From an uncultured archaeon (GTDB taxonomy: Archaea; Hadarchaeota; Hadarchaeia; Hadarchaeales; WYZ-LMO6), in assembly GCA_938074535.1 (NCBI GenBank), contig CALJER010000008.1, positions 23,523 to 87,522 of the forward strand: a stretch of DNA of 64,000 bases. Reading direction: 5' to 3'. Below are positions 1 through 64,000 of the stretch, piece by piece. The notes under the pieces were generated by a model. That model did not search any database, was not told where the DNA came from, and saw nothing but the letters and a program-made list of their open reading frames with translations. The position numbers and the translations under genes are program-made. How positions within the stretch are numbered: the first letter of the stretch is position 1; the number at the start of each line of letters is the position of its first letter.

Positions 1-327
1 CCGGAGGAGAAGGTGCGTGACAACGCGGAGGCGGAGGCCCTGGACCTCATCCTCTGGGAGGCGGTGCAGAGGCACGGAAAAAAGGTGTACGAAATTGACA
101 CGAGCGGGAGGAGAAACACCGTCTCCCTCTTCCTGGAGGCCCTGGAGGAGGGCGTCAAGCTGCCCCCGGGAGGAGTGAGGTGGCTGGAAGAGTACGTGAA
201 TCTGTGGGAGACCAGGCGCTGGAAGCCGAGGGACGGTGGAGGCGGCATCCTCGCAGTCCCCGCAGAGCGGAAGCTCAGAGACGCTGCACCTAAAGTTGAA
301 AACACGAAAGCAAAGGGCCCGCCGTAA
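1..327 (+). CDS. C-terminal fragment of a hypothetical protein; the gene begins upstream of the window
   Basis: Frame 1 is open from nucleotide 1 and ends at TAA 325-327. No family recognised. Confidence 0.3.
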   Translation, partial: PEEKVRDNAEAEALDLILWEAVQRHGKKVYEIDTSGRRNTVSLFLEALEEGVKLPPGGVRWLEEYVNLWETRRWKPRDGGGGILAVPAERKLRDAAPKVENTKAKGPP

Positions 328-328
328 A

Positions 329-604
329 ATGAAGAAAATCCTTGCTTCGGCAGTAGCGGTGCTGGTCGCGTCTGTTCTGGCGGCGGGTCTCATCCACCTG
401 AGCAAAAAAAAACCCGCCGAGGAGCTGCTGGGGCTGGGGAACCTCTACAACATGTGCGGCAACCATCCCCTCTGGCGCCAGTTCCTCATGGACAGGATAG
501 CGGGGCAGGCGCGGGGAGAGGTGGATGGAACCTCCTCGGCGGACCAGGGGACCCCGGGGACTGCTCCTGCGACTACTGCATGCAAGCCTTCAACCGTTGC
601 CTAG
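329..604 (+). CDS. Small putative membrane/secreted protein (N-terminal hydrophobic segment MKKILASAVAVLVASVLAAGL)
   Basis: ATG at 329 lies 1 nt after the upstream stop. Signal-peptide/TM-like N-terminus. No family recognised. Confidence 0.3.
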   Translation: MKKILASAVAVLVASVLAAGLIHLSKKKPAEELLGLGNLYNMCGNHPLWRQFLMDRIAGQARGEVDGTSSADQGTPGTAPATTACKPSTVA

Positions 605-616
605 CCTAACACTCCT

Positions 617-796
617 CGCCGGAGGAACTGCGGCGGCTCTGCACTCCGCGCTGGTAAACAACTTCACCTGGCTCAGCTGGAACGCCCGTAACAGCTTCGA
701 GAACATGGGCGTCACGCTCCAGGAGGCCCATATCCCGTTTGAGGTCGCCTGCAAGGGCGACGTGGTCTTAAACCGCTCACGCCGGAGGAACTGCGG
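617..796. repeat. Perfect 17-bp direct repeat CGCCGGAGGAACTGCGG (617-633 and 780-796)
   Basis: Two exact copies 163 bp apart, inside a region (about 605-1263) with no clean gene model. Confidence 0.8.
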
Positions 797-1263
797 AAGT
801 ACCGGGTCGTGGTGGTGCCCAAAGATTACGACCTCGGGCTGGAAACCCCGAACCTGCTGCAGCAGCACTCCGCCGCCGGGGGCTTCGTCCTGAAGCGAGA
901 CGACTTCGATGATTCCCAGCTCATACCCGCCCTGGGGGGTTCGGGATCGACCTCGGGCTGGGAACGCTCCGGGGGACCTCTCACTGATGGCCCACCGCGG
1001 GAATGGCTCATCCCGCTGCACATGCTCAACTACAGGTACGACAGGGGAGCAAGCGGCTTCTCGGACCTAACCGGAGTGGAGGTGACACTGACCGTCCCGG
1101 AGGGTCTCACCCTGGAGGGAAGAGTGCTGAAGGTTCTCAGCCCGGAGGGAGGGAGCACCGCTCTGGACTTCGAGGTGCGTGGGGGGAGGTCGCGTTCGCC
1201 CTCCCCAGCCTCCACCGTTACTCCCTCGCAGCGTTCGAGTGAGAAGCGGCCCGACACACCGGG

Positions 1264-2217
1264 TCAGCTCAACTCCCACTTGACCTTTTCTCCCTCCTCC
1301 ACCCTCCTCACCCTCCCCCCCTCCTCCAGGTACCTCAGATGGGCCAGGGTCTCACCGGTAGCAAACCATCTCTGAATGGGGGGGAACCTCTCCCAGGGAT
1401 CCTCGAAATCCCAGGTCATACCGGAGGCCAGCTCGTAGGCGGTTTTTCTTCCCCCCTCGAGCAGGGAGAGGACCTCCTCCGCCCTCAGGTGGTGGTGGAG
1501 CTTGAGCTCCTCCACCCTGCCCCTGAGATCCCGGAAGGGCCTCCGGTGGCCGGGGAGAACGAGATCCACTTCCATGGAAGCCACCCTCTCCAGGCTCTTC
1601 AGGTAGTCCCCCAGCGGGTTCTCCTCCTCAGAGAGGGGGGTGATGTTGGGGGTGATGTCCCCCAGCACATGGTCCCCAGAAAGGAGGAGCTTTTGATGGG
1701 GCTCGTAGAGGCAGAGATGCCCCCTCGTGTGGCCCGGAGTTGAGACGCAGACGAAGGAGAACTCCCCCACCTCTATCCTGCTTCCCTCGCCCACGAAGGT
1801 GAAGGTGGGAAGGGCGCTGGGCCCGTACAGACGCCCCGGATGGGTCTCCAGCATCCTGAGGAGCTCCTCTTCTGGGATGCCTGCGAGGAGAATCAATCCC
1901 CCCACTCCCTCCCAGGAAGCGAGGAGCTCTGATTCCGGCCTGTTGAAGTAAACGCGTGAATCCCCTGAGGCAAGGAAGGAGACCAGCCCCAGGTGGTCGG
2001 CGTGGAGGTGGGTGATGAAGAAATCCGTCTTCTGCGGATCCACCCCCAGCTCCCTCAGGGCCCGAAGAAGGACCGAGGCGCACTCCTCACGGTTCATCCC
2101 CGTATCCACCACAAGATCCCTTTCCTCACCCTTCACCACGTAGGAGTTCACCGACTTCAGGGGGCTGCGGGGCAGGGGGACCTCCACCCGGTGGAGGCCC
2201 GGCAGGACCTCCTCCAT
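1264..2217 (-). CDS. MBL-fold metallo-hydrolase with a C-terminal winged-helix-like domain
   Basis: Metallo-beta-lactamase motif THLHADHLG plus downstream His/Asp ligands. Paralogous (about 30% identity by eye) to the CDS at 61220..62140. Confidence 0.85.
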   Translation of the reverse strand: MEEVLPGLHRVEVPLPRSPLKSVNSYVVKGEERDLVVDTGMNREECASVLLRALRELGVDPQKTDFFITHLHADHLGLVSFLASGDSRVYFNRPESELLASWEGVGGLILLAGIPEEELLRMLETHPGRLYGPSALPTFTFVGEGSRIEVGEFSFVCVSTPGHTRGHLCLYEPHQKLLLSGDHVLGDITPNITPLSEEENPLGDYLKSLERVASMEVDLVLPGHRRPFRDLRGRVEELKLHHHLRAEEVLSLLEGGRKTAYELASGMTWDFEDPWERFPPIQRWFATGETLAHLRYLEEGGRVRRVEEGEKVKWELS

Positions 2218-2353
2218 CCCCCCACCTAACCCTGGGGGTATTTATGCCGAACCGTCTGGGAAGAAGTCGGGGCGAATTTTAGAGAAAACCCGGAAAACTT
2301 TTTCCTTTTCCGCCAAACACCCTTTAACCTCCTCCTTTCCCACCACCCCATAC

Positions 2354-2363
2354 CTTTATAAAG
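2354..2363 (+). promoter_or_regulatory. TATA box (CTTTATAAAG) about 25-30 nt upstream of the htpX ATG; a leaderless transcript is likely
   Basis: AT-rich octamer at the canonical archaeal distance from the start codon. Confidence 0.5.
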
Positions 2364-2386
2364 AGCCTTCCCTTTTTCTTTTTTTG

Positions 2387-3247
2387 ATGTGGATTCTTAG
2401 AACCACCCTGCTCCTGGGAGCCATGACCGGGCTCCTGCTGGTGGTGGGGCTGGGGCTGGCCTACGTGGCCGGTCTTCCCTTCCTCCCCACCCTCACGGCA
2501 GCCTTCGTGCTGGCCATGGTGATGAACCTGGTGATGTTCTTCTACGCCGACAAGTGGGTGCTGCGGATGTACAGGGCGAAACTGGTGAGCGAGGAGGAGC
2601 AGCCCACCCTCCACCGCCTCGTTTCCAGGCTGGCGGAGAGGGCGGGAATCCGAAAACCGAGGGTGGCGGTGGTTCCCATGGACGTCCCCAACGCCTTCGC
2701 CACCGGAAGGAACGACAGGAACGCGGTGGTGGCCGTGACCAGGGGGGCCATGGAGGTGCTGAAGGAGGAGGAGCTGGAGGGGGTGATAGGGCACGAGCTG
2801 GCCCACATCAAGAACCGGGACATGCTGGTGAGCACCCTGGCCGCCATCGTGGCCGGTGCCATCTCCTACCTGGCGCTGGTGGGGAGGATGCAGCTCTTCT
2901 TTGGAGGCGGCGACAGGAGGAGCGGGGGAAGCACCCTTCTTCTCCTGCTGGCCCTCATCCTCGTGCCCCTGGCCGCCGTGATGATAAGGCTGGCCGTGTC
3001 CAGGACCAGGGAATACGGGGCGGACGAGGAGGGGGCCAGGATCTCGGGCAAGCCCCTGGCCCTGGCGGCGGCCCTCAGGAGGCTGGAGGAGTACTCCCGC
3101 TCGGAGAGGATGGTGCAGGGGAATCCCTCCACCTCGAACCTCTTCATCGTCAACCCCTTCAGGGGAAGCCACCTGCTGGAGCTTTTCTCCACCCACCCCT
3201 CCACCGACAAGAGGATCCAGAGGCTGGAGGCCCTGGCAAGGGCGTGA
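2387..3247 (+). CDS. htpX: Zn-dependent protease HtpX (peptidase M48)
   Basis: N-terminal TM helices, HEXXH motif (HELAHIKNRD) and a second TM pair. The ORF-track start at 2384 is TTG; ATG at 2387 was chosen. Confidence 0.9.
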   Translation: MWILRTTLLLGAMTGLLLVVGLGLAYVAGLPFLPTLTAAFVLAMVMNLVMFFYADKWVLRMYRAKLVSEEEQPTLHRLVSRLAERAGIRKPRVAVVPMDVPNAFATGRNDRNAVVAVTRGAMEVLKEEELEGVIGHELAHIKNRDMLVSTLAAIVAGAISYLALVGRMQLFFGGGDRRSGGSTLLLLLALILVPLAAVMIRLAVSRTREYGADEEGARISGKPLALAAALRRLEEYSRSERMVQGNPSTSNLFIVNPFRGSHLLELFSTHPSTDKRIQRLEALARA

Positions 3248-3253
3248 GCGGGC

Positions 3254-3412
3254 TCAGAACATCAGGTGGAGGAAAACCACGAGCAGGATGGAGGCCAGGG
3301 AGAAGCCCACCACCGTCCTCGGGGAGACCTTTATCCCCTCACCCTCCTCCGAGAAGTACCTCATCAGACCGGCACCGCTGGGGGGCAGCCTTTCCTCCCT
3401 CCTGCGCATCAT
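3254..3412 (-). CDS. Preprotein translocase Sec61-beta / archaeal SecG (52 aa, C-terminal TM anchor)
   Basis: MMRRREERLPPSGAGLMRYFSEEGEGIKVSPRTVVGFSLASILLVVFLHLMF matches the archaeal Sec61-beta signature (GLxRYF...KxxPxxVV + TM helix). It sits inside a longer spurious ORF (3254..3640). Confidence 0.6.
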   Translation of the reverse strand: MMRRREERLPPSGAGLMRYFSEEGEGIKVSPRTVVGFSLASILLVVFLHLMF

Positions 3413-3430
3413 CCCTCTCCTCTTCCCGCA

Positions 3431-3440
3431 CCTTTTAACC
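3431..3440. promoter_or_regulatory. Possible shared TATA element (CCTTTTAACC) for the divergent leaderless genes Sec61-beta and the PIN/PhoH ATPase
   Basis: Near-palindromic AT core about 20-25 nt from ATG 3412 on the minus strand and from ATG 3464 on the plus strand. Confidence 0.4.
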
Positions 3441-3463
3441 CTTCCGGGAGGAATAGCAGTAAC

Positions 3464-4849
3464 ATGGTGAAGAGGTACCTGCCGGACGAAACCGTGCTGC
3501 TCAACGGAATGCTGAAAAGGAGGGTGGAGGAGGAAGGGGACTGCGAGGTGGTGGTGCCCAATCTCCTGCTGGCCCACCTCGAGGCCCAGGCCAGGGAGGG
3601 AAAGGACTCCGGACTGGTGGGGCTGGCCGAACTCTCCCACCTGAAGAAGCTCTCCGAGGAGGGCAGGATCAAGCTCAGCTTCTGGGGGGAGCGGGAGCTC
3701 CGCGAGGAGGGCAGCCTGAGCCGCCTGCTCAGGGAGGCCGCCGGAGAGTCGGATTCCGTCCTCCTCACCAGCGACCAGGTCACGGCGGAGCTGGCGAGGA
3801 TCGAGGGACTGAGGGTGGAGCTCCTCTCACCGCCTCCGGAGGAGAGGAAGCCCAGACTCCTGGAGTACTTCGGTCCCGACACCATGTCCGTGCACCTGAA
3901 GGCGAAGGTGAGACCCCTGGCCAAGGTGGGGAGACCCGGGAAGCTGAGGGTGCAGTACGCCGGGGAACATCCCCTGAGCGAGAGGGAGCTGAGGGAGATG
4001 GTCCACGAGATCGTGGAGCTGGCCAAGCGCGATCCCGAATGCTTCGTGGAGATAGAGAGGAAGGGCGCCACGGTAATCCAGTACAGGGAGTACAGGATAG
4101 CCATAGCCCGGCCGCCCTTCAGCGACGGCCTGGAGATCACGGCCGTGAGGCCCGTGGCCAAGGTGAGGCTGGAGGACTACAGGCTCTCGAACAAGCTGAA
4201 GGAGAGGCTGAAGGGCAGCGCGGAGGGGATCCTCATCGCCGGCCCTCCCGGCGCGGGCAAGAGCACCTTCGCCCAGGCCCTGGCGGAGTTCTACCGTTCC
4301 TCCCACAAAATCGTGAAGACCATGGAATCACCCAGGGACCTGCAGGTGGGGGACGAGATCACGCAGTACACCTCCCTGGAGGGGGACATGGAGAAGACCG
4401 CCGACATCCTCCTGCTGGTGAGGCCGGACTACACCATCTACGACGAGCTGAGGAAGACCTCCGACTTCCAGATCTTCACCGACATGAGGCTGGCCGGGGT
4501 GGGGATGGTGGGAGTGGTGCACTCCACCAGGGCCATCGATGCCGTCCAGCGCCTCATCGGGAGGGTGGAGCTGGGCATGATCCCCATGATCGTGGACACC
4601 GTCATCTTCATCAAGGAGGGAGAAATCTCGCAGGTCTACTCCCTCAGGTCCTCCATCAAGGTCCCCTCCGGGATGAGGGACGAGGACCTGGCCAGGCCCC
4701 TGGTGGAGGTGCTGGACTTCGAGACCGGGGAGCCTGTCTACGAGATTTACACCTTCGGGGAGCAGGTGGTGGTCAGCGATCTGAGGGAGCTGCGGCAGCA
4801 GGGGAGGGAGGCCCCTCCCTTCAGGTACTCCCGCAGGAGGTGGAGGTAG
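3464..4849 (+). CDS. PIN-domain / PhoH-like P-loop ATPase with C-terminal KH domain (COG1855-type)
   Basis: N-terminal PIN-like acidic residues, Walker A GPPGAGKST and a KH-like C-terminus. The upstream part of ORF 3266.. overlaps Sec61-beta and was rejected. ATG at 3464. Confidence 0.8.
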   Translation: MVKRYLPDETVLLNGMLKRRVEEEGDCEVVVPNLLLAHLEAQAREGKDSGLVGLAELSHLKKLSEEGRIKLSFWGERELREEGSLSRLLREAAGESDSVLLTSDQVTAELARIEGLRVELLSPPPEERKPRLLEYFGPDTMSVHLKAKVRPLAKVGRPGKLRVQYAGEHPLSERELREMVHEIVELAKRDPECFVEIERKGATVIQYREYRIAIARPPFSDGLEITAVRPVAKVRLEDYRLSNKLKERLKGSAEGILIAGPPGAGKSTFAQALAEFYRSSHKIVKTMESPRDLQVGDEITQYTSLEGDMEKTADILLLVRPDYTIYDELRKTSDFQIFTDMRLAGVGMVGVVHSTRAIDAVQRLIGRVELGMIPMIVDTVIFIKEGEISQVYSLRSSIKVPSGMRDEDLARPLVEVLDFETGEPVYEIYTFGEQVVVSDLRELRQQGREAPPFRYSRRRWR

Positions 4850-5351
4850 ATCCGGCCCCTCCCTGGAGGAACCTCCTCTGGACCTCCAGCACCTCCTCGC
4901 TGTTCCTCGCACGGGCATATCCCTCCAGCCGCTCCAGGTTCAGGTCGAAGAAGGAGGGCCCCCACTTGAAGGGCCTCAGCATCTCCTCCGCCTCCTCCCT
5001 GTGCCCCAGGATGAAGAGGGCCGCCGACAGGGCCTCGGCCGTGCTGAGGGTGGTGGGCCTCCCGTAGTGGGTGGGGTTGGCGGCCACCAGATAGGGAAGG
5101 ATCCTGGGCACCAGCCCCCTCGGGGGGACCTGCTCGCAGAGGTGCTTCCAGGAGCAGTCCAGGGCCGCCAGCCCCCTTCTCTCCGCGATCCCCCTGTCCT
5201 CCGGGGAGAGGGCTTTCCCGGCCCTCGGATCCAGCAGGACCGCACCCCGCGGCAGGTGGCTGAAGCGGAAAACCATCTCCACCTTGCCCAGCCTGCGCAG
5301 GCGCAGGGCGGTGCACCTCCTGGGATCGCACTCCCCCGCACCGTAGACCAC
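4821..5351 (-). CDS. tsr3: Ribosome biogenesis protein Tsr3 (18S/16S rRNA aminocarboxypropyltransferase family)
   Basis: The LRIVVYGAGECDPRRCTALRL...LSTAEALSAALFILG signature matches Tsr3/DUF367. A GTG start at 5351 with a GAGGA spacer lies 6 nt after the radical-SAM stop. Confidence 0.7.
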   Translation of the reverse strand: MVYGAGECDPRRCTALRLRRLGKVEMVFRFSHLPRGAVLLDPRAGKALSPEDRGIAERRGLAALDCSWKHLCEQVPPRGLVPRILPYLVAANPTHYGRPTTLSTAEALSAALFILGHREEAEEMLRPFKWGPSFFDLNLERLEGYARARNSEEVLEVQRRFLQGGAGSTSTSCGST

Positions 5352-5356
5352 TATCC

Positions 5357-6409
5357 TCAGAACCCTCCCCCTCCCGAACCTTTGCCCGCGTTCCCAAAGG
5401 GACACTCGGGGTCGGGGGCGGAGGGCCTCCCCTGCACCTTCAGCACCCTGGACATGCACCCGAAGCACTGGTGGAAGTGGGGGCAGGGGGAGCAGGGGGG
5501 CTCCCTCCCCTCCCTGGACTTGAACCTGCGGATGAGCTCCGAGCCCCTCACTTTCTCCCAGGCCCTCCTCAGGCTCTCCTCCGGGTAGCGGGAAAGGGTG
5601 AGAGAGGGAGGGGAGAACATGCAGGGGAGGATCCCACCGTCCGGGGCCAGGTAGAGGGTGGTCCCGCAGGCACATCCCCTCACCTCCGGAATGGTTATCC
5701 CGCTCCTCCCGCCGGGGAGGGAGACACCCTCCCTCTCGGCGAAGGCCCAGAGGAAGGGGGCATCGTAGTAGACCTCCACCCCCCAGTCCCTGCCGTAGAT
5801 CAGGCGCATGGCCCGGAGGTGGTCCCGGGGGGAAAGACCGTAGGCCCTGTAGTAGGGGTCCTCGCCGCCGTCCCTGGGCTGGAGGGGGATGAAGGTCACG
5901 AACTTCCCCCCCTGCCTCCTGACGAACTCCACCGTTTCCCCCATCTGGTGCAGGTTCTTCCTGGAGAGAACCACCGTGACACCGTGGAAGATTCCCTCCC
6001 TGCTGGCCCTCTCCACGCCCCGCTGGAAGGACTGAAAGCTGGCCCCCTCCTTCGTCTCCTCGTAGACCTCCCTGCTCGCCCCGTCCATGGAGAAAACCAC
6101 CCTCACTCCCCTCCTTCCCAGCTCCCTGGCGAGCTCCTCCCCGAGCAGGGAGCCGTTGGTGATGAGGTAGAGGTCCAGCCCCTCCATCTCCGAGAGGAGG
6201 GGGAGCAGGCCCTCCCTCAGGAGGGGCTCTCCTCCCTCCAGGATTACCCAGTCCGGCCTCAGCTCCACTATTTCCTCCGCCAGAGGAAGAAGGAGCTCTC
6301 TGGGCATCTCCTCCGCCTTCTCCGCCAGGCAGTGCCTGCACCTCAGGTTGCACCTGGAAGTTATGGCCCAGTCAACGAAGCGCGGCCCCATCCTCCCACC
6401 AAAACCCAC
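5357..6409 (-). CDS. Radical SAM protein with C-terminal SPASM/twitch Cys cluster
   Basis: CNLRCRHC (CxxxCxxC) near the N-terminus. C-terminal CACGTTLYLAPDGGILPC and CSPCPHFHQCFGC clusters. Start is GTG 6409 or ATG 6391. Confidence 0.8.
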   Translation of the reverse strand: MGFGGRMGPRFVDWAITSRCNLRCRHCLAEKAEEMPRELLLPLAEEIVELRPDWVILEGGEPLLREGLLPLLSEMEGLDLYLITNGSLLGEELARELGRRGVRVVFSMDGASREVYEETKEGASFQSFQRGVERASREGIFHGVTVVLSRKNLHQMGETVEFVRRQGGKFVTFIPLQPRDGGEDPYYRAYGLSPRDHLRAMRLIYGRDWGVEVYYDAPFLWAFAEREGVSLPGGRSGITIPEVRGCACGTTLYLAPDGGILPCMFSPPSLTLSRYPEESLRRAWEKVRGSELIRRFKSREGREPPCSPCPHFHQCFGCMSRVLKVQGRPSAPDPECPFGNAGKGSGGGGF

Positions 6410-6433
6410 CGAGCACCTCCTATAAAAGCGAAG

Positions 6434-6835
6434 CTACTCGAGCTCCACCACCACCCAGCCGCGCTTCCTGAGCTCCTCCGCCACGAAACGCCGGTGGCAG
6501 ATGGAAGAGAGCGGCTCCACGCACATCACACAAACCCTCCTCCTCTCCGCCAGCTTCTCGAGTTTCTCCATCCCCCTGGCGAACTCCTCCGTGCGCATGA
6601 ACCTCCTGTATCCCCCCCTCCTGTAGCCCCCAAGCTCGGGCAGGTGGGAGTAGGAGAGCCCCAGGGAGGGGAGGGACCTCTCCAGCTCCTCCTTTTTGAA
6701 CTCTTCCCTCTTGGAGGTGGGAAAAGCCCTGACGTCCACCACCGCCTCCACCCGGGAGCGACGCAGGAGCTCCGCGAGCTGAGGCAGGGTCTTGTTCCCG
6801 TAACCCACCGTCCAAATCCTCTTCTCCCCGCCCAC
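6434..6835 (-). CDS. DUF488 family protein
   Basis: IWTVGYGNKTLPQLAELL N-terminus and a C-terminal CHR motif, typical of DUF488. Confidence 0.65.
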   Translation of the reverse strand: MGGEKRIWTVGYGNKTLPQLAELLRRSRVEAVVDVRAFPTSKREEFKKEELERSLPSLGLSYSHLPELGGYRRGGYRRFMRTEEFARGMEKLEKLAERRRVCVMCVEPLSSICHRRFVAEELRKRGWVVVELE

Positions 6836-6879
6836 CGGGTTATATCGAGAAAGGGGGAATTTAAAGGGAGGGCGGTGGT

Positions 6880-7992
6880 TTGAGGATCTCCCACGCCAGG
6901 ATCCTGGAGGGAAGAGAGCTGGAGGTGGTGGAGGGCTACCTGGAGATCAAGGAGGGAAGGATAGAGGAGATAGGAAGCGGCTTCACCCCCAGCTCGGACC
7001 TGGATCTGAAGGGAGGGTTCGTTCTTCCTCCCCTGGTGAACGCCCACACCCACCTGGCCGACTCGGTGGCCCGCGAGCTCTACGCCGGCAGAACGCAGGA
7101 GGAAACGGTGGGGCCAGAAGGGCTCAAGCTCAGGGTGCTGGAGGAAACGCCCGAGCGTGAGCTGATCGGGGAAATGCGCCGCACCCTCGGAGGCATGCTG
7201 AGAACGGGGACCCTGGCCCACTGCGACTTCAGGGAGGGCGGGAGGAGGGGCGTGGAGCTCCTGCGCGAAGCTTCCTGGGGGGGCAGGAGCCTGGTGCTGG
7301 GCCGTCCCCTCCCGGGGGAGGGGGTGGAAGAGCTCCTCTCCAGGGCGGACGGGGTGGGCCTGCCCTCCCTCCTGCGGTACCCCCTCGAAGAGCTCCGCAG
7401 CCTCTCGGAAAGGGTCAGGAAAAGGGGAAAGCTTTTCTCCTCCCACGTGGCGGAGCTTCCCCACCAGGCGGAGGAGGAGATCAGGAGGGCCCTCGAGCTG
7501 AAGCCTTCCTTTGTCGTCCACCTCACCCACGCGGGGAGGGAGGACCTCTCCTCCCTCAGGAAAGGGGGAATACCTGCGGTCTTCTGTCCCCGCTCCAACC
7601 TCCTCCTCTCGGCCGGGATCCCGCCCATAGGCGCGGCCCTGGAGGAGGGGCTCCCCTTCATGCTCGGAACCGACAATGTATGCGTTTGCTCCCCCAACCT
7701 CTGGGAGGAACTCAAGTTCGCCTGGGCCTGCGTCAGGAGGGAGAACCCGAGGGCGGGCGGGGAGGAGGCGAGGGCCCTCCTGAGGGCCGCCACCCTCGAG
7801 CCCTCCCGCCTCTTCGGCCTCTCCTGGGGCCCCCTCCAGGAAGGCGGCGAGGCGACCTTCCTCCTCCTCTCCGCGGGAGGGGAGCTGAGGAACCTCAGGG
7901 ACCCCTACTCCGGTCTGGTGAGCCGAACCCAAACCGAAAACCTCAGAGCGGTATGGTGGAGGGGGAAGGATATTTTAAGAAGAAGGGGGTAG
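6880..7992 (+). CDS. Amidohydrolase-superfamily metal-dependent deaminase/hydrolase (MtaD/DadD-like)
   Basis: VNAHTHL metal-binding motif and an (alpha/beta)8 amidohydrolase-like layout. Start is TTG at 6880 (uncertain). TATA-like GAATTTAAAG at 6858-6867. Confidence 0.7.
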   Translation: MRISHARILEGRELEVVEGYLEIKEGRIEEIGSGFTPSSDLDLKGGFVLPPLVNAHTHLADSVARELYAGRTQEETVGPEGLKLRVLEETPERELIGEMRRTLGGMLRTGTLAHCDFREGGRRGVELLREASWGGRSLVLGRPLPGEGVEELLSRADGVGLPSLLRYPLEELRSLSERVRKRGKLFSSHVAELPHQAEEEIRRALELKPSFVVHLTHAGREDLSSLRKGGIPAVFCPRSNLLLSAGIPPIGAALEEGLPFMLGTDNVCVCSPNLWEELKFAWACVRRENPRAGGEEARALLRAATLEPSRLFGLSWGPLQEGGEATFLLLSAGGELRNLRDPYSGLVSRTQTENLRAVWWRGKDILRRRG

Positions 7993-8007
7993 TGTTCTGG
8001 AGCTGGG

Positions 8008-8850
8008 GTGAAGAGCCTGAAGGTAAAGGACGTGATGACGGGGGAGGTGAAGTACGCCGAAATCCCTGGCACCAGAGCTGAGGCCATCGAGCTCCTCAAG
8101 AAGCTGGAGGTCAGCGCCATTCCTGTGGTGAACAGCAACACCAGGGAGCTGGCTGGGATGGTGACCCTCAGGAAGCTGCTGGAGCACCCGGAGGAGGACC
8201 AGCTGGCCATGCTGGTGGACAGGGACGTGCCCAGGGTGAGCCCGGAGGACGAGCTGAAGGTGGCCGCGGAACACATCCTGAGGACGGGAAACCGGAGGCT
8301 CCCCGTGGTGAAAGAGGGGGAGCTGGTGGGGGTGATAACCGTCAGGGACATCGTGTACCGTGCCCTCGCCACTATGAACCTCGAGAGGCCGGCCTCCGAC
8401 TTCATGCATCCCAGCGTGGCCGCCGTCTGGGAGGGAACCCCCCTCAGGGCAGCCGTGGAGATCATGAGCCTCGCAAGGGTAAGGGCCCTGCCGGTGATAA
8501 ACGAAAGCGGGGACCTGGTGGGGATCATCGACGACTCCGATATCATAAAGCTGGCCGAGGTGGAGACCACCTCCAAGATCAGCCAGATGACGGGAAAGAG
8601 CGAGGGGGACAGCTGGAGCTGGGACAGCGAGGCCAGGATCTACATAACCAAGACTGAGCTGAAGCTGCCCCCCACCCCCGTGAAGGAGGTCATGGTGAAG
8701 GACCTGATCTGCATCACGAAAAAAACCTCGGTGAGCAGGTGCGCTCAGCTGATGAAGGAGAACCGCATAGAGCAGACGCCCGTCCTCTCAGCCGACAACA
8801 AGTTCCTGGGGCTGGTGAGGGACATAGACTTGCTGGGTGCTCTCCTCTGA
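8008..8850 (+). CDS. CBS-domain protein (tandem CBS pairs)
   Basis: Repeated CBS signatures (VMTGEV..., VITVRDIV, VINESGDLVGIIDDSDI, LVRDIDLL). GTG start at 8008. Confidence 0.8.
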   Translation: MKSLKVKDVMTGEVKYAEIPGTRAEAIELLKKLEVSAIPVVNSNTRELAGMVTLRKLLEHPEEDQLAMLVDRDVPRVSPEDELKVAAEHILRTGNRRLPVVKEGELVGVITVRDIVYRALATMNLERPASDFMHPSVAAVWEGTPLRAAVEIMSLARVRALPVINESGDLVGIIDDSDIIKLAEVETTSKISQMTGKSEGDSWSWDSEARIYITKTELKLPPTPVKEVMVKDLICITKKTSVSRCAQLMKENRIEQTPVLSADNKFLGLVRDIDLLGALL

Positions 8851-8887
8851 CCAGGGGGTGAAACCCTTGTCGTCGGGGGAGGAGCTG

Positions 8888-10417
8888 ATGGAGCTGGCCA
8901 AGCGCAGGGGCTTCCTCTGGCCCTCTTTCGAGCTCTACGGAGGGGCCAGCGGCTTCTACGACTTCGGCCCCCTGGGCAGCACCCTGAAGAACAAGATTGT
9001 GGAGAAGTGGAGGGAGCACTTCGTGAGGAGGGAGGACTCGCTGGAGATCGACTCCCCCACCCTCACCCCTGAGGAGGTCTTGAGAGCCAGCGGACACCTG
9101 GAGCACTTCGTGGACCTCATGAGCGAGTGCGGGAAGTGCGGGCAGTCCTTCAAAATCTCCGAGCTGGTGAAGGAGAGGACCGGGCTGGATGTGGAGGGGA
9201 AGCCGAGGGAGGAGGTGGAGGCCCTGCTGGAGGAGAAGGGGATCACCTGCCCGGACTGCGGCGGGAGGCTGGGGAAGGTCCTCGAGTTCAACACCATGTT
9301 CAGAACCACCATAGGGCCTGGGGGGAGGAAGGTGGGATACCTCAGGCCCGAGACGGCGCAGGGGATCTTCGTGGACTTCAGGCGCCTTTGGAGGCACGGA
9401 AGGGAGAGGCTCCCCCTCCCCGTGGCGCAGATAGGGAAGGGCTACAGAAACGAGATCTCCCCCAGGCAGGGGATGATAAGGCTCAGGGAGTTCACCATGG
9501 CGGAGCTGGAGGTCTTCTTCGATCCGGAGAACCCCACCCATCCTTCCTTCGGGAAGGTGGCGGGGGAGAGGCTCAGGCTCTGGAGGGCCGAGGACGAGAT
9601 GAAGGGGGAGGAGAGGATGGTGGAGGTGAGCGCTCGGGAGGCGGTGGAGAAGGGGATGGTCTGCCACCAGCTGATGGCCTACTACCTGGCCCTCACCAAG
9701 CGCTTCCTGATGGACCTTGGGTTGCCCGAAGAGCGCCTCAGGTTCCGGGAGCAGACACCAGGACAGAGGGCCCACTACTCCAGGGAAACCTGGGACGCCG
9801 AGGTCAGGACGGAAAGATTCGGCTGGGTGGAGGTGGCGGGAATAGCCTACCGGACGGACTACGACCTTTCCAGGCACGCCGAAGCCAGCGGGGAGAGCCT
9901 CTCCGTGGTCCTGCAGCCGGGAAAGAGAAAGGTGGTGTGCCACGTGGTGGAGCCCTCCTTCGGCATAGACAGGATCTTCTACTGCGTGCTGGAGACGGCG
10001 TACCTGCAGGGAAGGAAGGGGCTGAGGTTCAAGAAAGAGCTCTCCCCCCTGGAGGTGGGTGTCTTCCCCCTCCTCCGCAGGGACGGTCTGCCGGAGAAGG
10101 CCAGGGAGGTGGCGGAGCTGCTGAAGCAGAGGGGGTTCTGGACGGAGTACGACGAGGCGGGGTCCATCGGGAGAAGGTACGCCAGGGCGGACGAGGTGGG
10201 CATCCCCTACTGCGTCACGGTCGACCACCGCACCCTCTCCGACGGCACCGTGACCATCAGGGAGCGGGAAACCGCCAGGCAGGTGAGGACGCCCCTGGAA
10301 AAGCTCCCCTCCGTTCTTTCCTCCCTCCTGAAGGACGAGCTGAGGTTCGAGGAAGCCGGGACCCCCCTAGAGGAGAAAGAGGAGGGGGAAGAGGAGGAAG
10401 AGGGAGAAGAGGGTTAA
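8888..10417 (+). CDS. glyS: Glycyl-tRNA synthetase (archaeal/eukaryotic-type class II)
   Basis: MELAKRRGFLWPSFELYGGASGFYDFGPLG N-terminus, class II motifs and a Zn-ribbon insertion. The C-terminus is a poly-Glu tail. Confidence 0.9.
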   Translation: MELAKRRGFLWPSFELYGGASGFYDFGPLGSTLKNKIVEKWREHFVRREDSLEIDSPTLTPEEVLRASGHLEHFVDLMSECGKCGQSFKISELVKERTGLDVEGKPREEVEALLEEKGITCPDCGGRLGKVLEFNTMFRTTIGPGGRKVGYLRPETAQGIFVDFRRLWRHGRERLPLPVAQIGKGYRNEISPRQGMIRLREFTMAELEVFFDPENPTHPSFGKVAGERLRLWRAEDEMKGEERMVEVSAREAVEKGMVCHQLMAYYLALTKRFLMDLGLPEERLRFREQTPGQRAHYSRETWDAEVRTERFGWVEVAGIAYRTDYDLSRHAEASGESLSVVLQPGKRKVVCHVVEPSFGIDRIFYCVLETAYLQGRKGLRFKKELSPLEVGVFPLLRRDGLPEKAREVAELLKQRGFWTEYDEAGSIGRRYARADEVGIPYCVTVDHRTLSDGTVTIRERETARQVRTPLEKLPSVLSSLLKDELRFEEAGTPLEEKEEGEEEEEGEEG

Positions 10418-11293
10418 GAACATCACCGCCGCCCCGTAGAGACCCTCCTCGCTCCTGTAGGTGTGGGCCAGGATCAGGTTGAAGGCGGCGGGAGGCATGA
10501 GGGAGAGGAGGAGGGAGGGCCTGGGGGAGAGGTCGGAGGCAAAGTTCAGGTCCAGGAGCATCATCGCCAGGATGGTGATGGCCGGGGAGAGCAGGAACCT
10601 CGCCGCCCCTATCACGACCAGCTCCTCTTTGTACTTCCCCGCTCCAACCACCTCCAAGCAGTAGCCCGCGAAGAGCAGCATCAGGAAGAAGAAGGGCCCG
10701 GCCAGGTAGGTGTCGAAGAAAGCACCCACCTCCTCGGGAAGGGGGGCACCCACCGCCACGAAGACCGAGGCGAAGAGGAGGGCCAGGAGGGGCGGAAAGC
10801 CCGTGAAATAATCGAGGAGGTGCCTCCTCCCCCCCGACAGGGAGGAGAGCAGGAAGACGCCCACCAGCAGGTTGGGGACGGCCACGGCCACGGCGTAGAA
10901 GCTGGCCGGGAGCAGGTACTCGGTCCCTAGGAGGGCGTACACCAGGGGCAAACCAAGGTGGCCCACGTTCATGAAAGCCGAGTTCAGGACCACGCCCACC
11001 GTCCTCTCCCTCCTCAGCCCCGCCAGGAGGCAGAGCCCGGTGGAAAAGAGGAAGCATCCCCCCACCGCCAGGAGGGCCATCCACATGGCCGACAAACCGC
11101 CCAGGAGCTCGGAGGAGGAGTACCGGGCCACGGACACCAGCACCGTGAGGGGCAGAACTACGCACATGATCGCCCACTCCAGCAGGCGGAAGAAGGGAGC
11201 GGTGAGGGGCTCCAGCCTCCCCACCCTCCTGAGCCCCACTCCCGCCAGCAGAGGCGCGAGCAGGTAAAGGGCCGTTCCCAGGTAGCCAGGCAT
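10367..11293 (-). CDS. Multi-pass membrane transporter, AEC (auxin efflux carrier)-like
   Basis: About 10 predicted TM helices, about 300 aa. Start placed at the internal ATG (MPGYLG...) because the ORF-track start is TTG. Confidence 0.55.
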   Translation of the reverse strand: MPGYLGTALYLLAPLLAGVGLRRVGRLEPLTAPFFRLLEWAIMCVVLPLTVLVSVARYSSSELLGGLSAMWMALLAVGGCFLFSTGLCLLAGLRRERTVGVVLNSAFMNVGHLGLPLVYALLGTEYLLPASFYAVAVAVPNLLVGVFLLSSLSGGRRHLLDYFTGFPPLLALLFASVFVAVGAPLPEEVGAFFDTYLAGPFFFLMLLFAGYCLEVVGAGKYKEELVVIGAARFLLSPAITILAMMLLDLNFASDLSPRPSLLLSLMPPAAFNLILAHTYRSEEGLYGAAVMFLTLFSLFLLFPLLFLL

Positions 11294-11357
11294 CCATCCC
11301 TCCTCTCCCTTCCTCCATAAAGCCAACCCTTATTTTCCCCGAGGGAGAGAAGGAAAG

Positions 11358-11870
11358 ATGGTCAGCCCAAAACCCTCGATGGACGAGTACTTCCTGGAGC
11401 TGGCCAAGGCGGTGAGCCTGAGGTCCACCTGCCTGAGGAGGAAATTCGGGGCCATCATCGTGAGGGACGGGGTGGTGCTGAGCTCAGGCTACAACGGAGC
11501 GGCGCGGAAGGTAAGGGAGTGCAGGGAGGTGGGCATCTGCCTCAAGGAGCTGGTGAAGGCGCCCCACGGGGAGGGCTACGATGTCTGCCCGGCCGTCCAT
11601 GCCGAGGCCAACGCCCTCGTCAACGCCGCCAGATCAGGCGTGAGCATCCTGGGGGGAACCATGTACCTGCACGGCCAGGACATGCAGGGGAGGGTGGTGG
11701 AGGGGAAGCCCTGCACCTTCTGCCGGAGGCTCCTGATAAACTCCGGCATCGAGAAAATCGTGTTCAGGAGGGAGGACGGCACGATGGGCTGCTACGACAT
11801 CAAGGAGTGGGTGAGGGACGAGTCGCTGGACCACCAGAGGAAGGTCCAGCAGTACACGGGTAAGGGGTAG
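11358..11870 (+). CDS. dCMP/cytidine deaminase family protein (zinc-binding HAE...PCxxC)
   Basis: VHAEANAL and PCTFCRRL motifs. Confidence 0.8.
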   Translation: MVSPKPSMDEYFLELAKAVSLRSTCLRRKFGAIIVRDGVVLSSGYNGAARKVRECREVGICLKELVKAPHGEGYDVCPAVHAEANALVNAARSGVSILGGTMYLHGQDMQGRVVEGKPCTFCRRLLINSGIEKIVFRREDGTMGCYDIKEWVRDESLDHQRKVQQYTGKG

Positions 11871-11871
11871 T

Positions 11872-12564
11872 TCAGAGGTACCTGCTGTCCTCCGGGTACT
11901 TGGAGTAGACGTAGTTCAGCAGGTCCCTGAGCCTCATCTCGTTGAACTTCTTCAGCTCCTCCATCTTCTTCCTGACCTCCTCCGGCAGGGTGCTGAGGAA
12001 CTCCTCCGCCAGTTTTTCTCCCCTGGCGGTCAGGGAGCAGGACACCACCTCAGCGCCTTCCCTCTCCACCTCCACCAGCCCCGCCTTCTCCAGCTCCAGC
12101 ACGGTGTCGGACACCTCCACGGAGTACGGGCCGTGGAGGTGGGGCAGGAAGCGGAAGGGGAGGGAGTCCACCCCCTGCTCCCTCTTGAGGAGGAAGAGGA
12201 GCTTCTGGAGCCTCACGCTCCCCTCCACTTCCCCCCCCAAGGTGCGGAGGAGAACCGAAACCCACTTCTCCCTTTCCCCCACCTTCCTCTCCCTCCCCTT
12301 CGACGGTCTGGAAACCGCCGACATCTCCTGCTTCAGGAGGATGGCCATCTCCACCCCCTGGGGGGTGAGCCTCAGGATCCTCCGGAAGGGCCACACCTTG
12401 GACTCCTCCTCCTCGATCAGGCCCTCCTTCATGAGCTCCCTGATGCGCGTCTCCACCGTGAGGGAGCTCCCCTTCACCTCGGCCTGAAGTTCCCTGACGT
12501 GCTTTGGCCCCCGGAGGAGGCTGAGGAGAATCTCTGGGGCCTTGCTTCTCCTCAACCTGTACAT
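11872..12564 (-). CDS. Two-domain winged-helix regulator (N-terminal wHTH; C-terminal KLQKLLFL...GPY motif resembling Panacea/DUF4065)
   Basis: The N-terminus LSLLRGPKHVRELQAEV...LIEEEE is wHTH-like. The C-terminal RLQKLLFLLKREQG...FRFLPHLHGPYSVEV resembles the DUF4065 consensus. Divergent from nrdG-nrdD. Confidence 0.5.
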   Translation of the reverse strand: MYRLRRSKAPEILLSLLRGPKHVRELQAEVKGSSLTVETRIRELMKEGLIEEEESKVWPFRRILRLTPQGVEMAILLKQEMSAVSRPSKGRERKVGEREKWVSVLLRTLGGEVEGSVRLQKLLFLLKREQGVDSLPFRFLPHLHGPYSVEVSDTVLELEKAGLVEVEREGAEVVSCSLTARGEKLAEEFLSTLPEEVRKKMEELKKFNEMRLRDLLNYVYSKYPEDSRYL

Positions 12565-12744
12565 TCAGAGAATGTTACAGGAAATGTAACGTTTATACCT
12601 TACCCTGCCGCTCCCAGCTCCTGAGCTGACCTTCTGTGTCCGCTCTGCCCTGTATGGCACACCAATACCATATTCTACAACACCACAATAACGTTTTTAA
12701 GAAGCGTTACGTGTTTTAAAAATGATAACACGGAGGGAGGTTGG
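12565..12744. promoter_or_regulatory. AT-rich divergent promoter region with two TATA boxes, each abutted by a GTAACG/CGTTAC motif
   Basis: TTTATAC (12592-12598) is about 30 nt from the regulator start; TTTTAAAAAT (12714-12723) is about 25 nt from nrdG TTG 12745. GTAACG occurs at 12586-12591, TAACG at 12690-12694 and CGTTACG at 12704-12710. Inverted repeat TGTTACA-N5-TGTAAC at 12573-12590. Confidence 0.55.
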
Positions 12745-13491
12745 TTGGGGGTTCTGCTCGAAGAAGTGGTGACCTTCCCTCCCCCCCTAGAGCCCGTGTG
12801 GGGGGGCTTCCAGAAGCTCTCTTTGCTGGACTACCCCGCAAAGGTGGCCTCGGTGCTCTTCGTGAGGGGGTGCAACTTTCGATGCCCCTTCTGCTACAAC
12901 ACCGAGCTGGTCGGGGGACCGCCCGAAAAGGAGCTCCCCTGGAAGGAGATCCTGGGATACCTGAAGAAGAGGAAGGAGTGGCTGGACGGAGTGGTCATCA
13001 CGGGTGGCGAACCCACCCTCTACTCGGGGCTTCCGGGGTACCTGAGGGAGCTGAAGGGGATGGGGCTGAGCGTGAAGCTCGACACCAACGGCTCCAACCC
13101 GGACATGCTGGGGGAGCTCCTGAGGGAGGGCCTGGTGGACTACGTGGCCATGGACGTGAAGGCGCCGCTGAGGGAGGAGGCGTACGCCAGGGCGGCGGGG
13201 GTGAAGGTCCGCCTGGAGGACGTGAGGAGGAGCCTCTCCCTTCTCCTCTCCTCCGGGGTGGAGTACGAGCTCAGGACCACCGTGGTGCCTACCCTGCTCG
13301 GGGAGAAGGACCTCTTGGAGATAGCGGAGGAGATAAGGGGGGCCAGGAGGTACTACCTGCAGCAGTTCAGGCGCACCTCCACCCACGTGGACGAGCGCTT
13401 CTCCCAGATCCACCCCTACCCCAGGGAGTTCCTGGAGGAGGTCGCGAGGCGGATCTCGGGCTGCTTCGGTAAGTGCGGGGTGAGGGGATGA
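12745..13491 (+). CDS. nrdG: Anaerobic ribonucleoside-triphosphate reductase activating protein (radical SAM)
   Basis: CNFRCPFC cluster and the LLDYPAKVASVLFVRGCN signature. TTG start. Its TGA overlaps the nrdD ATG (ATGA). Confidence 0.8.
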   Translation: MGVLLEEVVTFPPPLEPVWGGFQKLSLLDYPAKVASVLFVRGCNFRCPFCYNTELVGGPPEKELPWKEILGYLKKRKEWLDGVVITGGEPTLYSGLPGYLRELKGMGLSVKLDTNGSNPDMLGELLREGLVDYVAMDVKAPLREEAYARAAGVKVRLEDVRRSLSLLLSSGVEYELRTTVVPTLLGEKDLLEIAEEIRGARRYYLQQFRRTSTHVDERFSQIHPYPREFLEEVARRISGCFGKCGVRG

Positions 13492-15560
13492 TCAAGAAGC
13501 TCAGGAAGAGGGACGGGACGCTGCAGGAGTTCGAGCCGGACAGGATAGGGGAGGCCATAAGGAAGGCGGCGGAGGCGCAGGGGCTCTTGGACTTCGAGGG
13601 GGAGGCGAGGAGGCTGCAGGGGCTGGTGGTGCGCAGGCTGGAGGAGAAGGGGTACGGGGAGGAGAGGCCCCCGGACGTGGAGGGGATACAGGACGAGGTG
13701 GAGGAAGTGCTGAGGGAGGAGGGCTACGGGACGCTGGCGGAGAGGTACCACGAGTACAGGAGGAGGCACGACGAGCTCAGGAGGAGCAGGAGCACGGTGT
13801 TCGACGTGGGGAAGATGGTGGAGGAGTTCATAGGGTACAGGGACTGGAGGGTGAGGGAGAACGCCAACCTCAGGCCTTCTATTTCTTCCATGATGTTCAA
13901 CTCGGCGGGGGCGGTGAACGCCAGGTACCTCCTGGACAAGGTCTACCCGCCGGAGGTCAGCGACGCCCACACGGACGGGGACCTGCACCTCCACGACCTC
14001 TACCAGGGCGTCTGCGGGTACTGCTGCGGGCACTCGATGGAGGACATACTGACGAAGGGGCTGGTGAGCGTGGGGAACAACCCCCACTCCAACCCTCCGA
14101 AGCACCTGGACGTGGCCCTGATGCAGGCGGTGAACTACATAGGGGTGATGACGCAGGAGTGGGCGGGGGCGCAGGCCTTCTCCTGGGTGGACGCCTATTT
14201 GGCGCCCTTCATCAGGGAGGACGGGCTGAGCTACAGGCAGCTCAAGCAGCTCCTCCAGATGTTCGTGTACAACCTGAACGTGACCTCCAGGTGGGGTGGG
14301 CAGAGCCCCTTCTCCAACGTGACGCTGGCCTGCGGGGTGCCGGAGCCCCTGAGGGACAGGCCGGCGGTGGTGGGGGGGAGAACCCTGGACAGGACGTACG
14401 AGGAGTACGAGGAGGAAATAGAGATGTTCGACAAAGCCTTCCTCGAGGTGCTGCTCGAGGGGGACGCAGCGGGCAGGCCCTTCACCTTCCCCATTCCCAC
14501 CTTCGCCATCACCGGGGACTTCCCCTGGGAGGACGGGCTCAGCAGCCTCCTCTTTGGGGTGGCGGCGAAGTACGGGCTGCCCTACTTCCAGAACTTCGTG
14601 AGGAGCGACCTGAGCCCCTGGCAGGTCTATTCCATGTGCTGCAGGCTCTCCCTGGACCTGAGGGAGCTGCAGAGGAACGTGACGGGGGGGCTCTTCGGGT
14701 CCAGCCCGAAGACGGGGAGCGTGGGCGTGGTCACCATCAACCTCTCCAGGGCGGGGTACCTGGCGAAGGGGAGCGAGGAGGAGCTCTTCAGGAGGCTGAG
14801 GTACATGTGCATCCTGGCCGGGAGGGCGCTGGAGCACAAGAGGAGGATCGTGGAGAGGAACATCCAGGCGGGCCTCCTCCCGTACACGAAGGAGTACTTC
14901 GGGGACCTGAGCAGGCACTTCTCCACCATAGGGGTGGTGGGGGGGCACGAGATGTGCCTGAACATGGGGATAGAGGGGGGAATAGCGAGCAGGGAGGGGG
15001 CGGAGCTGTGCAGGAGGGTGCTGGAGTTCCTCAGGGGGGAGTGCAGGAGGCTGCAGGAGGAGACCGGGCACCTCTACAACCTGGAGGCCACGCCGGCGGA
15101 GGGGGTGAGCTACAGGCTGGCAAGGCTGGACAGGAGGAAGTTCGGGGCCTCCATACGCACGAGCGGGGAGAGGGAGCCCTTCTACACCAACTCCACCCAG
15201 CTGCCGGTGGACTCCGACCTGGACCTGGTGGACGCGCTCAGGCACCAGGAGCCCCTCCAGACCCTGTACACGGGGGGAACGGTGTTCCACATCTACCTGG
15301 GAGAGAGCCTGGAGGAGGGGGAGAGCTGCAGGAGCCTCATGAGGAAGGTCACCTCCAGGACCAGGCTGCCCTACTTCACCCTCACGCCCACCTACTCCAT
15401 ATGCGGCGGCCACGGGCTGCTGAGGGGGGAGCAGCCCTCCTGCCCGGTGTGCGGGAGGGAGACGGACGTGTACTCCAGGGTGGTGGGGTACTACCGACCG
15501 GTCAAGAACTGGAACGCAGGGAAGCAGGAGGAGTTCAGGCTGAGGAGGAAATACAGCTGA
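13488..15560 (+). CDS. nrdD: Anaerobic ribonucleoside-triphosphate reductase, class III (glycyl radical enzyme)
   Basis: ATP-cone N-terminus, a C-terminal Zn ribbon (C...C...CPVCG) and the glycyl-radical motif RVVGYYRPV. Confidence 0.9.
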   Translation: MIKKLRKRDGTLQEFEPDRIGEAIRKAAEAQGLLDFEGEARRLQGLVVRRLEEKGYGEERPPDVEGIQDEVEEVLREEGYGTLAERYHEYRRRHDELRRSRSTVFDVGKMVEEFIGYRDWRVRENANLRPSISSMMFNSAGAVNARYLLDKVYPPEVSDAHTDGDLHLHDLYQGVCGYCCGHSMEDILTKGLVSVGNNPHSNPPKHLDVALMQAVNYIGVMTQEWAGAQAFSWVDAYLAPFIREDGLSYRQLKQLLQMFVYNLNVTSRWGGQSPFSNVTLACGVPEPLRDRPAVVGGRTLDRTYEEYEEEIEMFDKAFLEVLLEGDAAGRPFTFPIPTFAITGDFPWEDGLSSLLFGVAAKYGLPYFQNFVRSDLSPWQVYSMCCRLSLDLRELQRNVTGGLFGSSPKTGSVGVVTINLSRAGYLAKGSEEELFRRLRYMCILAGRALEHKRRIVERNIQAGLLPYTKEYFGDLSRHFSTIGVVGGHEMCLNMGIEGGIASREGAELCRRVLEFLRGECRRLQEETGHLYNLEATPAEGVSYRLARLDRRKFGASIRTSGEREPFYTNSTQLPVDSDLDLVDALRHQEPLQTLYTGGTVFHIYLGESLEEGESCRSLMRKVTSRTRLPYFTLTPTYSICGGHGLLRGEQPSCPVCGRETDVYSRVVGYYRPVKNWNAGKQEEFRLRRKYS

Positions 15561-15678
15561 TCACGATCCCCCCACTGACCTCCAAGGGGGTAAAAAGGCG
15601 GGGGCAACATCCCCCTGCGAGGGGGTAAGGTTGCCCCCTGCCTCCCCTCGTGTCGGACGCGCACGCACCCTTACGGCT
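15561..15678. terminator. GC-rich nested hairpins between convergent nrdD and the CooC-like gene
   Basis: GGGGGCAAC...GTTGCCCCC encloses CCCCTgcgAGGGG; also CCCCC-N12-GGGGG. Function unproven. Confidence 0.3.
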
Positions 15679-16413
15679 TCAGGGGGGTAGATACCCCAGT
15701 CTCCGGAGGAGTTCCCCCACCCCCAGCAGGGCCGGGGCATCCCCGCGCAGCTGGAAGATGGTTCGCCCCTCCCTGTCCAGCTCCTCCACCTCTTTGTCCT
15801 CCGGCACCCTCCCAAGGACTTCCATGCCTACAGGTACCTCCACCTCCTCCCCCCCCTTCATCCTGTTCAGAACCAGCCCCGCCCTCCTGTACTTCACCGC
15901 CCCCCTGTCCGCCACCCCCTTTATGGTGAAAGCCACTCCCAGCGACCTGGGAGAGGGGTCGGAGACCAGCAGTAGGTCATCCACCTCCCTCATCACCCTC
16001 CGGTTGATCTGCTCCACCCCGGCCTCCCCGTCTATCACCACCACCTCGAAGCTCCTGGAGACCGAGGTGAGGATCTCCCTCAGCAGCTCGTTGACCCTGC
16101 AGTAGCATCCCTCCTCCTCGGGCCTCCCCATCGCCAGCAGCGAGAATCCCCTCCTCTCCTCCATCACCCCCAGCACCCCGTAGTCCAGGGAGAGGGCGAG
16201 CTCCTCCCGGCTCACCTTTCCCAGGGAGGAGATCCATTCCCTCCTCAGGTCCTCCACCGTCCTCCTCACCTCCACCCCCAGGGCCTGGGAGAGACCCGAG
16301 GAGGGATCCGCATCCACCGCGAGCACCCTCCTCCGGCCACCCTCCACCAGCAGCCGCAGGGAGGCTGAGGCCAGGAAGGTCTTCCCCACGCCCCCCTTCC
16401 CGCAGAAAACCAT
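15679..16413 (-). CDS. CooC/AcsF-family (MinD/ParA-type) P-loop ATPase with CXC metal-binding motif
   Basis: Deviant Walker A CGKGGVGKT near the N-terminus and EEGCYCRVNEL (C-x-C) as in Ni-insertion ATPase CooC. Last gene of the HgdAB-like operon. ATG at 16413 preferred over GTG 16428. Confidence 0.7.
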   Translation of the reverse strand: MVFCGKGGVGKTFLASASLRLLVEGGRRRVLAVDADPSSGLSQALGVEVRRTVEDLRREWISSLGKVSREELALSLDYGVLGVMEERRGFSLLAMGRPEEEGCYCRVNELLREILTSVSRSFEVVVIDGEAGVEQINRRVMREVDDLLLVSDPSPRSLGVAFTIKGVADRGAVKYRRAGLVLNRMKGGEEVEVPVGMEVLGRVPEDKEVEELDREGRTIFQLRGDAPALLGVGELLRRLGYLPP

Positions 16414-16424
16414 CACCCCTTCCC

Positions 16425-17135
16425 TCACTTCTTCCCCTCCCTCAGCATCCTATCCCTTATCGCCCTGAGCTCCGCCACGCTCCCGCACACCTCCCTGTAG
16501 TCGCATCTGTCGCAGTCCAGCGAAACCTCCTCCACCATCTTGCCCACGGCCCCCGCTATCTTCCTGGCCTTCTCCCCAAACCCCCAGAGGGCCCTCACGC
16601 CCTCCTCGCAGGTGGAGAAGACCACCTCCGCGGAAGACAAGGGGAAGCCGGAGCGCAGGGCCCTCAGGAGGGCCCCCCCCACCACGGAGAGGGAGAGGCC
16701 CCTCTCCACCGCCTCCCTGCTCACCCTGCTCCAGGCCTTCAGCTGGGAGGGCAGGCCCCTGACCATGTACCCCCTGAGCCCGATCCTGAGCGGAGCCAGG
16801 TTCAGCCTCCGGTACTCCTCATCCCTGACCTCCCTCGATTCCACCAGACAGAGCTGGGCGAAGGGGACCACGCCCCTCAGCCGCGGCAGGTCCTCCCCCC
16901 ACAGGCTCACCCTCCCCTCCTCCACCAGCCCGGGAGTCTCGGTGAGGAGAACCGAGGAGAAGGAGGGGAGCTCCGGCGGACCGAGCTCCACCCACGTATC
17001 CTCCTTCAGAACCACGCCGGATTCCCCCAGGAAGCCGTCCGGGTCGAGGGGCGTGAGCCTCCTCACCCTCCCCCCGCTTTCTCCCCTTTTCAGAAGCTCC
17101 CGCAGGGACCTCAGGTCCTCATCGAAGAGCTTCAT
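16425..17135 (-). CDS. Hypothetical protein with C-terminal CDRCDYREVC motif
   Basis: No family recognised. Placed between activator ATPase 1 and the CooC-like gene with 4-nt overlaps on both sides. Confidence 0.45.
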   Translation of the reverse strand: MKLFDEDLRSLRELLKRGESGGRVRRLTPLDPDGFLGESGVVLKEDTWVELGPPELPSFSSVLLTETPGLVEEGRVSLWGEDLPRLRGVVPFAQLCLVESREVRDEEYRRLNLAPLRIGLRGYMVRGLPSQLKAWSRVSREAVERGLSLSVVGGALLRALRSGFPLSSAEVVFSTCEEGVRALWGFGEKARKIAGAVGKMVEEVSLDCDRCDYREVCGSVAELRAIRDRMLREGKK

Positions 17136-17904
17136 CCGCCCTCTCCCGCGCGAGCAGGCAGGCCCCGTAGGCCCCCGCCAGGATGGGGTCCAGCGGGAGC
17201 CTCCTCACCTTCCTCCCCAGTTGCTCCTCCAGGGCCCTCACGAAGCTCTCCAGCCTGCTCACCCCTCCGGCCACCACCACCTCCCCCCTCATCCCCACCT
17301 TCCTCACGATGGAGGAGACCCTCCCCGCGATGGCCCTGGTGACGGCGGCCACGACGTCCTGCACCTCCTCCCCCTCGTTCAGGAGGGCCACCACCTCGCT
17401 CTCGGCGAAAACCGTGCACTGGGAGGTGATGGAGAGTTTCTTGGTGGAGCGAGACACCGCCTCGTCCCACTCCTCCAGCCCTATGCCCAGGGCTTCCCCC
17501 AGAAGCTCCAGGAACCTCCCCGCCCCGGCCGCGCACCTGTCGTTCGTCCCGTAGTCCACCACCCTTCCCCCCTCCATCACCGCCACCCTGGTGGTGTTGG
17601 CCCCCACCTCCACCACCGTTCCGGCCTCGGGAACCAGGGAGCTGCACGCCCTGGAAAGGCAGAGAAGGACGGGTCTCTCCTCCCTGACGAAGTCCAGACC
17701 CCTCACCCTCTCCCCCGTCCCCACGCAGTAGGCCACCTCCTCCCACCTCCTCCCGGCACCCTCCAGCGCGAGGGCGAAGGCACGCTCCGCCGTCTCCCTG
17801 GCCCTCGGCCCGGTCTCCAGGACGGCGTGGCCCAGAAGGGAACCATCTTCCATGAGGAGGGCCTTCACCCTCCCGCTCCCCACGTCCAGTCCTCCCACCA
17901 GCAT
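17119..17904 (-). CDS. CoA-substrate-specific enzyme activase (HgdC/BcrA/BcrD/BadF/BadG ATPase family), copy 1
   Basis: ASKHA fold; DRCAAGAGRFLE and CTVFAESEV cluster-ligand cysteines. Its start overlaps the stop of copy 2 (TGATG). Confidence 0.8.
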   Translation of the reverse strand: MLVGGLDVGSGRVKALLMEDGSLLGHAVLETGPRARETAERAFALALEGAGRRWEEVAYCVGTGERVRGLDFVREERPVLLCLSRACSSLVPEAGTVVEVGANTTRVAVMEGGRVVDYGTNDRCAAGAGRFLELLGEALGIGLEEWDEAVSRSTKKLSITSQCTVFAESEVVALLNEGEEVQDVVAAVTRAIAGRVSSIVRKVGMRGEVVVAGGVSRLESFVRALEEQLGRKVRRLPLDPILAGAYGACLLARERADEALR

Positions 17905-18686
17905 CAGCTTCCCCCCACCTTCTGCCTGGCGAAGAGGGCCGCCCCGAGGGCCCCCACCAGCTGCGGGTCGAAGTCCAGCCTGAGGAGGGGGACCCCCAGC
18001 ATCTCCTCCAGGTACCTCACCACCCCCACGTTCTTCGCCACCCCTCCGGAGAGGACCACCTCCCTCTCCACCCCCATCCTCGAGGCCAGCGCCTTCACCC
18101 TCGCCGCCATGGCCTGATTCACACCCGCCGCCACATCCTCGGCGCTGGCACCCTCAGCCAGCTGGGAGAGGACCTCCGACTGGGCGTAGACCGCACACAC
18201 GTTGGTGATGGGTATGGGCCTCCTGGAGGAAAGGGAGAGCCTTCCCAGCTCCTCCACTCCCACTCCCAGCGTCTTGGCCATCAGCTCCAGGAACCTCCCC
18301 GTTCCCGCCGCGCACTTGTCGTTCATGACGAAGTTCAGCAGCCTTCCCTCCCCGTCCACCCTTATCACCTTGCAGTCCTGCCCCCCTATGTCTATCACCG
18401 TCCTCACGGAGGGAAGGAGCCAGTGGGCACCCTTTCCGTGGCAGGAGATCTCCGACACGTTCTCCCCCGCGAAAGGAATCCTCACCCTGCCGTAGCCCGT
18501 CCCCACGCAGTAGGCCACCTCCTCCCACCTCCTCCCCGCCTTCCTCAGCGCCTCCTCCATCACCTCCCTGGCCGAGAGCTCCGGTCTGGGTTTGACCCTC
18601 CTCACCTCGTGGGAGAGGATGCGCCCGTCCTCCAGCAGGACGGCCTTGGCGGTGAGGGAGCCCACGTCGCAGCCTGCCACCAGCAT
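17904..18686 (-). CDS. CoA-substrate-specific enzyme activase (HgdC/BcrA/BcrD family), copy 2
   Basis: MNDKCAAGTGRFLE and CAVYAQSEV motifs. Tandem paralog of copy 1; by eye the two differ by more than 50%. Confidence 0.8.
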   Translation of the reverse strand: MLVAGCDVGSLTAKAVLLEDGRILSHEVRRVKPRPELSAREVMEEALRKAGRRWEEVAYCVGTGYGRVRIPFAGENVSEISCHGKGAHWLLPSVRTVIDIGGQDCKVIRVDGEGRLLNFVMNDKCAAGTGRFLELMAKTLGVGVEELGRLSLSSRRPIPITNVCAVYAQSEVLSQLAEGASAEDVAAGVNQAMAARVKALASRMGVEREVVLSGGVAKNVGVVRYLEEMLGVPLLRLDFDPQLVGALGAALFARQKVGGS

Positions 18687-18687
18687 G

Positions 18688-20055
18688 CTAGCCCAGTCCC
18701 ATCGTTTCGTTGAACTCCAAAATCCTGCGCTTGATCTCCGAAACGGGGCTGACCCTGAAGTCCCAGGAGTCAGCCTCCAGCCTGAGGCAGGGCAGGCCCG
18801 TCTCCCTCTGGAGCGCCCTTATGAAGGCCTGGAAGCCCCCCCAAGTGTTCTTGCAGGCAGGATGGCCGGCGAACACGAAGCAGTCCCCTCCCCACTGCTC
18901 CACGCACCACACGTAGTCCTCCAGCCACTGGTCGGGCAGATCCACAGGCCCCCTCTGCTGCCTGGTCATGGGGTAGCTCCAGCACCTCTGCGCCAGCCCC
19001 TCCAGCATGGTGTCCAGGGAGGAGGTGTCGATGGGTTTCTCCGCGTGGAAGAGGGTGAGGACGTCCACCACGTAGCTCATCCCGTTCTCCTCCAGCCAGA
19101 ACCAGAGGTCCATGCTGGGGGGGTAGAAGCCCGTGTACACCCAGATCTGCCTGATGCGCTCCTCCGGCTTCGCTCCTTCCCCCTTCCTGAGCCTGTCCTT
19201 GGAGGCCTCCAGCACGGCCTCGAAGACCCTGGTCCCCTGCGGGGTCCCCACCGAGCTGAACTTCACGCCCTGGAGGAAGATGTTGAAGGAGGAGTGGACG
19301 GGGTTGGGGCGGGCCCTCTTCAGGTCATTTATCTCCAGGTAATACTTCCTGCACTTCTCGCTCTCCTCCACCACCTCCCTCAGCCTCTCCTCCTCCAGTT
19401 TCTTCCCGGCGAACTCCTCCAGCCTCCTCACCTGGTGCCTGTACTCCTTCGTGTAGTAGTCGAAGGCCCTCTCCCCGTGGTAGGTGGGACAGTCTATCCC
19501 CAAATAGGGAACACCCAGGCGGACCGCCATGTACTCGTAGAGCTTGGAGTTGGCGTCGCAGCTTCCTGGGGCGGCGGTAACCACCAGATCCGGGCGCAGG
19601 CCCAAGCCCTTCAGGATGGCCCCGCAGGCTGCCCTCTGGGAGGTGCACATGGTCTCGAGCAGTCCCTCCTCCACGCTCCAGTCGAAGTAGACGTGGGGAT
19701 CCTCGAGGAAAATGGTGGCGAAGGAGGTGAGGACCTCCGGCACCAGCGGGACGAGGTCCAAAGCGTAAAAGACCTCCGGGGCGGTGTTGAAGCTGGAGAG
19801 CACCACCTTCTTTCCCTCCTCCCTCGCCCCCCTCAGCATCCCGAGATACCAGGCCGCCCACCTAGAGACCTCCAGGGCCACCCTCCGGATGGCGGGGTCG
19901 GAGAGGAAGAGATGCCTCAGGACCTCGGCCTGGGAGGGAACGGCCGCCACCAGGTCCTCCATTTCCCTCTCCGTAACGTCCTCGGGGATGGAGGAAGCCG
20001 TGGAAAGAAGGATGAAGAGCCTCTCCTCGAGCGGCAGCTGCCTAGCCTCTTCCAC
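18688..20055 (-). CDS. 2-hydroxyacyl-CoA dehydratase / benzoyl-CoA reductase BcrBC-like (HgdAB/DCCP family) subunit B
   Basis: HgdB/BcrC-family length and conserved Cys pattern (CTSQRAACG..., GSCDANS). GTG start at 20055. Confidence 0.75.
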   Translation of the reverse strand: MEEARQLPLEERLFILLSTASSIPEDVTEREMEDLVAAVPSQAEVLRHLFLSDPAIRRVALEVSRWAAWYLGMLRGAREEGKKVVLSSFNTAPEVFYALDLVPLVPEVLTSFATIFLEDPHVYFDWSVEEGLLETMCTSQRAACGAILKGLGLRPDLVVTAAPGSCDANSKLYEYMAVRLGVPYLGIDCPTYHGERAFDYYTKEYRHQVRRLEEFAGKKLEEERLREVVEESEKCRKYYLEINDLKRARPNPVHSSFNIFLQGVKFSSVGTPQGTRVFEAVLEASKDRLRKGEGAKPEERIRQIWVYTGFYPPSMDLWFWLEENGMSYVVDVLTLFHAEKPIDTSSLDTMLEGLAQRCWSYPMTRQQRGPVDLPDQWLEDYVWCVEQWGGDCFVFAGHPACKNTWGGFQAFIRALQRETGLPCLRLEADSWDFRVSPVSEIKRRILEFNETMGLG

Positions 20056-20377
20056 CAGCCTCCCTCCTCTCGGCCAGCCTCCTCAGCTCCCTCTCCTCCA
20101 GCCTCGGGCGGAGGTAAATCGCGTACCCACCCTGGGTCTTCTCCACCATGAGCTTCCATCCGCCCTTCTCCCCCTCCTCCCTCTCCGACTGTCCTCTCAC
20201 CACCCTGTCCAGCATCTCCTCCATCCCCTCCAACAGCTCCCTGGGAAGTCTGGACCTGAAGTCGGGGCAGATCCTGGTGCTGGCGGGGTTCTCCTCGCTC
20301 CCCTTCAGCTGACACCTTATCCTCTCCCACTCCATCCACGCGGCCCAGAAGCAGTCACCGCACCTAACGGGGCTCAT
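20042..20377 (-). CDS. Small Cys-containing protein (C-x2-C-x14-C-x13-C) between the two HgdAB-like subunits
   Basis: MSPVRCGDCFWAAWMEWERIRC...RIC motif. Its ATG overlaps the upstream stop (ATGA at 20374-20377); its stop lies 14 nt inside the next gene. Confidence 0.45.
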   Translation of the reverse strand: MSPVRCGDCFWAAWMEWERIRCQLKGSEENPASTRICPDFRSRLPRELLEGMEEMLDRVVRGQSEREEGEKGGWKLMVEKTQGGYAIYLRPRLEERELRRLAERREAGGRG

Positions 20378-21507
20378 CTCCCCAGCCTCTCCAGGAAGGC
20401 CTGGATTCTGGTCCTGATCCTCCCCACCTCCGCCAGCGGGCCGTACTGCCTCTCCAGGAGCAGAGTGGGCACCCCCTCCTCCTCCAGCCTCCTGGCGAAG
20501 AGGGTGTTGTCTCCTCCATGCGTGTCGCAGAACTTCATGTGCTCCAGGACCACTCCTTCCACCCTCCATTCTTTGATGAGCCTCCTCAAAAAGTTGAGCT
20601 TCCTCTCGAACTCCCCATAGGTCCTGGCGCAGGGTACGTGGTAGTAGTACCTCCTCACCAGGGCCTCAAAGGGGTCCCCCCCCTCTTCCACCATGTCCAC
20701 GATGGACCTCATGCCGAAGCAGAGGGAGTCCGTGACCACCAGGCCCCCCTGCCCCTCTATCACCCTCACCAGCTCCGGATCGTCGTTCACGCTCCCCACG
20801 AGCATCAGCCTGGTTCCGGAGTACTCCTTTCCCCTCTCCTCCACTTCCTCCAGCGCTTCCTCCAGCAGGCGGTTGTAGACCTCCCTTCTCACAGCCGTGC
20901 TCGCCACGTGGAGGGCCAGGGCCTCCTGCCCGGAAACAGGGGGTCTCTCCCTCTTTCTCCTTTCGTTGAGCTCCAGGAGGAGCCTCCTCCCCCTGTTGTA
21001 CTCCCTGATGGCCTCCTCCAGCTTTTCGGGAGAGAGCTCCGTCCCGAAGTGCCCCTCCATGGCCTTCAAAAGGGAGAAGATCTCGCCCCGGTAGAACTCC
21101 AGCCCGTGCTCCGTGAGGGTGTGGGGGATCCCAAAGTAGTAGAAGAAGGGGGGGAGGTTCCCCGCCGCCTTCCAGCAGTCGTACATCCTCCTCACATGAT
21201 CGCAGGTGCGGGAGATCACGGCCCCATCCAGGAAGTCGTACCTTCCCTCCAGCACCAGCTGCAGGCAGCAGCGCGTGTAGCTGCAGTTGACGGGACCGTA
21301 CCAGGCGTCCGCCAGGGAGGTTCCTGAGCAACCCGTCCCCCTGATCCTGAAGGGAAGCATGCCCAGGGCGTGGACGAGCTCTTCCGGGAAGTAGCTGCAG
21401 GTGTAGCCCACGACCCTCCCTCCTCCCCTCTTCCACTCTTCCAGCAGGGGATTGGAGATCCCCGAGGAGACCCGCTCCAGGGCTTCTAGACTTCCCACTT
21501 CAAACAT
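20374..21507 (-). CDS. 2-hydroxyacyl-CoA dehydratase / BcrBC-like (HgdAB family) subunit A
   Basis: GYTCSYFPEEL...GTGCSG...CSYTRCC motifs of the HgdA/BcrB family. ATG 21507 (MFEVGSLEAL) preferred; ATG 21522 also possible. The upstream ORF extension was rejected. Confidence 0.75.
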   Translation of the reverse strand: MFEVGSLEALERVSSGISNPLLEEWKRGGGRVVGYTCSYFPEELVHALGMLPFRIRGTGCSGTSLADAWYGPVNCSYTRCCLQLVLEGRYDFLDGAVISRTCDHVRRMYDCWKAAGNLPPFFYYFGIPHTLTEHGLEFYRGEIFSLLKAMEGHFGTELSPEKLEEAIREYNRGRRLLLELNERRKRERPPVSGQEALALHVASTAVRREVYNRLLEEALEEVEERGKEYSGTRLMLVGSVNDDPELVRVIEGQGGLVVTDSLCFGMRSIVDMVEEGGDPFEALVRRYYYHVPCARTYGEFERKLNFLRRLIKEWRVEGVVLEHMKFCDTHGGDNTLFARRLEEEGVPTLLLERQYGPLAEVGRIRTRIQAFLERLGR

Positions 21508-21556
21508 GGTTCTTGCGGGCATAAATCTTTTTTTTTGAAGGGGCCAAGAAAAACCG
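21508..21556. promoter_or_regulatory. Divergent promoter region (CATAAATCTTTTTTTTT) between the HgdA-like operon and the saccharopine-DH-like operon
   Basis: AT-rich stretch 20-30 nt from both start codons. Confidence 0.4.
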
Positions 21557-22753
21557 ATGGGAGATAAGAAGGTGGTGGTCCTGGGAGGGGGCGGGGTGGT
21601 GGGAAGAACCGCCGTGAAGGACCTGGCCAAGAGCGGGGTCTTCTCGGAGGTGGTGGTGGCCGACAAGGAGGTGGAGAAGGCGAGGGAGCACCTGGAGGGA
21701 GTTCCCCGCCTCTCCTTCGTGAAGGCAGACCTCACGGAGTTGTCCATCCTCAGGGAGGTGATAAAGGGGGCGGACGTGGTTCTGAACACCGTAGGACCCT
21801 TTTACAAGTTCGGCCCCTTGCTCACGAGGGAGGCCATACGGACCGGGGTGAACTACGTGGACATCTGCGACGACTACGAGGCCACGCTGGAGCAGCTGAA
21901 GATGGACGAGGAGGCGAGGAAGAGGGGTGTGACCGTCCTCACGGGCATGGGCTCTTCACCCGGCGTGGCCAACGTGGTGGCCAAGTTCTGCTCCCAGTTG
22001 CTGGACCAGCCGGAGGAGATCCACATCTACCACATCCACGGGGGGGAGCCGGAAGAGGGGCCCGGGGTGATCTACCACCGCATCCACTACATGACGGGAA
22101 AAATCCCCATGCTGAAGGATGGGAAGATGGTGTACTTCGGGTTCTTCAGTGAGGAAGGGAGAAGGGAAATAGAGGAAGTGGACTTCTACGAGCCCATAGG
22201 GGTGGCGAAGGTTTACCCCTACCCGCACCCGGAGACCATCACCCTCCCCAGGTACATCCCGGGCCTCAGGAAGGTCACCAACAAAGGGTCCGTCCTACCC
22301 CTGGAATACTACGAACTGCTGCGGGAGGCCGTGAAGATGGGTTTAGCCGATGAGAAGCCCCTGAAGGTGGGAGGGGCCTCCGTGGCCCCCATCGACTTCC
22401 TGGTCTCCTTCGTCCTCTCCAAGAGGAAGGAATATGCGAGCAGGCTGCCTGAACCCGTGGGTTGCCTGAAGATCGTGGTGAGGGGGAGAAAGGGGGGAAA
22501 GAGGATGGAGTACAGGTTCGCCATCCCCTCCAGGGGTGCGGGTATGGGGGAGGGAACGGCCATTCCCGCCTCGGTGGGCACGCAGATGGTGGCCAGAGGG
22601 GAGATCGAGGAGAAAGGGGTCCTCCCCCCGGAGGCCTGCGTGGATCCCATGAAATTCTTCGAGGAGGCGAGGAGCAGGGAGGGGATGGGCGGCGTCAGGA
22701 TCATCTTCGAGAGCGTGGACGAGGAGGGGAGGGTGACCAGCATACCCCTTTGA
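21557..22753 (+). CDS. Saccharopine dehydrogenase-like NAD(P)-binding oxidoreductase
   Basis: VVVLGGGGVVGRTAVKDL Rossmann motif and Sacchrp_dh-like layout. Confidence 0.7.
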   Translation: MGDKKVVVLGGGGVVGRTAVKDLAKSGVFSEVVVADKEVEKAREHLEGVPRLSFVKADLTELSILREVIKGADVVLNTVGPFYKFGPLLTREAIRTGVNYVDICDDYEATLEQLKMDEEARKRGVTVLTGMGSSPGVANVVAKFCSQLLDQPEEIHIYHIHGGEPEEGPGVIYHRIHYMTGKIPMLKDGKMVYFGFFSEEGRREIEEVDFYEPIGVAKVYPYPHPETITLPRYIPGLRKVTNKGSVLPLEYYELLREAVKMGLADEKPLKVGGASVAPIDFLVSFVLSKRKEYASRLPEPVGCLKIVVRGRKGGKRMEYRFAIPSRGAGMGEGTAIPASVGTQMVARGEIEEKGVLPPEACVDPMKFFEEARSREGMGGVRIIFESVDEEGRVTSIPL

Positions 22754-22790
22754 CCCAAGCCTTTTTTTCCTCCAGAAAACCACTCTTTTG

Positions 22791-24089
22791 ATGTTCAAGT
22801 GGAGGGAAAAGGAGTACGAGGAGCTTGAGGCTCAGCCCGAGGCCCTCCCCGAGGGGGTGGATCCCGAGGAATACGTCATCGCCACCTACTTCCTCTCCCT
22901 CCCCTCCGCCCTGGATCCCTGGGAGGTGGCTAGGGCCCTGGCCATAGAGCAGAGCACGGGAACCTGGGTGCCCGTTCCCGGGGAGACCCCCGAGGTGAGG
23001 AAGAAGCACGTGGCCAAAGTGGTGGGACTGTACGAGGCCCCCTATCCGGAAGTCCTCTCCCCCACGGAGGCCAGGGAGAGGAACTATGTGGTGCAAATCG
23101 CCTTCCCGCAGGTGAATTTCGGGAAACAGATCCCCATGCTCCTCTCCACGGTGGCGGGGAACCTGATGTGCTGGGAGAAGATCAAGCTCCTGGACCTCCG
23201 CTTCCCCAAGAGCTTCGTGGAGGGCTTCGGGGGCCCCAAGTTCGGGATAGAGGGGATAAGGAAGCTGCTGGGAGTGGAGGAGAGGCCCCTGATCAACAAC
23301 ATGATCAAGCCCTGCACCGGCTTTACACCCGACGTGGGTGCGAGGCTGGCCTACGAAGCGGCGGTAGGGGGAGTGGACATGATCAAGGACGACGAGCTAC
23401 TGGGCAACCCCTCCTTTAACCCCATAGAGGAGAGGGTGCCGAAGTACATGGAGGCTCTGGACAGGGCGAACAGGGAAAAGGGGGAAAAGACCCTCTACAC
23501 GGTCAACATCACGGACGAGGCCTCCAGGGTGATGGAGAACGCGGACAGGGCCATAGAGCTTGGGGCGAACGCCCTCATGATCAACTATCTCACCGCCGGA
23601 ATCTCCCTGCTCAGGGAGCTGGCGGAGGATCCAAGCATCAACGTCCCCATCCTGGCCCACATGGACTTCTCCGGCACCATGTACGTCTCCCCCTACTCAG
23701 GCCTCTCCTCCTCGCTCCTGCTGGGGAAGCTGCCCAGGCTGGCGGGTGCCGACATCTTGGTCTACCCAGCACCCTACGGGAAGGCCCCCTTCATGAAGGA
23801 GAGATACGTGAGGATAGCCCACCACCTGACCTTTCCCCTCTACCACCTCCGCCCCACCTTCCCCATGCCCAGCGGGGGGATCACGCCCTCCATGGTGCCC
23901 GAGGTGGTGGGGGATCTGGGGAAGGACATCGTGATAGGGACGGGGGGAGGGATCCACGCCCACCCCATGGGTCCCAGGGCCGGAGCCAGGGCCTTCAGGC
24001 TGGCGGTGGAGGCGGTGATGAGGGGGATGAGCCTGCAGGAGATGGCCAAGGAGCACGAGGAGCTGAGGGTGGCCCTGCAGATGGGCTGA
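22791..24089 (+). CDS. RuBisCO-like protein (RLP, form IV-like); probably not a carboxylase
   Basis: RuBisCO large-subunit fold motifs are present: IKP (K175), GGVDMIKDDE (K201/D203/E204). K177 is replaced by Cys (MIKPCTG) and the HIHR region reads LAHMD (R295 lost), judged by eye. ATG at 22791. Confidence 0.8.
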   Translation: MFKWREKEYEELEAQPEALPEGVDPEEYVIATYFLSLPSALDPWEVARALAIEQSTGTWVPVPGETPEVRKKHVAKVVGLYEAPYPEVLSPTEARERNYVVQIAFPQVNFGKQIPMLLSTVAGNLMCWEKIKLLDLRFPKSFVEGFGGPKFGIEGIRKLLGVEERPLINNMIKPCTGFTPDVGARLAYEAAVGGVDMIKDDELLGNPSFNPIEERVPKYMEALDRANREKGEKTLYTVNITDEASRVMENADRAIELGANALMINYLTAGISLLRELAEDPSINVPILAHMDFSGTMYVSPYSGLSSSLLLGKLPRLAGADILVYPAPYGKAPFMKERYVRIAHHLTFPLYHLRPTFPMPSGGITPSMVPEVVGDLGKDIVIGTGGGIHAHPMGPRAGARAFRLAVEAVMRGMSLQEMAKEHEELRVALQMG

Positions 24090-24098
24090 GGGGGTTCC

Positions 24099-25598
24099 TT
24101 GGGGTACATCCTGGCCCACGACCTGGGGACGGAGCTCAACAAGGCCGCCCTGGTGGACGAGGAAGGGAGGATAGTCGCCTACTGTACCCAGGAGTACCCC
24201 GTCTCCTATCCCAGGCCGGGGTGGGCGGAGCAGGATCCGGAGCTCTGGTGGGAGGCCGTCAGGGAAACCACGAAAAAGGTGCTGGAGCTGGCGGGGATCA
24301 AACCGGGAGAGGTGGAGGCGCTGGTCTTCGACAGCATGATGTACACGCTGGTGGCGGTGGACCGGGGAGGAAGACCGCTCAGGCCGGCCATCCTCTGGCT
24401 CGACACCAGGGCGAAGGCCCAGGCGGAGGAGCTGATGGGAAGCCTGGACCTGCTGGGGATGCTGGAGAGGGGGGTGATCCCGCCCACCTCGGCCAAGGAC
24501 ATCACCCCGAAGATCCTGTGGGTGAAGCAGGAGGAGCCGCACGTTTTCGAGAAGGCCTGCTTCATCGACAGCAAGGACTACCTGGTCCACCGGTGCGTGG
24601 GGGAGTTCTACACCGACTGGAGCTGCGCCAGCCTCTTCTGCCTCTTCAACTTCAGGGAGAAGAGGTGGGAGGAGGAGCTGGTGGAGGAAATGGGCCTTTC
24701 CCTGGAAAGGCTCTCCAGGCCCGTGAAGAGCACGGAGGTGGTGGGGAACCTCACGGAGGAAGCCTCCAGGGAGCTTGGACTGCCCAGGAAGGTGGAGGTG
24801 GTGTGCGGGTCCGGGGACGCCACCGCGGTGGCGGTGGGAGCGGGGGGACCCCACCTGTACGTGGGGACCTCGGCCTGGATAGGTGCCCACGTGGAGGAGC
24901 CCCTCTTCGACCTGACCGGCGTGGGCAGCATCTGCTCCGCCGATCCCTCCAGGTTCTTCCTGATAGGGGAGATGGAGAACGCCGGGGCCTGCCTGAAGTG
25001 GTTCAGGGAGACCCTGGCCAGGGAGGAGAAGGAAAGGGCGGAGAAGGAGGGAAAAGGCCCCTACCAGCTGCTGGACGAGCTGGCCTCCGGTGCGGAGGCC
25101 GGGTCGGGGAAGCTCCTCTTCCTCCCCTGGATGATGGGGGAGAGGTGCCCCTTCACCCAGTCCACCGCCAGGGGGGCCTTCCTGAACCTCACCTTCGGGC
25201 ACACCAAAGGGCACCTGGTGAGGGCGGTGCTGGAAGGGGTGGCCTACCACATGAGGTGGATCCTGGAGGTGGTGGAAGGGATGGGGCTCTCCCTCCCCTC
25301 CATCAGGGCCTGCGGCGGAGGGGCTAAGAGCGGGGTCTGGCTCCAGATCTTCGCCGACGTGATGGGGAGGAAGGTGGAGAGGGTCTCCTCCCCGCACCAC
25401 GTGGGCTCGCTGGGAGCCGCCACCCTTGCCAGGGTAGGTCTGGGAAAGACGGACTTTTCCTCGGCGGAGAGGTCCGTGAAGGTGGAGGGGGAGTTCCTCC
25501 CCTCGGAGGAAAACCGGGACATCTACGACAGGATGTACGAGGAGTTCAGGGGGATGCAGGGGAGGCTGTCGGAGGTCTTCGAGCGCCTCAACACCTAG
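24099..25598 (+). CDS. FGGY-family carbohydrate kinase (xylulokinase/ribulokinase-like)
   Basis: YILAHDLGTE N-terminus, GWAEQDPELWW and GTSAWIG motifs. TTG start 9 nt after the RLP stop. Confidence 0.8.
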   Translation: MGYILAHDLGTELNKAALVDEEGRIVAYCTQEYPVSYPRPGWAEQDPELWWEAVRETTKKVLELAGIKPGEVEALVFDSMMYTLVAVDRGGRPLRPAILWLDTRAKAQAEELMGSLDLLGMLERGVIPPTSAKDITPKILWVKQEEPHVFEKACFIDSKDYLVHRCVGEFYTDWSCASLFCLFNFREKRWEEELVEEMGLSLERLSRPVKSTEVVGNLTEEASRELGLPRKVEVVCGSGDATAVAVGAGGPHLYVGTSAWIGAHVEEPLFDLTGVGSICSADPSRFFLIGEMENAGACLKWFRETLAREEKERAEKEGKGPYQLLDELASGAEAGSGKLLFLPWMMGERCPFTQSTARGAFLNLTFGHTKGHLVRAVLEGVAYHMRWILEVVEGMGLSLPSIRACGGGAKSGVWLQIFADVMGRKVERVSSPHHVGSLGAATLARVGLGKTDFSSAERSVKVEGEFLPSEENRDIYDRMYEEFRGMQGRLSEVFERLNT

Positions 25599-26017
25599 AT
25601 GTCCACGACCGCCTGGACGACCGTCCTGTCCTTCCCCCTCCTGACCTCCATCAGGTGGTAGGTCACGGCCTTGACCGCCGTTCTTCCCTCGTGCTTCCTC
25701 GGATCGAACCTCTCCCCCCAGGCCCTCCCCCTCAGCTTCCACCTGCCGCCCTCCTCCTCCACCTCCACACGGAAGCGGGAGAAGAGGAGGCCTTCGGCGT
25801 CCCTGAAGTAGAGGAGCCTGTCCAGCCAGTCGTAGAGGAGGGCCTGCTCGTCCTCCGCCTCCAGCTCCACCCCCACCTCCTCCCGAGCCTCCACCCTGCC
25901 CGTGTCCGTCATGACCTCGAAGAGGGCCAGGGCAGCGTTCTCGAAGGCCTCCCCCAGGTCCCTACCGTAGGCCCTGAAGCCCACGTCCGAGGGATGCTCC
26001 ACCCACTCGAACTTCAT
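25595..26017 (-). CDS. Archease (RtcB tRNA-ligase cofactor)
   Basis: MKFEWVEHPSDVGFRAYG signature. Start at the internal ATG. Confidence 0.8.
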   Translation of the reverse strand: MKFEWVEHPSDVGFRAYGRDLGEAFENAALALFEVMTDTGRVEAREEVGVELEAEDEQALLYDWLDRLLYFRDAEGLLFSRFRVEVEEEGGRWKLRGRAWGERFDPRKHEGRTAVKAVTYHLMEVRRGKDRTVVQAVVDI

Positions 26018-26048
26018 CTTCCCAGCTTGGAGGATGGGGGGTAAAGGG

Positions 26049-26450
26049 TCATCGGCGGCCCCTCCTCTCCCTCTCCAGCAGCCTTCCAAGCTTCTCGTCC
26101 AGCTCCCTGATCCTTGCCTCCAGCGCCTCCGTCCCGGGAAGGCTGGTGCCGCGGAGGATGAGGCCTGCCAGCAGACCTATGAGGCTGGCGTAGAGACAAA
26201 TCCCGGAGACCATCAGACCCATCGCCAGGACCTTTCCCCCCGTGGTCACCACCACGATGCTCCCGAAGCCCACCGTGCTCTCGATGGAGAGGGCCAGGAA
26301 GAGGGCGTCCAGGAAACCCTTCAGGTTGGGGTTCTCGCCGCGCTCCACCGCATAGAGCACCAGCGCCCCCACCACCGTCACGAGAAGGAAGACCAGAACC
26401 ACATAGCCCAGCCTGCTTCTCCTCAGAAAGCCCAGCACCCTTCTCACCAA
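26049..26450 (-). CDS. Minimal two-TM K+ channel (selectivity filter TVGFG) with C-terminal coiled-coil tail
   Basis: TM1, pore helix (FLDALFLALSIES), TVGFG filter, TM2. 133 aa. Confidence 0.7.
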   Translation of the reverse strand: MVRRVLGFLRRSRLGYVVLVFLLVTVVGALVLYAVERGENPNLKGFLDALFLALSIESTVGFGSIVVVTTGGKVLAMGLMVSGICLYASLIGLLAGLILRGTSLPGTEALEARIRELDEKLGRLLERERRGRR

Positions 26451-26495
26451 CCTCCCACATCCTGGATGTTTGGGCCTTCCTAAATACTCCGGTGA

Positions 26496-27623
26496 TCAGC
26501 CCTTGAACTTCACGAACCTCTTCCACACCTCCCTGGCCTTCGGATGGTGGAGATGGTCCAAAGCCGTGCCCCTTGCCTCCCTTATCCCCATCCAGTCCAC
26601 CAGCTCCCTGAACCTTCCTCCCGCCAGCCCATCCGCCACCAGGGCGTAGCCCTGCGCCGTTTCCTTGGTGAGCCTCGCCCCCTCCAGTCCACCCACTTCC
26701 CTGATCCCGCCCAGCCTGCGCTCCAGCTCCTCCCTGATCCTCCCTATCCTCGCTAGCCTCCCGGAGACCAGGAGCTCCCTCGCCCCCCCGACCGAGACCC
26801 TCATGGAAGCCACGGCCTTCTCTATTCCCTCCATCATAGCCTCAAAAGCCAGCTCGAACCTCTCCCCCCTTCCCTCCGCGAACCTCTCGGGGTCCATTTC
26901 CCCCGTGATGGTGGCCGCGCCCCCCACGAAGACATCCCCCCTCTCCCACCTCCCCACCAGCTGCACCAGCTCCCCATCGAAAGAGGAAGCCGTGAGGAAG
27001 CCTATTCCGGGAAAGGTGGTTCCCCCTATCCCGTCCACGATCCTCCCTCCCTCCACGCCCAGCACCGCGTTGTAACCGAACCCCAGCTCTGCCAGGATGA
27101 AGGAGACCTCCCCGTAGGGGATGCCGAGCCTGGAGGCCTGGGAGTGGACACCCAGCACCGCCACCGCCATCTTGTCCGCCGTCCCCATGTCCAGCTTGTT
27201 GACCTTCCTGAACTCTGGGACCGTGGGCAGCTCCACCACCGAGGGGATGAAGACCACCGGAAGTCCCTCCCTCCTCATCCAGAGGCAGGCCTCCGTCATG
27301 TTCTTGTAGAGGACCGCGCCGAAGAGCCCCTGCTCGATGGCCTTCAGGACCTCCTCCTTGGTGGTGAGGAGGATGTAGTTGTAGTACCACTGCTCGAACC
27401 TCTCCTCCGGAACCTCCTCTATCCTCGTCAGCTCCACCCCGTACCCGGAGGGTCCGGCGATGAGGTCCACGGGGAGGGCCTCCTCAACCGCCTCCCTGAA
27501 GAGCTCTGGCCTCCTCACCAGCTCGGCGTTGTCCAGCGATCTCTCGTAGACCACCCTGCCGTCCTCCAGACCGCAGAGGTCCATGCTCTTGGTCCCGGGG
27601 TCTATCCCCAGCACCCTCACCAT
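26496..27623 (-). CDS. DUF1464 / ASKHA-superfamily protein (predicted butyrate-kinase-like)
   Basis: MVRVLGIDPGTKSMDL N-terminus typical of the acetate/sugar kinase fold. Confidence 0.5.
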   Translation of the reverse strand: MVRVLGIDPGTKSMDLCGLEDGRVVYERSLDNAELVRRPELFREAVEEALPVDLIAGPSGYGVELTRIEEVPEERFEQWYYNYILLTTKEEVLKAIEQGLFGAVLYKNMTEACLWMRREGLPVVFIPSVVELPTVPEFRKVNKLDMGTADKMAVAVLGVHSQASRLGIPYGEVSFILAELGFGYNAVLGVEGGRIVDGIGGTTFPGIGFLTASSFDGELVQLVGRWERGDVFVGGAATITGEMDPERFAEGRGERFELAFEAMMEGIEKAVASMRVSVGGARELLVSGRLARIGRIREELERRLGGIREVGGLEGARLTKETAQGYALVADGLAGGRFRELVDWMGIREARGTALDHLHHPKAREVWKRFVKFKG

Positions 27624-27638
27624 CGAGTCCCCTCCCTC

Positions 27639-27977
27639 CTAGGTCCCCTCCAGCCTTATCCTGTGCCCCACCCTCACCCCTCCCCTCCTGAGGGTGTCCG
27701 GAGGAAACTCCAGCAGGACCTCGGAGCCCCTCGGGGCCAGGCAGAACCTCCAGGGCTTCATCCTCCTCACCACCTTCACCGCCCTGCCGTCCTTCAGGAA
27801 GAGGAGGTCCAGGGGGAAGCGCATGAGGCAGGTGTGAACGTGCAGACTTCCCCCCCTGAAGAGGAGGGTGGTGGGCTCCTTCCTGAGCATCTGACCCTTC
27901 AGCCTCTTCCAGAAGCCCTCCGCCCTCTCCACCTCCTCCGCCAGCACGCGACCCGTGTCCTCATCCACCACCTTCAT
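27639..27977 (-). CDS. DUF192 family protein
   Basis: FWKRLKGQM...HTCLMRFPLDLLFL motif. Confidence 0.6.
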   Translation of the reverse strand: MKVVDEDTGRVLAEEVERAEGFWKRLKGQMLRKEPTTLLFRGGSLHVHTCLMRFPLDLLFLKDGRAVKVVRRMKPWRFCLAPRGSEVLLEFPPDTLRRGGVRVGHRIRLEGT

Positions 27978-28038
27978 CGATGAACCACCAGATTTTCCCT
28001 CACATAACCCTTAAGGAGAGGGGGGTGAAAGGAGAAAG

Positions 28039-28809
28039 ATGGAAACCGAGATCGCCTCCAGGATCATAAAGGAGTTCTGCCAGGACCTGCTGGAGAGCCT
28101 GAAGCTGGACGTGGTGGTGGCCGGGGCGGGTCCAGCTGGGCTCACCGCGGCGAGGTACCTGGCCAGGAGAGGGAGGAAGGTGGCCGTGTTTGAGAGGAAC
28201 CTCTGGGTGGGGGGAGGAATGTGGGGCGGAGGGATCCTCTTCCCAAAGCTCGTCGTGGAAAGGGAGGCCGCGCCCCTCCTCCAGGAGGCGGGAGTGAGGC
28301 TGAGGGGGGAGGGTCCCCTCCTGACGGCGGATGCGGTGGAGGTGGTGGCCAAGTGCACCTCCTCAGCCCTGGAAGCCGGTGCCAGGATCTTCGTGGGGAT
28401 GGAGGTGGAGGACCTGGTGGTGAGGAACTCCAGGGTCTGTGGGGTGGTCCTGAACTGGAGGGCCGTGAATCTGGCCAGGATGCATGTGGACCCCATAGGG
28501 GTGGAGGCCGGGGTGGTAATCGATGCCACGGGGCACGAGGCCTTCCTGGCGAGGGTCCTGGAGAGGAAGGTACCGGGCGTGAGGTTCCCCACCCCCACCG
28601 GGAAAATCGTGGGGGAGGGACCCATGGACGCTGAAAAAGCTGAGAAGGAAATTGTGGAGAACACGAAGGAGATCTACCCCGGACTGGTGGTGGCGGGGAT
28701 GACGGCCGGAGCCGTCTTCGGCTCTCCCAGAATGGGTCCCGTCTTTGGGGGGATGCTGCTCTCGGGGAGGAAAGCCGCCGAGCTCGCCCTGAAGCTCCTG
28801 CGGGCCTGA
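28039..28809 (+). CDS. thi4: Thiamine thiazole synthase Thi4 family
   Basis: DVVVAGAGPAGLTAARYLA FAD motif and the Thi4 glycine-rich core. Confidence 0.85.
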   Translation: METEIASRIIKEFCQDLLESLKLDVVVAGAGPAGLTAARYLARRGRKVAVFERNLWVGGGMWGGGILFPKLVVEREAAPLLQEAGVRLRGEGPLLTADAVEVVAKCTSSALEAGARIFVGMEVEDLVVRNSRVCGVVLNWRAVNLARMHVDPIGVEAGVVIDATGHEAFLARVLERKVPGVRFPTPTGKIVGEGPMDAEKAEKEIVENTKEIYPGLVVAGMTAGAVFGSPRMGPVFGGMLLSGRKAAELALKLLRA

Positions 28810-28854
28810 GCCCCTCAGGGCTGCCAGCGGCGACCAAAGCAGGGATGGGGAAGG

Positions 28855-28939
28855 CGCCGGGGGAGGGATTTGAACCCTCGGGACCCAAAGGGTCACACGC
28901 TCTCAAGGCGTGCGCCTTACCTGGCTTGGCTACCCCGGC
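28855..28939 (-). tRNA. tRNA-Ser (anticodon UGA), class II with long variable arm
   Basis: Folded by hand: acceptor GCCGGGG/CCCCGGC, anticodon loop CTTGAGA, 16-nt variable arm, T-loop TTCAAAT, discriminator G. Confidence 0.8.
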
Positions 28940-29013
28940 CCAGAAAAACTTGGAAGGGGAGGGTATAGAGCTGACGAAAACCTCTTTTAGTCGGGACCGC
29001 CCCGGTGGAAGGA

Positions 29014-29348
29014 TGGGAGCCGGGCTGGGGGACATTTCCAGGCTGGCCTGGTATCTGGAGCTGCTGGCCTTTTTCTGCGTGGGATTGGGGGTGGTCCTGC
29101 TGGGCGTGGACGCGTACCTGGCGGGGGCCGCGCAGCAGCTCTCCGAGCTGGGGGCCGAGACGGAAGGGGTGGAGAGCACCCTCGACTCCGCCGTGGCGGT
29201 GGTCCTGATCCTGGGAACCATCATGCTGGTGTGCGGCGGGGGATGCTGGTACCTGAGCCACAGGATCCAGAAAATCATGGAGGAGTCCTCCGAGGACCTG
29301 AGAACCATAGAGGTGAGGAGGGCCTCCCGCCAGGCCCCGAGGGAGTAG
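29014..29348 (+). CDS. Small two-TM membrane protein, hypothetical
   Basis: Hydrophobic segments. The upstream part of ORF 28845.. overlaps the tRNA and was rejected. Confidence 0.35.
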
Positions 29349-29360
29349 GTCCTCTCCCAA

Positions 29361-29393
29361 GGTTTATACATCGAAACCGATATCGAAAGTGAT
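29361..29393 (+). promoter_or_regulatory. PadR operon promoter (TATA GGTTTATACA) with adjacent palindromes CGATATCG and ATATC-N7-GATAT
   Basis: TATA about 27 nt upstream of ATG 29394. The palindromes lie between TATA and the start codon; this could be the PadR autoregulatory operator. Confidence 0.4.
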
Positions 29394-29924
29394 ATGCTCG
29401 GGTGGATGCGGGGCAGGGCCGTGCCCAGGGGCCTGCTGCGCTACTACGTGCTGGAGTCCCTGGGCGAGAAACCCATGTCGGGCTCGGAGCTCATGGACGA
29501 GATCGAGGGGAGGAGCGAGGGGTGCTGGAGGCCCAGCCCAGGCTCCATCTATCCCCTGCTGGCCTGGCTCCAGGACACGGGTCACGTGGAGGAGATGCCG
29601 CGCGACCGGAGCGGAAGGAGGCGCTACAGGCTCACGCCCAAGGGGAAAAAGCTCCTCCGGGAGGAGAGGAGGGTGTGGACGAGGGTGGGGGGGACGGACT
29701 TCTTTGTCCCCCCCTTCGGCCCCCCCTGGCACAGGCTGCCCCCCGAGAGGGCGGCGGAAATGAGGAGGGCGATGCGCAAGGTGGTGGTCGCCTTCATGGA
29801 AGCCATGGGAACCCTGGCGGAGGAAGCCTCGGAGGAGGCTCTGGAGGGGATGCGCAGGATCCTGGAGGAAACGGCTGAAAGGTTCGAGGAGGTGAGCCGG
29901 AAGCTCAGGGAGGGGAGGAAATGA
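29394..29924 (+). CDS. PadR-family transcriptional regulator
   Basis: SGSELMDEIEGRSEGCWRPSPGSIYPLLAWLQDTGHV matches the PadR wHTH signature. Its stop overlaps the ABC ATPase start (ATGA). Confidence 0.7.
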   Translation: MLGWMRGRAVPRGLLRYYVLESLGEKPMSGSELMDEIEGRSEGCWRPSPGSIYPLLAWLQDTGHVEEMPRDRSGRRRYRLTPKGKKLLREERRVWTRVGGTDFFVPPFGPPWHRLPPERAAEMRRAMRKVVVAFMEAMGTLAEEASEEALEGMRRILEETAERFEEVSRKLREGRK

Positions 29925-30913
29925 GAGAAATGGTGAGAGCGGAGGAACTCACCAGGGTCTTCAACGGCCTCACCGCCGTGGACCACGTCACCTTCGGGGT
30001 GAGGGAGGGGGAAATCTTCGGTTTCCTCGGGCCCAACGGGGCCGGAAAGACCACCACCATCCACATGCTCACCACCGTCCTGAAGCCCACCGGAGGCAGG
30101 GCGGAGGTTTGCGGCTACGATGTGGTGAAAGAACCGGAGAAGGTGCGGAAGTCCATAGGGGTGGTGCCCCAGGAGTACACGGCGGACGAGGACCTGACCG
30201 GGTACGAGAACGTGATGCTCTGTGCGGACCTCTACGGCCTCCCCAGGGAAGAGGGCAGGAAGAGGGCCCTGGAGCTCCTCTCCCTGGTGCAGCTGGAGCC
30301 CTTCAAGGACAAGAGGGTGGAGACCTACTCTGGAGGGATGAGGAGGAGGCTGGAGCTGGCCTGCGGACTCATCAACCGCCCGAAAGTGCTCTTCCTGGAC
30401 GAGCCCACGCTGGGGCTGGACGTTCAGACCAGGGCCTCCATCTGGGAGCACATCCTCTCCCTGAGGGAGAACTTCGGGATGACGGTCTTCCTCACCACCC
30501 ACTACCTGGAGGAGGCCGACCACCTCTGCGACCGCATCGCCATCATCGACCACGGGAAAATCGTGGAGGAGGGGAGCCCGTCGGAGCTGAAGGACTCGCT
30601 GGGGGGAGACCTCCTCACCCTGGAGTGCGAGGGGGAGGGAGTGGAGGAGATCCTGAGGGCCCTGGAGGGGGTGAGGGAGGTGAAGGCGGAGGGGAGGGAA
30701 TACAGGGTGAAGGTTACCAGGGGGGAAACCGTGGCACCCCTCCTCCTGAAGGCCCTGGGCGAGAAGGGCCTGACGGTCAAACGCCTCTCCCTCGCGAAGC
30801 CCACCCTCGACGAGGTCTACCTGGAAAAGACCGGGAAGTCGCTCAGGGACCAGGGGGAGAGCCCGGAGGAGGTTATAAAACAGAGGGTGACCCTGTGGAG
30901 GGCCAGGAGGTAG
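29921..30913 (+). CDS. ABC transporter ATP-binding protein (ABC-2/DrrA-like exporter)
   Basis: Walker A GPNGAGKTT, signature LSGGMRRRL, Walker B LLFLDEP. Confidence 0.9.
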   Translation: MREMVRAEELTRVFNGLTAVDHVTFGVREGEIFGFLGPNGAGKTTTIHMLTTVLKPTGGRAEVCGYDVVKEPEKVRKSIGVVPQEYTADEDLTGYENVMLCADLYGLPREEGRKRALELLSLVQLEPFKDKRVETYSGGMRRRLELACGLINRPKVLFLDEPTLGLDVQTRASIWEHILSLRENFGMTVFLTTHYLEEADHLCDRIAIIDHGKIVEEGSPSELKDSLGGDLLTLECEGEGVEEILRALEGVREVKAEGREYRVKVTRGETVAPLLLKALGEKGLTVKRLSLAKPTLDEVYLEKTGKSLRDQGESPEEVIKQRVTLWRARR

Positions 30914-31734
30914 GGGGCCGTCCCCTGCAGGGCTTTCTCGCCCTGACCAAAAGGGAGCTGAAAAAGTGGTACAAGGAACCCCTCCTCCTGCTCATCACCG
31001 TCCTCCAGCCCCTCATCTGGATGGTCTTCCTGGGGAAGGCCATGAACCTGGGGGCAGTTTTCGGGGGAGGGGTACCGCCCGAGCTGGCCAGGGGACTCAT
31101 GCTCCGCTCCTTCGGGACCACCGACTACTTCTCCTTCATGGCCACGGGGATGATCGCCGTCACCTGCCTCTTCACCACCATGTTCACCGGGTTCTCCATC
31201 ATCTGGGACCGCAGACTGGGCTTCCTCAACAAGGTCCTGAGCACCCCCGTTTCCAGGGCCTCCGTGATCTTCTCCAAGGTCGTCTACGCCACCCTTCGCT
31301 CTTCCTTCCAGGTCCTCATCATCCTGGTGGCCGCCTTCGCCCTGGGGCTGAAGGTGGGCCCCGGCTTCCATCCCCTCCACCTGCTTGGGGTCTTCCTGGT
31401 CGCCTTCATGGTGTGCGTGACCTTCTCCTCCCTCTTCCTCATGCTGGCCCTCAGGTCCACCAGGTGGGAGGCCCCCATGGCCATGGTGAACCTGATGCTC
31501 ATGCCCCTGATGTTCGCCTCCAACGTCTTCTTCCCCCTGGAGCTGATGCCAGGCTGGCTGAGGGCCATAGCCAGCGTGAACCCCCTCTCCTACACCAACG
31601 ATGCCGTGAGGCAGTTCACCATCTGGAGGCTGGACAGGGGCGCCCTCTTGAGGGACCTGGCCTACCTGGGGCTCTTCAGCCTGACCATCTCTTCCCTGAG
31701 CGTCTACCTGGCCAAGAAGTACCTCTCCCGCTAA
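30895..31734 (+). CDS. ABC-2 type transporter permease
   Basis: Six-TM ABC-2 permease pattern. GTG start at 30895 overlaps the ATPase 3' end. The N-terminal part of ORF 30109.. is shadow sequence. Confidence 0.7.
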
Positions 31735-32117
31735 CCCTTGAGCTCTATCTTGATGTGGACTTCCGGCGGGATCTGCAGGCGCATGAGCTGCCGCATCGCC
31801 CTCTCATCCGCCTTCACGTAGATGAGCCTTTTATGTATCCTGAGCTCCCACTTATCCCAGGTGGCCGTTCCCTCCCCATCCGGAGCCTTCTTCACGGGCA
31901 CCACGATGCGCTTGGTGGGAAGGGGGATGGGACCCCAAACCACCCTCTCCCCTCCCTCCTGGGCCTTCTTCGCCTGGGCCATGATGCGCTTGGGGGGGAG
32001 GGGAATGGGTCCGGACATCTCCACTCCGGTGCGCTGGGCTATCTCCTTGATCTGCGCACATATCTCATCCAGCTTCCTGTGATCCGTACCGGACAGGTGG
32101 ATCTTGGCCCGCTGCAT
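31731..32117 (-). CDS. rps10: 30S ribosomal protein S10 (uS10) carrying a 26-aa in-frame internal duplication/insertion
   Basis: [31 protein letters not shown]...[20 protein letters not shown] matches uS10. [10 protein letters not shown]...[10 protein letters not shown] is duplicated. Confidence 0.85.
31902..32012. repeat. Imperfect 33-bp direct repeat (28/33 identical) 78 bp apart inside rps10; it causes the in-frame duplication of the GPIPLP(P/T)KRI segment
   Basis: cacgatgcgcttggtgggaagggggatgggacc (31902-31934) against catgatgcgcttgggggggaggggaatgggtcc (31980-32012). Confidence 0.7.
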
Positions 32118-32157
32118 CCAGGCACCCCTCACCTTTTACCGGGAGGGTAAAAAAGGT

Positions 32158-33420
32158 TCACTTGGCCTTCACCACGTCTATACACACGCCCGCCGCGATG
32201 GTCATACCCATGTCGCGGATCGCAAACCTGGCGAGCTGGGGTATGTCCGAAACCTTCTCGATCACGAGGGGCTTCGTAGGCTTTACCCTGATGGTGGCCA
32301 TGTCGCCCTTCTTTATGAACTGGGGATGCTCCTCCACCACCTGGCCCGTCCTCGGATCCAGCTTGTTGATAATTTCCGTGATCTGGCAGGCCACCTGGGC
32401 GGTGTGAACGTGGAACACGGGCGTGTAGCCCACCGCTATGGCCGTCGGGTGCTGCAGGACTGCTATCCTGGCCACGAACTCGCTCGCCACCGTCGGCGGG
32501 GAGCTCGGCAGGCCCGCCACGTCACCCCTCCTGATCTCGTTCTTGGCTATCCCCCTTATGTTGAACCCTATGTTGTCCCCCGGTTCAGCCTTGGGGATGG
32601 ACTCGTGGTGCATCTCTATGGACTTCACCTCGCCCGTCTTCCCGGAAGGCTCGAGCACCAGGGTATCACCCACCTTGAGCACCCCCGTTTCCACCCTGCC
32701 CACCGGCACCGTCCCCACACCCGTGATGGAGTACACGTCCTGGATGGGAATCCTCAGGGGCTTGTCTATGGGCTTCGGAGGTATCACGAAAGAGTCGAGG
32801 GCCTGCAGCATGGTGGGGCCGCTGTACCACTTCATCTTCTCGCTGGGCTTCGTCACGTTCTCTCCGTGGAAGGCCGACACGGGAACGAAGGGGAACTTGT
32901 CCGCGTTCCTGAACCCCACCACTCTCAGCATCTCCATGATCTCCGACCTCAGCTTCTCGTAAACCTCCTTCTTGTACTCCACCAAGTCCATCTTGTTGAC
33001 CGCCACCGCCAGCTGCCCCACCCCCAGCGTGAAAGCAAGGGCGGCGTGCTCCCTCGTCTGGGGCATGATCCCATCGTCCGCAGCCACCACCAGGATGCCC
33101 GCATCCGCCTGACTGGCCCCCGTGATCATGTTCTTGACGAAGTCCCTGTGGCCGGGGGCATCTATGAGGGTGAAGTAATACTTGTCGGTCTCGAACTTCC
33201 TGTGGGCCAGGTCAATGGTGAGGCCGCGCTCCCTCTCCTCCTTCAAGTCGTCCATCACCCAAGCGAACTTGAAGGCCTTCCCCTTGTCCCCTAGGGCCTC
33301 GAACTTCTTTATCTCCTCCTCCTTCACCACCCCCGTCTCGAAGAGCAGCCTCCCCAGGAGGGTGGACTTGCCGTGGTCCACGTGCCCCATCGTCACCAGG
33401 TTCAGGTGTGGTTTGGCCAT
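32158..33420 (-). CDS. tuf: Translation elongation factor EF-1 alpha
   Basis: [17 protein letters not shown] and NKMD GTPase motifs; full length. Confidence 0.95.
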
Positions 33421-33471
33421 CTTCTCGACCTTAGTCTCGATTGTCCTCCCGAATTTAAATCTTTTTGTGTT
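33421..33471 (-). promoter_or_regulatory. Internal promoter upstream of tuf (TTTAAAT about 30 nt from the ATG)
   Basis: Minus-strand AAAAAGATTTAAATTCGG in the S7-tuf spacer. Confidence 0.4.
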
Positions 33472-34077
33472 TCACCTGGCCTTCTCGGCTATCCTCTCTA
33501 TCTCTTCCTTCCTGGCCACCGCATAGCTCTTGGAGTCGTACTGGGAGGCCAGGATGATTTCTTCGGCCAAACACTCCTCTATGGGTTTTTTGTTCCTGAA
33601 GGAAGCGGCGAAGGCCCCTGCCGCCAGATTCATCAGGGCCACGTCGATTCCCCTGGCGGGAGAGGCGTCCACCGCCAGATGATAGGTGATGCCTCCGTAG
33701 GTAATCCTGGTAGTTTCCTCCCGGGGAGCGGCGTAGTGGATGGCGTCCACCAGCACCTGCAGGGGGTTCTTCTTCGTCCTTTCCTCTATGATCTCGAAAG
33801 CCCTCTTCACGATGTTGTAGGCCTTGTGCTTCTTTCCGCACGCACCCGCTCCCCGAATCACCTTCCCCCCTATCTTCTTGGCCCCCGGCCCAGACCTCAT
33901 GACCTTGTTTATGAGGCGCTCCACTATCGGCACTTTTGCCTTGCCCAGACTCTCGTAGACATGCCTCCCGCCCGAAGACAGGGCCAGCGTGGGCTGCAAC
34001 CTCAGGTACCTCTTCATCCCCGGGTCCCTGATCTCCACCCCCTCCGCAGACCACTTCCCGAAGTACTTCATCTCCAA
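33472..34077 (-). CDS. rps7: 30S ribosomal protein S7 (uS7)
   Basis: Conserved uS7 sequence. Confidence 0.9.
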   Translation of the reverse strand: MEMKYFGKWSAEGVEIRDPGMKRYLRLQPTLALSSGGRHVYESLGKAKVPIVERLINKVMRSGPGAKKIGGKVIRGAGACGKKHKAYNIVKRAFEIIEERTKKNPLQVLVDAIHYAAPREETTRITYGGITYHLAVDASPARGIDVALMNLAAGAFAASFRNKKPIEECLAEEIILASQYDSKSYAVARKEEIERIAEKAR

Positions 34078-34081
34078 ACCA

Positions 34082-34510
34082 TCACCTCGCGGGCTTTTCC
34101 TTCCTGCCCTTCACCAGCTCCTTCAGGGAAACTCCGTTCACCTTCACCACCCTGTACCTCACCCCGGGGATGTCTCCCTTAGGACCCCCCTGGGCACCGC
34201 CTATCCCCTCTATGATCACCTCGTCGTGCTCGTCGATGAACCCTATGGCACCGTCACCGGGAGCGAAGGCAGTCACCTGCCTGCCGTTCTTCACTATCTG
34301 GACCCTGACGCACTTCCTTATGGCCGAGTTGGGCTGCTTCGCCTCCATCCCCACCTTCTCCAAAACGATAGCCCTGGCCTGGGGGGCCCCTTCCAGGGGA
34401 TCGGCTTTCTTGTCCAGCCCCAGCATCCTCCGCTGGTAAGCCGAGTCCCTCCACCTGAACCTCTGCCTGCTGGACTTCAGCTTCCTGGCCGCAAATTCTC
34501 CCCTTCCCAT
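34082..34510 (-). CDS. rps12: 30S ribosomal protein S12 (uS12)
   Basis: [12 protein letters not shown] signature. Confidence 0.9.
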
Positions 34511-34531
34511 CTCATCCCCTCCGGCGCCCCC

Positions 34532-34956
34532 TCATTTTATTATTATGTTGTGGATTCCACAGTTCCTCTGGGCGAGCCTCTTCGCCCTCTTAATCCTTGC
34601 ACCGCCCTTCCCTATCGCAAGTCCCTTGTCCTGCTGCCTCACCTCAAGCACCGCCACCTTCTTCCCGTCCTCCTCCGCGAAGACCAGGGAACCTATCTGG
34701 GCGGGGGCAAAGAGCAGTCTGAGGAACTCCTCCGGATCCTCCGAGTACCCCACCACCTCCACCTCCTTCCCGAGCATCTTCTTGAGCTTCTTTACGTGGC
34801 ACCCGTTCTTACCCACGCAGAGTCCCACCAGCTCCTTCTGCACCAGAAACACCAGTCTGTTCTCCCCCTCGCTGAGGATGCAATCCCTGGCCTTCACCCC
34901 GCTTACCATCTCCAGGAGGGAAATATATCTCATCTCTTCCTCGCTGAGGACGATGT

Positions 34957-34960
<4 letters not shown>
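34532..34960 (-). CDS. nusA: Archaeal NusA-like transcription termination factor (KH domains)
   Basis: GxxG KH motifs LVGLCVGKNG and AIGKGGARIK. Confidence 0.85.
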
Positions 34961-39039
<4,079 letters not shown>

Positions 39040-39050
39040 CTCCCCACCCC

Positions 39051-42000
39051 TCAGGCCTTATCCCGCAGCTTTATGCGGGCATCCAGGCAGAGCGACCTGA
39101 GCTCGTCCAGCATCAGCTTGAAGGCGTAGGGCATCTCCACGGTGTAGATCTCCGACTCCTCCCCGCAGAAGGAGCAGTAGGTCCTTCCCCTCCTCCTGTC
39201 GTAAACCGCAAAGTGCCCGCACTTCCCGCAGACCAGGGCATCGAACTTGTCCGAGCTCTCCAGGAGCCTGTCCCTGAGGAGCCTGGCCGCACCGTACCCT
39301 ATCAGGCAGTCCCTCTCCATCTCCCCGAACCTGAGCCCCCCTTCCCTCGCCTTTCCCTCCGTGGGCTGGTGGGTGAGGACCTGAACGGGACCCCTGGACC
39401 TCACGTGCACCTTGTCCGCCGCCATGTGATGGAGCTTCTGGTAGTAGCAAACCCCTATGAAGATCTCCGCCGGAATCATCTCCCCTGTCATCCCGTTGTA
39501 CATCACCTCCTTTCCCACCGGCTGGAAGCCCCTCTCCTTCAGCATCTCCCTGATTTTCTCCTCGGGCTCGCCTCCGAAGGTGGTGCCGTCCATCACCCTG
39601 CCTGCCAGCGCCCCCGCCTTCCCCGCCACCATCTCCAGGAGCTGCCCTATGGACATCCTGGAAGGTATGGCGTGCGGGTTGATGATGAGGTCGGGAACGA
39701 TGCCGCTCTCCGTGAAGGGCATGTCCGCTCCGTCCATCACCAATCCCACCACTCCCTTCTGCCCGTGCCTCGAGGCAAACTTGTCCCCCACCTCCGGTAT
39801 CCTGAGGCTCCTCACCCTCACCCTGGCCGCCCTGTTTCCCTCGGCCGTCATCACCAGGTAAACCATGTCGGCTATTCCTTCCTCCCCTGGTTTTATCCGG
39901 ATGGAGCTCTCCCTCCTTCCCACCTCCATCTTCACCCCGAACTCGTCCGTTTCTTCGAAGAACCTCGGGGGGCTGGTCCTACCTATCACCACGTCCTCCA
40001 CCCTGAGCCTGGACTCCGGCTCCACTATTCCCTCCTCTCCCAGGTTGGCGTAGCGGGAGATGTCCGAGTACCCTCTTACCTCCTCGCTGGGTATCTCGAA
40101 CTTGTCCCTCTGCCCTCCGGAGTACCTTCCCTCCTCGGCCTCGTAAATGGTGAAGGAGGTGCTCCTCCCCAGCCCACGGTCTATCGAATCCCTGTTGACG
40201 ATGAGGGCGTCCTCCATGTTGTAACCTCCGTAGCAGGCGATGGCCACCACCAGATTCTGACCGCAGGGCCTCTCCCCCAGCCCCAGGAGGTCCACCACCT
40301 TGGTCCCCACCAGGGGGCGCTGGGGGTAGTGGAGGAAGTAGGCGTGGGTGTCGGTCCTGATGTGCATGCTCACGGAGAAAATTCCCAGGGCCTGCTTCGC
40401 CATGTTCGCCCCGTAGGTGTTCCTGGGAGACTGGTTGTGCTCGGCGTAGGGGATGAGGGAAGCGCTTCCTCCCAGCATGGCCAAGGGGTGAAGCTCCAGG
40501 TGGGTGTGCTCGCTCGTGAGCTCCTCGGGGTTGACCGCCACATAGGTGTTCTCCTCCTCGTCCGCGTCCAGGTACTCCACCACCCCGCTCCTGACGAGCT
40601 CGCTCCAGCTCATCCTGCCGCTCCTGAGCATCTCCAGGTGCTGGTCGGTGACCAGGGGCTTGCCTCCCTCAACCACTATCAGGGGCCTCCGCACCCTCCC
40701 GGGGTCGCACCAGACCGTTACCTCGTTGGTGTCCCTCTTGAACCTGACGTTCACCTGATCGCTGAGCTCTCCCCTCCTCCTTCTCTCCCTGATTTCCCTG
40801 GCAAGCTTCTCCCCATCCCCCACCGTTCCTATCACCCTTCCGTTGAGGAAGACCGCCACCCTGCCGCTGCGCTCCCCCCCCTTCCTGATGGGAAACACTC
40901 CTATCCCGTAAAGGGCCTTCTCCACCTTCTCCTCATCCTCCCCCGTGGAGATCTCAGCGGTGAGGGCAAGGTTCTTGACCAAACCGCAGTTGGGTCCCTC
41001 GGGCGTTTCCGACGGACATATCTTCCCCCAGTGGGTGGGGTGGAGGTCCCTGGCCTCGAAGTGCGGCTGACTCCTGCTCAGGGGGGAGATGATCCTGCGG
41101 AGGTGGGAGAGCGCCGAGAGGTAGTTGGTCCTGTCCAGGAGCTGGCTCACCCCCGTCCTCCCGCCGGGCCAGTTGCCCGTCGCCAGCGTATGCCTGATCT
41201 GCTCGGTGAGGAGGTCCGCCCTGGCCGCCGTCCTGAGGTTGAGCTCCCTGCCCCTGGAATGGGAGCGCTCCAGCTGGTACTTGATGTCCTTGATGAGGTT
41301 GACGAGGGCGACCCTGAAGATGTTCTCCAGCATCTCCCCGCTCAGCTTCAGGCGCTTGTTGCCGTAGTGGTCCTTGTCGTCCACCCCCCTCCTTCCCAGC
41401 GAGAGCTCTATCACCCTCTCCACCATGCTTCCCAGGAAGTACGCCTTGGCCGGCCTGTCCTCGGGGGAGGTGCCTATGTGGGGGAGGAGGTACTTGTCCA
41501 GGACCTCCTGGGCCCTCTGGAGCCTGTAGCTCTTCATCTGCCCTATGGCCACCCTCTTCCCTATGAAGTCGAGCGCGTCCTTCTCCGTTTTTATCTCCAC
41601 CCCCTCCGTCAGGTTCTCGAAAAGCTCCCTCACGATCTCGGGGTCGTCGGAGACCGCCTCCACGATGTCCTTGTCCTTGACCAGGCCCAGGGCCCTCATC
41701 ACCACCACCAGCGGCAGCTGTCCCGGAACCGAGGGGAAGGAAACCCGTATCAGGCCGTCCTTCTTGCGCTCCACCACCACCAGGGCGCGGAAGCCCCTGC
41801 GGCTGGAGAAGACCTTGGCCACCTCCACCCCCAGGCGCTCGTCCCTCTCCACCAGGATGGAGTTCGTGGCCAGGTCGTCCTGGATGACGATGACCCTCTC
41901 GGACCCGTTGATGATGAAGTACCCTCCCGGGTCCATGGGGTCCTCCCCCATGGCCACCAGCTCCTCCTCGCTCTTCCCGTAGAGAACGCATTTCTTGGAC

Positions 42001-42368
42001 TTCAGCATCACAGGAATTTCCCCTATCATCACCGTCTGGGGTGGAAACTTCTGCCCCCCGGAGACGATGCTCATCTCCAGGTAGAGGGGGGCCAGATAGC
42101 TCATGTTGCGCATCCTGGCGATGTGGGGGGTAACGTTGGGTGGTCTGGAGTAGGACCCATCAGCTTCCCTGAACCAGGGCTCGCCCACGGTGATCCTGCC
42201 GAACTCCACGCGGGTTCCCTCTATGTCGAGGTCTATTCCGCCCACGTCGTCTATCACCCGCTGGAGACCCTTCTCGATGAACTCGTTGTAGGAATCCAGG
42301 TGCTGCCTGACCAGGCCCCTTTCCCTCAGGAAGGACTCCACCAGGACCCATCTGTCCCTGAGCACCAA
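39051..42368 (-). CDS. rpoB: DNA-directed RNA polymerase subunit B, unsplit (1105 aa)
   Basis: Full-length Rpo2 with no B'/B'' split. C-terminal Zn ribbon CGKCGH...CSFCG. Confidence 0.95.
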   Translation of the reverse strand: MVLRDRWVLVESFLRERGLVRQHLDSYNEFIEKGLQRVIDDVGGIDLDIEGTRVEFGRITVGEPWFREADGSYSRPPNVTPHIARMRNMSYLAPLYLEMSIVSGGQKFPPQTVMIGEIPVMLKSKKCVLYGKSEEELVAMGEDPMDPGGYFIINGSERVIVIQDDLATNSILVERDERLGVEVAKVFSSRRGFRALVVVERKKDGLIRVSFPSVPGQLPLVVVMRALGLVKDKDIVEAVSDDPEIVRELFENLTEGVEIKTEKDALDFIGKRVAIGQMKSYRLQRAQEVLDKYLLPHIGTSPEDRPAKAYFLGSMVERVIELSLGRRGVDDKDHYGNKRLKLSGEMLENIFRVALVNLIKDIKYQLERSHSRGRELNLRTAARADLLTEQIRHTLATGNWPGGRTGVSQLLDRTNYLSALSHLRRIISPLSRSQPHFEARDLHPTHWGKICPSETPEGPNCGLVKNLALTAEISTGEDEEKVEKALYGIGVFPIRKGGERSGRVAVFLNGRVIGTVGDGEKLAREIRERRRRGELSDQVNVRFKRDTNEVTVWCDPGRVRRPLIVVEGGKPLVTDQHLEMLRSGRMSWSELVRSGVVEYLDADEEENTYVAVNPEELTSEHTHLELHPLAMLGGSASLIPYAEHNQSPRNTYGANMAKQALGIFSVSMHIRTDTHAYFLHYPQRPLVGTKVVDLLGLGERPCGQNLVVAIACYGGYNMEDALIVNRDSIDRGLGRSTSFTIYEAEEGRYSGGQRDKFEIPSEEVRGYSDISRYANLGEEGIVEPESRLRVEDVVIGRTSPPRFFEETDEFGVKMEVGRRESSIRIKPGEEGIADMVYLVMTAEGNRAARVRVRSLRIPEVGDKFASRHGQKGVVGLVMDGADMPFTESGIVPDLIINPHAIPSRMSIGQLLEMVAGKAGALAGRVMDGTTFGGEPEEKIREMLKERGFQPVGKEVMYNGMTGEMIPAEIFIGVCYYQKLHHMAADKVHVRSRGPVQVLTHQPTEGKAREGGLRFGEMERDCLIGYGAARLLRDRLLESSDKFDALVCGKCGHFAVYDRRRGRTYCSFCGEESEIYTVEMPYAFKLMLDELRSLCLDARIKLRDKA

Positions 42369-42372
42369 CCCC

Positions 42373-42627
42373 CTATCCCTCCACCACGTACCTGTACGCC
42401 AAGGCTCTCCCCGCGGTGAAGCTCTCCCTCTTGATCTCCACGATATCCCCGGGCTTGGCCCCGATGGCCCTGGCCACCGGGTCTGAGCTCTTTATCAGGG
42501 GGAGCTGGTGGGGCTTCACCCTGTATCTCCTTAGAACCTCCTCCCCCTCCTCCTTTGACAGCACCCTGTGTTCGGGCACCAGCACGTGCCCCCGGGGATC
42601 TAACTCCTCGCTCATCCTCCCGCCCAT
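42373..42627 (-). CDS. rpoH: DNA-directed RNA polymerase subunit H (Rpb5-like)
   Basis: RpoH C-terminal signature [10 protein letters not shown]...[17 protein letters not shown]. Confidence 0.8.
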
Positions 42628-42628
42628 A

Positions 42629-42703
42629 CGGGCCTGGTGGGATTCGAACCCACGACTCCCGGCTTAAAAGGCCGGTGCGCTAGCCAGACTGCGCTACAGG
42701 CCC
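42629..42703 (-). tRNA. tRNA-Lys (anticodon UUU)
   Basis: Folded by hand: acceptor GGGCCTG/CAGGCCC, anticodon loop CTTTTAA, T-loop TTCGAAT, discriminator G. Confidence 0.85.
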
Positions 42704-42745
42704 AACTAAGCAAGGGGTCGAAACTACTTATATTTATCTCTTTCG
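42704..42745 (-). promoter_or_regulatory. tRNA-Lys promoter (minus strand ATAAATATAA, about 25-35 nt upstream of the tRNA 5' end)
   Basis: Classic archaeal TATA at the canonical distance. Confidence 0.55.
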
Positions 42746-42791
42746 GATGAAGGGCGGACCCTCCCTCCCGTCTCACCATCCCCGCGAAGGC

Positions 42792-44267
42792 CTACTCAAC
42801 TTCGTATACCCTCCCCCTCTCCACCTCCCCGCTCTCGAACCTCTCCCTCATCTCATCCGCTATCCTCTGCGCCAGAGGGGTGGGGTACTCCCCGGTGAGG
42901 CAGCCGAGACAGAGCTCGTCCCTCCTCATCCCGGTCGCCCTCACGAAGCCCTCCAGGGACTGGTAGTGAACGGAATCCGCCCCTATCAGGCGCGCTATCT
43001 CCTCCTCCCCGTGGGTGGAGCCTATCAGCTCACCGAAGGTGGCCATGTCTATGCCGTAGAAGCAGGGGGAGAGGATGCGCGGGAAGGTGAAGTACATGTG
43101 GATTTCCTTGGCCCCGGCCATCCTGAGCTTCCTTATCACCCTCCTGGAGGTGTCCCCCCTCACTATCGAGTCCTCCACCACCGCTATCCTCTTCCCCCGG
43201 AGGTTCTCCGTGACATTCAATTTCTTGGAAATGATCTTTTCCCTCTCCTCCGAGCTCGAGATGAAGGCCCGGTCCACCACGTACCTGTGTCTCCTCACGG
43301 CCCTCTCCCAGGGTATGCCCGTTACCTCGTGCATCCCGTAAGCTGCGTCATCCCCCGTGGAGGGTATGGAGACTATCACGTCCACCCTCCTCTCGAGCTC
43401 CGGATCCTCTCTGGCGAGGTTCCTCCCGAACTCCTCCCTCACCTTGTACACCGACTTACCGTTGCAGAGCAGGGAGTCCGGTCTGGCGAAGTAGGCGAAC
43501 TCGAAGCTGCAGAAAGCCCTTCTCTCCCCCTTCACTATCCTCTCCCTTCTGGCCCCCTCCTCGGACCAGATCAGGAGCTCCCCCGGCTGAACCTCAGCCT
43601 CGTACCTGAACTCGTTTATGTCCAGTCCCACGCTCTCGGAGGACACGGCGAAGGTTTGGTTGTTCGGGCTACAACCGTAGCACAGGGGCTTTATCCCCAG
43701 CGGGTCCCTGAAGGCGAAGAGTTCCCCCCTCTGGGTGATGCCCACCACGGAAAAGGCCCCCTCTATCCCCTTCATGCAGCCCTCCACCGCTGAGACCAGG
43801 TCGGAGCCCTTCAGCCCCTGGAGCAGCTTCCTGGAGAGGAGCTCTATGTCGGAGGAGGAGCGGGGGAGACCCCTCGCCTTCAGCTCCGCCCTGAGCTCCT
43901 TCACGTTCACCAGGTTGCCGTTGAAGGCCAGCACCACCTTCTCCTCCCTCCCCGCCACGAAGGGCTGCATGTCCCTGAGAAGCCAGTACCTGGTGCTCCT
44001 CCCCGAGGTGGCGTACCTCACATGACCTATTCCCACCTTGCCCCTGAAGCTCCGGAAGAGCCTCCTCACCACGGGATGCCTGACGGGGGGGAGAAGGCCG
44101 AGGGAGCGGTGGGCGGCGAAGTCCCCCTCCCTCAGCTCCGCAAAGCCGTACGAATGATGCCCGCGGTGGTTCTGAGAAACCAGGCCCCAGTACACGCACG
44201 GGAAGACTTCCTTACCCTCGAAGTCGAAGGCACCAAAAACTCCGCATGACTCTCCAGAAACCTCCAA
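42792..44267 (-). CDS. purF: Amidophosphoribosyltransferase (glutamine PRPP amidotransferase)
   Basis: N-terminal propeptide then CGVFGA (Ntn Cys), PRTase motif and C-terminal Fe-S cysteines. Confidence 0.9.
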   Translation of the reverse strand: MEVSGESCGVFGAFDFEGKEVFPCVYWGLVSQNHRGHHSYGFAELREGDFAAHRSLGLLPPVRHPVVRRLFRSFRGKVGIGHVRYATSGRSTRYWLLRDMQPFVAGREEKVVLAFNGNLVNVKELRAELKARGLPRSSSDIELLSRKLLQGLKGSDLVSAVEGCMKGIEGAFSVVGITQRGELFAFRDPLGIKPLCYGCSPNNQTFAVSSESVGLDINEFRYEAEVQPGELLIWSEEGARRERIVKGERRAFCSFEFAYFARPDSLLCNGKSVYKVREEFGRNLAREDPELERRVDVIVSIPSTGDDAAYGMHEVTGIPWERAVRRHRYVVDRAFISSSEEREKIISKKLNVTENLRGKRIAVVEDSIVRGDTSRRVIRKLRMAGAKEIHMYFTFPRILSPCFYGIDMATFGELIGSTHGEEEIARLIGADSVHYQSLEGFVRATGMRRDELCLGCLTGEYPTPLAQRIADEMRERFESGEVERGRVYEVE

Positions 44268-44298
44268 TCCCCCACCAACGGGTTTGGGGAGTCCCTTC

Positions 44299-45141
44299 TT
44301 AAAATTTCTTCCCCGTAACCCTTTCGTAACACTCCACGTACCTCCTGGAGGTCTGGAGGACCACCTCGGGAGGGAGGTGCGGAGCGGGGGGCTTCCTGTT
44401 CCATCCTATGCTGGTGAGGTAATCCCTCACGTACTGCTTGTCGAAGCTGGGCGGGTCTCCCCCCTCTTCGTAGCCCTCCAGGGGCCAAAAGCGGGAGGAG
44501 TCGGGGGTGAGGATCTCGTCTATGAGGAGGAGTTCCCCCCGGCTGGAGCCGAACTCGAACTTGGTGTCGGCTATCAGGATCCCCCTCTTCTCGGCCATGG
44601 AAAGGGCCCTTCCGTAGAGGGAGAGGGAGAGCTCCCCGATCTCCTCCGCCACCTCCTTCCCCAGCTTTTCCACCACCTCCTCCCATCGCACCTCCCTGTC
44701 GTGTCCGCTCTCCTCCTTGGTGGTGGGGGTGAGGATGGGCTCCGGCAGCCTGGAGGCCTTCTTGAGGCCTGGGGGAAGGCGGATTCCGCACACGCTCCTC
44801 CCCTTCGCGTAGCTCTCCCAGGCGGAACCGTAGAGGAAGCCCCTGACGATGAACTCGAAGGGAAGGGGGGAGGCCCTCCTCACCAGCATGCTCCTCCCGT
44901 CCACCGCCTCCAGGAAGTGGTTCGGAACGTCCCTGAAGAGAGTGAACCAGAAAACGGAGAGCCTGTTCAGGGCCTCGCCCTTGTGGGGAATGCCGTTGGG
45001 AAGCACCACATCGAAGGCCGAGATCCTGTCGGTGGAGACCACCAGCAGGCTCTCCCCCAGCTCGTAGATGTCCCTGACCTTCCCTCTCTTGAAGAGCCTG
45101 AGGGGAAGTTCCGAGTAAAGGAGGGGCTCCTCTACCTCCAT
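44299..45141 (-). CDS. purC: SAICAR synthetase
   Basis: RGKVRDIY...STDRISAFD signature. Confidence 0.9.
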   Translation of the reverse strand: MEVEEPLLYSELPLRLFKRGKVRDIYELGESLLVVSTDRISAFDVVLPNGIPHKGEALNRLSVFWFTLFRDVPNHFLEAVDGRSMLVRRASPLPFEFIVRGFLYGSAWESYAKGRSVCGIRLPPGLKKASRLPEPILTPTTKEESGHDREVRWEEVVEKLGKEVAEEIGELSLSLYGRALSMAEKRGILIADTKFEFGSSRGELLLIDEILTPDSSRFWPLEGYEEGGDPPSFDKQYVRDYLTSIGWNRKPPAPHLPPEVVLQTSRRYVECYERVTGKKF

Positions 45142-45611
45142 CCTCTCACGGCCGCCTCGTCGGCGGAGAGGACTTCCTCCCTTCTCTTCCTCTGCCAGGA
45201 AGAGAGCTTCTCCGCCAGCCCTCTGTCCACCAAGGAGAGGATCTTGGCGGCTGCCAGGGCTGCCCCCTCAGGATCCGCCACCACCAGGGGAGCCACTCCC
45301 CGGGGCATGCGCAGGGAGGAGAAGATGTCGAAGGGGAAGTTCTCCACCTTCACGGGGCATGAGATCACGGGATGTCTCACCTGCGCGTCCACCATGCCGG
45401 AGAGGGCATTGGACCTTCCCACCACCGTAAGATAGACCAGCTCCTCCCCGCTGCGCTCGTACTCCTCCAGCATCCGAAGGAGCCTGTCGGGGGTCTTGTG
45501 GGCGGAAGCGACCCTCTCTTCGAACTTCACCCCTAGCTCCTTTAGGAGGACCCTGGCCGGCTCGGCGAATTCCACATCGGCCTTGGACCCGTAGAGAATC
45601 ACCACCTTCAT
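45132..45611 (-). CDS. purE: N5-CAIR mutase / AIR carboxylase catalytic subunit
   Basis: MKVVILYGSKADVE...SAHKTP...VGRSNALSG PurE motifs. Start at the internal ATG 45611. Confidence 0.85.
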   Translation of the reverse strand: MKVVILYGSKADVEFAEPARVLLKELGVKFEERVASAHKTPDRLLRMLEEYERSGEELVYLTVVGRSNALSGMVDAQVRHPVISCPVKVENFPFDIFSSLRMPRGVAPLVVADPEGAALAAAKILSLVDRGLAEKLSSWQRKRREEVLSADEAAVRGWR

Positions 45612-45649
45612 CGCATCCGGGTGAGAATTGGTGGGAGGGACTTTTAGTC

Positions 45650-45989
45650 CTATCGTTTCCCCGGTCGAACCCTGGGGCCCATCGCCTCCTCCACCGCCTT
45701 CCTGAGCATTCCTTCGGGTGGACAGGGGTAGCCCCTCCCCCTGCACAAGTAGATCCTGCACCCGAGCCTGCCTTCCCCCTTTCTGATCCCCTCTTGAACA
45801 TCCCTCCCGTTTATCAGCACGGTGGGGGAGCCCTGGAACCCGTGCTTCCTAGCCTTTTCTTCCGTAAAGAGCTTCCACCTCCGCCTCCGCGCCCAGCCCC
45901 TTCATAACCTCCCTGAGCACCTCCCTGGTCTTCAAGAGGCTAGGGCAATCCGGTATGTACAAAACTTGAACCCCTATCTTCCCATCCAC
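45650..45989 (-). pseudogene. Thioredoxin_3/MJ0307-like small redox protein, frameshifted; monothiol CPS instead of CPxC; C-terminal Cys-rich extension
   Basis: Frame A (GTG 45989 to TAG 45849): MDGKIGVQVLYIPDCPSLLKTREVLREVMKGLGAEAEVEALYGRKG*. Frame B continues: ...EEKARKHGFQGSPTVLINGRDVQEG...GCRIYLCRGRGYPCPPEGMLRKAVEEAMG* (stop at 45650). Concatenated, the two frames match the Thioredoxin_3 fold. Shift site near cttt/aaaa at about 45852-45875. Confidence 0.45.
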
Positions 45990-45993
45990 GAAA

Positions 45994-46782
45994 TCACCTC
46001 AGCTCTTTCACCAGCGAAGAAAAAATCTTCCTCCCGTCTCCCCACAGAGGGGGGGACTCCCCCTTTGTCCAATCCGGGAGCTGCCAGCCGAAGACCGCCC
46101 TTTCGGGATGGGGCATCATGCCCATGATCCTGCCCGTGGGGTCGCATATGCCGGCGATATCGAAGAAGGAACCATTGGGGTTCAAGGGATATCTCCCTCC
46201 GGCGGGTCTTCCCTTCCCGTCGCAGTACCTGAAGACCAGCTGATCCTTCTCCAGGAGCCTCCTCAGGTACTCCCTCTCCCTGCCCGCCGGGAAAAGGAAC
46301 TTCCCCTCCGCATGCGCCACGGGCATCCTCACCACCTCCCCCCTTCCCATCCCCCTCGTGAAAAGACACTTCCCTCCGTTCTCCACCCTCAGATACGTCC
46401 ATCTGCACTCGAACCTCGCCGAGTCGTTGAGGGCGAGGGCCGCCTGCACCTCTCCCCACCGGAAGCCGGGCAGGAGCCCCGCCTCCACCAGCACCTGGAA
46501 GCCGTTGCAAATTCCCAGGATGGCTCCACCGTCCTCCACGAAGTCCTTCAGGGCGGAAAGCATCCTGCCGGCCAGCTCCTTTCCCAGAATGGCGCCGGCC
46601 CTCACCCTGTCCCCGAAGGAGAAGCCGCCGGGGATCACCAGCACCTCGCATCCCCTCAGCCCCCTCTCCAGCACCCTCCTGAAGTGGACCAGCTCCACCT
46701 CCGCACCCGCCTCTTCCAGGGCCACCTTGGTTTCGCCGTCGCAGTTGGTTCCTCCCGCCCTCACGATGCAGGCCCTCACCAT
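45994..46782 (-). CDS. purQ: FGAM synthase glutaminase subunit
   Basis: MVRACIVRAGGTNCDGE and the class I glutamine amidotransferase Cys/His. Confidence 0.85.
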   Translation of the reverse strand: MVRACIVRAGGTNCDGETKVALEEAGAEVELVHFRRVLERGLRGCEVLVIPGGFSFGDRVRAGAILGKELAGRMLSALKDFVEDGGAILGICNGFQVLVEAGLLPGFRWGEVQAALALNDSARFECRWTYLRVENGGKCLFTRGMGRGEVVRMPVAHAEGKFLFPAGREREYLRRLLEKDQLVFRYCDGKGRPAGGRYPLNPNGSFFDIAGICDPTGRIMGMMPHPERAVFGWQLPDWTKGESPPLWGDGRKIFSSLVKELR

Positions 46783-49130
46783 GCTGGGCTCCTCCACGCC
46801 CTCCTCAGCTCCTCCGCCCCCACCTCCCACTTCTTCCCCCCCCTCCCCACCCTTAGGAGGCCTTCCTCCAACACCCGGCCTATCCTAGAGGCCCTCCTCC
46901 CCGCCACCCTCCTGAACTCCTCCTCCTTCTCCTTCTTCACCTCCAGCAGGAACCTGCTGTTGGACTCGGAGAAGAGGAGGAAGTCCTCCCTCAGCCTGCC
47001 CCCGGAGGGCACCAGCGAGAGGTCCACCTCCGCCCCCACCTCCCCGCCCAGCACCATCTCGGCCAGAGCCACTGCCAGTCCCCCCTCGGAGAGGTCGTGA
47101 CACGCCCTCACCAGTCCCCTCTGCAGGGCCTCCTCCACCACCCCCAGGTTCCTCCTGGCTTCCCCGAGCCTCACCTTGGGAACGCTCTTCCCCAGGTATC
47201 CCAGCAGGGCATAGTACTCCGAGCCGCCCAGCTCCGGGAAGGTGGTTCCCACGAGGTAAAGGGGATCTCCCTCCCTCTTCAGCTCCACGGAAACGGCCTT
47301 TTTCACCTCGGGTATCACCCCCACCGCTGTGATCAGGAGGGTGGGGGTGACGGGTCCCAAAGGGGACTCGTTGTACAGGCTGTCCTTTCCCGAGATGAAG
47401 GGGGTTCCGAGGCCCCTGGCGAAGCGATAGCATGCCTCGCAGGCCCTGACGAGCGAACCGAGCTGCTCCTCCCTCTCGGGGCTGCCCCACACGAAGTTGT
47501 CCAGCAGGGCTATCCTTCTTCCCCCCACCGCCACGTTGTTCCTCACCGCCTCCTCCAGGCTCGAAGCCGCCATCCAGTAGGGATCTATCTTTCCGTACCT
47601 GGGCTTCAGCCCGCAGGAGAGGACCACCCCCTTCTCCGAAGCGGGGAGGGGCTTCAGCACCACTCCATCGTTGGGCGCCCCGTGCTCACCCTGCAGGGGC
47701 TTGAGGACGGTTCCTCCCTGGACCTCGTGGTCATACGTCCTGATGACCTCCTCCCTGCTGCACAGGTTGGGGGAGGAGAGGAGCCTGAGAAGGACTTTCC
47801 TGGGCTCGGGAGGGGAGAAGCTGGGCTCCTCCAGGGAGGGCGCCCTATACTCCCCCCTCCTCTCCACGAGGGGAGGGGAAAAGAGAAAGTCCAGATCCAG
47901 CTCGGCCACCCTGTGCCCCCTGTAGAAGACCCTGAGCGGACCTTCTTCCATGAACCTCCCGATGGGGGTGGCCTCCACCTCCTCCTCCTCGAAAATCCCC
48001 ACCACCTCCTCCAGGTTCTCGGGCGGGACGCTCAGGGCCATCCTTTCCTGGGATTCCGAGACCCAGATCTCCCAGGGCCTCATCCCCGAGTACTTGAGCG
48101 GAACCTTCTCCAGCCACACCTCCACCCCGCATCCCGCCTCCCTCGCCATCTCCCCGCTGGCGCAGGAAATCCCCCCTCCCCCAAGGTCGGTGATGGAACT
48201 GGCGAGACCCCTGTCCGCTATCTCCAGGATTCCCCTCCTGAGCTTTTCCTCCTCTATGGGATCGGGGATCTGAACGGCCGGCCTGGAGACCTCCTCAGAC
48301 TCCTCGGAGAGTTCCAGCGAGGCGAAGGTAACCCCGTGGATGCCATCCCTCCCCGTCCTTCCCCCCGCCAGCACCAGCAGGTCCCCAGGCTTCGTCCTCT
48401 TCACGTAGTTCTTGAGGGGGAGGAGCCCCACACACCCGCAGTACACCACGGGGTTGCCCACGTAGCTCTCGTCGAAGTAGATGGCCCCGGCCACGGTGGG
48501 AATGCCCATGTTGTTTCCGTAGGCCCCTATCCCGGCCACCACACCCCTGTAGACGTAGCGGGGATGCTTGACCCCGGGGGGGAGTCTGTCGTAGGGGAAG
48601 TTGAGGGGACCGAACCCCAGCACATCCAAGCAGGCTATGGGCTTCGCCCACACGCCCAGGATGTCCCTGATCACCCCACCCACCCCCGTGGCCGCCCCGC
48701 CGAAGGGCTCGATGGCCGAGGGGTGATTGTGTGTCTCCACCTTCACGGCGAGAGCGTGACCGTCCTCGAACTCCACGATCCCAGCGTTGTCTCTAAAGGT
48801 GGAGACGCACCAGGGGGGGGAAAGCTCCTCCGTGGCCCTGGCTATGAAGTCCCTGAAGAGCCTGACCCTCCTCCTCCCCACCCTCACCGTCCCCTTGAAG
48901 GTCTTGTGGAAGCAGTGCTCGGACCAGGTTTGGGCAATCCCCTGCAGCTCCACGTCGGTGGGGTCCCTGCCCTTCCTGGAGAAGTACCTGCGGCACTCCT
49001 CCATTTCCCTCAGGCTCATGGCCAGGCCCATTTCCCGGCTTATCCGGGAAAGCTCCTCCCTGCCCGCCCCCCGCAAGCCTATCTCGTACAGCTCGAAGGG
49101 GAGCGGAAGCCTCCTGTAGAGCTCGCTCAA
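46776..49130 (-). CDS. purL: FGAM synthase II (large subunit)
   Basis: Tandem AIRS-like domains and a conserved N-terminus. Confidence 0.9.
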   Translation of the reverse strand: MSELYRRLPLPFELYEIGLRGAGREELSRISREMGLAMSLREMEECRRYFSRKGRDPTDVELQGIAQTWSEHCFHKTFKGTVRVGRRRVRLFRDFIARATEELSPPWCVSTFRDNAGIVEFEDGHALAVKVETHNHPSAIEPFGGAATGVGGVIRDILGVWAKPIACLDVLGFGPLNFPYDRLPPGVKHPRYVYRGVVAGIGAYGNNMGIPTVAGAIYFDESYVGNPVVYCGCVGLLPLKNYVKRTKPGDLLVLAGGRTGRDGIHGVTFASLELSEESEEVSRPAVQIPDPIEEEKLRRGILEIADRGLASSITDLGGGGISCASGEMAREAGCGVEVWLEKVPLKYSGMRPWEIWVSESQERMALSVPPENLEEVVGIFEEEEVEATPIGRFMEEGPLRVFYRGHRVAELDLDFLFSPPLVERRGEYRAPSLEEPSFSPPEPRKVLLRLLSSPNLCSREEVIRTYDHEVQGGTVLKPLQGEHGAPNDGVVLKPLPASEKGVVLSCGLKPRYGKIDPYWMAASSLEEAVRNNVAVGGRRIALLDNFVWGSPEREEQLGSLVRACEACYRFARGLGTPFISGKDSLYNESPLGPVTPTLLITAVGVIPEVKKAVSVELKREGDPLYLVGTTFPELGGSEYYALLGYLGKSVPKVRLGEARRNLGVVEEALQRGLVRACHDLSEGGLAVALAEMVLGGEVGAEVDLSLVPSGGRLREDFLLFSESNSRFLLEVKKEKEEEFRRVAGRRASRIGRVLEEGLLRVGRGGKKWEVGAEELRRAWRSPAW

Positions 49131-49133
49131 CCC

Positions 49134-49388
49134 TCACCTCCCCAGCTTCCTGACCTCAAAGGAGTAGTCGTCCTTCACGGGATTGGAGAGGAGCTTTCTG
49201 CACATCTCTTCTGTGAGCTTCCTGGCCTCCTGCAGGCTGGAGGCGGTGAGCTCTATCTCGTAAACCTTCGCCACCCCCACGCGGCGTACCCTGTACCTAA
49301 GGTCCTGCAGGGCCCTCCTGGTGCTCTCCCCCTCCGGGTCCAGGTAGCCTGGTTTCAACCTCACCTCCACCCTGCTCAGGTACCTCAT
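49134..49388 (-). CDS. purS: FGAM synthase PurS subunit
   Basis: 84 aa; VEVRLKPGYLDPEGESTRRAL signature. Confidence 0.8.
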   Translation of the reverse strand: MRYLSRVEVRLKPGYLDPEGESTRRALQDLRYRVRRVGVAKVYEIELTASSLQEARKLTEEMCRKLLSNPVKDDYSFEVRKLGR

Positions 49389-49392
49389 CCCC

Positions 49393-50529
49393 TCACCCGT
49401 ACTCGAACTTTCCCGCCCCGCTCTTTATGATCACCCGATTCCTCCCCTTTCCCCTTTCGCACCTGCCTATCACCCTCGCCTCCAGCTTAAACCCCTCTGA
49501 AACCCTCACCACCTCCTCGGCATCCCCGGGATCCACCACCAGCTCGAAGCCCACGCCCATGTTGAAGACCTCGTACATCTCCCTCCACCCCACCCTTCCC
49601 TCCCTCTGCACCAGCAGGAAGATGGGATCCGGCTCGGGAAGCTGGTCCTTCACGTAGACGAGGTTCTTCCCCACCCTGAGGCTCTTGGTGAGACCCCCGC
49701 CCGTGTTGTGCACCATGAGCTTCACCCCTTCCCCCACCCTCCTGAGGACTCTCAGGACCACGGGAGCGAAGAGGCGGGTGGGGGAGAGGATGGCCTCCCC
49801 CACCGTCATGCCAAGCTCGTCCAGGTAATCGTCGAACCTGAACCTTCCACGGTACCTTCCCCGGTCCACCAGCTCCGGATACTTCCTGGTGTACTCCCCC
49901 CTCATGAGAACGTGCCTGGCTAGGGTGATGCCGTTGCACATCATCCCGCTGTTCTCTCTCTTCTCGTACCTCGTCCTTCCCCCGCTCCTGAGGCCCACGA
50001 TGAGGTCGCCTGCCCTTACCCTCTCCCCCCTCCTCACCTCCGACAGCCTCACCCTGGCAGCCAGAACGCCGGCGAGGTCCAGCGTCCTCACCTGGTCGGG
50101 AAGGTCGGCCGTCTCCCCGCCCAGGAAAGGTATCTCCAGCCCCAGGGCCTCGAGCTCCTTGAGGACCCTCCGGAAACCTGAGACCATGTGGAAGAGGAGC
50201 TCGCGCTTGGGGAGAACACGCGGGTTGAGGGTGAGGTAGTCCGCAAAGGCGAGGGGGCGGAAGGGACCCACGCAGACCACATCGTCCACATTCATGGCCA
50301 GAACATCCTGAGCCAGTCCCTCGAACCAGGACGGGTCACCCGTTTCCCTCCAGTGGAGATAGCTCTGCTGGGGCTTGCTCCCCGCTCCGTCCGCGTGGAG
50401 GACCAGGCCCGTCTCCCTTCCCTCCCTCCCCACCGGGCAGAAGGGCATCAGATCCGCATCCAGGAGGGGGAGGAAGAACTCCGTGCCCTCCTTCTTCGCA
50501 TCCACCCCCAGGGAGCGGTAGAGGCTCAC
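49393..50529 (-). CDS. purM: AIR synthase (PurM-like)
   Basis: GVDAKKEG...LVLHADGAGSK N-domain and AIRS C-domain. Slightly longer than typical PurM. Confidence 0.7.
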   Translation of the reverse strand: MSLYRSLGVDAKKEGTEFFLPLLDADLMPFCPVGREGRETGLVLHADGAGSKPQQSYLHWRETGDPSWFEGLAQDVLAMNVDDVVCVGPFRPLAFADYLTLNPRVLPKRELLFHMVSGFRRVLKELEALGLEIPFLGGETADLPDQVRTLDLAGVLAARVRLSEVRRGERVRAGDLIVGLRSGGRTRYEKRENSGMMCNGITLARHVLMRGEYTRKYPELVDRGRYRGRFRFDDYLDELGMTVGEAILSPTRLFAPVVLRVLRRVGEGVKLMVHNTGGGLTKSLRVGKNLVYVKDQLPEPDPIFLLVQREGRVGWREMYEVFNMGVGFELVVDPGDAEEVVRVSEGFKLEARVIGRCERGKGRNRVIIKSGAGKFEYG

Positions 50530-51395
50530 CCCTTCCCCTCCAGCGCCTCCGAAGCTAGGAGGGTGTTATGGAGGAGCATCACGCGCGTCATGGGGCCCAC
50601 CCCGCCCGGCACGGGGGTGAGGTATGAGGCTCTGCGGCTCACGCCCTCGAAGTCCGCGTCCCCCACCAGCTTCCCGCTCACGTAGTTCATGCCCACATCC
50701 ACCACCACGGCACCCTCCCCCACCATCTCGGCCGTGAGGACGAAGGAGGGTCTCCTCCCCACCGCCGAAACCAGCAACCTGGCCTCCCTGGTCCTCTCCC
50801 CCAGGTTCCTCGTCTTGGAGTGGCAGAGAAGGACGCTGGCATCCCTGTCCAAAAGGAGCTTGGCCAGGGGCTTGCCCACCAGATCGCTCCTGTTGATGAT
50901 GACCGCCAGCTCACCCTTCACCTCTATCCCGTACTCATCCAGCAGCCTAAGGATGCCCCTGGGGGTGCAGGGGAGGAGGCTCCTCTCGGGATCGTACTGT
51001 CCCTTCCAGAGCTTCCCCACGTTGTAGGGATGAAGACCGTCCACGTCCTTCTGGGGGGAAATCTCCTCCACCAGGCGCCTAGGGTCCAGCTGCGGCGGCA
51101 CGGGAAGCTGCAGGAAAATCCCGTGAACATCCTCTTCCTCGTTCAGGCGGTGGATGAGTTCCCGGAGCTCCCCCTCCTCCGCCGAGGAGGGGAAAGTGTA
51201 AAGCCTGAAGGAAATTCCCACCTCCGCGCAGTCCCTCCTTTTTCCCTCCACGTAGACCCTGGAGGCCGGGTTGTCCCCGACCAGCAGGGTGGCCAGGGTG
51301 GGGGCCACTCCCTTCCTCTTCAGGGCCGAGACCCTCCCGCGCAGCTCCCCCTTGATCTCCTCCGCCAGGGCCTTTCCGTCCATAAGCACGACCAT
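50526..51395 (-). CDS. folD: Bifunctional methylene-THF dehydrogenase / methenyl-THF cyclohydrolase
   Basis: LDGKALAEEI N-terminus, VGDNPASRVYV, and the GGVGPMT Rossmann region. Confidence 0.85.
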   Translation of the reverse strand: MVVLMDGKALAEEIKGELRGRVSALKRKGVAPTLATLLVGDNPASRVYVEGKRRDCAEVGISFRLYTFPSSAEEGELRELIHRLNEEEDVHGIFLQLPVPPQLDPRRLVEEISPQKDVDGLHPYNVGKLWKGQYDPERSLLPCTPRGILRLLDEYGIEVKGELAVIINRSDLVGKPLAKLLLDRDASVLLCHSKTRNLGERTREARLLVSAVGRRPSFVLTAEMVGEGAVVVDVGMNYVSGKLVGDADFEGVSRRASYLTPVPGGVGPMTRVMLLHNTLLASEALEGKG

Positions 51396-51403
51396 GGTCT
51401 CCC

Positions 51404-52852
51404 TCAGAAGGAGGGGGCAGCCTTCTTCCCCAGCCTCTCCGCGTACCTGGAAAGCACCGGATTCACCTCCCTCTCGAGGAAGCTGTCACACCTCTCCACC
51501 GCGTCGCCCACGTGCCTGGAGGGATCAAGGACCTCTTCCAGCTCCTGGGGGGTCAGAAGGGGTCCCACCACGGGGTCCTCCCTCAGAAGGGAGGGCAGGG
51601 GATTTTCTCCCCCCTCCATGACCCTCTCCCACGCGCGGAGGGAGAGCCTCCTCAGCCTCTCGTGCATCTCCTGCCTGTTCCCCCCCTTCTTCACCAGGAG
51701 CATCAGGAGGGGCTCCAGGGCGGAAAAGGGGGAGAAGAGCTGGAGGTTCCTGGCGATCATGACCCTGTTAACCTTCATTCCCTCCACCAGGGTCTGGTAC
51801 AGGATGAGGATTTCCTCCACCGCCAAAAAGCTCTCCGCCAGGATCACCCTTCGGTTGGCGGAATCGTCCAGGGTGCGCTCCAGGAGGGTGTGGGAGGCGT
51901 TCTCCCAGGCCACCCTGGGAAGGGAGGCCACGTACCTGGCCAGGGAACACATACGCTCCGAGAGCACGGGATTGCGCTTGAAGGGCATGGCGGAGGACCC
52001 CACCTGCGCCTCCCCGAAGGGCTCGGAGAGCTCCCCCCACACGGGGGAATGCAGGTGCCTGAGGTCCGCCCCGAACTTGTGGGCGCTCTGGGCTATCCCC
52101 GCCAGAACGGAGAGGACCATGAAATCCTGCTTCCGGGGGTAGGTCTGCCCGGAGATGGCGAAGTAGGGGAGGCCCAGCTTTTCCATCACCCTGGCCTCCA
52201 CCTCCGCGGGCTTCGCCCTCTCTTCCAGCAGCCTCCTGAAGCCCGCGGAGGTCCCCACCGCCCCCTTCACCCCCTTACCCTTCAGGAACTCGGAGAGCAG
52301 GAGCTCCACCGCCCTCAGGTCCAGGAGGAGGTCCTGGGCGTAGCAGGCCAGCCTGTATCCCAGCGTAGTGGGCTCGGCAGGCTGCAGGTGGGTCCAGCCC
52401 ATGCAGACGGTGCTCCGGTGCTCCTTTATCCTGAGGGAAAGGGAGTGGAGGCAGTTGACCAGCCTGGTGAGGAGGAGGTCGAAGGCCCTCCTCATCCTCA
52501 GCACGTCTGCGTTGTCCTCTATGTCCATCGAAGTGGCCCCGAGGTGGAGTTTCCCACCGCCCCTGGGGCACTGCTGGGAGAAGACCCTCAGTTCCGCCAT
52601 GAGGTCGTGCCTTATTTCCTTCTCCACCTTCTGAGAGAGCTCCAGGTCCACATGTTCCTTTCCCGCCTTCTCCCTGATCTCCCTCAGCTCCTCCTCGGAA
52701 ATCAGTCCGTACTCCGCCTGGGCCTCCGCCAGGGCCCTCCACACCTTTCTCCAGAGGGCCCTGTACTCCAGCTCCGAGAAAAGGGAGCGCATCTCCTCGC
52801 TCCCGTACCTCCAGGTGAAGGGGGACAGAAAGGTTCGGTGGTCGAAGCCCAT
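51404..52852 (-). CDS. purB: Adenylosuccinate lyase
   Basis: Fumarase/ASL signature GSSAMPFKRNP. ATG at 52852 (MGFDHRTF...). The upstream 777 nt of ORF 51404..53629 was rejected. Confidence 0.85.
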   Translation of the reverse strand: MGFDHRTFLSPFTWRYGSEEMRSLFSELEYRALWRKVWRALAEAQAEYGLISEEELREIREKAGKEHVDLELSQKVEKEIRHDLMAELRVFSQQCPRGGGKLHLGATSMDIEDNADVLRMRRAFDLLLTRLVNCLHSLSLRIKEHRSTVCMGWTHLQPAEPTTLGYRLACYAQDLLLDLRAVELLLSEFLKGKGVKGAVGTSAGFRRLLEERAKPAEVEARVMEKLGLPYFAISGQTYPRKQDFMVLSVLAGIAQSAHKFGADLRHLHSPVWGELSEPFGEAQVGSSAMPFKRNPVLSERMCSLARYVASLPRVAWENASHTLLERTLDDSANRRVILAESFLAVEEILILYQTLVEGMKVNRVMIARNLQLFSPFSALEPLLMLLVKKGGNRQEMHERLRRLSLRAWERVMEGGENPLPSLLREDPVVGPLLTPQELEEVLDPSRHVGDAVERCDSFLEREVNPVLSRYAERLGKKAAPSF

Positions 52853-52906
52853 TCTCCCTCCCTTTTCTTGGAAGGTTTTTAACTTTGGGGAGGAGAAAAG
52901 GGGAGA
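52853..52906. promoter_or_regulatory. Divergent purB / purH promoter region (GTTTTTAAC about 25 nt upstream of the purH ATG)
   Basis: AT-rich box in an otherwise GC-rich spacer. Confidence 0.4.
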
Positions 52907-54439
<1,533 letters not shown>

Positions 54440-54501
54440 CGCCCTCCGGCTCTTACCGGACCCCGGCGACCACGCCTGAAAGAGGGGAACCCCGCAAGCC
54501 T

Positions 54502-55029
54502 TCAGCGGAGGGGCTCCACACCCTCCAAATCGCTCAATTCCCCCCTAGTCTCCTTCGCCCAGACCGCCCTCACCCTCATCCCGATGTGCACTTCTTTCGG
54601 ATCCGCACCTATCAACAGAGTGCCCAAGTTGGAATCGGCGCCGTCGAATTTGACGAAAACGGGAATAATAACCTCATCCTCCTGGATGAGGCCCTGCTCC
54701 ACGGGATCCATCCCCAGCACCTTGATCTTCCCCCTTTTGATGGGCGGGCTTATGATGAAGCAGGTGACGGTACCTACGTCGGAAACCACCACCCTACCCT
54801 CCATCTTCCTGTGGCACCTCCCGCACAGGTTCCTGGGAGGCACTATCACCTTCCCGCATCCGAAGCACAGAGAGCCCACCAGCTTCCTCTGTTTTAAACC
54901 CTCCACGAATTCTTCGAGGAGTCTGTTGGCCTTCCAGGTGTAGGCCCCTATGTTCCACTCCCCCTCCACGCCCAGGGTTTCCGGTCTTTCCTCTTTGAGG
55001 TATGGCATCCCCTCACCTCGGAGAGTCAC
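54502..55029 (-). CDS. DUF35 (Zn-ribbon + OB-fold) protein, partner of thiolase-like enzymes
   Basis: CFGCGKVIVPPRNLCGRC rubredoxin-like ribbon followed by an OB fold. Confidence 0.75.
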   Translation of the reverse strand: MTLRGEGMPYLKEERPETLGVEGEWNIGAYTWKANRLLEEFVEGLKQRKLVGSLCFGCGKVIVPPRNLCGRCHRKMEGRVVVSDVGTVTCFIISPPIKRGKIKVLGMDPVEQGLIQEDEVIIPVFVKFDGADSNLGTLLIGADPKEVHIGMRVRAVWAKETRGELSDLEGVEPLR

Positions 55030-56254
55030 CCAGCACCGTCACCGTGGTGTAGTTCGTCACTCCCCCCCATCCGTGGGCCACGGCGTTCCTGACCTCCTTC
55101 GGGACCTGGTGCTCCTCGGCCTTTCCCATCACCTGCAGAGCGGCTTCCAGGATCCTCTGTAAGGCGGAAGACCCTATGGCGTTCGTGGCGAGAACCCCCC
55201 CGGAGGGATCCGTCGGCATTCTGCCGTCGATCTCCATTTCCCCCTCCTCGAGGGCCACCCAGGCCTTTCCCTCGTCAAAAAGCCCCAGCCTCTCGGCGAA
55301 GATGAGCTCCTGACTTGGGAAGGGCTGGTAAATCTCAGCCACATCTATCTCCCTCTTCGGATCCGTTATTCCCGCCATCCTGTAGGCCTTCATCGCGGAA
55401 ACCCTGCACCCCATCTGCTCGGAGGCGTCAAGGATGCCCACTCCCCCGTAGCTCTCGCTCATGAGCTGGTTTTCCTCGTCGGAGTAGGACGCAAGCCCCT
55501 TAACCCAGGCTTTGTCCTCTTTCTTCTTTGCGATATCCTCGGCCGCCACCACAATGGCAGAAGCGCCATCACTCGCGGGGCAGATGTGTCCGAACCTGAA
55601 GGGATACGCCACCATCTCGGTCTTTGCTATGTCCTCCGGGGTGCACCCTGGCCACTGAAGGTGTGCGTACTTGTTCTTCGCGGCGTTTCTCCTGCTCTTT
55701 GCAGCCACCATGTCGAAGTGCTCGATTCTACACCCGGATCTGTGCATGTAGAACATCGCCTGGTAGACGGCGACCCCCGCAGCGGCCCCCACGACGGTGG
55801 TGGCCACCAGACTCTTGAGGTTCATCCCGTAGTTGAAGGCATGGAAGAAATTGGCAAGAGCCACGTGCAGGAGACCGGTGGTTGCCCCGGGCTCTTTGCT
55901 GTCGGAATGCTTCTCCCAGGCCACGGCCAGGACTTTGTCGTACATCCCCGAGGCCACCGCATAGATGGCCCCCTGCCCCACCGATCCCCCTGTGGTTCCA
56001 CCCGTGGCTATTCTCATAACGGGCTTTCCCGGGGCGCCTATCCAATCCCCAATCCACTGGTCTGGCTGGGCGACGCCGCCGAACCCCTGCATGTTCCCCA
56101 CCACGATGGCGTCAATCTCCTCTGGGGTTACCTGGGCATCCTCCATGGCCCTCCAGGCTGCCTCTTCAATCATTTCAGGCAGGCTGACATCCCTTCTCTT
56201 GCTCGAATGCTTGGTCTGTCCGCATCCTATTATGGCGACATTCCTGAACATCAT
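55013..56254 (-). CDS. Thiolase-like protein (SCP-x/Ltp-type fold) lacking the nucleophilic Cys and the C-terminal His/Cys catalytic residues
   Basis: Thiolase-fold glycine-rich motifs. At the N-x2-C-x-SG position it reads RIATGGTTGG. The GHP position reads TNAIGSS and the GMC position reads GWGGVTNY, judged by eye. Confidence 0.7.
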   Translation of the reverse strand: MMFRNVAIIGCGQTKHSSKRRDVSLPEMIEEAAWRAMEDAQVTPEEIDAIVVGNMQGFGGVAQPDQWIGDWIGAPGKPVMRIATGGTTGGSVGQGAIYAVASGMYDKVLAVAWEKHSDSKEPGATTGLLHVALANFFHAFNYGMNLKSLVATTVVGAAAGVAVYQAMFYMHRSGCRIEHFDMVAAKSRRNAAKNKYAHLQWPGCTPEDIAKTEMVAYPFRFGHICPASDGASAIVVAAEDIAKKKEDKAWVKGLASYSDEENQLMSESYGGVGILDASEQMGCRVSAMKAYRMAGITDPKREIDVAEIYQPFPSQELIFAERLGLFDEGKAWVALEEGEMEIDGRMPTDPSGGVLATNAIGSSALQRILEAALQVMGKAEEHQVPKEVRNAVAHGWGGVTNYTTVTVLGDSPR

Positions 56255-57396
56255 CCCTCACCCCCAAGAATGAAAACCCAGTTCTTCTGGGCACACATCC
56301 CGAACTGGCCGTGAGCCAGGGCCCTTCGCACACCCGGAATCTGGTACTCACCCGCCTCGCCCCTTATTTGCTTGGCGGCCTCCACCATCCTCACCAGGCC
56401 CGTCGCGCAAACCGGATCGGCCGCGAGAGCCCCACCGCTGGGGTTAACGGGGATTTCACCGCCCTTCTCCGTTGCCCCCCTCTCCAAGAGGACCTTGCCC
56501 TTGCCCCTCCTGCAGAGGCCCAGGGCCTCGTATATCATCAGCTCCTCGTGGGCAAATTTTTCCGAAACTTCGAAGACGTCAAGCTCCGCGTAGGGATCCC
56601 TTATCCCCGCCATCTCATAGGCATCCTTTGCCGCCTTACGCAGGGAATCAAGCTCGAGGAGGTTCCTGTCACGGAGGTAGAAGTCCTGGCAGACGCCTAC
56701 CCCCTCTATCCAGACGGGAGTGTCGGTGATCTCCTTTGCCTTTTCTTCCGAGGCCAGAACCAGGGCACAGGCGCCGTCGCTGATGGGGGACATCATCAAC
56801 TCCCTTATGGGATGGTAATAAAGTTTGGAGCCGAGCACCTCCTCCACAGTCAGGTCCGGCATCCTCCTCTGGGCAAAGGGGTTCTTCGCGGCATTCGAGA
56901 GATTCTTGACGGAAACCATCGCGATTTCCTCTTCGGAGACTCCGTAGGAGGACATGTACATCCTAGCTTGGATAGCAGCGGCTGAAACATCGTTGAGAAC
57001 TCCTATCTGCCTGTCAAAGAGGGGATCCAAAGTGTAGAAGGATACTTGGTGTGGGTTGAAGGTCGACCCCTGAGTGTGGGCCTCCACCAGAGCTACGTCA
57101 TGTACACCGGAGAGAATCCTCATGAAAGCGTACCAAGCCGCGGAGGTACCATCTTCCTCTGTTTTCGATTCGTCCTTCAGGTAGGCCCCCACCGCCATGC
57201 TGAGAAAAACGCTTGAAATGGTCCTGCCGTCCAGAAAGTCCGTGGAGGCCGTGACCACGGTATCCACCTCCCCGCGCGTGATTCCCGCGTGCGAGAGGGC
57301 CTCTTTGACAACCTCAAAAACCATGTCCTCCCTGGTCTTTTGCATATCGAACTGATGTTGGGTCTGAGCGTAGCCCACTATGGCGACTCTCCTCAA
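56251..57396 (-). CDS. Thiolase-like protein (SCP-x/Ltp-type) lacking the N-terminal nucleophilic Cys
   Basis: No Cys in the first about 110 residues; the C-terminal GMCAQ and NPSGG motifs are retained. Confidence 0.7.
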   Translation of the reverse strand: MRRVAIVGYAQTQHQFDMQKTREDMVFEVVKEALSHAGITRGEVDTVVTASTDFLDGRTISSVFLSMAVGAYLKDESKTEEDGTSAAWYAFMRILSGVHDVALVEAHTQGSTFNPHQVSFYTLDPLFDRQIGVLNDVSAAAIQARMYMSSYGVSEEEIAMVSVKNLSNAAKNPFAQRRMPDLTVEEVLGSKLYYHPIRELMMSPISDGACALVLASEEKAKEITDTPVWIEGVGVCQDFYLRDRNLLELDSLRKAAKDAYEMAGIRDPYAELDVFEVSEKFAHEELMIYEALGLCRRGKGKVLLERGATEKGGEIPVNPSGGALAADPVCATGLVRMVEAAKQIRGEAGEYQIPGVRRALAHGQFGMCAQKNWVFILGGEG

Positions 57397-57400
57397 AGGC

Positions 57401-57877
57401 TCACCTCGAGGGTTTGAAGTATTCTATGTCCGCCAGCTCGCCTCTGGTTGCCTCTCTCCATTTCGGCTCCACTTCCATTCCCTCCCTCACCCCCTCGGGG
57501 TCTATCTCTCCAATCGGCATGAAGATCGTGGAATCGGCTCCTTCCAGCTTTATGGCCCCTATCACCCTTGGTTTTTCCAGGTCCACAAAATTCCCCTCCC
57601 CATCCAGCCCAACATAGGCCGTGGTGTAACCGACCAGAACCCCCCTTCCGGAAAGCTCTACCAAGTTTTTCTCCCCAAGCTTGGTCAAGCATTTTCCACA
57701 CCTCGACCTGGGCGGCACGTAGGTGTACCCACAGCTGGGGCACTTCGCCCCCAGAAGTTTCTTTTCGGCGAGTGACTTTATGAATCTCTCCATCAGAAAG
57801 CCCGTGGACCACTTGAACCGTGCAACGAAAGGCAGACCCTTTACTCGAACTATCCCTTCCCTCTCCAAATGCAACAA
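57401..57877 (-). CDS. DUF35 (Zn-ribbon + OB-fold) protein
   Basis: CPSCGYTYVPPRSRCGKC ribbon plus OB fold. Confidence 0.75.
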   Translation of the reverse strand: MLHLEREGIVRVKGLPFVARFKWSTGFLMERFIKSLAEKKLLGAKCPSCGYTYVPPRSRCGKCLTKLGEKNLVELSGRGVLVGYTTAYVGLDGEGNFVDLEKPRVIGAIKLEGADSTIFMPIGEIDPEGVREGMEVEPKWREATRGELADIEYFKPSR

Positions 57878-57965
57878 AAAAAGTCGCCTAACCCCTTTAA
57901 TAAGCCTTTCGGAAGCCGGCGGTCCAAGAGCTATTTAAGCCCCAACACGGAGAGCTGTTTGGGGA
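57878..57965. promoter_or_regulatory. Divergent promoter region with two TATA-like boxes (CTTTAATAAG, GCTATTTAAG)
   Basis: AT boxes about 25-35 nt from the acyl-CoA synthetase ATG and about 40 nt from the DUF35 start. Confidence 0.4.
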
Positions 57966-59975
57966 ATGGTCTCAGATTCTTTCTCCAGGTACAGACAAAA
58001 GTACTCAGACGGCAACAGAAGAAACAACACTTGGGGCGCCAGACTTGAGATGCTCGCCCACGTGATCCCGGACAGGAGCGCCTTCATCCAAGGAGAGAGG
58101 GAAGTGACTTGGGGGCACTTCAACGAGCGAGTTAACATGTTGGCAAACGCGTTTTTGGACCTCGGGATAAAAAAGGAAGAGAGGGTGGCCATAGTGGGCT
58201 TCAACTGCATTGAGTGGATGGAAACTTACTTCGCCGCTTCCAAGATAGGGGCCGTGCCGGTTAATGTGAACCCCAGGTTCGTTCCGGAGGAGGTCAGGTA
58301 CATCCTCGAGAACTCGGACTCGGCGGCGGTGGTTCTGGAAGGCGAATTCCTCGAAACCGTAGAAAAGGCCTGCCGGGGTCTCTCCTCGGTGAGGCACTGC
58401 ATCGTTTGGGAAGGGAGTCCCCCAGAGGGGATGCTGAGCTATGAAGAACTTCTAAAAAACCGCCCCCCCACCGAACCCGAGCTTGGGTGGGAGGTGACCA
58501 ACGAAGATTTCTGCTTTCTCTTTTACACGGGAGGAACGACCGGATATCCTAAGGGAACCGTGTGGGATTATGAAAGCAGGGTGAGGGGCTTGGATATGCT
58601 GCTTTATCACGCCATGACGCCCCTTCTGGAAAATCTGGCCAAGATGCCGGAAGGTTCATACGTTGGAACCATAAACACCCTTATCCCGCCCGAAGCAGCT
58701 GAATTCTTGCTGCCCACTTTTCAAACACCTCCCGAGTTCGAACCATGGCTGGAGCTAATCAAAACTCTGTACCCTCCCGGGTTTGAGCCCGAGGCTGAAA
58801 AGCTCACGCGATCCCTCGTGGAACTTCTCCGGTCAGTACCGGAGCCGGTAAGGGAAAAAATGATGCGGCTGATGAACACGCCGGCAGAAGAACGCGGCAC
58901 CACGCAGGAAATCTTCCGCGATCCAGCCGTCGTACACTTTTTGAAGGAAACCTTCAGAGTGCTTCTCGGCACACCGCTCGCTTACCTGCTCAACGGCTCG
59001 AGGGTAAGAATTCTGATTGCCGCACCTTTGTTCCACGGTGCAGCCTATGAAGCCAATTTTGCGTACATCGGCACTTCCGGTGCCACAAGCGTTTACCTCA
59101 CCTCCCATCGCTTTAACCCGAGAGAACTTTGGGAAACTGCGGAGAGGAGAAAAGTTAATTATATCCTCATAGTGGGGGACGCCTTTGCCATTCCCATGGC
59201 CGAGGAGCTGGAAAGAAGGAGATACGATCTCGGCTCGCTAGCGGGCATCATCTCATCCGGAGTCACCTGGTCCCCCAAAATCAAGAAAAAGCTGCTCGCA
59301 CACATGCCCAGAGGCCTGGCGCTGGACGAACTGGGGACTACGGAGTTCAGCGGTGCCCACTCCCACATCTCCACTCCTGCGGATGAAGAGATACCTGACC
59401 TCAGAATAAAAATCTCTTCGAACGGGGCCTATCCCTGCCGGGTCGTCGATCCGGAAACGTGCGCAGACACCAAGCCTGGAGAGAGGGGGGAACTCATTTA
59501 CGGAGGCTATATGGCCCTGGGATACTGGAAGGATCCGGAAAGAACCGCCAAATATTTCAGGTGGATAGACGGCAGACGCTGGTTCTTCACCGGGGATGAA
59601 GGAATTGTCGATGAGGACGGATACTTTCATTTCATAGGGAGGGGTGCTCTCGTGATCAACACCGGCGGAGAAAAAGTCTATCCTGAAGAAGTTGAAGAAA
59701 CCATCAAAACACATCCCAAGGTCAGGGATGCTATTGTGACGGGGGTTCCGGATGAAAAGTGGGGTGAGGCTGTCACGGCCCTCGTGGAGCTGAAGGTTGG
59801 AGAAGAGGCAAAAGCGGAAGAAATAGTGGAGTTCTGCAGGGGAAGGCTGGCGGGATACAAAAAACCAAGGCATGTGATCTTCGTGGAGAAAATTCCCAGA
59901 TCCGCCAGCGGAAAAATAGAGAGGGGGGAGATAAAGAAAATGGCGGAAAAAATACTTAAATCTGGGAAGTCCTAA
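57966..59975 (+). CDS. AMP-forming acyl-CoA synthetase / fatty-acid-CoA ligase
   Basis: YTGGTTGYPKG AMP-binding motif; YGGYMALGYW, GDEG and KxPRxxSGKI C-terminal motifs. Confidence 0.8.
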   Translation: MVSDSFSRYRQKYSDGNRRNNTWGARLEMLAHVIPDRSAFIQGEREVTWGHFNERVNMLANAFLDLGIKKEERVAIVGFNCIEWMETYFAASKIGAVPVNVNPRFVPEEVRYILENSDSAAVVLEGEFLETVEKACRGLSSVRHCIVWEGSPPEGMLSYEELLKNRPPTEPELGWEVTNEDFCFLFYTGGTTGYPKGTVWDYESRVRGLDMLLYHAMTPLLENLAKMPEGSYVGTINTLIPPEAAEFLLPTFQTPPEFEPWLELIKTLYPPGFEPEAEKLTRSLVELLRSVPEPVREKMMRLMNTPAEERGTTQEIFRDPAVVHFLKETFRVLLGTPLAYLLNGSRVRILIAAPLFHGAAYEANFAYIGTSGATSVYLTSHRFNPRELWETAERRKVNYILIVGDAFAIPMAEELERRRYDLGSLAGIISSGVTWSPKIKKKLLAHMPRGLALDELGTTEFSGAHSHISTPADEEIPDLRIKISSNGAYPCRVVDPETCADTKPGERGELIYGGYMALGYWKDPERTAKYFRWIDGRRWFFTGDEGIVDEDGYFHFIGRGALVINTGGEKVYPEEVEETIKTHPKVRDAIVTGVPDEKWGEAVTALVELKVGEEAKAEEIVEFCRGRLAGYKKPRHVIFVEKIPRSASGKIERGEIKKMAEKILKSGKS

Positions 59976-59982
59976 ATACTGC

Positions 59983-61206
59983 GTGAACTTTGAACTCACG
60001 GAAGAGCAATCGATATTCAGAAAAACCCTTCGGGAGTTTCTGGACAAAGAAATTTCCCCCATCGCGGACAAAAGGGACAGAAAGGGGCCCCTCACAAAGG
60101 AAGAGGTAATAGGATTTTACAAAAAGTTCAAGGAGATAGGACTGGGCTTCGACCCGGCGACGGCGAGAGTTTGGCTGAAGGACCCAATGTTCTTTGGGAT
60201 TGCCGCGGAAGAGATAAGTCGCGTCTGGGCCAGCCTGTTCGCGGTTTGGGCGTACCAGATCTTTGCCTCCCTTGCTCCCCTAGCTTCTGAGGAAAGCGCG
60301 GAAAGGTTGGCTTCTAAACTGGAGAGGGCAGAGCTCGTCGGCTGCATGGCCGTGACCGAGCCAGGAGCCGGCTCCGACACCTCCAAACTCCAGACCACTG
60401 CGACCCTGGAAGGAGATCATTATGTCATCCAGGGAAGAAAGTGCTGGATAACCAACGCTCCCATAGCCGACGTGGCTCTGGTCGCGGCAACCGAAAAGGA
60501 TACTGGAATGCAGAACTTTTTCTTCATCGATCGGGAAGTTTCCCCCTTCGAAACGACCGAATTACATAAAATAGGTTGGAGAGCCGCGCCCACGGGCGAG
60601 ATGTTTTTTGATAACTGCCGGGTACCCAAGGAGAACGCTTTAACGGAGATGCTCTCCAAAGCCTTCACGGAGAGGGAGGAGATGAGGCCCCCCCTCTTCG
60701 ACCCAGAATCCGGGATAATGAAGTTGGCCACGAAAATTAAACCCCTGAGCGCCATCTTTTGCTTCATGCGGACGGGGATGGCGCTGCAGGCGACAGGGAT
60801 TTCGCAGGCGGCTCTGGACGCCTCGATGAAATACGCAAAGGAGAGAACTCAGTTCGGCAAACCTATCGGGAAGTTCCAGCTCGTTCAGGAGCTACTTTAT
60901 GAAATGACCGCCATAACGGAGTCCTCACGCCTTCTCGCATACCGGGCTTTGGATGTAGCGTGGAGGGGAGACCCCGAGGCGAGAAAGTGGTCTTCTTTGG
61001 CCAAATGTTACGCCTGTGAGGGCTGCATCAAAGTGACTTACAATGCGATACAGCTCCACGGCGGGATAGGTCTCTCGGAGGAACTTCCGCTGGAGAGATA
61101 CTTCCGGGATGCCAGGATAATGACCATCGGTGACGGCACCACCGAAATTCAAAAAATGATCGTGGGGCGCGAACTCCTGGGCAAGGGATTCTCGGCCTAC
61201 GCCTAG
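59983..61206 (+). CDS. Acyl-CoA dehydrogenase
   Basis: MNFELTEEQ N-terminus, the TEPGAGSD motif and the C-terminal QLHGGIG motif. GTG start. Confidence 0.9.
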   Translation: MNFELTEEQSIFRKTLREFLDKEISPIADKRDRKGPLTKEEVIGFYKKFKEIGLGFDPATARVWLKDPMFFGIAAEEISRVWASLFAVWAYQIFASLAPLASEESAERLASKLERAELVGCMAVTEPGAGSDTSKLQTTATLEGDHYVIQGRKCWITNAPIADVALVAATEKDTGMQNFFFIDREVSPFETTELHKIGWRAAPTGEMFFDNCRVPKENALTEMLSKAFTEREEMRPPLFDPESGIMKLATKIKPLSAIFCFMRTGMALQATGISQAALDASMKYAKERTQFGKPIGKFQLVQELLYEMTAITESSRLLAYRALDVAWRGDPEARKWSSLAKCYACEGCIKVTYNAIQLHGGIGLSEELPLERYFRDARIMTIGDGTTEIQKMIVGRELLGKGFSAYA

Positions 61207-61219
61207 AAGCATCACCCGT

Positions 61220-62140
61220 TCATTTGCTGGACGGTCGGGGCAGGCTGAAAAAGAAAGTCCCTTCCCTTTTCACCACCTTTACCCTTCTTTCATTCTGCAG
61301 TTTAACGAGGTGGGCCAGGACAGAATTGTATGTAAAATACGGAAATCCCCCCTCCGGATAGACCGAGTTGACGAGCTCCGAAAGGTCTTTCTCACCCTCC
61401 CCCAGAATTTCCAGCAACTTTTGTTCCGTCCTGAATTTTTGCTGAAGGATCCCGTCTATTCTCTTGTGGACCTCCCCCACCTCCCCACCATGTGAAAGAA
61501 AGGCCTTGTCTATCCTCAGCTTTTTTAGACGCTGGAGCGATTCCAAGAATTCCTCCAGGCTGCCCTGTAGGCACCCTACGAAGGGCGTCCCCCTGACCGT
61601 GATCATGTCCCCGGCGAATATGGTGCGGCTCTCCCCTTCGTAAAGACAAATGTGCCCCGGTGCATGACCGGGCGTGTGAAGAACTTTTAGGGAGAGGTCA
61701 GCCGCTCCAATGGAGTCTCCTTCCCTCAATCTCATGTCGACCTTTGCCGTCTTCACTTTCTCGTAAATGGAAGCTCGCATTCTGGCATGATCCGCGATTA
61801 TGCCAGGCATCTCGCTCAGCACTTCCTCTGGTGGGAGCTGTTTTTTCATGTCCTCTATCAAAGGCGCGGCTACTTCATGCGCCGCTATCTTAACCCCGGC
61901 TCTCTCCTTTATGGAGGCGTTCCCACCGAAATGGTCGATATGCTCATGGGTGTTCACGATCATGGAGACGTCGCTCAAATCGAACCCTATTTCCTCCAAT
62001 TGAGAGGAGAGTTCTCCCACCGATTCCTCATATCCGCTGTCTATCAAAACCGGCGTTTCGCTCTCTACTAAGAAGGCATTTACCCTCTGCAGACCCGGGA
62101 AGCTTGGCTCGAGCGATATCGTGTGTACGCGCAGCCCCAT
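61220..62140 (-). CDS. MBL-fold metallo-hydrolase with C-terminal winged-helix-like domain (paralog of 1264..2217)
   Basis: HEHIDHFGG motif and the same two-domain layout as the first MBL gene. Confidence 0.8.
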   Translation of the reverse strand: MGLRVHTISLEPSFPGLQRVNAFLVESETPVLIDSGYEESVGELSSQLEEIGFDLSDVSMIVNTHEHIDHFGGNASIKERAGVKIAAHEVAAPLIEDMKKQLPPEEVLSEMPGIIADHARMRASIYEKVKTAKVDMRLREGDSIGAADLSLKVLHTPGHAPGHICLYEGESRTIFAGDMITVRGTPFVGCLQGSLEEFLESLQRLKKLRIDKAFLSHGGEVGEVHKRIDGILQQKFRTEQKLLEILGEGEKDLSELVNSVYPEGGFPYFTYNSVLAHLVKLQNERRVKVVKREGTFFFSLPRPSSK

Positions 62141-62232
62141 CTCGGACTCACCACTTTTCTTCTCACCGCTACTTAAATTTGCGGACAGGATCGGGAAGAA
62201 AAGCTTTTTATACTGCGGGGCCCGGGAAAAAT

Positions 62233-63309
62233 GTGATAAAAACCAGACTTTGTGACCTCCTGGAAATAAAACACCCCATCATCCAAGGGGGCATGGGGCC
62301 CTTCCAAACGAACAAGCTAGCAGTTGCGGTTGCAAACGCCGGAGCGCTCGGGGTTATAAGCACCAGCGGAATCGTGCTCAAGAGCATGGGCGTGGATCTA
62401 GGCCCCCTTGCACCCGAAGGGGGTGACCCCTACGAGGTGTTGAGAAGAATCATCCACCAAACCGTGGAAGCCACGGAAGAGCACGGAAAAATCGGAATAA
62501 ACGTGATGGTCTCGGCCGAAATGATGGACGCTGCGAGGGAGCTCGTACGGGCCGCCGTCGACGCCAGGGGCGAGAACCCCTCGGTCCAAAAAAAGCTGAA
62601 GGCGATAATCACCTCGGCGGGTGACCCTCTGCCCTGGACCGACGTGATAAAGCCCTCCGGCCTCACATGGCTGCACGTAGTTCCCTCGGTTCGCGCGGCC
62701 AAAAGGTGTGAAAAGGCGGGAGTAGACGTGATAATAGCCTCGGGACAAGAGGGAGGGGGACACACCGCTTGGGAGCCGGTTCACTCGATGGTTTTGATCC
62801 CAGCTGTCGTCGAGGCCGTCAAAACTCCAGTGGTAGGGGCGGGAGGATTCGCGGACGGGGCTTCCCTGGTAGCGGCTTTGGCCCTGGGGGCTGTGGGAGT
62901 CCAGATGGGTACAAGATTCGTAGCGACCAAGGAAGCCGACTTCGTGCAGATGTGGAAGGAAAGAATAGTGAAAAGTGGGGAAAGAGACACGATCATCGCA
63001 AGGGGTTTTGTGGGACCCTTGAGGTATCTGAAGAATAAGGCCTCCGTCGAACTCGCTGAACAGACGCTGGAAAAAATTCCCAACCTGTTTTTGGGGCGTC
63101 CGGACGTCTCCCTGGATCCCGAAATCCTCAGCAAAGAGCTTGAGGGAACCATGGCCCTCCTGGGGGATGATGATGAGAGGGCCCTGTTTTACGGCGGGGA
63201 GGTCGCGGGGAGGATATCCGACATACCCACCGCCAGGGAACTCATTGAGAGGATAGTGAGAGAAGCGGAAGAAATTTTGAGGGAAATGCCAAAAAAATTC
63301 CTGAGATAG
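62233..63309 (+). CDS. Nitronate monooxygenase / FabK-like FMN-dependent enoyl reductase family
   Basis: IKHPIIQGGMGPF and the ASGQEGGGH motif. GTG start at 62233 with TATA CTTTTTATAC at about 62200-62209. Confidence 0.8.
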   Translation: MIKTRLCDLLEIKHPIIQGGMGPFQTNKLAVAVANAGALGVISTSGIVLKSMGVDLGPLAPEGGDPYEVLRRIIHQTVEATEEHGKIGINVMVSAEMMDAARELVRAAVDARGENPSVQKKLKAIITSAGDPLPWTDVIKPSGLTWLHVVPSVRAAKRCEKAGVDVIIASGQEGGGHTAWEPVHSMVLIPAVVEAVKTPVVGAGGFADGASLVAALALGAVGVQMGTRFVATKEADFVQMWKERIVKSGERDTIIARGFVGPLRYLKNKASVELAEQTLEKIPNLFLGRPDVSLDPEILSKELEGTMALLGDDDERALFYGGEVAGRISDIPTARELIERIVREAEEILREMPKKFLR

Positions 63310-63429
63310 ACGGGGCAGGATACTCGGCTACCCACGTCTGGTCCATCCGGCTCGACGCCGATTCGAGAGCGGATGCTGGCAGGATGGTTCCGTAGAAATG
63401 CTTATACGCTTCCCCTGCAGGATTTTTTG

Positions 63430-64000
63430 ATGGAGAAACTGATCATCACCGCGGCAGTGACCGGGGGGGAGTTTGTTTCCAAGCTGCAAACCGAATATGT
63501 TCCCTGCACTGTGGACGAAATAGTTGAGGAAGTTATCAGGTGCAGGAAGGCGGGCGCCTCGGTGGTTCACCTGCATGCCAAAGATCCCGAAACCGGCAGA
63601 CCCCATCCGGATCCCAATTCAGTTTTTCCGGAATACATCAGAAGAATAAGGGAAAGCGAGGCTTCGGACATCATAATCAATGTGACTACGGGTGGGGGAA
63701 GGCCCCTTCCTAGAGAGATGGCCGAGCTGTTCGGTATCGAGCAAAAGTACACCCCAGAGGAGTATGAGAGGATGGTGGACAAGTGGATGGAGGAGCGAAT
63801 GAAGTTCGGTCAAGAGATGTCCTCGCTCAACATGGGATCGATAAACATCTGGGAGGACATGGGGCTGGAGCCCCTGAGGGACTTCGTGTTCAGCAACCCC
63901 ATCTCCAGAATCGAGCGATGGGCAAAATACATGTACGAGAACAACGTAAAACCAGAACTCGAGATTTACGACACGGGCATGATAAACACGGCCAAAGCCT
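63430..64000 (+). CDS. BKACE-family beta-keto acid cleavage enzyme (3-keto-5-aminohexanoate cleavage enzyme-like, DUF849); 3'-truncated by the window end
   Basis: MEKLIITAAVTGGE...VVHLHAKDPETG signature of the Kce/BKACE TIM barrel. Confidence 0.75.
   Translation, partial: MEKLIITAAVTGGEFVSKLQTEYVPCTVDEIVEEVIRCRKAGASVVHLHAKDPETGRPHPDPNSVFPEYIRRIRESEASDIIINVTTGGGRPLPREMAELFGIEQKYTPEEYERMVDKWMEERMKFGQEMSSLNMGSINIWEDMGLEPLRDFVFSNPISRIERWAKYMYENNVKPELEIYDTGMINTAKA

Follow-up and report, generated by a model that had tools for sequence, protein, structure and literature searches.

An uncultivated archaeon of the Hadarchaeota carries a regulator gene divergent from its anaerobic ribonucleotide reductase (RNR) genes nrdG-nrdD, and we consider it likely from the sequence that the 230-aa product is a dedicated, autoregulated transcription factor of the Hadarchaeota RNR operon, probably a repressor. 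The earlier note had described the layout expected for an autoregulated regulator of this operon, and synteny, motif conservation and low background argue for that layout. The window analyzed is a stretch of 64 kb, in which all the sequence features that the note described were located, including the 180-bp spacer and the TGTTACA-N5-TGTAAC repeat at 12573-12590. The features of the locus are as follows.

11872-12564, minus strand: regulator gene (ORF), 230 aa, predicted near-absent 5' leader
11881-12276, minus strand: DarG-C / SocA-Panacea / 'YwgA'-like C-terminal domain with a winged-helix-like sub-domain, residues 97-228
12313-12540, minus strand: N-terminal HxlR/YodB/QsrR-type winged helix-turn-helix (wHTH), presumed DNA-binding domain, residues 9-84
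12574-12590: candidate operator 1, perfect palindrome GTTACAGGAAATGTAAC (GTTAC-N7-GTAAC), between regulator TATA box and start codon
12592-12597, minus strand: regulator TATA box (TATAAA on this strand), abutting operator 1
12670-12678: conserved mid-spacer block ATATTCTAC, from the clade alignment
12688-12693: additional half-site ATAACG, bordering the AT-rich block on its upstream side
12694-12701, plus strand: TTTTTAAG, more likely the nrdG TATA box, from comparison with relatives
12706-12729: nrdG-proximal composite candidate operator, GTTAC (12706-12710), 2 nt, then the degenerate palindrome GTTTT-N7-ATAAC (12713-12729)
12732-12740, plus strand: Shine-Dalgarno-like GGAGGGAGG, 4 nt before the nrdG TTG start
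12745-13491, plus strand: nrdG, activating enzyme (radical SAM) of the anaerobic RNR (NCBIfam TIGR02495, NrdG2)
13473-15560, plus strand: nrdD, class III ribonucleoside-triphosphate reductase with N-terminal ATP-cone (Pfam, NCBIfam)

The identity of the RNR genes is clear: nrdG matched TIGR02495 at 1.6e-64 and 216.8 bits (cut-off 131), and nrdD matched Pfam NRDD (2.6e-172), the ATP-cone (1.1e-13) and NCBIfam NF006126 (893.7 bits). The two genes overlap by 19 nt and therefore form one operon. The regulator is flanked in the window by nrdG (divergent) and a dCMP deaminase gene (convergent). Its spacer to nrdG (12565-12744) is 180 bp long with 45% GC vs 62% for the 64-kb window. When the window was aligned with its clade, the ATATT within the mid-spacer block was invariant in 6 out of 6 members despite indels in the flanks; the extra half-site ATAACG, which contains TAACG at 12689-12693, was kept in only three of the six.

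The earlier note singled out a GTAACG motif at both promoters. As a hexamer it is not enriched: seven copies were observed in 64 kb vs 4.8 expected, and 21 out of 100 shuffles reach seven. The hexamer was rejected as the functional unit for this reason and replaced by the 17-bp palindrome that contains the half-sites, which is significant. GTTAC-N7-GTAAC with at most one mismatch has two matches in the window vs 0.15 expected, and the exact palindrome occurs once, as operator 1. On a weight matrix built from 31 orthologous sites operator 1 scores 23.7 bits, and three of the four best matrix matches in 64 kb fall inside the 180-bp spacer, although matrix scores are inflated in this AT-rich intergenic region because the matrix favours AT-rich spacers. 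There were no further good sites elsewhere in the 64-kb window and none in the 31-bp gap upstream of dCMP deaminase. The extended form of operator 1 is TGTTACA-N5-TGTAACG (12573-12591), and TATAAACGTTAC at the regulator promoter is the reverse complement of 12586-12597. In the clade alignment the half-sites are invariant and the inner spacer is variable, and GTTTATAC at the regulator TATA box is invariant as well. Transcription of the regulator is predicted to start approximately 4-5 nt before the ATG (12564).

Next, the locus was compared among 18 non-redundant Hadarchaeota loci in which the regulator is 40-71% identical. The earlier note had made its proposal depend on synteny with the nrd genes and on conservation of the motif above background, and both were found. 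The regulator is divergent from nrdG-nrdD in all 18 loci (nrdD alone in L020), down to 40% identity, with a changing neighbour on its opposite flank (dCMP deaminase, ThyX, luciferase-like and others). At no more than one mismatch, 4.8 kb of regulator-nrdG spacers hold 31 copies of the palindrome, compared to a single copy in 155 kb of flanks, at position 2591 of L007. An operator 1 site at this threshold is present in 17 of the 18 loci and is degenerate in L021. Inspection by eye places a TATA-like element 1-3 nt from it in most loci, with a weak or unclear one in L014 and L022, and the distance from the end of operator 1 to the regulator ATG is usually about 8-10 nt (range 1 to about 22 nt where measurable). 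The nrdG-side site is perfect in most relatives. In eight loci the two operators are spaced 31-33 bp centre to centre, and the end of operator 2 is 19-26 nt upstream of the nrdG start (nrdD in L020) in the eight distant-clade loci measured.

At the nrdG promoter of the window the situation is more complex. The earlier note placed a GTAACG-type motif at the BRE position before the nrdG TATA box. It is true that CGTTACGTG (12705-12713) directly precedes the TATA-like run TTTTAAAAA (12714-12722), which the composite operator overlaps; the BRE assignment is doubtful since comparison with relatives favours TTTTTAAG at 12694-12701 as the nrdG TATA box. An AT-rich TATA-like block is found at this position in 6 out of 6 clade members (TTTATAAA in L009), and a leadered mRNA, which would fit the upstream TATA, is favoured by the strong Shine-Dalgarno sequence 4 nt before the TTG start. 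The GGAGG is invariant in the clade alignment, with the full GGAGGGAGG common to five of the six members. With TTTTTAAG as TATA box, nrdG is predicted to start near 12723-12725 with a leader of about 20 nt including the Shine-Dalgarno sequence, and the GTTAC elements would therefore lie between the TATA and the transcription start. The block GTTACGYGTTTTAAAAAYGATAACRCGG is kept in five of six clade members, and the L003 variant reads GTTAC-N7-ATAAC, with one mismatch. The arrangement at 12706-12729, with an additional GTTAC 7 nt upstream of a palindrome, has a parallel in the paralogue locus L232.

These observations bear on whether the protein might have a dual function, repressing its own promoter and activating or fine-tuning nrdGD by binding over the nrdG BRE/TATA or upstream of it and recruiting TFB/TBP. 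If TTTTAAAAA is the nrdG TATA box, the GTTAC at 12706-12710 would occupy the BRE position, where activation or competition with TFB could take place. In two loci a TATA-like run comes immediately after the nrdG-side palindrome (GCTTTTATTT in L005, ACTTATATG in L021), and in the window clade the site architecture at nrdG is unlike that at the regulator promoter. However, the nrdG-side palindrome in most clades sits between a TATA-like block and the start codon, a typical repressor position. In L015, where a 1.8-kb insertion separates regulator and nrdG, nrdG retains just upstream its own TTTTTAAG followed directly by a perfect palindrome, which also speaks for the main reading. Together with the Shine-Dalgarno sequence and the upstream TATA that it implies, this makes a dual function rather unlikely. 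There is also a minimal reading in which the protein may be autoregulatory only and nrdGD is affected merely by proximity. It arises because, in the window as in its five closest relatives, no site other than the one at the promoter of the regulator itself is perfect; the sites near nrdG score 6.2 bits (12713-12729) and 3.1 bits (12706-12722) compared to 23.7 bits, while still being the second- and fourth-best matrix matches in the whole 64-kb window. The two sites of the window are 139 bp apart and the nrdG-side copy is degenerate.

We favour repression of both divergent promoters. The data show the gene identities, the domain architecture, the synteny and the motif with its conservation, position and specificity. 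In the following scheme it is inferred that the protein binds the motif, in which direction it regulates, that binding is cooperative and what kind of effector acts. A dimer would bind (T)GTTAC(A)-N5-(T)GTAAC(A), 17 bp, through its N-terminal HxlR-type winged helices. Operator 1, directly downstream of the regulator TATA box, would cover approximately -22 to -6 of an almost leaderless transcript, and a second site would lie at the nrdG core promoter, degenerate in the window and supplemented there by extra half-sites. The bound protein would keep RNA polymerase, or TBP/TFB, from being recruited and thereby repress both promoters. In the eight loci with 31-33 bp spacing the two sites are about three helical turns apart and flank one shared AT-rich TATA block, an arrangement that points to two dimers binding cooperatively as a dimer of dimers. 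For the DarG-C/Panacea-like domain at the C-terminus, we propose that it could serve in oligomerization or in sensing a releasing signal, either a nucleotide or a protein partner.

The protein itself combines an HxlR-type winged helix with a DarG-C/Panacea-like domain in one chain. It scores 27.7 bits against Pfam HxlR PF01638 (cut-off 20.8), a family matched by 15 out of 15 regulator family members; an HxlR/ArsR-type wHTH was also called, and Pfam DUF4364 covers residues 150-214. In the AF2 model (pLDDT 87; protein P0001 is 100% identical to the regulator) the N-terminal domain matches the structures of QsrR, YodB and HxlR. YodB was also matched at 1e-6, and the recognition-helix residues are invariant. 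The above-threshold HxlR score, the structural matches and the invariant recognition helix make the regulator a credible DNA binder. The C-terminal domain, presumed to be a sensor or oligomerization module, was said by the earlier note to resemble the Panacea/DUF4065 domain, and this is borne out indirectly. PF13274 does not match the regulator itself at E<=0.1 and does not appear in the list of families for the 15 family members at E<=1. Relatives retrieved with the family profile do reach or come close to this model (P0019, 26.8 bits with a cut-off of 25.7; P0021, 2.9e-4; P0018, 9.4e-3). DarG models match residues 91-207 (PADLOC) and 101-207 (NCBIfam); only model positions 157-279 are aligned with residues 91-207, and the Pfam search gave no macrodomain match in the regulator. 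By predicted structure the domain resembles the C-terminal domain of DarG and has the fold of that toxin-binding domain; it also matches PDC-M19A. The literature on 'YwgA' yielded nothing informative. Bacterial relatives with the C-terminal domain only have conserved downstream genes without Pfam or PADLOC names, and therefore these genes give no functional clue.

Homologues outside the Hadarchaeota nrdGD loci were also examined. P0045 (43% identical) and a class II RNR are divergently arranged around the same succession of box, TATA and box: at its locus L231, GGTAC-N7-GTAAC is followed by ACTTATAAG and then GTTAC-N7-GTAAC, 32 bp centre to centre. In the neighbour-joining tree it is sister to the clade of all five context-checked nrdGD-linked proteins, and its class II partner supports an association of regulator and RNR that would be independent of RNR class. 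Paralogues in defence-like operons have similar boxes after their own TATA (GTTAC-N7-GTATC in L232, ATTAC-N7-GTAAA in L063). In the loci compared the box travels with the protein family; since these contexts are unrelated, the box alone marks the regulator gene and not RNR. In defence-island contexts, some full-length paralogues head operons with a PD-(D/E)xK nuclease and an SF1 helicase, and others adjoin a ubiquitin-like protein and an E1-like ThiF/BilD_N protein, co-directionally upstream in L230 and divergently in L232. The RNR-linked clade is nested among the defence-linked paralogues in the neighbour-joining tree. P0048 is another protein of the RNR-sister clade, and 51 representatives, about 45 of them full-length, fall at E<=1e-30.

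This placement bears on what the C-terminal domain might respond to. It is conceivable, though doubtful, that an antitoxin/defence-type sensor was exapted as a master switch of dNTP synthesis, for class III RNR in Hadarchaeota and class II in the sister group, with the C-terminal domain sensing a protein (NrdD/NrdG or a viral component) and tying RNR shut-off or induction to infection or replication stress. We give slightly less credence to a related reading, in which the regulator belongs to a toxin-antitoxin or defence regulator family, its C-terminal domain binds such a protein and not a metabolite, and RNR expression or activity would be tied to infection or stress and not to dNTP homeostasis. 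The matches to the DarG C-terminal domain and PDC-M19A, the SocA_Panacea matches of relatives and the defence-island operons of the nested paralogues are consistent with it. On the other hand, the neighbours in RNR-linked loci are nrdG, nrdD, dCMP deaminase and ThyX with no toxin-like gene in any of them, and the association is vertically conserved across the phylum instead of patchy.

In a scan with the motif only, the double palindrome was found in at least 120 metagenomic stretches, most of them coding tandem repeats; among the matches listed, five are additional regulator-nrdG loci, and some 20 are short contigs of low GC that resemble the box-TATA-box layout and have no regulator on the fragment. 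A scan of viral contigs gave 44 matches, essentially all coding repeats with no regulator homologue, and so a viral link via the palindrome was unsupported. A CGYGTT-N11-AACRCG hairpin in the spacer, with T-A, T-G and C-G variation across six relatives, was rejected as an RNA structure since it folds no better than shuffles (z = -0.65), and Rfam has nothing in 12400-12900 or in the L231 leader. A different factor might instead bind the palindromes, or they might be generic promoter elements, with the wHTH gene functionally unlinked to nrdGD; we consider this very improbable. The link is drawn from sequence and some unrelated metagenomic contigs carry the double palindrome with no regulator detected on the fragment, but most unrelated metagenome and viral matches are coding tandem repeats, the motif is missing from other promoters in the window and nearly so from the flanks, and it co-occurs with the regulator family in four gene contexts, with synteny in every Hadarchaeota locus of the sample.

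Among known systems, HxlR/DUF24 regulators are dimeric wHTH proteins on palindromic operators. The N-terminal domain is like that of YodB, QsrR, HypR and HxlR in sequence and predicted structure; the regulator differs in its extra 130-residue C-terminal domain, archaeal host and RNR target. The redox-/electrophile-sensing cysteine of YodB, QsrR and HypR has no counterpart, as no cysteine is present among the invariant or nearly invariant columns of the family alignment A1. Archaeal repressors that bind between TATA and transcription start include MDR1, LrpA, Phr and TrmB-family proteins. Judged by geometry, the regulator would share with them a palindrome directly downstream of TATA and over the predicted start, with autoregulation; it differs in protein family and target. 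The HTH plus Panacea architecture resembles autoregulating antitoxins, and the C-terminal domain is like DarG and the SocA/PanA Panacea domain (PF13274) in profile and fold. Unlike these, the regulator has no macrodomain, adjacent toxin or direct PF13274 match and stands in a dNTP-synthesis context; no cognate toxin gene in a two-gene operon was seen, and all orthologous loci examined have metabolic neighbours. Panacea is an antitoxin domain (PMC8832971).

The closest functional parallel is NrdR, which binds two partially palindromic 16-bp boxes with a 15-16-bp linker (PMC13584703) that overlap the transcription start (PMC9110341). The earlier note stated that archaea lack NrdR; it is rare in archaea (PMC9110341) but not absent, and the statement should read 'rare in archaea'. 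In the 64-kb window, tblastn with the NrdD ATP-cone and an approximate E. coli NrdR query, a weak test, gave no NrdR match, and the only ATP-cone detected is in NrdD. NrdR is RNR-dedicated and often autoregulated, as proposed for the Hadarchaeota protein, and two 17-bp palindromes lie 31-33 bp centre to centre at the core promoter in eight Hadarchaeota loci and the class II locus L231. In contrast, the box sequences are unrelated and the window has its sites much further apart with the second degenerate. NrdR consists of a Zn-ribbon and an ATP-cone, neither of which was found in the regulator by Pfam and NCBIfam searches, and its nucleotide sensing is not even predicted for the regulator, whose HxlR-type wHTH and DarG-C/Panacea-like domain show no homology to it. 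The regulator is thus best read as a functional analogue and not a homologue of NrdR.

De novo supply of dNTPs depends solely on RNR, and bacterial NrdR is the one case through which transcriptional control of RNR is well understood; we found no paper describing a dedicated archaeal RNR regulator. The locus offers a testable candidate in which protein, 17-bp candidate operator and promoter geometry are all defined; conservation across the phylum and a separate link to a second RNR class support it. The locus also suggests that core metabolism came to be regulated by a domain familiar mainly from antitoxins and defence systems, and an operator design like that of NrdR, with two boxes three helical turns apart, may have evolved independently a second time. 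Should the exaptation reading hold, RNR would be controlled by sensing of a protein, by a route that does not involve NrdR and whose two-box operator evolved convergently. Confirmation of the candidate would make the motif a means of annotating the RNR regulons of uncultivated archaea, and the protein could help to ask which signal archaea read to set their dNTP supply.

The regulator gene and nrdG diverge from a 180-bp spacer with a GC content of 45%, compared with 62% in the window, and the nrdG and nrdD reading frames share 19 nt. The elements of the locus are, in window positions:

11358-11870, dCMP deaminase, convergent with the regulator gene
11872-12564, minus strand, regulator ORF, 230 aa
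12565-12744, spacer between the regulator and nrdG
12573-12590, TGTTACA-N5-TGTAAC
12574-12590, operator 1, the palindrome of the regulator promoter (ATG at 12564)
12592-12597, TATA of the regulator promoter
12586-12597, reverse complement, TATAAACGTTAC
12670-12678, mid-spacer block ATATTCTAC
12688-12693, ATAACG; 12689-12693, TAACG
12694-12701, AT-rich block on the nrdG side, TTTTTAAG
12705-12713, CGTTACGTG, just ahead of TTTTAAAAA at 12714-12722
12708-12731, inverted repeat CGYGTT-N11-AACRCG
12745-13491, nrdG, TIGR02495-type RNR activase (216.8 bits, cut-off 131)
13473-15560, nrdD, class III RNR with an N-terminal ATP-cone

Conservation of this arrangement was examined by tblastn with the window NrdG, NrdD, and dCMP deaminase in 18 non-redundant loci. 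The linkage to nrd genes was borne out: the regulator stands divergently beside nrdG-nrdD in 18 out of 18 loci, down to 40% identity, with two exceptions in detail, L020, where nrdD adjoins the regulator directly and nrdG was not detected, and L015, where a 1.8-kb insertion separates the regulator from nrdG. The regulator has about 40 close full-length relatives, and when one genome was scanned for each species, full-length copies were confined to Hadarchaeota (16 loci, L008-L023). The taxon names of the nearest homologues and loci assign the source organism to Hadarchaeota/Hadarchaeales. The other flank varies: the window and 7 of the 18 loci have a convergent dCMP deaminase, L005 has ThyX plus dCMP deaminase, and a luciferase-like or other genes are found elsewhere. 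Genes of the dNTP pathway are grouped around the regulator gene (window 11358-11870; L005 5708-6840); a palindrome was looked for upstream of the window dCMP deaminase and not found. The window NrdD (695 aa) has no intein, and NrdD orthologues in several close relatives have one or two (L002 1-4127; L003 960-4112; L008 about 1-4102), seen as split tblastn matches and as products of 1050 and >1420 aa with LAGLIDADG/Intein_splicing matches.

All motif strings named in the earlier note are present in the window spacer. The GTAACG hexamer, which it took as the motif unit, is not enriched (7 occurrences vs. 4.8 expected in 64 kb); the unit that matters is the 17-bp palindrome GTTAC-N7-GTAAC, which occurs once as an exact match in the 64-kb window. 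At <=1 mismatch there are 2 matches vs. 0.15 expected. Conservation upstream of orthologous nrd operons is clear, with 31 palindromes (<=1 mismatch) in 4.8 kb of spacers, and the background is low, with 1 such palindrome in 155 kb of flanking DNA. A weight matrix built from the 31 orthologous sites and scanned over 64 kb gave its top match at operator 1 (23.7 bits), its second best at 12713-12729 (GTTTT-N7-ATAAC, 6.2 bits), and its fourth best at 12706-12722 (3.1 bits). No further regulon member was found in the window by pattern and matrix scan or in the flanks of the loci. Since the motif is conserved, rare in the background, and carried beside a syntenic gene, none of the three findings that could have spoken against an autoregulated RNR regulator was obtained, and strong comparative evidence supports that interpretation.

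In most loci operator 1 adjoins a TATA-like element (for example GTAAC-G-TTTATAC or GTAAC-A-TTTAAATA) and usually ends about 8-10 nt from the regulator ATG (1 to about 22 nt where measurable). The archaeal TATA-to-transcription-start distance is usually about 26 nt; the regulator transcript is therefore predicted to be nearly leaderless, with operator 1 spanning about -22 to -6. Eight loci of distant clades have a second perfect palindrome on the nrdG side (operator 2), 31-33 bp from operator 1 centre to centre and 19-26 nt from its end to the nrdG start (nrdD in L020) in the eight loci measured. The two operators flank a single shared AT-rich block, which gives the symmetric order regulator, operator, TATA, operator, nrdG. 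The spacer is longer in the clade that comprises the window and its five nearest relatives; operator 1 and its TATA do not vary in this clade, and the five central spacer bases do. The AT-rich block on the nrdG side (TTTATAAA in L009) is followed in these sequences by a conserved GTTACGYGTTTTAAAAAYGATAACRCGG and then by the Shine-Dalgarno sequence GGAGGGAGG, and L003 has GTTAC-N7-ATAAC at the position homologous to the nrdG-side element of the window.

We favour TTTTTAAG as the putative nrdG TATA box, because L015 has exactly this sequence followed by a perfect palindrome before nrdG and because the strong Shine-Dalgarno before the TTG start points to an mRNA with a leader. The assignment in the earlier note, TTTTAAAAA with GTTAC at the BRE position, is less favoured. 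In L015 itself, nrdG retains its own TTTTTAAG TATA and palindrome beyond the insertion (3184-4900; small ORFs of 156 aa and 103 aa), which lies between the two-operator block and nrdG; two palindromes are still present on the regulator side, and the operator-2 promoter now seems to serve the inserted genes. The mid-spacer block ATATTCTAC of the window is kept in 6 out of 6 clade members despite large indels around it and might act as a second promoter element or as the site of another factor. The CGYGTT/AACRCG repeat shows paired variation (T-A, T-G, C-G) over six relatives. As an RNA hairpin it is no more stable than shuffled sequences (z = -0.65), an Rfam search of the spacer gave no match, and the pairing may merely reflect a symmetric degenerate operator.

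In the AF2 model of the regulator (pLDDT 87, pTM 0.72), a low-confidence linker connects two domains. By its N-terminal domain the protein belongs to the HxlR/DUF24 class. The recognition-helix residues S33, T36, and R40 do not vary among 15 aligned family members, which share no conserved cysteine, so that the redox-sensing mode of YodB/QsrR is not applicable. Residues 97-228 match PADLOC PDC-M19A (6.5e-14; type I specificity-subunit C-terminal fusion) and DarG (PADLOC 1.3e-7; NCBIfam 1.2e-4) and group with the DarG-C/Panacea-type antitoxin domains; no toxin gene is adjacent to the regulator. The proposed Panacea/DUF4065 likeness holds for relatives drawn from the family profile, with PF13274 above the gathering threshold in P0019 and below it in P0021 and P0018, and the window protein itself gives no direct match to PF13274. 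The two winged helices of the earlier note are borne out in part, since the C-terminal domain includes a winged-helix-like sub-domain with weak DUF4364/PadR-type matches (residues 150-214).

Few proteins have both domains (51 representatives at E<=1e-30), and the C-terminal domain by itself is widespread (925 representatives at E<=1e-10). Bacterial relatives with this domain only ("YwgA"-like, about 190 aa; L024-L062) occur in Planctomycetota, Acidobacteriota, and other phyla. The YwgA-like gene comes first in a conserved four-gene operon (for example L030, 5001-5435 and downstream genes), together with a ~200-aa membrane protein and ~140-aa and ~440-aa proteins; its partners have no Pfam or PADLOC name, and the operon may represent an undescribed system. 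In L047 (Rhodothermales MAG, match from 5001) a YwgA/Panacea-like domain is fused to DUF488 in a 294-aa protein, probably the PADLOC candidate PDC-M19A. The proteins of L050 and L056 (Bacteroidota, matches from 5001), from the same cluster, are similar in length (the domain scan covered L047 only), and in all three a conserved unnamed protein of ~272-294 aa is next in order.

The palindromic box accompanies the regulator family in four gene contexts, as expected if the winged helix of the family recognises it. P0045, which shares 43% identity with the regulator from end to end, lies divergently beside a class II RNR (Ribonuc_red_lgN/lgC with TSCPD); its spacer has the layout of the nrdGD-linked loci, with GGTAC-N7-GTAAC, ACTTATAAG, GTTAC-N7-GTAAC, and 14 nt to the regulator ATG, the boxes being 32 bp apart centre to centre. 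In the class II RNR that faces the regulator homologue (L231 7-2383), operator and start codon are separated by a leader of about 150 nt (2164-2320), inside which a 34-aa ORF is called; Rfam gave no match to this leader and a cobalamin riboswitch was not detected. Full-length paralogues (39-43% identity) belong to defence-like operons (L063 5001-8309; L064 5001-8369; L230 2993-5960; L232 500-3465). One type, headed by the paralogue, encodes a PD-(D/E)xK nuclease and an SF1 (AAA_11/12) helicase and adjoins type I R-M genes, methylases, and a TnpB-like gene. The other has a ubiquitin-like protein and an E1-like ThiF/BilD_N protein beside the paralogue, co-directional and upstream in L230 and divergent in L232. 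A similar box directly follows a TATA-like element in L232 (ATATATAAA-T-GTTAC-GC-GTTAC-N7-GTATC) and in L063 (ATTAC-N7-GTAAA). In a neighbour-joining tree, midpoint-rooted and of low rigour, all five context-checked nrdGD-linked proteins fall into one clade with the class II RNR pair as sister, and the defence-linked paralogues fall outside both.

Motif-only scans of metagenomic and viral collections gave mostly coding tandem repeats among the matches listed. At least about 20 short metagenomic contigs of low GC content have two copies of GTTAC-N7-GTAAC with an AT-rich TATA-like linker between them (L103, L105, L106, L107, L118, L119, L126 at 4798-4846, L127, L130, L164, L169, L172, L173, L185, and others). 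In several, a small ORF (e.g., METK...) begins directly after the second box. L126 resembles viral DNA and encodes an HNH endonuclease, PAPS reductase, DNA methyltransferases, and a collagen-like tail fibre; the regulator-family gene is absent from the contig fragments examined.

We propose that the regulator would bind each palindrome as a dimer, using its N-terminal domains; at sites between TATA and start this would prevent recruitment of the polymerase, and both divergent promoters would be jointly repressed. The phasing of 31-33 bp points to a dimer of dimers, and the C-terminal domain might serve in oligomerisation or in sensing a signal; what we infer here are the sign of regulation, the cooperativity, and the effector. 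Given the weak nrdG site in the window, nrdGD control may need cooperative binding or looping from operator 1, 139 bp away, and may be looser than in other clades.

The closest functional analogue would be the bacterial repressor NrdR, which is RNR-specific and often autoregulated; the regulator has neither its Zn-ribbon nor its ATP-cone and is not homologous. The targets of NrdR are two partial palindromes of 16 bp, set apart by a linker of 15-16 bp (PMC13584703); they overlap the transcription start, and NrdR is "rare in archaea" (PMC9110341). A literature search found no paper on a regulator of the present kind. The regulator is a candidate local autoregulated repressor, of a known kind and functionally like NrdR. 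It is also a candidate for a new type of transcription factor dedicated to RNR, whose operator is defined and which has so far been seen only in Hadarchaeota and the class II RNR-linked sister group.

Follow-up and report, generated by a model that had tools for sequence, protein, structure and literature searches.

A conserved operon pairs homologues of benzoyl-CoA reductase subunits with an acetyl-CoA synthase-like protein and a CooC-like ATPase

A Candidatus Hadarchaeales genome carries seven tightly packed, co-directional open reading frames on the minus strand (15679-21507 of the window, i.e., the whole 64,000-nucleotide stretch of DNA analysed; Table 1). We asked what kind of enzyme they encode and why genes resembling the acetyl-CoA synthase (ACS) system stand among them. 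All seven genes proposed in the initial annotation are present. Their translational coupling was borne out by the overlaps of g1 with g2 (ATGA, 4 nt, 20374-20377), g2 with g3 (14 nt), g4 with g5 (TGATG, 1 nt) and g6 with g7 (GTGA, 4 nt); however, g3 and g4 do not overlap but are separated by a 1-nt gap (TAG C ATG), and the g5/g6 overlap is 17 nt, longer than had been stated. The first gene does not begin at 21556, which is the base before a divergent plus-strand gene, but at the ATG at 21507 (or 21522). The intergenic region between the two is probably an archaeal promoter giving a near-leaderless transcript; as expected for an archaeon, a sigma-70 scan gave no match. At the other end, a terminator-like hairpin lies ~65 nt past the g7 stop, ahead of the convergent nrdD gene.

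Table 1. Features of the operon, with positions in the window
Feature	Position	Strand	Remarks
Putative promoter region, divergent intergenic	21508..21556	-	A-rich TATA-like stretch TTCAAAAAAAAAGATTTATG upstream of g1, read from the sequence
g1, BzdN-like subunit	20374..21507	-	377 aa from ATG 21507; alternative ATG 21522 gives 382 aa
g2, Cys4 protein, 111 aa	20042..20377	-	No Pfam/NCBIfam match
g3, divergent O-like putative catalytic subunit, 455 aa	18688..20055	-	PF06050
g4, BcrAD/HgdC-type ATPase, 260 aa	17904..18686	-	PF01869
g5, second BcrAD-type ATPase, 261 aa	17119..17904	-	PF01869
g6, stand-alone ACS/CdhC middle-domain homologue, 236 aa	16425..17135	-	PF03598
g7, CooC-family P-loop ATPase	15679..16428	-	249 aa from GTG 16428; alternative start ATG 16413
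Terminator-like GC hairpin, then TTTTT	15600..15615	-	Pattern scan and direct reading; putative function

The family assignments of the initial annotation hold for the four core proteins: g1 and g3 matched PF06050 (E = 2.6e-91 and 1.3e-53, respectively), and g4 and g5 matched PF01869 (E = 2.5e-62 and 1.2e-40, respectively). The best solved relative of g1 was BzdN (8S02_B, E = 1.5e-51). Cys37, 75, 102, 263, 293 and 327 of g1 align on BzdN Cys36, 73, 100, 263, 293 and 327, the published [8Fe-9S] ligands, such that a proposed check for double-cubane ligands found all six. Five are kept in 16/16 family members and Cys37 in 88%, and g1 is predicted to carry an [8Fe-9S] double-cubane electron relay. 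The solved relatives of g3 were weak (DCCP, E = 9e-09; HadB, E = 3e-07; BzdO, E = 1.2e-04). Cys137, Cys166 and Cys401 are invariant among 22 family members, Cys166 aligns on BzdO Cys128, and a conserved Asn, within the motif C-D-x-N-S/A-K, takes the place of BzdO His131. These features suggest that g3 is a very divergent catalytic subunit with a three-Cys [4Fe-4S] site. No nickel-binding motif was evident in g1 or g3.

Both ATPases contain the cluster cysteine motifs quoted in the initial annotation. The well-conserved paralogue is g4, which scored 270 bits on TIGR00241 (cut-off 125) and retains the cluster residues Cys125/Cys164 and the phosphate-2 motif DIGGQD. The second, g5, is 45% identical to g4; Cys124/Cys163 are invariant across its family, whereas its phosphate-2 motif (VEVGANTT) is degenerate family-wide. 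Two unlike HGD-D subunits with two unlike ATPases correspond to a BCR-like architecture and not to HgdAB with HgdC, as had been proposed.

The g6 gene encodes a free-standing protein homologous to the middle domain of ACS (A2, CoA-binding). The single sequence matched PF03598 (E = 1.2e-05), the family profile matched ACS residues ~329-488 (E = 1.4e-16), and all significant Foldseek matches of its AlphaFold model (pLDDT 93.9) in the PDB were ACS (23/23). In addition to the fold, g6 shares with A2 and the start of A3 of ACS (AcsB/CdhC) a W-x-R-(V/I)-S-K-x-A motif, in which W135 (36/42 sequences) and R137 (40/42) align on ACS Trp405 and Arg407, W135 being the equivalent of the adenine-stacking Trp. 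It also shares a Cys-x2-Cys past a long helix at nearly equal spacing. The three cysteines of the g6 motif (C208-x2-C211-x5-C217) are invariant in 42/42 sequences; the string CDRCDYREVC was thus correctly read, although it occupies residues 208-217 of 236, near the C terminus and not at it. The motif starts 4 residues past the point aligned on ACS residue 499, and, going by ACS numbering, we tentatively take it to be the equivalent of ACS Cys506/509. A profile of the C-terminal part did not match ACS significantly on its own (E = 0.65-1.2). Unlike ACS, g6 is just 236 aa long and has neither an A1 domain nor the body of A3; it does not conserve ACS Arg383 and His386, and it reached 29.6 on the cdhC model (cut-off 356). 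A true A-cluster is impossible in g6 because it has neither the Cys-Gly-Cys nickel site nor the fourth cubane Cys. The family comprises 363 representative clusters at E<=1e-10; in one case, P0018 (a single cluster, on two short contigs), g6 is naturally fused to a 2x[4Fe-4S] ferredoxin domain.

The MinD-type ATPase g7 groups with CooC, as the initial annotation proposed. Its best solved relative was CooC1 (3KJE, E = 2.2e-16 with the single sequence), and the family profile scored 92.6 bits on CooC1 compared with 61.6 bits on MinD, the next match. The alignment to CooC1 is full-length, with the signature Lys of the deviant Walker A (CGKGGVGKT) and the CXC metal motif in equal context (GCYCRVN on CooC1 QCYCREN); C108 and C110 are invariant, and GCYCxxN is kept in the family. 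Type-1 members (defined below) have an extra invariant Cys just ahead of the P-loop, which CooC1 and type-2 members do not have. Unlike CooC1/AcsF, g7 is encoded beside a BCR-type enzyme and not beside CODH/ACS. The ACS homology of g6 had been missed, and with it the locus reads as a BCR-type enzyme that has recruited an ACS/AcsF-like pair; the initial annotation is confirmed as an observation and partly supported as an interpretation.

The gene set extends far beyond this genome. The type-1 set was found again in 33 genome loci spanning at least six phyla, with the order N/O/ATPase/ATPase/g6/g7 in Hadarchaeota, Dehalococcoidales, Methanobacteriota, Actinomycetota, Desulfobacterota and Bacillota, and g6 and g7 adjoin in 30 of the 33. 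A rearranged type-2 set with a single ATPase (CooC/N/O/ATPase/small TM protein/g6) is abundant in human-gut Clostridia; 33 of 40 informative metagenome loci have all of it, and human-gut assemblies account for many of these loci. Given this recurrence, the arrangement is far beyond chance, and the retention of the gene set despite shuffled gene order indicates that the g6/g7 neighbourhood is not incidental; the link to the extra genes, for which a neighbourhood check had been proposed, is conserved across phyla. The g6 gene always follows an ATPase gene (g5-type directly upstream; in type-2 order, the small TM protein lies between), whereas the CooC gene changes position. All N-like partners keep the six double-cubane cysteines. 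ATPase+g6+CooC trios or CooC+g6 pairs also exist without a local N/O pair, g6 and g7 stand apart from N/O in some Actinomycetota, and one g6/g7-type locus adjoins FeoB/MntP metal-transport genes. Several loci (L016, L029) have two N/O sets and one shared g6/g7, an arrangement that would suit an assembly factor in common no less than a common subunit. In one locus, the only such case, the first gene encodes a His-rich metal regulator of the CsoR/RcnR family. The components co-vary in their pairwise identities (r = 0.82-0.94, species phylogeny uncontrolled), with the highest correlations for g6-g7 and g1-g3.

We tentatively propose, at a probability of about 45%, that the gene products form a single multi-subunit Fe-S reductase of the BCR/HAD/DCCP superfamily, working at low potential and driven by ATP, with the Bzd architecture, a substrate differing from that of Bzd-type enzymes, and an ACS-derived helper pair. 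A two-gene module from the acetyl-CoA synthase system would have joined the core in evolution: g6, with the ACS middle (CoA/adenine-binding) domain and presumably three cysteines, the first ones, of the cubane motif that holds the A-cluster, and g7, a putative dimeric P-loop ATPase of the CooC/AcsF type. By analogy with AcsF and ACS, we infer that g7 with ATP would load a metal centre on the Cys3 site of g6, nickel being the leading candidate by homology and an Fe-S cluster the other. Matured g6 may then partner the ATPase module as an electron-entry or ligand-presenting subunit. Electrons would pass from g6 to a [4Fe-4S] cluster bridging the g4/g5 heterodimer, with one ATP site degenerate, and be injected uphill upon ATP hydrolysis into the g1 double cubane, which would relay or store them, and finally reach g3, where a three-Cys [4Fe-4S] cluster with a free iron would be the site of chemistry. 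The homologies and cysteine sets of the core subunits and of g6 and g7, the g6/g7 linkage through shuffled gene orders, the trios and pairs without a local N/O pair, the ferredoxin fusion, the metal regulator and the co-variation of component identities argue for this proposal. Against it count the incomplete A-cluster ligands of g6, the occurrence of the fusion and the regulator only once each, the sharing in L016 and L029, and the tentative nature of the cysteine equivalence, which relies on ACS numbering and for which the C-terminal profile match was not significant. Moreover, a plain electron-carrier cluster does not normally need a CooC-type ATPase.

Somewhat unlikely, in our judgement, is that g6 and g7 serve assembly alone and are not working subunits, i.e., that they form an ATP-dependent scaffold/insertase for the [8Fe-9S] or the open-site [4Fe-4S] cluster, with no nickel involved. 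The six cysteines in every N-like partner would fit such a role, as would the lack of an evident nickel-binding motif in g1 and g3, the service of two N/O sets by one pair, and the loci with g6 and g7 away from N/O or beside FeoB/MntP; in addition, no double-cubane maturation system is known. However, the g5-g6-g7 translational coupling suggests partners in fixed stoichiometry, as does the constant adjacency of ATPase and g6 genes, and to our knowledge all characterised CooC-family members insert nickel and not Fe-S clusters. Furthermore, BzdNO produced in E. coli obtains its [8Fe-9S] cluster with no helper of this kind (PMC11971306); dedicated metallocluster insertion (nickel or an unusual Fe-S cluster), as suggested in the initial annotation, is a putative function here. 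An ordinary Bzd-type benzoyl-CoA reductase of anaerobic aromatic degradation, with g6 and g7 as incidental Wood-Ljungdahl remnants, would agree with the four-subunit architecture and with the BzdQ score of g4 (220 bits), and MAG studies routinely label such genes BCR. BzdNOPQ of Aromatoleum sp. CIB (BzdNO structure, 8S02) likewise combines two unlike HGD-D subunits with two unlike BcrAD ATPases; the six [8Fe-9S] cysteines of g1, which is closest to BzdN, and the three-Cys site of g3 add to the likeness. We nevertheless regard this as very improbable. NCBIfam equivalog cut-offs were all missed widely (BzdN 172/454, BzdO 25/449, BzdQ ~220/380 for g4), g3 is barely alignable with BzdO and has Asn family-wide for the catalytic His131, and Bzd subunits have no counterpart of the ACS-like and CooC-like genes. 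No aromatic-pathway genes were recognised near the operon, no downstream benzoyl-CoA pathway genes (dienoyl-CoA hydratase, 6-hydroxyacyl-CoA dehydrogenase, ring-opening hydrolase) were recognised among conserved neighbours, and the system abounds in gut Clostridia. The survival of the g6/g7 linkage through full reshuffling excludes an incidental neighbourhood.

A 2-hydroxyacyl-CoA dehydratase-type (ketyl radical) dehydratase, passing its enoyl-CoA to an acyl-CoA dehydrogenase and not acting as a net reductase, is unlikely, though less so than an ordinary benzoyl-CoA reductase. HadBC with HadI (3O3M) is also an HGD-D heterodimer with a three-Cys catalytic cluster, and the alignment of g3 with HadB is roughly as good as that with the other solved relatives. 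In loci of Dehalococcoidales, Methanobacteriota and Geothermincolia, the cluster is closely preceded by a gene for an acyl-CoA dehydrogenase, and its flanking genes in Actinomycetota encode CoA ligase, MaoC hydratase and short-chain dehydrogenase; however, gut type-2 loci have no recognisable CoA-metabolism genes. HadB and HadC model scores were far under the cut-offs, and HadI is one homodimeric activator used catalytically, whereas the ATPases of type 1 are two different proteins, like those of BCRs that use ATP stoichiometrically. The N-like subunit also has the full six-Cys set, whereas HAD beta subunits have lost the double cubane (PMC11971306). DCCP with DCCP-R of Carboxydothermus hydrogenoformans (6ENO, 7YZM) resembles the operon in superfamily, ATP-driven electron injection, the double-cubane ligands of g1 and the C-D motif after the second Cys of g3, of which DCCP is the best solved match. 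However, DCCP consists of two identical subunits, each with a double cubane, and has one homodimeric ATPase, whereas only g1 has the six cysteines here. The unlike subunits rule out the homodimeric DCCP system that had been offered as an alternative, and NF040772 scored 177 against a cut-off of 350.

Our literature search, in keeping with the initial annotation, found no description of a BCR-type enzyme paired with ACS-like and CooC-like proteins, and none of the curated family models covers the system. In databases the components go by "hypothetical" or by the misleading name "CO dehydrogenase/ACS beta subunit". The combination of a putative uncharacterised ATP-driven Fe-S reductase with a piece of ACS and a CooC-type ATPase is thus new to this search.

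The initial annotation had counted two extra Cys-motif proteins, of which the 236-aa g6 belongs to the conserved system and the 111-aa g2 does not. Neither Pfam nor NCBIfam gave a match for g2, and its AlphaFold model was of low confidence (pLDDT 67). Its cysteines, all four invariant, are spaced C6-x2-C9-x12-C22-x14-C37, and not x2/x14/x13 as first read. Homologues occur in Hadarchaeales only; g2 is an insertion of this lineage between the N-like and O-like genes.

A conserved five- to six-gene system that unites a benzoyl-CoA reductase (BCR)-type enzyme with the acetyl-CoA synthase (ACS; AcsB/CdhC) and CooC side of metabolism points to a cofactor, a route of maturation or a mode of electron entry not yet described. 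Enzymes of the BCR, 2-hydroxyacyl-CoA dehydratase (HAD) and double-cubane cluster protein (DCCP) families carry out some of biology's most reducing chemistry, and to our knowledge none of them needs an ACS-like protein or a CooC-type ATPase. Seven co-directional minus-strand open reading frames (g1–g7) form a real operon in the window, which is archaeal, high-GC sequence (~63% GC) whose identical or near-identical proteins were found by homologue search in Candidatus Hadarchaeales MAGs. The junctions from g1 to g7 measure -4, -14, +1, -1, -17 and -4 nt; the 5' border is an A-rich divergent intergenic region of 35-50 nt, and a pattern scan placed a GC hairpin and T-run at the 3' border, ahead of the convergent nrdD gene. 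All seven genes of the initial annotation stand, and three minor details change: the start of the first gene is 21507 (or 21522) instead of 21556, the 111-aa protein g2 has the cysteine spacing C-x2-C-x12-C-x14-C instead of C-x2-C-x14-C-x13-C, and g3 and g4 are separated by a 1-base gap instead of overlapping.

The core of the operon was compared with solved structures. The g1 protein belongs to PF06050, and its closest solved structure is that of BzdN, a subunit of Bzd-type benzoyl-CoA reductase (8S02_B, E 1.5e-51). BzdN Cys36/73/100/263/293/327 ligate an [8Fe-9S] double cubane (PMC11971306); g1 Cys37/75/102/263/293/327 align with all six in that order and are conserved among 16 family members from other phyla. 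The g3 protein is far more divergent (DCCP, E 9e-09; HadB, E 3e-07; BzdO, E 1.2e-04). In BzdO, the catalytic [4Fe-4S] centre is held by Cys95/128/380 and water, and Glu65 and His131 serve as acid/base groups (PMC11971306). Exactly three cysteines are invariant in g3 (137, 166 and 401), of which Cys166 aligns with BzdO Cys128, and the His131 position is occupied by Asn, conserved family-wide in the motif C-D-x-N-S/A-K; this comparison covers the cysteines and His131, the alignment being unreliable at Glu65 and Trp46. The second-cubane cysteines are missing from g3, which has, for example, Phe at the BzdN Cys36 equivalent. The g4 and g5 ATPases are both of the BcrAD/HgdC type, share 45% identity and have invariant cluster cysteines (g4 Cys125/164; g5 Cys124/163). 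In g5 and its positional orthologues in relative loci L009-L041, the ASKHA phosphate-2 motif DxGGxD is lost family-wide (DIGGQD replaced by VEVGANTT), and this loss, with both cluster cysteines kept, suggests that the g4/g5 heterodimer is asymmetric and has a single functional ATP site.

No core protein attained any NCBIfam equivalog cut-off of the Bzd, Bcr, Had or double-cubane families (BzdN, 172.4 against 453.8; BzdO, 25.5 against 448.6; BzdQ, 220.6 against 380.2; HadC, 149 against 700; HadB, 43 against 750; DCCP model NF040772, 176.9 bits for g1 and 50.1 bits for g3 against 350), and g6 scored 29.6 against 355.95 with the cdhC model TIGR00316. The core is thus Bzd-like in architecture, yet no orthologue of the Bzd, Had or DCCP enzymes. 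It shares with the Bzd-type class I BCR the six-cysteine set of g1 and two unlike ATPases, each with two cluster cysteines, but differs in the conserved Asn of g3 in place of His131 and in missing the BzdN, BzdO and BzdQ cut-offs. DCCPs are homodimers with a full double-cubane cysteine motif in each subunit, whereas g3 lacks the second-cubane cysteines; HadBC/HgdAB have a single [4Fe-4S] cluster per subunit and one homodimeric activator, whereas here g1 has six cluster cysteines and two ATPase paralogues are present. The BCR-like reading first drawn from two unlike HGD-D subunits and two unlike ATPases is borne out, and the proposed check on DCCP and BcrBC cysteines returned six double-cubane cysteines in g1 and three invariant cysteines in g3. 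The operon did not prove to be a benzoyl-CoA reductase or HgdABC orthologue, as all equivalog cut-offs were missed.

The 236-aa protein g6, previously described by its Cys motif only, showed homology to ACS in both profile and fold. It matches Pfam CdhC (E 1.2e-05), and its family profile matches bacterial ACS residues ~329-488, together with the corresponding stretch of archaeal CdhC (E 1.4e-16). Its AlphaFold model (pLDDT 93.9) gave 23 Foldseek matches in the PDB at E<=0.001, all of them ACS chains, the next match being at E>1. On these profile and model matches, g6 is identified as a stand-alone copy of the ACS middle (A2) domain. In Clostridium autoethanogenum ACS, this domain makes most of the acetyl-CoA contacts and Trp405 stacks on the adenine (bioRxiv 10.1101/2024.08.05.606187). 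In the profile alignment, g6 W135 corresponds to Trp405 (kept in 36 of 42 sequences) and R137 to Arg407 (40 of 42); the ACS catalytic residues Arg383 and His386 are not conserved across the g6 family.

A long C-terminal helix of g6 is followed by an invariant C208-x2-C211-x5-C217, and the sequence stops 19 residues past the third cysteine; only these three cysteines are conserved. The full A-cluster of ACS has four cubane cysteines and a Cys-Gly-Cys Ni-Ni site in A3, whereas g6 has neither a fourth cysteine nor Cys-Gly-Cys. The helix aligns with ACS as far as residue 499 and the g6 motif begins 4 residues on; the ACS cubane motif presumably starts at Cys506 (C506-x2-C509-x8-C518-x9-C528). By this register, the two motifs appear positionally equivalent within ~3 residues. 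A profile of the C-terminal 95 residues of g6 gave no significant match to ACS (E 0.65-1.2) and left the Cys motif itself unaligned; therefore, homology of the motif to ACS Cys506/509 is suggested by position.

Word-indexed homologue searches recovered only Hadarchaeales proteins, or 11 proteins with the family profile; an exhaustive HMMER search (E<=1e-10) revealed the family, comprising 363 representative clusters of ~240-aa g6-like proteins. These are named 'hypothetical protein', 'carbon monoxide dehydrogenase' or 'CO dehydrogenase/acetyl-CoA synthase beta subunit' in databases, and their hosts are Oscillospiraceae, Lachnospiraceae, Clostridium sp., Eubacteriales, Actinomycetota and Deltaproteobacteria MAGs, with single 90%-identity clusters on up to 927 contigs. 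In one cluster from two short contigs (P0018, 308 aa, metagenome), a g6-like protein is naturally fused, at its C-terminal end, to a 2x[4Fe-4S] ferredoxin domain.

The whole of g7, the last operon protein, can be aligned with CooC1 (3KJE), a nickel-insertion ATPase, with GCYCRVN on QCYCREN. A profile of 17 family members scored 92.6 bits with CooC1, 61.6 with MinD, 53.7 with ArsA and ~25 with NifH, a placement by scores against these four references. CGKGGVGKT (a deviant Walker A with signature lysine) and GCYC are invariant in the 17 aligned members and align with the CooC1 motifs; the CooC-type call holds, since g7 is closer to CooC1 than to MinD, ArsA or NifH and retains CXC. CooC and AcsF have CODH or ACS as partners, whereas the genomic partners of g7 are a BCR-type enzyme and an ACS-domain protein. 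Cys9, just before the P-loop, is invariant in the CooC-like proteins of type-1 loci, defined below, and missing in CooC1 and type-2 relatives (AVSGKGG or AVVGKGG); we rejected it as a universal extra ligand because the type-2 proteins lack it.

Gene linkage was assessed with locus scans run from narrow alignment subsets. With the seven window proteins, tblastn recovered a type-1 order (N-like, that is, g1-like; O-like, that is, g3-like and sometimes duplicated; ATPase; ATPase; g6; g7) in Hadarchaeota, Dehalococcoidales, one Methanobacteriota archaeon, Geothermincolia and other Actinomycetota, Desulfobacterota/Thermodesulfobacteriota and Bacillota. One genome per species gave 33 type-1 loci, and g7 immediately follows g6 in 30; the exceptions are L016; L019, whose contig ends at g6; and L031, with only a partial g7 match. 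A distant g6 branch (~26% identity) marks the type-2 loci, ordered CooC-like, N-like with six cysteines, O-like (~505 aa), single ATPase, a 52-66-aa single-pass membrane peptide and g6. At least 577 type-2 relatives were found in a metagenome scan, many from human-gut assemblies, and their proteins likewise fall below every NCBIfam equivalog cut-off. The complete set is present in 33 of 40 type-2 loci with >=5.5 kb upstream of g6. The other seven are variants, including L044 with a permuted yet complete set, L052 with CooC-g6 adjoining FeoB and MntP genes, and L061 with a CooC-ATPase-g6 trio and no N/O pair. The conserved membrane peptide gene adjoins the ATPase gene in four loci; in three of these it separates the ATPase gene from g6, a hint that the gut complex is membrane-associated.

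The set of conserved partners comprises N, O, ATPase(s), the ACS-domain protein and the CooC-like ATPase. Its retention through full reordering, in bacteria and archaea, argues strongly for functional coupling, and the proposed conserved link to the extra genes is upheld by its recurrence in several phyla and in type 2. Of the two extra Cys-motif proteins originally proposed, g6 belongs to this set; the 111-aa g2 was found solely in Hadarchaeales by tblastn over the type-1 loci and is a local add-on outside it, with an AlphaFold model (pLDDT 67) too uncertain for a fold search. All components co-vary in pairwise identity (r 0.82-0.94), most strongly g6 with g7 and g1 with g3, species phylogeny being uncontrolled in these values. 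A full-text search of the open-access literature found no description of a CooC/ACS-domain and BCR-type pairing, in agreement with the initial annotation, and double-cubane reviews mention no maturation system. Papers on isoprene reductase, the SAO locus, mlp clusters and Anaerosomatales were unrelated to the pairing.

From the observed homologies, metal-ligand sets and gene linkage, we infer the following mechanism. The core would act as a class I BCR, in which the g4/g5 heterodimer, driven by ATP, passes electrons from a bridging [4Fe-4S] cluster to the [8Fe-9S] cluster of g1 and on to the open-site [4Fe-4S] cluster of g3, where the substrate would not be benzoyl-CoA handled by the Bzd mechanism. 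AcsF, the CooC-type partner of ACS, performs ATP-dependent nickel insertion into ACS; because g6 and g7 mirror ACS and AcsF, we propose that a g7 dimer would load a metal centre on the three-cysteine site of g6. The g6 protein probably works with the ATPase module, in electron entry or as a CoA- or ligand-presenting subunit, since its gene always directly follows an ATPase gene while the position of the CooC gene varies, ATPase-g6-CooC trios exist without a local N/O pair, and a ferredoxin fusion occurs. The main rival, that g6 and g7 serve purely to assemble the double cubane, is weakened because BzdNO assembles its clusters in E. coli without such factors (PMC11971306).

Homology and one metal-regulator neighbour together suggest that nickel is involved, at between about one in four and one in two. 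This neighbour, at L044 only, is a CsoR/RcnR/FrmR-family repressor gene directly upstream of the permuted type-2 cluster; its product has a His-rich N-terminal tail (HEHTHGPGHEHAHEHIHGHSHSHEAHKH) and an x-C-H-C-type fingerprint and is a possible Ni or Cu sensor. The fuller reading, that the CooC-loaded, ACS-derived three-cysteine protein carries a nickel-iron-sulfur centre and that the system is a nickel-dependent branch of the BCR/HAD/DCCP radical-enzyme superfamily, is tentative, at roughly one chance in four. If true, it would represent a previously unrecognised nickel enzyme system extending from hot-spring archaea to abundant human-gut Clostridia.

Neighbouring genes gave no consistent substrate clue, the flanks in Hadarchaeales, Actinomycetota and gut species reflecting lineage synteny, and gut loci gave no CoA-substrate hint. 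In several non-gut lineages, acyl-CoA dehydrogenase, CoA ligase, MaoC hydratase and SDR genes adjoin the cluster, so that the substrate there is probably a CoA thioester. An internally repetitive helical protein (~430-550 aa, no Pfam match) lies between the acyl-CoA dehydrogenase and N-like genes in Dehalococcoidales, Methanobacteriota and Geothermincolia, and not in the window. An OYE-type reductase similar to that of L061 lies downstream of g6 in ~10 other loci. The system is a variant, with an accessory pair that has no precedent, of a known kind of enzyme; it is widespread and uncharacterised, and it lends itself to experiment. It occurs widely in uncultured subsurface lineages and is very frequent in assemblies of human-gut Oscillospiraceae and Lachnospiraceae, so that its substrate may matter for metabolism in both settings. 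The label 'CO dehydrogenase/acetyl-CoA synthase beta subunit' on g6 can mislead MAG reconstructions and may inflate Wood-Ljungdahl inferences; the N/O/ATPase genes are apt to be taken for benzoyl-CoA reductase, which can likewise mislead metabolic reconstruction.

Coordinates of features in the window and in related loci (L numbers)
Sequence	Position	Strand	Feature
Window	15679-21507	-	operon g1-g7
Window	17119-17904	-	g5 ATPase
Window	16402-16404	-	g7 Cys9 codon
Window	13473-15560	+	anaerobic ribonucleotide reductase NrdD, 695 aa, no intein
Window	21557-25598	+	saccharopine-dehydrogenase-like, form III RuBisCO large subunit and FGGY sugar kinase genes
Window	28855-28939 and 42629-42703	-	two tRNA genes, sole Rfam matches across the window
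Window	54505-64000		acyl-CoA metabolism island: DUF35/ChsH2 zinc-ribbon proteins, two SCP-x-type thiolases, AMP-forming CoA ligase, acyl-CoA dehydrogenase, NMO-family oxidoreductase, BKACE enzyme
L004	6162-9764		NrdD
L005	11515-14553		NrdD
L006	11515-14538		NrdD
L013	783-2252		repetitive helical protein
L011	631-1917		repetitive helical protein
L012	2231-3892		repetitive helical protein
L029, L034, L035, L041			repetitive helical protein
L042	9801-10001		membrane peptide
L044	11574-11741		membrane peptide
L045	4544-4702		membrane peptide
L046	570-728		membrane peptide
L044	5992-6360		CsoR/RcnR/FrmR-family repressor
L061	1200-6416		CooC-ATPase-g6 trio after aconitase X, unassigned 468-aa protein and OYE-type enoate/2,4-dienoyl-CoA reductase
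L101	1978-4038		OYE-type reductase downstream of g6

Around the operon, the divergent trio containing RuBisCO is syntenic in all Hadarchaeales relatives and is probably a nucleotide/pentose salvage set separate from the operon. In the acyl-CoA island, GC falls to ~0.54-0.56; the island could be transferred, or a source of CoA substrates. In related Hadarchaeales contigs, NrdD is either split or has 1007-1200 aa, including an intein that bears a LAGLIDADG endonuclease domain.

Follow-up and report, generated by a model that had tools for sequence, protein, structure and literature searches.

A RuBisCO-like protein gene between saccharopine-dehydrogenase-like and FGGY kinase genes in a Hadarchaeales archaeon: a probable undescribed pathway

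The nearest characterised relative of the present RuBisCO-like protein (RLP) is MtnW/YkrW from B. subtilis and G. kaustophilus (PDB 2zvi and 2oek), the 2,3-diketo-5-methylthiopentyl-1-phosphate enolase of classical methionine salvage, at ~39% identity (E 5e-87; TM 0.86–0.88). Archaeal form III RuBisCO shares the fold of the RLP (P. horikoshii 2cwx and T. kodakarensis 3a12; TM ~0.85) and is partnered by AMP phosphorylase and R15P isomerase, whereas the present RLP lies beside a kinase and a putative amine enzyme. The R. rubrum RLP (3qfw), a 5-methylthioribulose-1-phosphate 1,3-isomerase of the MTA-isoprenoid shunt, shifts the carbonyl within a mono-phosphorylated pentulose that has a non-polar tail, and the present RLP could plausibly catalyse a migration of this kind. 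It is much more distant in sequence (E 5.6e-37, weaker than form I–III RuBisCOs), and its partners, a cupin methylsulfurylase, MtnA and MtnP, differ from those described below.

D-Apionate catabolism uses a DUF1537-family kinase where the present module has an FGGY one, and its initial step, at a hydroxyl, is carried out by an oxidoisomerase instead of by a saccharopine-dehydrogenase-family or PLP enzyme. The D-apionate pathways (OiaX, OiaC; Carter et al. 2018, as cited in PMC6389311 and PMC6302742) use an oxidoreductase, a kinase and an RLP. Their logic matches that of the present module, with a carbonyl-making enzyme, a kinase and an RLP that acts on a mono-phosphorylated keto compound, but the partner enzymes are not homologous. 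Against the OiaX model, the present RLP scores 194 bits (cut-off 700).

The Hadarchaeales locus

The window, that is, the whole 64,000-nt stretch of DNA analysed, comes from a Ca. Hadarchaeales archaeon. At 21557–25598 it holds genes for a saccharopine-dehydrogenase-family (SDH-like) protein, the RLP and an FGGY kinase, all on the plus strand. The open reading frame (ORF) list and the sequence confirmed three co-directional genes with 37- and 9-nt gaps, as an earlier note on this DNA had described.

21508..21556, no strand: divergent intergenic region, 49 nt, between a minus-strand HGD-D-like gene and the SDH-like gene
21557..22753, plus strand: SDH-like gene, 398 aa, ATG start (ORF list)
22754..22790, plus strand: spacer between SDH-like and RLP genes, 37 nt, with the T7 tract cctttttttcc (sequence read)
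22791..24089, plus strand: RLP gene, 432 aa from ATG
24099..25598, plus strand: FGGY kinase gene, 499 aa, TTG start (ORF list)

The ORF list gives the RLP as 22788–24089 (433 aa with a TTG start), with an ATG at 22791; the 432-aa length from this ATG equals that of a 100% identical database protein (P0001). The spacer before the kinase is 9 nt (24090–24098), and the kinase TTG is preceded, 5 nt upstream, by a GGGGG run. From its sequence, the T7-tract spacer may serve as an archaeal terminator or promoter inside the trio, or be a mere spacer. The upstream HGD-D-like gene runs on the minus strand from an ATG at 21507–21505, a putative in-frame start placed from the ORF and a 374-aa homologue in locus L001. 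Between it and the trio, the 49-nt region includes an A/T-rich stretch, CATAAATCTTTTTTTTTGAA, and may act as a bidirectional archaeal promoter. Third-position GC is 0.86–0.92 in all three genes, matching the other real genes of the window. The agreement of gene calls, motifs and fold is beyond chance, and the trio is probably one functional module and an operon.

Matches to FGGY_N (1.3e-50) and FGGY_C (1.7e-33) class the third gene product as an FGGY-family carbohydrate kinase, xylulokinase/gluconokinase-like. Among PDB entries it is matched best by E. coli XylB (2itm, 5.7e-60), and it scores 326.8 against the NCBIfam XylB model TIGR01312 (cut-off 380). Two motifs were read from the sequence.

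24114-24134, plus strand: N-terminal DLGT phosphate motif
24804-24833, plus strand: GSGDA, with the putative catalytic Asp

Active-site signature of the RLP

The RLP matches Pfam RuBisCO_large (1.3e-50) and RuBisCO_large_N (4.6e-12), and its AF2 model (pLDDT 91.6) fits solved RLPs and RuBisCO large subunits at TM 0.83–0.89. Its motifs, in RuBisCO numbering, are as follows.

22947-22967, plus strand: EQSTGTW, E60/T65/W66
23157-23162, plus strand: GN, N123
23295-23315, plus strand: NNMIKPC, K175, with Cys at 177
23367-23396, plus strand: GGVDMIKDDE, K201/D203/E204
23655-23666, plus strand: AHMD, H294, with Met at 295 and Asp at 296
23745-23789, plus strand: GADILVYPAPYGKAP, Val at 327 and K334
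23868-23882, plus strand: PSGGI, S379/G380/G381
23937-23966, plus strand: GTGGGIHAHP, G403/G404

We scored this signature over an alignment of 84 clade sequences. The metal/carbamate centre, K175, H294 and the P1-site residues are kept in 83–84 of the 84, with G404 changed to Ala in eight; retained residues comprise E60, T65, W66, N123, K175, K201, D203, E204, H294, K334, S379 and the P1 glycines. Cys at 177 and Val at 327 occur in 82–84 members, and position 295 is Met in 79 and Leu in the remainder, the P2 binders being exchanged for Met/Leu295, Asp296 and Val327.

A genuine form III RuBisCO carboxylating ribulose 1,5-bisphosphate would have this fold, and 16 of 19 checked canonical catalytic or binding positions are retained, including K175, K201, D203, E204, H294, K334 and S379. 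The motif E-x-S-T-G-T-W, N123 and G403/G404 are likewise shared with form III enzymes, making an almost full catalytic set, and relatives are called ‘ribulose 1,5-bisphosphate carboxylase’ in some sources. However, K177, R295 and H327 are replaced by (near-)invariant Cys, Met and Val, and the P2 phosphate site is therefore gone. The form III NCBIfam score (279.7) falls well under its cut-off of 497, and no AMP phosphorylase or R15P isomerase partner appears in the loci examined, so that this identity is next to impossible. The earlier note had recognised an RLP and not a CO2-fixing RuBisCO, citing a K175-like IKP, the K201/D203/E204 motif, Cys for K177 and loss of R295; all of these were located, and among the nine RuBisCO residues whose joint conservation would mark a genuine form III enzyme, K177, R295 and H327 are replaced.

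Identity with MtnW itself is highly improbable, even though two MtnW models are the best NCBIfam matches (378.8 and 337.4 bits), MtnW structures are the top PDB matches and JGI labels many members as this enolase. MtnW and the RLP clade have in common K175, K201, D203, E204, H294, S379, the P1 glycines, the loop-6 framework P-x-P-Y-G and the lack of a basic P2 phosphate site. Both scores nevertheless lie under the curated cut-offs (409 and 513.6), and the clade differs systematically in having Glu60, Cys177, Met295, Asp296, Val327, Lys334 and Gly380, where MtnW has Gly60, Val/Met177, Pro295, Ala296, Leu327, Ser334 and Ala380. MtnW Lys98, which Imker and colleagues are said to have assigned in 2007 as the general base of the G. 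kaustophilus enolase, is Asn in 84 of 84 clade members, as in RuBisCO (N123). The gene partners are different, with no mtn or other salvage genes among the 148 sampled neighbours, and the hosts are anaerobic, whereas the classical pathway requires O2 at the MtnD step.

With Cys177, Met295, Asp296, Val327 and Asn at MtnW Lys98, the RLP is therefore neither a RuBP carboxylase nor MtnW; it belongs to a large uncharacterised clade with its own residue signature. The label ‘enolase/isomerase-type’ given in the earlier note is not secured: K334, E60 and N123 are kept in this clade, in contrast to MtnW, so the enzyme may instead cleave or (de)carboxylate its substrate.

Module conservation and the alternating third gene

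Orthologues of the three genes, which the earlier note allowed might never be found together in related genomes, are co-localised across phyla and both domains, in Chloroflexota, Caldisericota, Hadarchaeota, Bathyarchaeia, Archaeoglobi and Asgard archaea, all in uncultured organisms or enrichments. Adjacency is retained through several gene orders (FGGY-RLP-SDH, SDH-RLP-FGGY, SDH-FGGY-RLP and RLP-SDH-FGGY), and the suggestion that the partner enzymes differ from those of characterised RLP pathways is supported. Of the 43 GTDB RLP loci flanked by 4 kb or more on each side, 32 carry an FGGY orthologue plus exactly one of an SDH-like (17) or a class-III aminotransferase (15) gene. Seen from the SDH-like gene instead, JGI metagenome contigs, an independent data set, carry both RLP and FGGY genes in 29/30 well-flanked loci; in the lone exception, a DDE transposase is inserted next to the SDH-like gene. 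About a quarter of RLP loci (Jordarchaeia, Theionarchaea and some Promethearchaeota) have no kinase or amine enzyme nearby, which counts against an amine pathway, and those of Jordarchaeia carry 3-hydroxyacyl-CoA dehydrogenase and enoyl-CoA hydratase instead.

The class-III PLP aminotransferase-family genes that take the place of the SDH-like gene in other lineages form two separate cross-phylum orthogroups, one of them glutamate-1-semialdehyde-aminomutase-like; the alternation is judged from gene neighbourhoods, and a ‘missing’ partner could be encoded elsewhere in the genome. In an NJ tree, the third partner switches between the sister RLP lineages of Caldiserica (L048) and Cryosericum (L041), within Thorarchaeota and in Dehalococcoidia (L082). 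The two types do not exclude each other strictly: in one Bathyarchaeia lineage (L008, L146, L153), the RLP has beside it both an SDH-like gene and a class-III aminotransferase of a third, divergent kind. As a caveat on the aminotransferase role, the class-III fold also includes racemases, aminomutases and lyases.

The SDH-like protein matches Sacchrp_dh_NADP (6.6e-18) and Sacchrp_dh_C (5.4e-10), and has PDB sequence matches to 4ina (1e-16), 8deb (1e-12) and 3abi (1e-7).

21578-21604, plus strand: Rossmann motif VLGGGGVVG (sequence)
22025-22087, plus strand: clade-invariant His/Arg cluster IYHIHGGEPEEGPGVIYHRIH (alignment of SDH-like orthologues)
22220-22237, plus strand: YPHPET, H224 and E226

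For its AF2 model (pLDDT 92.6), the Foldseek neighbours include carboxyspermidine dehydrogenase (CASDH), L-lysine 6-dehydrogenase, saccharopine reductase, BioU and homospermidine synthase; the best 30 are all C–N oxidoreductases (TM 0.57–0.79). In the PDB sequence search, H224 and E226 align with H228 and E230, the catalytic residues of CASDH (PMC10413350), and this His is invariant across SDH-like orthologues. One pairwise alignment, with the CASDH homologue 4ina, shows no conservation there of the protein's own invariant cluster (H159, H161, H174, R175, H177).

Lysine 6-aminotransferase is the class-III counterpart of L-lysine 6-dehydrogenase. Exchange of an SDH-family for a class-III enzyme thus has two precedents, L-lysine 6-dehydrogenase (3ABI; PMC10413350) and BioU versus BioA (PMC13532358), each pair performing the same amine/carbonyl step and mirroring the alternation beside the RLP. 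L-lysine 6-dehydrogenase and BioU share the fold family of the SDH-like protein, but identity is only 15–21%, and nothing ties the present module to lysine, polyamine or biotin genes. Because the close relatives of the SDH-like protein are all C–N oxidoreductases and aminotransferase genes replace it, the third step of the module is most likely amine/carbonyl interconversion, not polyol oxidation.

The earlier note had instead proposed oxidation of a polyol or keto-sugar, which is probably wrong. In such a route, possibly also for an acid-sugar, the SDH-like protein would be an alcohol dehydrogenase, the kinase would phosphorylate, and the RLP would enolise, isomerise or decarboxylate. The conserved trio and XylB/GntK-like kinase agree with this, as do the MFS transporters adjoining some modules (6/148 sampled neighbours, and Helarchaeota L088) and the oxidoreductase, kinase and RLP reported for D-apionate. 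Since the kinase is nearest to xylulokinase and gluconokinase, whose phosphorylation site is a CH2OH distal to the carbonyl, a plain keto-sugar route fits it equally well. The Rossmann plus GAPDH-like-domain superfamily does include sugar dehydrogenases, though these reach only TM ~0.4 here. We consider the route unlikely, given the C–N chemistry of the close structural relatives, the retained CASDH His and replacement by two orthogroups of PLP enzymes incapable of alcohol oxidation.

Salvage alternative and proposed pathway

In another reading, a 5-substituted ribose by-product derived from SAM, for example 5-methylthioribose or 5-deoxyribose, would be salvaged: the kinase would form a 5-substituted ribulose-1-phosphate, comparable to fuculokinase and rhamnulokinase on 6-deoxy-ketoses. 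The RLP would isomerise it in the manner of the R. rubrum enzyme, or cleave it, and amination of the oxo product by the aminotransferase or SDH-like protein would give an amino acid, methionine or S-methylcysteine for instance. This accords with the closeness of MtnW (38–39% identity, TM 0.86–0.88), a hydrophobic P2 pocket (Met/Val/Phe-type here, Pro/Leu/Phe in MtnW), transamination as the last step of the canonical pathway, and the tie of RuBisCO to S-methyl-mercaptopyruvate and S-methylcysteine in anaerobic R. rubrum (PMC6302742). In Dehalococcoidia, the genes flanking the module are unrelated between loci, and no transporter or regulator adjoins the compact operon among the upstream genes examined, in keeping with an endogenous substrate. 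Such salvage is still distinctly unlikely: MtnA (IF-2B), MtnB (Aldolase_II), MtnD (ARD), MtnK (APH) and nucleosidase/phosphorylase families are absent among the 148 sampled neighbours and the rest of the window, the catalytic Lys98 of MtnW is Asn throughout the clade, and the kinase resembles fuculokinase (101 bits) and rhamnulokinase (39 bits) weakly compared with XylB (327 bits; NCBIfam).

Our best model, held tentatively, combines a kinase, an amine-to-carbonyl step and RLP enolisation of a mono-phosphorylated keto compound; its step order, substrate and RLP reaction type are what we infer from the genes. The amine nature of the substrate is moderately supported, and the compound would most likely bear an amino group and hydroxyls, for example an amino-polyol, amino-sugar or amino-sugar-acid type. 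The FGGY kinase would first phosphorylate a terminal CH2OH. The SDH-like protein, as an NAD(P)-dependent C–N oxidoreductase of amine-dehydrogenase or imine type analogous to L-lysine 6-dehydrogenase, carboxyspermidine dehydrogenase and BioU, would then interconvert the amine-bearing carbon and a carbonyl, a step that the class-III PLP aminotransferase-family enzyme may perform in other lineages. The RLP would bind the resulting mono-phosphorylated alpha-hydroxy-ketone with its phosphate in the P1 cradle (T65, W66, G381, G403/404) and its non-phosphorylated tail in the remodelled P2 pocket (Met295, Asp296, Val327, hydrophobic 328). Enolisation by the Mg2+/carbamyl-Lys201 centre with K175 and H294 could finally lead to carbonyl migration, or to C–C cleavage or decarboxylation towards central metabolites. 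The module probably serves a small-molecule pathway that has not been described before and is wrongly placed under methionine salvage in databases.

The trio and its surroundings in the window

The window has a GC content of ∼63% and archaeal gene content, and the locus is surrounded by genes for Archease, Thi4, aEF-1alpha, an anaerobic ribonucleotide reductase, and DUF1464. The earlier note had described the trio from sequence as co-directional genes for a saccharopine-dehydrogenase-family (SDH-like) protein, a RuBisCO-like protein (RLP), and an FGGY kinase; the ORF list, Pfam searches, and a motif check recovered all the ORFs, spacers (37 nt and 9 nt), families, and motifs that it quoted. 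Third-position GC across the trio is 0.86–0.92.

Features at the locus (window coordinates)
15679-21507, minus strand: divergent six-gene operon directly upstream of the trio
21508-21556: divergent intergenic region, 49 nt between start codons, with the A/T-rich core CATAAATCTTTTTTTTTGAA
21557-22753, plus strand: SDH-like gene, Sacchrp_dh_NADP and Sacchrp_dh_C domains (Pfam)
22788/22791-24089, plus strand: RLP gene, RuBisCO_large_N and RuBisCO_large domains (Pfam)
24099-25598, plus strand: FGGY kinase gene, FGGY_N and FGGY_C domains (Pfam)

The intergenic region may hold a shared bidirectional archaeal promoter, a candidate that would give near-leaderless transcripts. The divergent operon encodes two HGD-D proteins (2-hydroxyacyl-CoA dehydratase/benzoyl-CoA reductase B/C-like), two BcrAD/BadFG ATPases, a 236-aa protein with a weak CdhC match, and a CbiA/ParA-like ATPase, and amounts to a class-I benzoyl-CoA-reductase-like system or a dehydratase with its activator. 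We rejected it as a functional partner of the trio because its synteny is confined to close Hadarchaeales relatives.

Three further regions of the window deserve mention. At 12745-15560, NrdD (with an ATP-cone) adjoins a radical-SAM activase-like gene, consistent with a strictly anaerobic host. Across 56000-64000, GC falls from ∼0.63 to ∼0.54 and third-position GC from ∼0.87 to ∼0.65, in a region whose genes include two for thiolase-C-like proteins and one for an AMP-binding acyl-CoA-synthetase-like protein; it may be a horizontal acquisition or a junction introduced by assembly or binning. A 741-aa ORF resembling adenylosuccinate lyase (51404-53629, minus strand), located within a purine-biosynthesis block (PurF-like, PurC, PurQ, PurL, FolD), has its Lyase_1 domain starting at residue 295, reflecting either a long N-terminal extension or a start called too far upstream.

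Active-site signature of the RLP

The RLP belongs to the RuBisCO large-subunit superfamily (PF00016, 1.3e-50; PF02788, 4.6e-12), with an N-terminal alpha+beta domain and a C-terminal TIM-barrel; its AF2 model (pLDDT 91.6) matched solved RLPs and RuBisCOs with TM 0.83–0.89 in Foldseek. It is 95% identical to a homologue in a Candidatus Hadarchaeales MAG. Among curated models, the two for MtnW scored best, followed by form III RuBisCO and OiaX; all scores lie below their cut-offs, so no curated family threshold is passed.

Scores of the window RLP against curated family models
MtnW, NF007095: 378.8 bits (cut-off 409)
MtnW, TIGR03332: 337.4 bits (cut-off 513.6)
Form III RuBisCO, TIGR03326: 279.7 bits (cut-off 497.45)
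OiaX, NF042437: 194 bits (cut-off 700)

The nearest solved structures by sequence are the MtnW enzymes of B. subtilis and G. kaustophilus (E ∼1e-86, 38–39% identity), then the C. tepidum RLP and the P. horikoshii form III RuBisCO, and Foldseek with the AF2 model gave the same ranking. The R. rubrum RLP (3qfw), an MTRu-1-P isomerase of the DeepYkr type, is not a close relative by sequence: it matched less well (E 5.6e-37) than form I, II, and III RuBisCOs.

An alignment of 84 clade members, drawn from 83 loci, with a pair of MtnW sequences was converted to spinach numbering through standard motifs of established equivalence; MtnW numbering was checked against the PDB-search alignment. Near-invariant in the clade are E60, T65, W66, N123, K175, K201, D203, E204, H294, K334, S379, G380, G381, G403, and G404. 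The carbamylatable K201 and the metal ligands D203 and E204, found in the window RLP within GGVDMIKDDE, are conserved in 84/84 members. Other positions are changed: position 177 is Cys in 82 of the 84 members, while residue 295 is Met or Leu, residue 296 Asp, and residue 327 Val in all 84. Positions 325 and 328 are hydrophobic. The full catalytic and RuBP-binding set is thus incomplete, as K177 and the P2 phosphate binders R295 and H327 are replaced.

Two assignments can be weighed against this signature. That the RLP is a true RuBisCO, as the retained carbamate, metal, and K334 positions might suggest, is practically inconceivable, given the loss of the P2 phosphate site. The earlier note had held the protein to be an RLP and not a CO2-fixing RuBisCO; the changes at 177, 295, and 327 and the form III score bear this out, and the catalytic residues whose joint conservation would have spoken for a genuine form III enzyme are not all present. 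That the RLP is a true MtnW, favored by the best-scoring models and nearest structures, is very improbable. MtnW differs from the clade RLP at seven signature positions, with Ser where the clade keeps K334 and Lys98 where the clade has Asn (84/84 members, versus Lys in both MtnW references in the same alignment). Lys98 (G. kaustophilus numbering) is the catalytic general base of MtnW and occupies the N123 position of RuBisCO; Asn at this position together with the retained K334 argues that the clade RLP is not MtnW. Judged by its residues, the RLP is predicted to be neither a RuBP carboxylase nor MtnW, and the most fitting description of it is a RuBisCO active site that lacks the second of the two phosphate sites.

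Distribution of the module and its alternating partners

GTDB species representatives were scanned with a 12-sequence clade alignment, taking matches on a clade-derived peptide plus a generic active-site motif. At least 537 RuBisCO-family loci were kept, of which the best 80, with 59–95% identity to the window RLP, were examined. Hosts among these 80 are bacterial (Anaerolineae, Dehalococcoidia, Caldisericota, and a Tissierellales MAG) and archaeal (Hadarchaeales, Bathyarchaeia, Archaeoglobi, Theionarchaea, Baldrarchaeota, Jordarchaeia, Thorarchaeota, and other Asgard archaea). All clade members seen are MAG, metagenome, or enrichment sequences, and a search from an Archaeoglobus MAG RLP for an A. 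fulgidus member returned no named cultured member among its best matches.

Partners within 8 kb of the RLP were counted with tblastn and by clustering the ORFs of these neighborhoods de novo. An FGGY orthologue (33–46% identity) was present at 53/83 loci, an SDH-like orthologue (44–51% identity) at 30/83, and a class-III aminotransferase at 24/83. Where the RLP had 4 kb or more of sequence on each side (43 loci), FGGY occurred with the SDH-like gene at 17 and with an aminotransferase at 15; none had all three, and six had none of them. An independent scan of JGI metagenomes from the SDH-like protein yielded 516 contigs, and both RLP and FGGY were present at 29 of the 30 well-flanked SDH-like loci. 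The sole exception (L116) lacks its partners because of an adjoining DDE transposase, as we read it. Adjacency of the trio persists across the orders FGGY-RLP-SDH, SDH-RLP-FGGY, SDH-FGGY-RLP, and RLP-SDH-FGGY, and in Dehalococcoidia the module is flanked by different, unrelated genes from locus to locus. The three genes are therefore clearly co-localized beyond the window, as a functional link between them had presupposed.

No further common partner emerged among the 25 most frequent Pfam families of 148 sampled neighbor proteins. Lineage-specific occurrence led us to reject FolD, FTHFS, and formiminotransferase (beside Thorarchaeota RLPs), as well as OYE and PNPOx-like genes, as core partners, and genes between FGGY and RLP in Anaerolineae were treated as insertions. 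From reading their sequences, we take the latter to encode transposase-like, coiled-coil repeat, and GNAT-like proteins and a zinc alcohol dehydrogenase. In several Anaerolineae loci (L005, 5369-6025; L010; L015; L022), unrelated genes, among them ones for a REP/IS200-type transposase-like protein and for long coiled-coil “AEAQARTE” repeat proteins, lie between kinase and RLP; the module evidently tolerates insertions.

Several loci show arrangements of their own. On the Dehalococcoidia contig L081, the RLP-SDH pair occurs twice in inverted orientation (2857-5414 and 12880-10323) with identical tblastn scores, which points to a large inverted duplication or else to an artefact of assembly. In Ca. 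Methanolliviera (L087, 6250-14449), SDH-like and RLP genes are followed by a DAO+Fer2_BFD/Pyr_redox_2/DUF1667 trio, an M28 peptidase, and then the FGGY kinase; the redox trio resembles anaerobic glycerol-3-phosphate dehydrogenase or opine/proline dehydrogenase complexes and is possibly an extra redox step in this lineage. At five Jordarchaeia/Thermoproteota loci (L004, L017, L020, L023, and L030), genes for 3-hydroxyacyl-CoA dehydrogenase and enoyl-CoA hydratase come after the RLP, without a kinase or amine enzyme nearby and with the RLP active-site signature unchanged. Theionarchaea and some Anaerolineales carry a small HMG-CoA_red_N-like protein and a DUF401 membrane protein 3′ of the RLP.

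Known RLP pathways were also sought in these neighborhoods. A variant of SAM by-product salvage, to which the MtnW-like scores of the RLP might point, is decidedly unlikely: IF-2B, Aldolase_II, ARD, and APH, which would reveal mtnA, B, X, D, or K, are absent from the 25 commonest families of the 148 neighbors and from the scanned window genes. The DUF1537 kinase expected of an OiaX/OiaC-type partnership is likewise absent from those 25 families, the kinase partner being FGGY.

The idea that the aminotransferases form a single orthogroup was rejected: they split into two orthogroups that are unrelated to each other, and a third that is lineage-specific. AT3-a is found in Anaerolineae, Baldrarchaeota, and Thorarchaeota (50–79% identity), and the glutamate-1-semialdehyde-aminomutase-like AT3-b in Cryosericum, Tissierellales, Anaerolineae, and Dehalococcoidia (64–78% identity), so that each spans phyla. 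On a neighbor-joining tree of the RLP, the type of third partner, as judged from gene neighborhoods, changes several times between sister lineages. In one lineage of Bathyarchaeia, the third, divergent aminotransferase as well as the SDH-like gene lies beside the RLP. Class-III fold enzymes also include racemases, aminomutases, and lyases.

Chemistry of the partners and a candidate pathway

The SDH-like protein (398 aa) has both Pfam domains and the three-domain fold of the saccharopine dehydrogenase/carboxyspermidine dehydrogenase (CASDH)/L-lysine 6-dehydrogenase family, and is only distantly related to characterized enzymes (best PDB matches 4ina, 1e-16; 8deb, 1e-12; 3abi, 1e-7). Foldseek with its AF2 model (pLDDT 92.6) ranked CASDHs first (TM 0.75–0.79), followed by L-lysine 6-dehydrogenase (3ABI, TM 0.71), saccharopine reductases, BioU, and homospermidine synthase. 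The protein scored 31.2 against the carboxy(nor)spermidine dehydrogenase model NF043000 (cut-off 800), and no carboxyspermidine decarboxylase gene lies near the trio. The invariant H224 and E226 occupy the alignment positions of His228 and Glu230, which are catalytic residues of CASDH (PMC10413350); the His-Glu-Glu triad of BfCASDH (H228/E229/E230) is replaced by H224-P225-E226, a motif invariant in the family, with Pro for the first Glu. Residues 157–177 contain invariant H159, H161, E164, E167, H174, R175, and H177, a His/Arg segment without counterpart in the CASDH homologue 4ina (one pairwise alignment) that could be a putative metal- or phosphate-binding site.

The kinase is a member of the FGGY family (FGGY_N and FGGY_C, an N-terminal D-x-G-T motif as DLGT, and GSGDA with the putative catalytic Asp). 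Curated models and a PDB search place it as XylB/GntK-like, below the cut-offs for xylulokinase XylB (TIGR01312, 326.8 versus 380.25; PRK15027, 217.8 versus 912).

A kinase of this kind would suit a plain polyol or keto-sugar route, and the earlier note had assigned polyol oxidation to the SDH-like protein. A different chemistry is suggested by its close structural matches, all of them C-N oxidoreductases, with sugar dehydrogenases of the superfamily reaching only TM ∼0.4, and by the PLP aminotransferases that replace the gene; we consider the polyol or keto-sugar route unlikely. Lysine 6-aminotransferase performs the same step as L-lysine 6-dehydrogenase. The latter (3ABI) is an SDH-family amine/carbonyl enzyme (PMC10413350), and BioU and BioA, an SDH-family enzyme and a class-III aminotransferase, likewise share one amine/carbonyl step (PMC13532358). 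From the C-N oxidoreductase relatives, the alternation of partners, and these precedents, we infer an amine/carbonyl interconversion as one step of the pathway.

To our knowledge, all known RuBisCO-superfamily substrates carry a phosphate ester on the CH2 adjoining the carbonyl. In the scheme that we infer for step order, substrate, and RLP reaction type, which uses each family's typical chemistry in the simplest order, the XylB/GntK-like kinase would phosphorylate a terminal CH2OH, the SDH-like or PLP enzyme would then convert the neighboring amine carbon to a ketone, and the RLP would enolize the product through its carbamyl-Lys/Mg2+ center. The conserved P1 cradle would hold the single phosphate, and a Met295/Asp296/Val327 pocket the tail. 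Enolization could end in a shift of the carbonyl, the reaction of the R. rubrum RLP, or, like the reactions of OiaC, OiaX, and RuBisCO itself, in cleavage or decarboxylation; the retained K334, E60, and N123 leave room for this second course. The bolder reading is that the RLP is a RuBisCO lacking only the second phosphate site and, with K334, E60, N123, K175, H294, and the carbamate-Mg2+ center, acts on the enediolate formed from a keto compound with one phosphate, adding CO2 to it, taking CO2 from it, or cleaving it hydrolytically instead of only tautomerizing it; this seems to us quite improbable.

A literature search, with subscription literature mostly outside its coverage, found no published description of the RLP/FGGY/SDH-like cluster. 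Public annotations routinely label clade RLPs as MtnW or “ribulose bisphosphate carboxylase”, which metagenome studies then take for methionine salvage (PMC7495880, for example); our analysis indicates that these annotations are wrong. What is new here is the RLP signature and its partners, and the reaction is probably new as well. We know of only a handful of RLP reactions. RLPs offer the sole view of the roles of the RuBisCO scaffold before or besides CO2 fixation, and this clade is large and present in both domains. Its hosts include Anaerolineae, Dehalococcoidia, Thorarchaeota, Bathyarchaeia, and Hadarchaeales, which are dominant organisms of anoxic sediments and of hot springs. The compact three-gene module of the clade, with interchangeable amine-handling partners, thus provides a well-defined target for in vitro function discovery, and the retention of K334, E60, and N123 means that the clade bears on the origin of carboxylation chemistry. 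If the bolder reading were true, a CO2-adding, CO2-removing, or cleaving RLP would represent an extant enzyme biochemically intermediate between RLPs and carboxylating RuBisCO, widespread in Asgard archaea, Hadarchaeota, Bathyarchaeia, and Chloroflexota within a previously undescribed amine-linked pathway.
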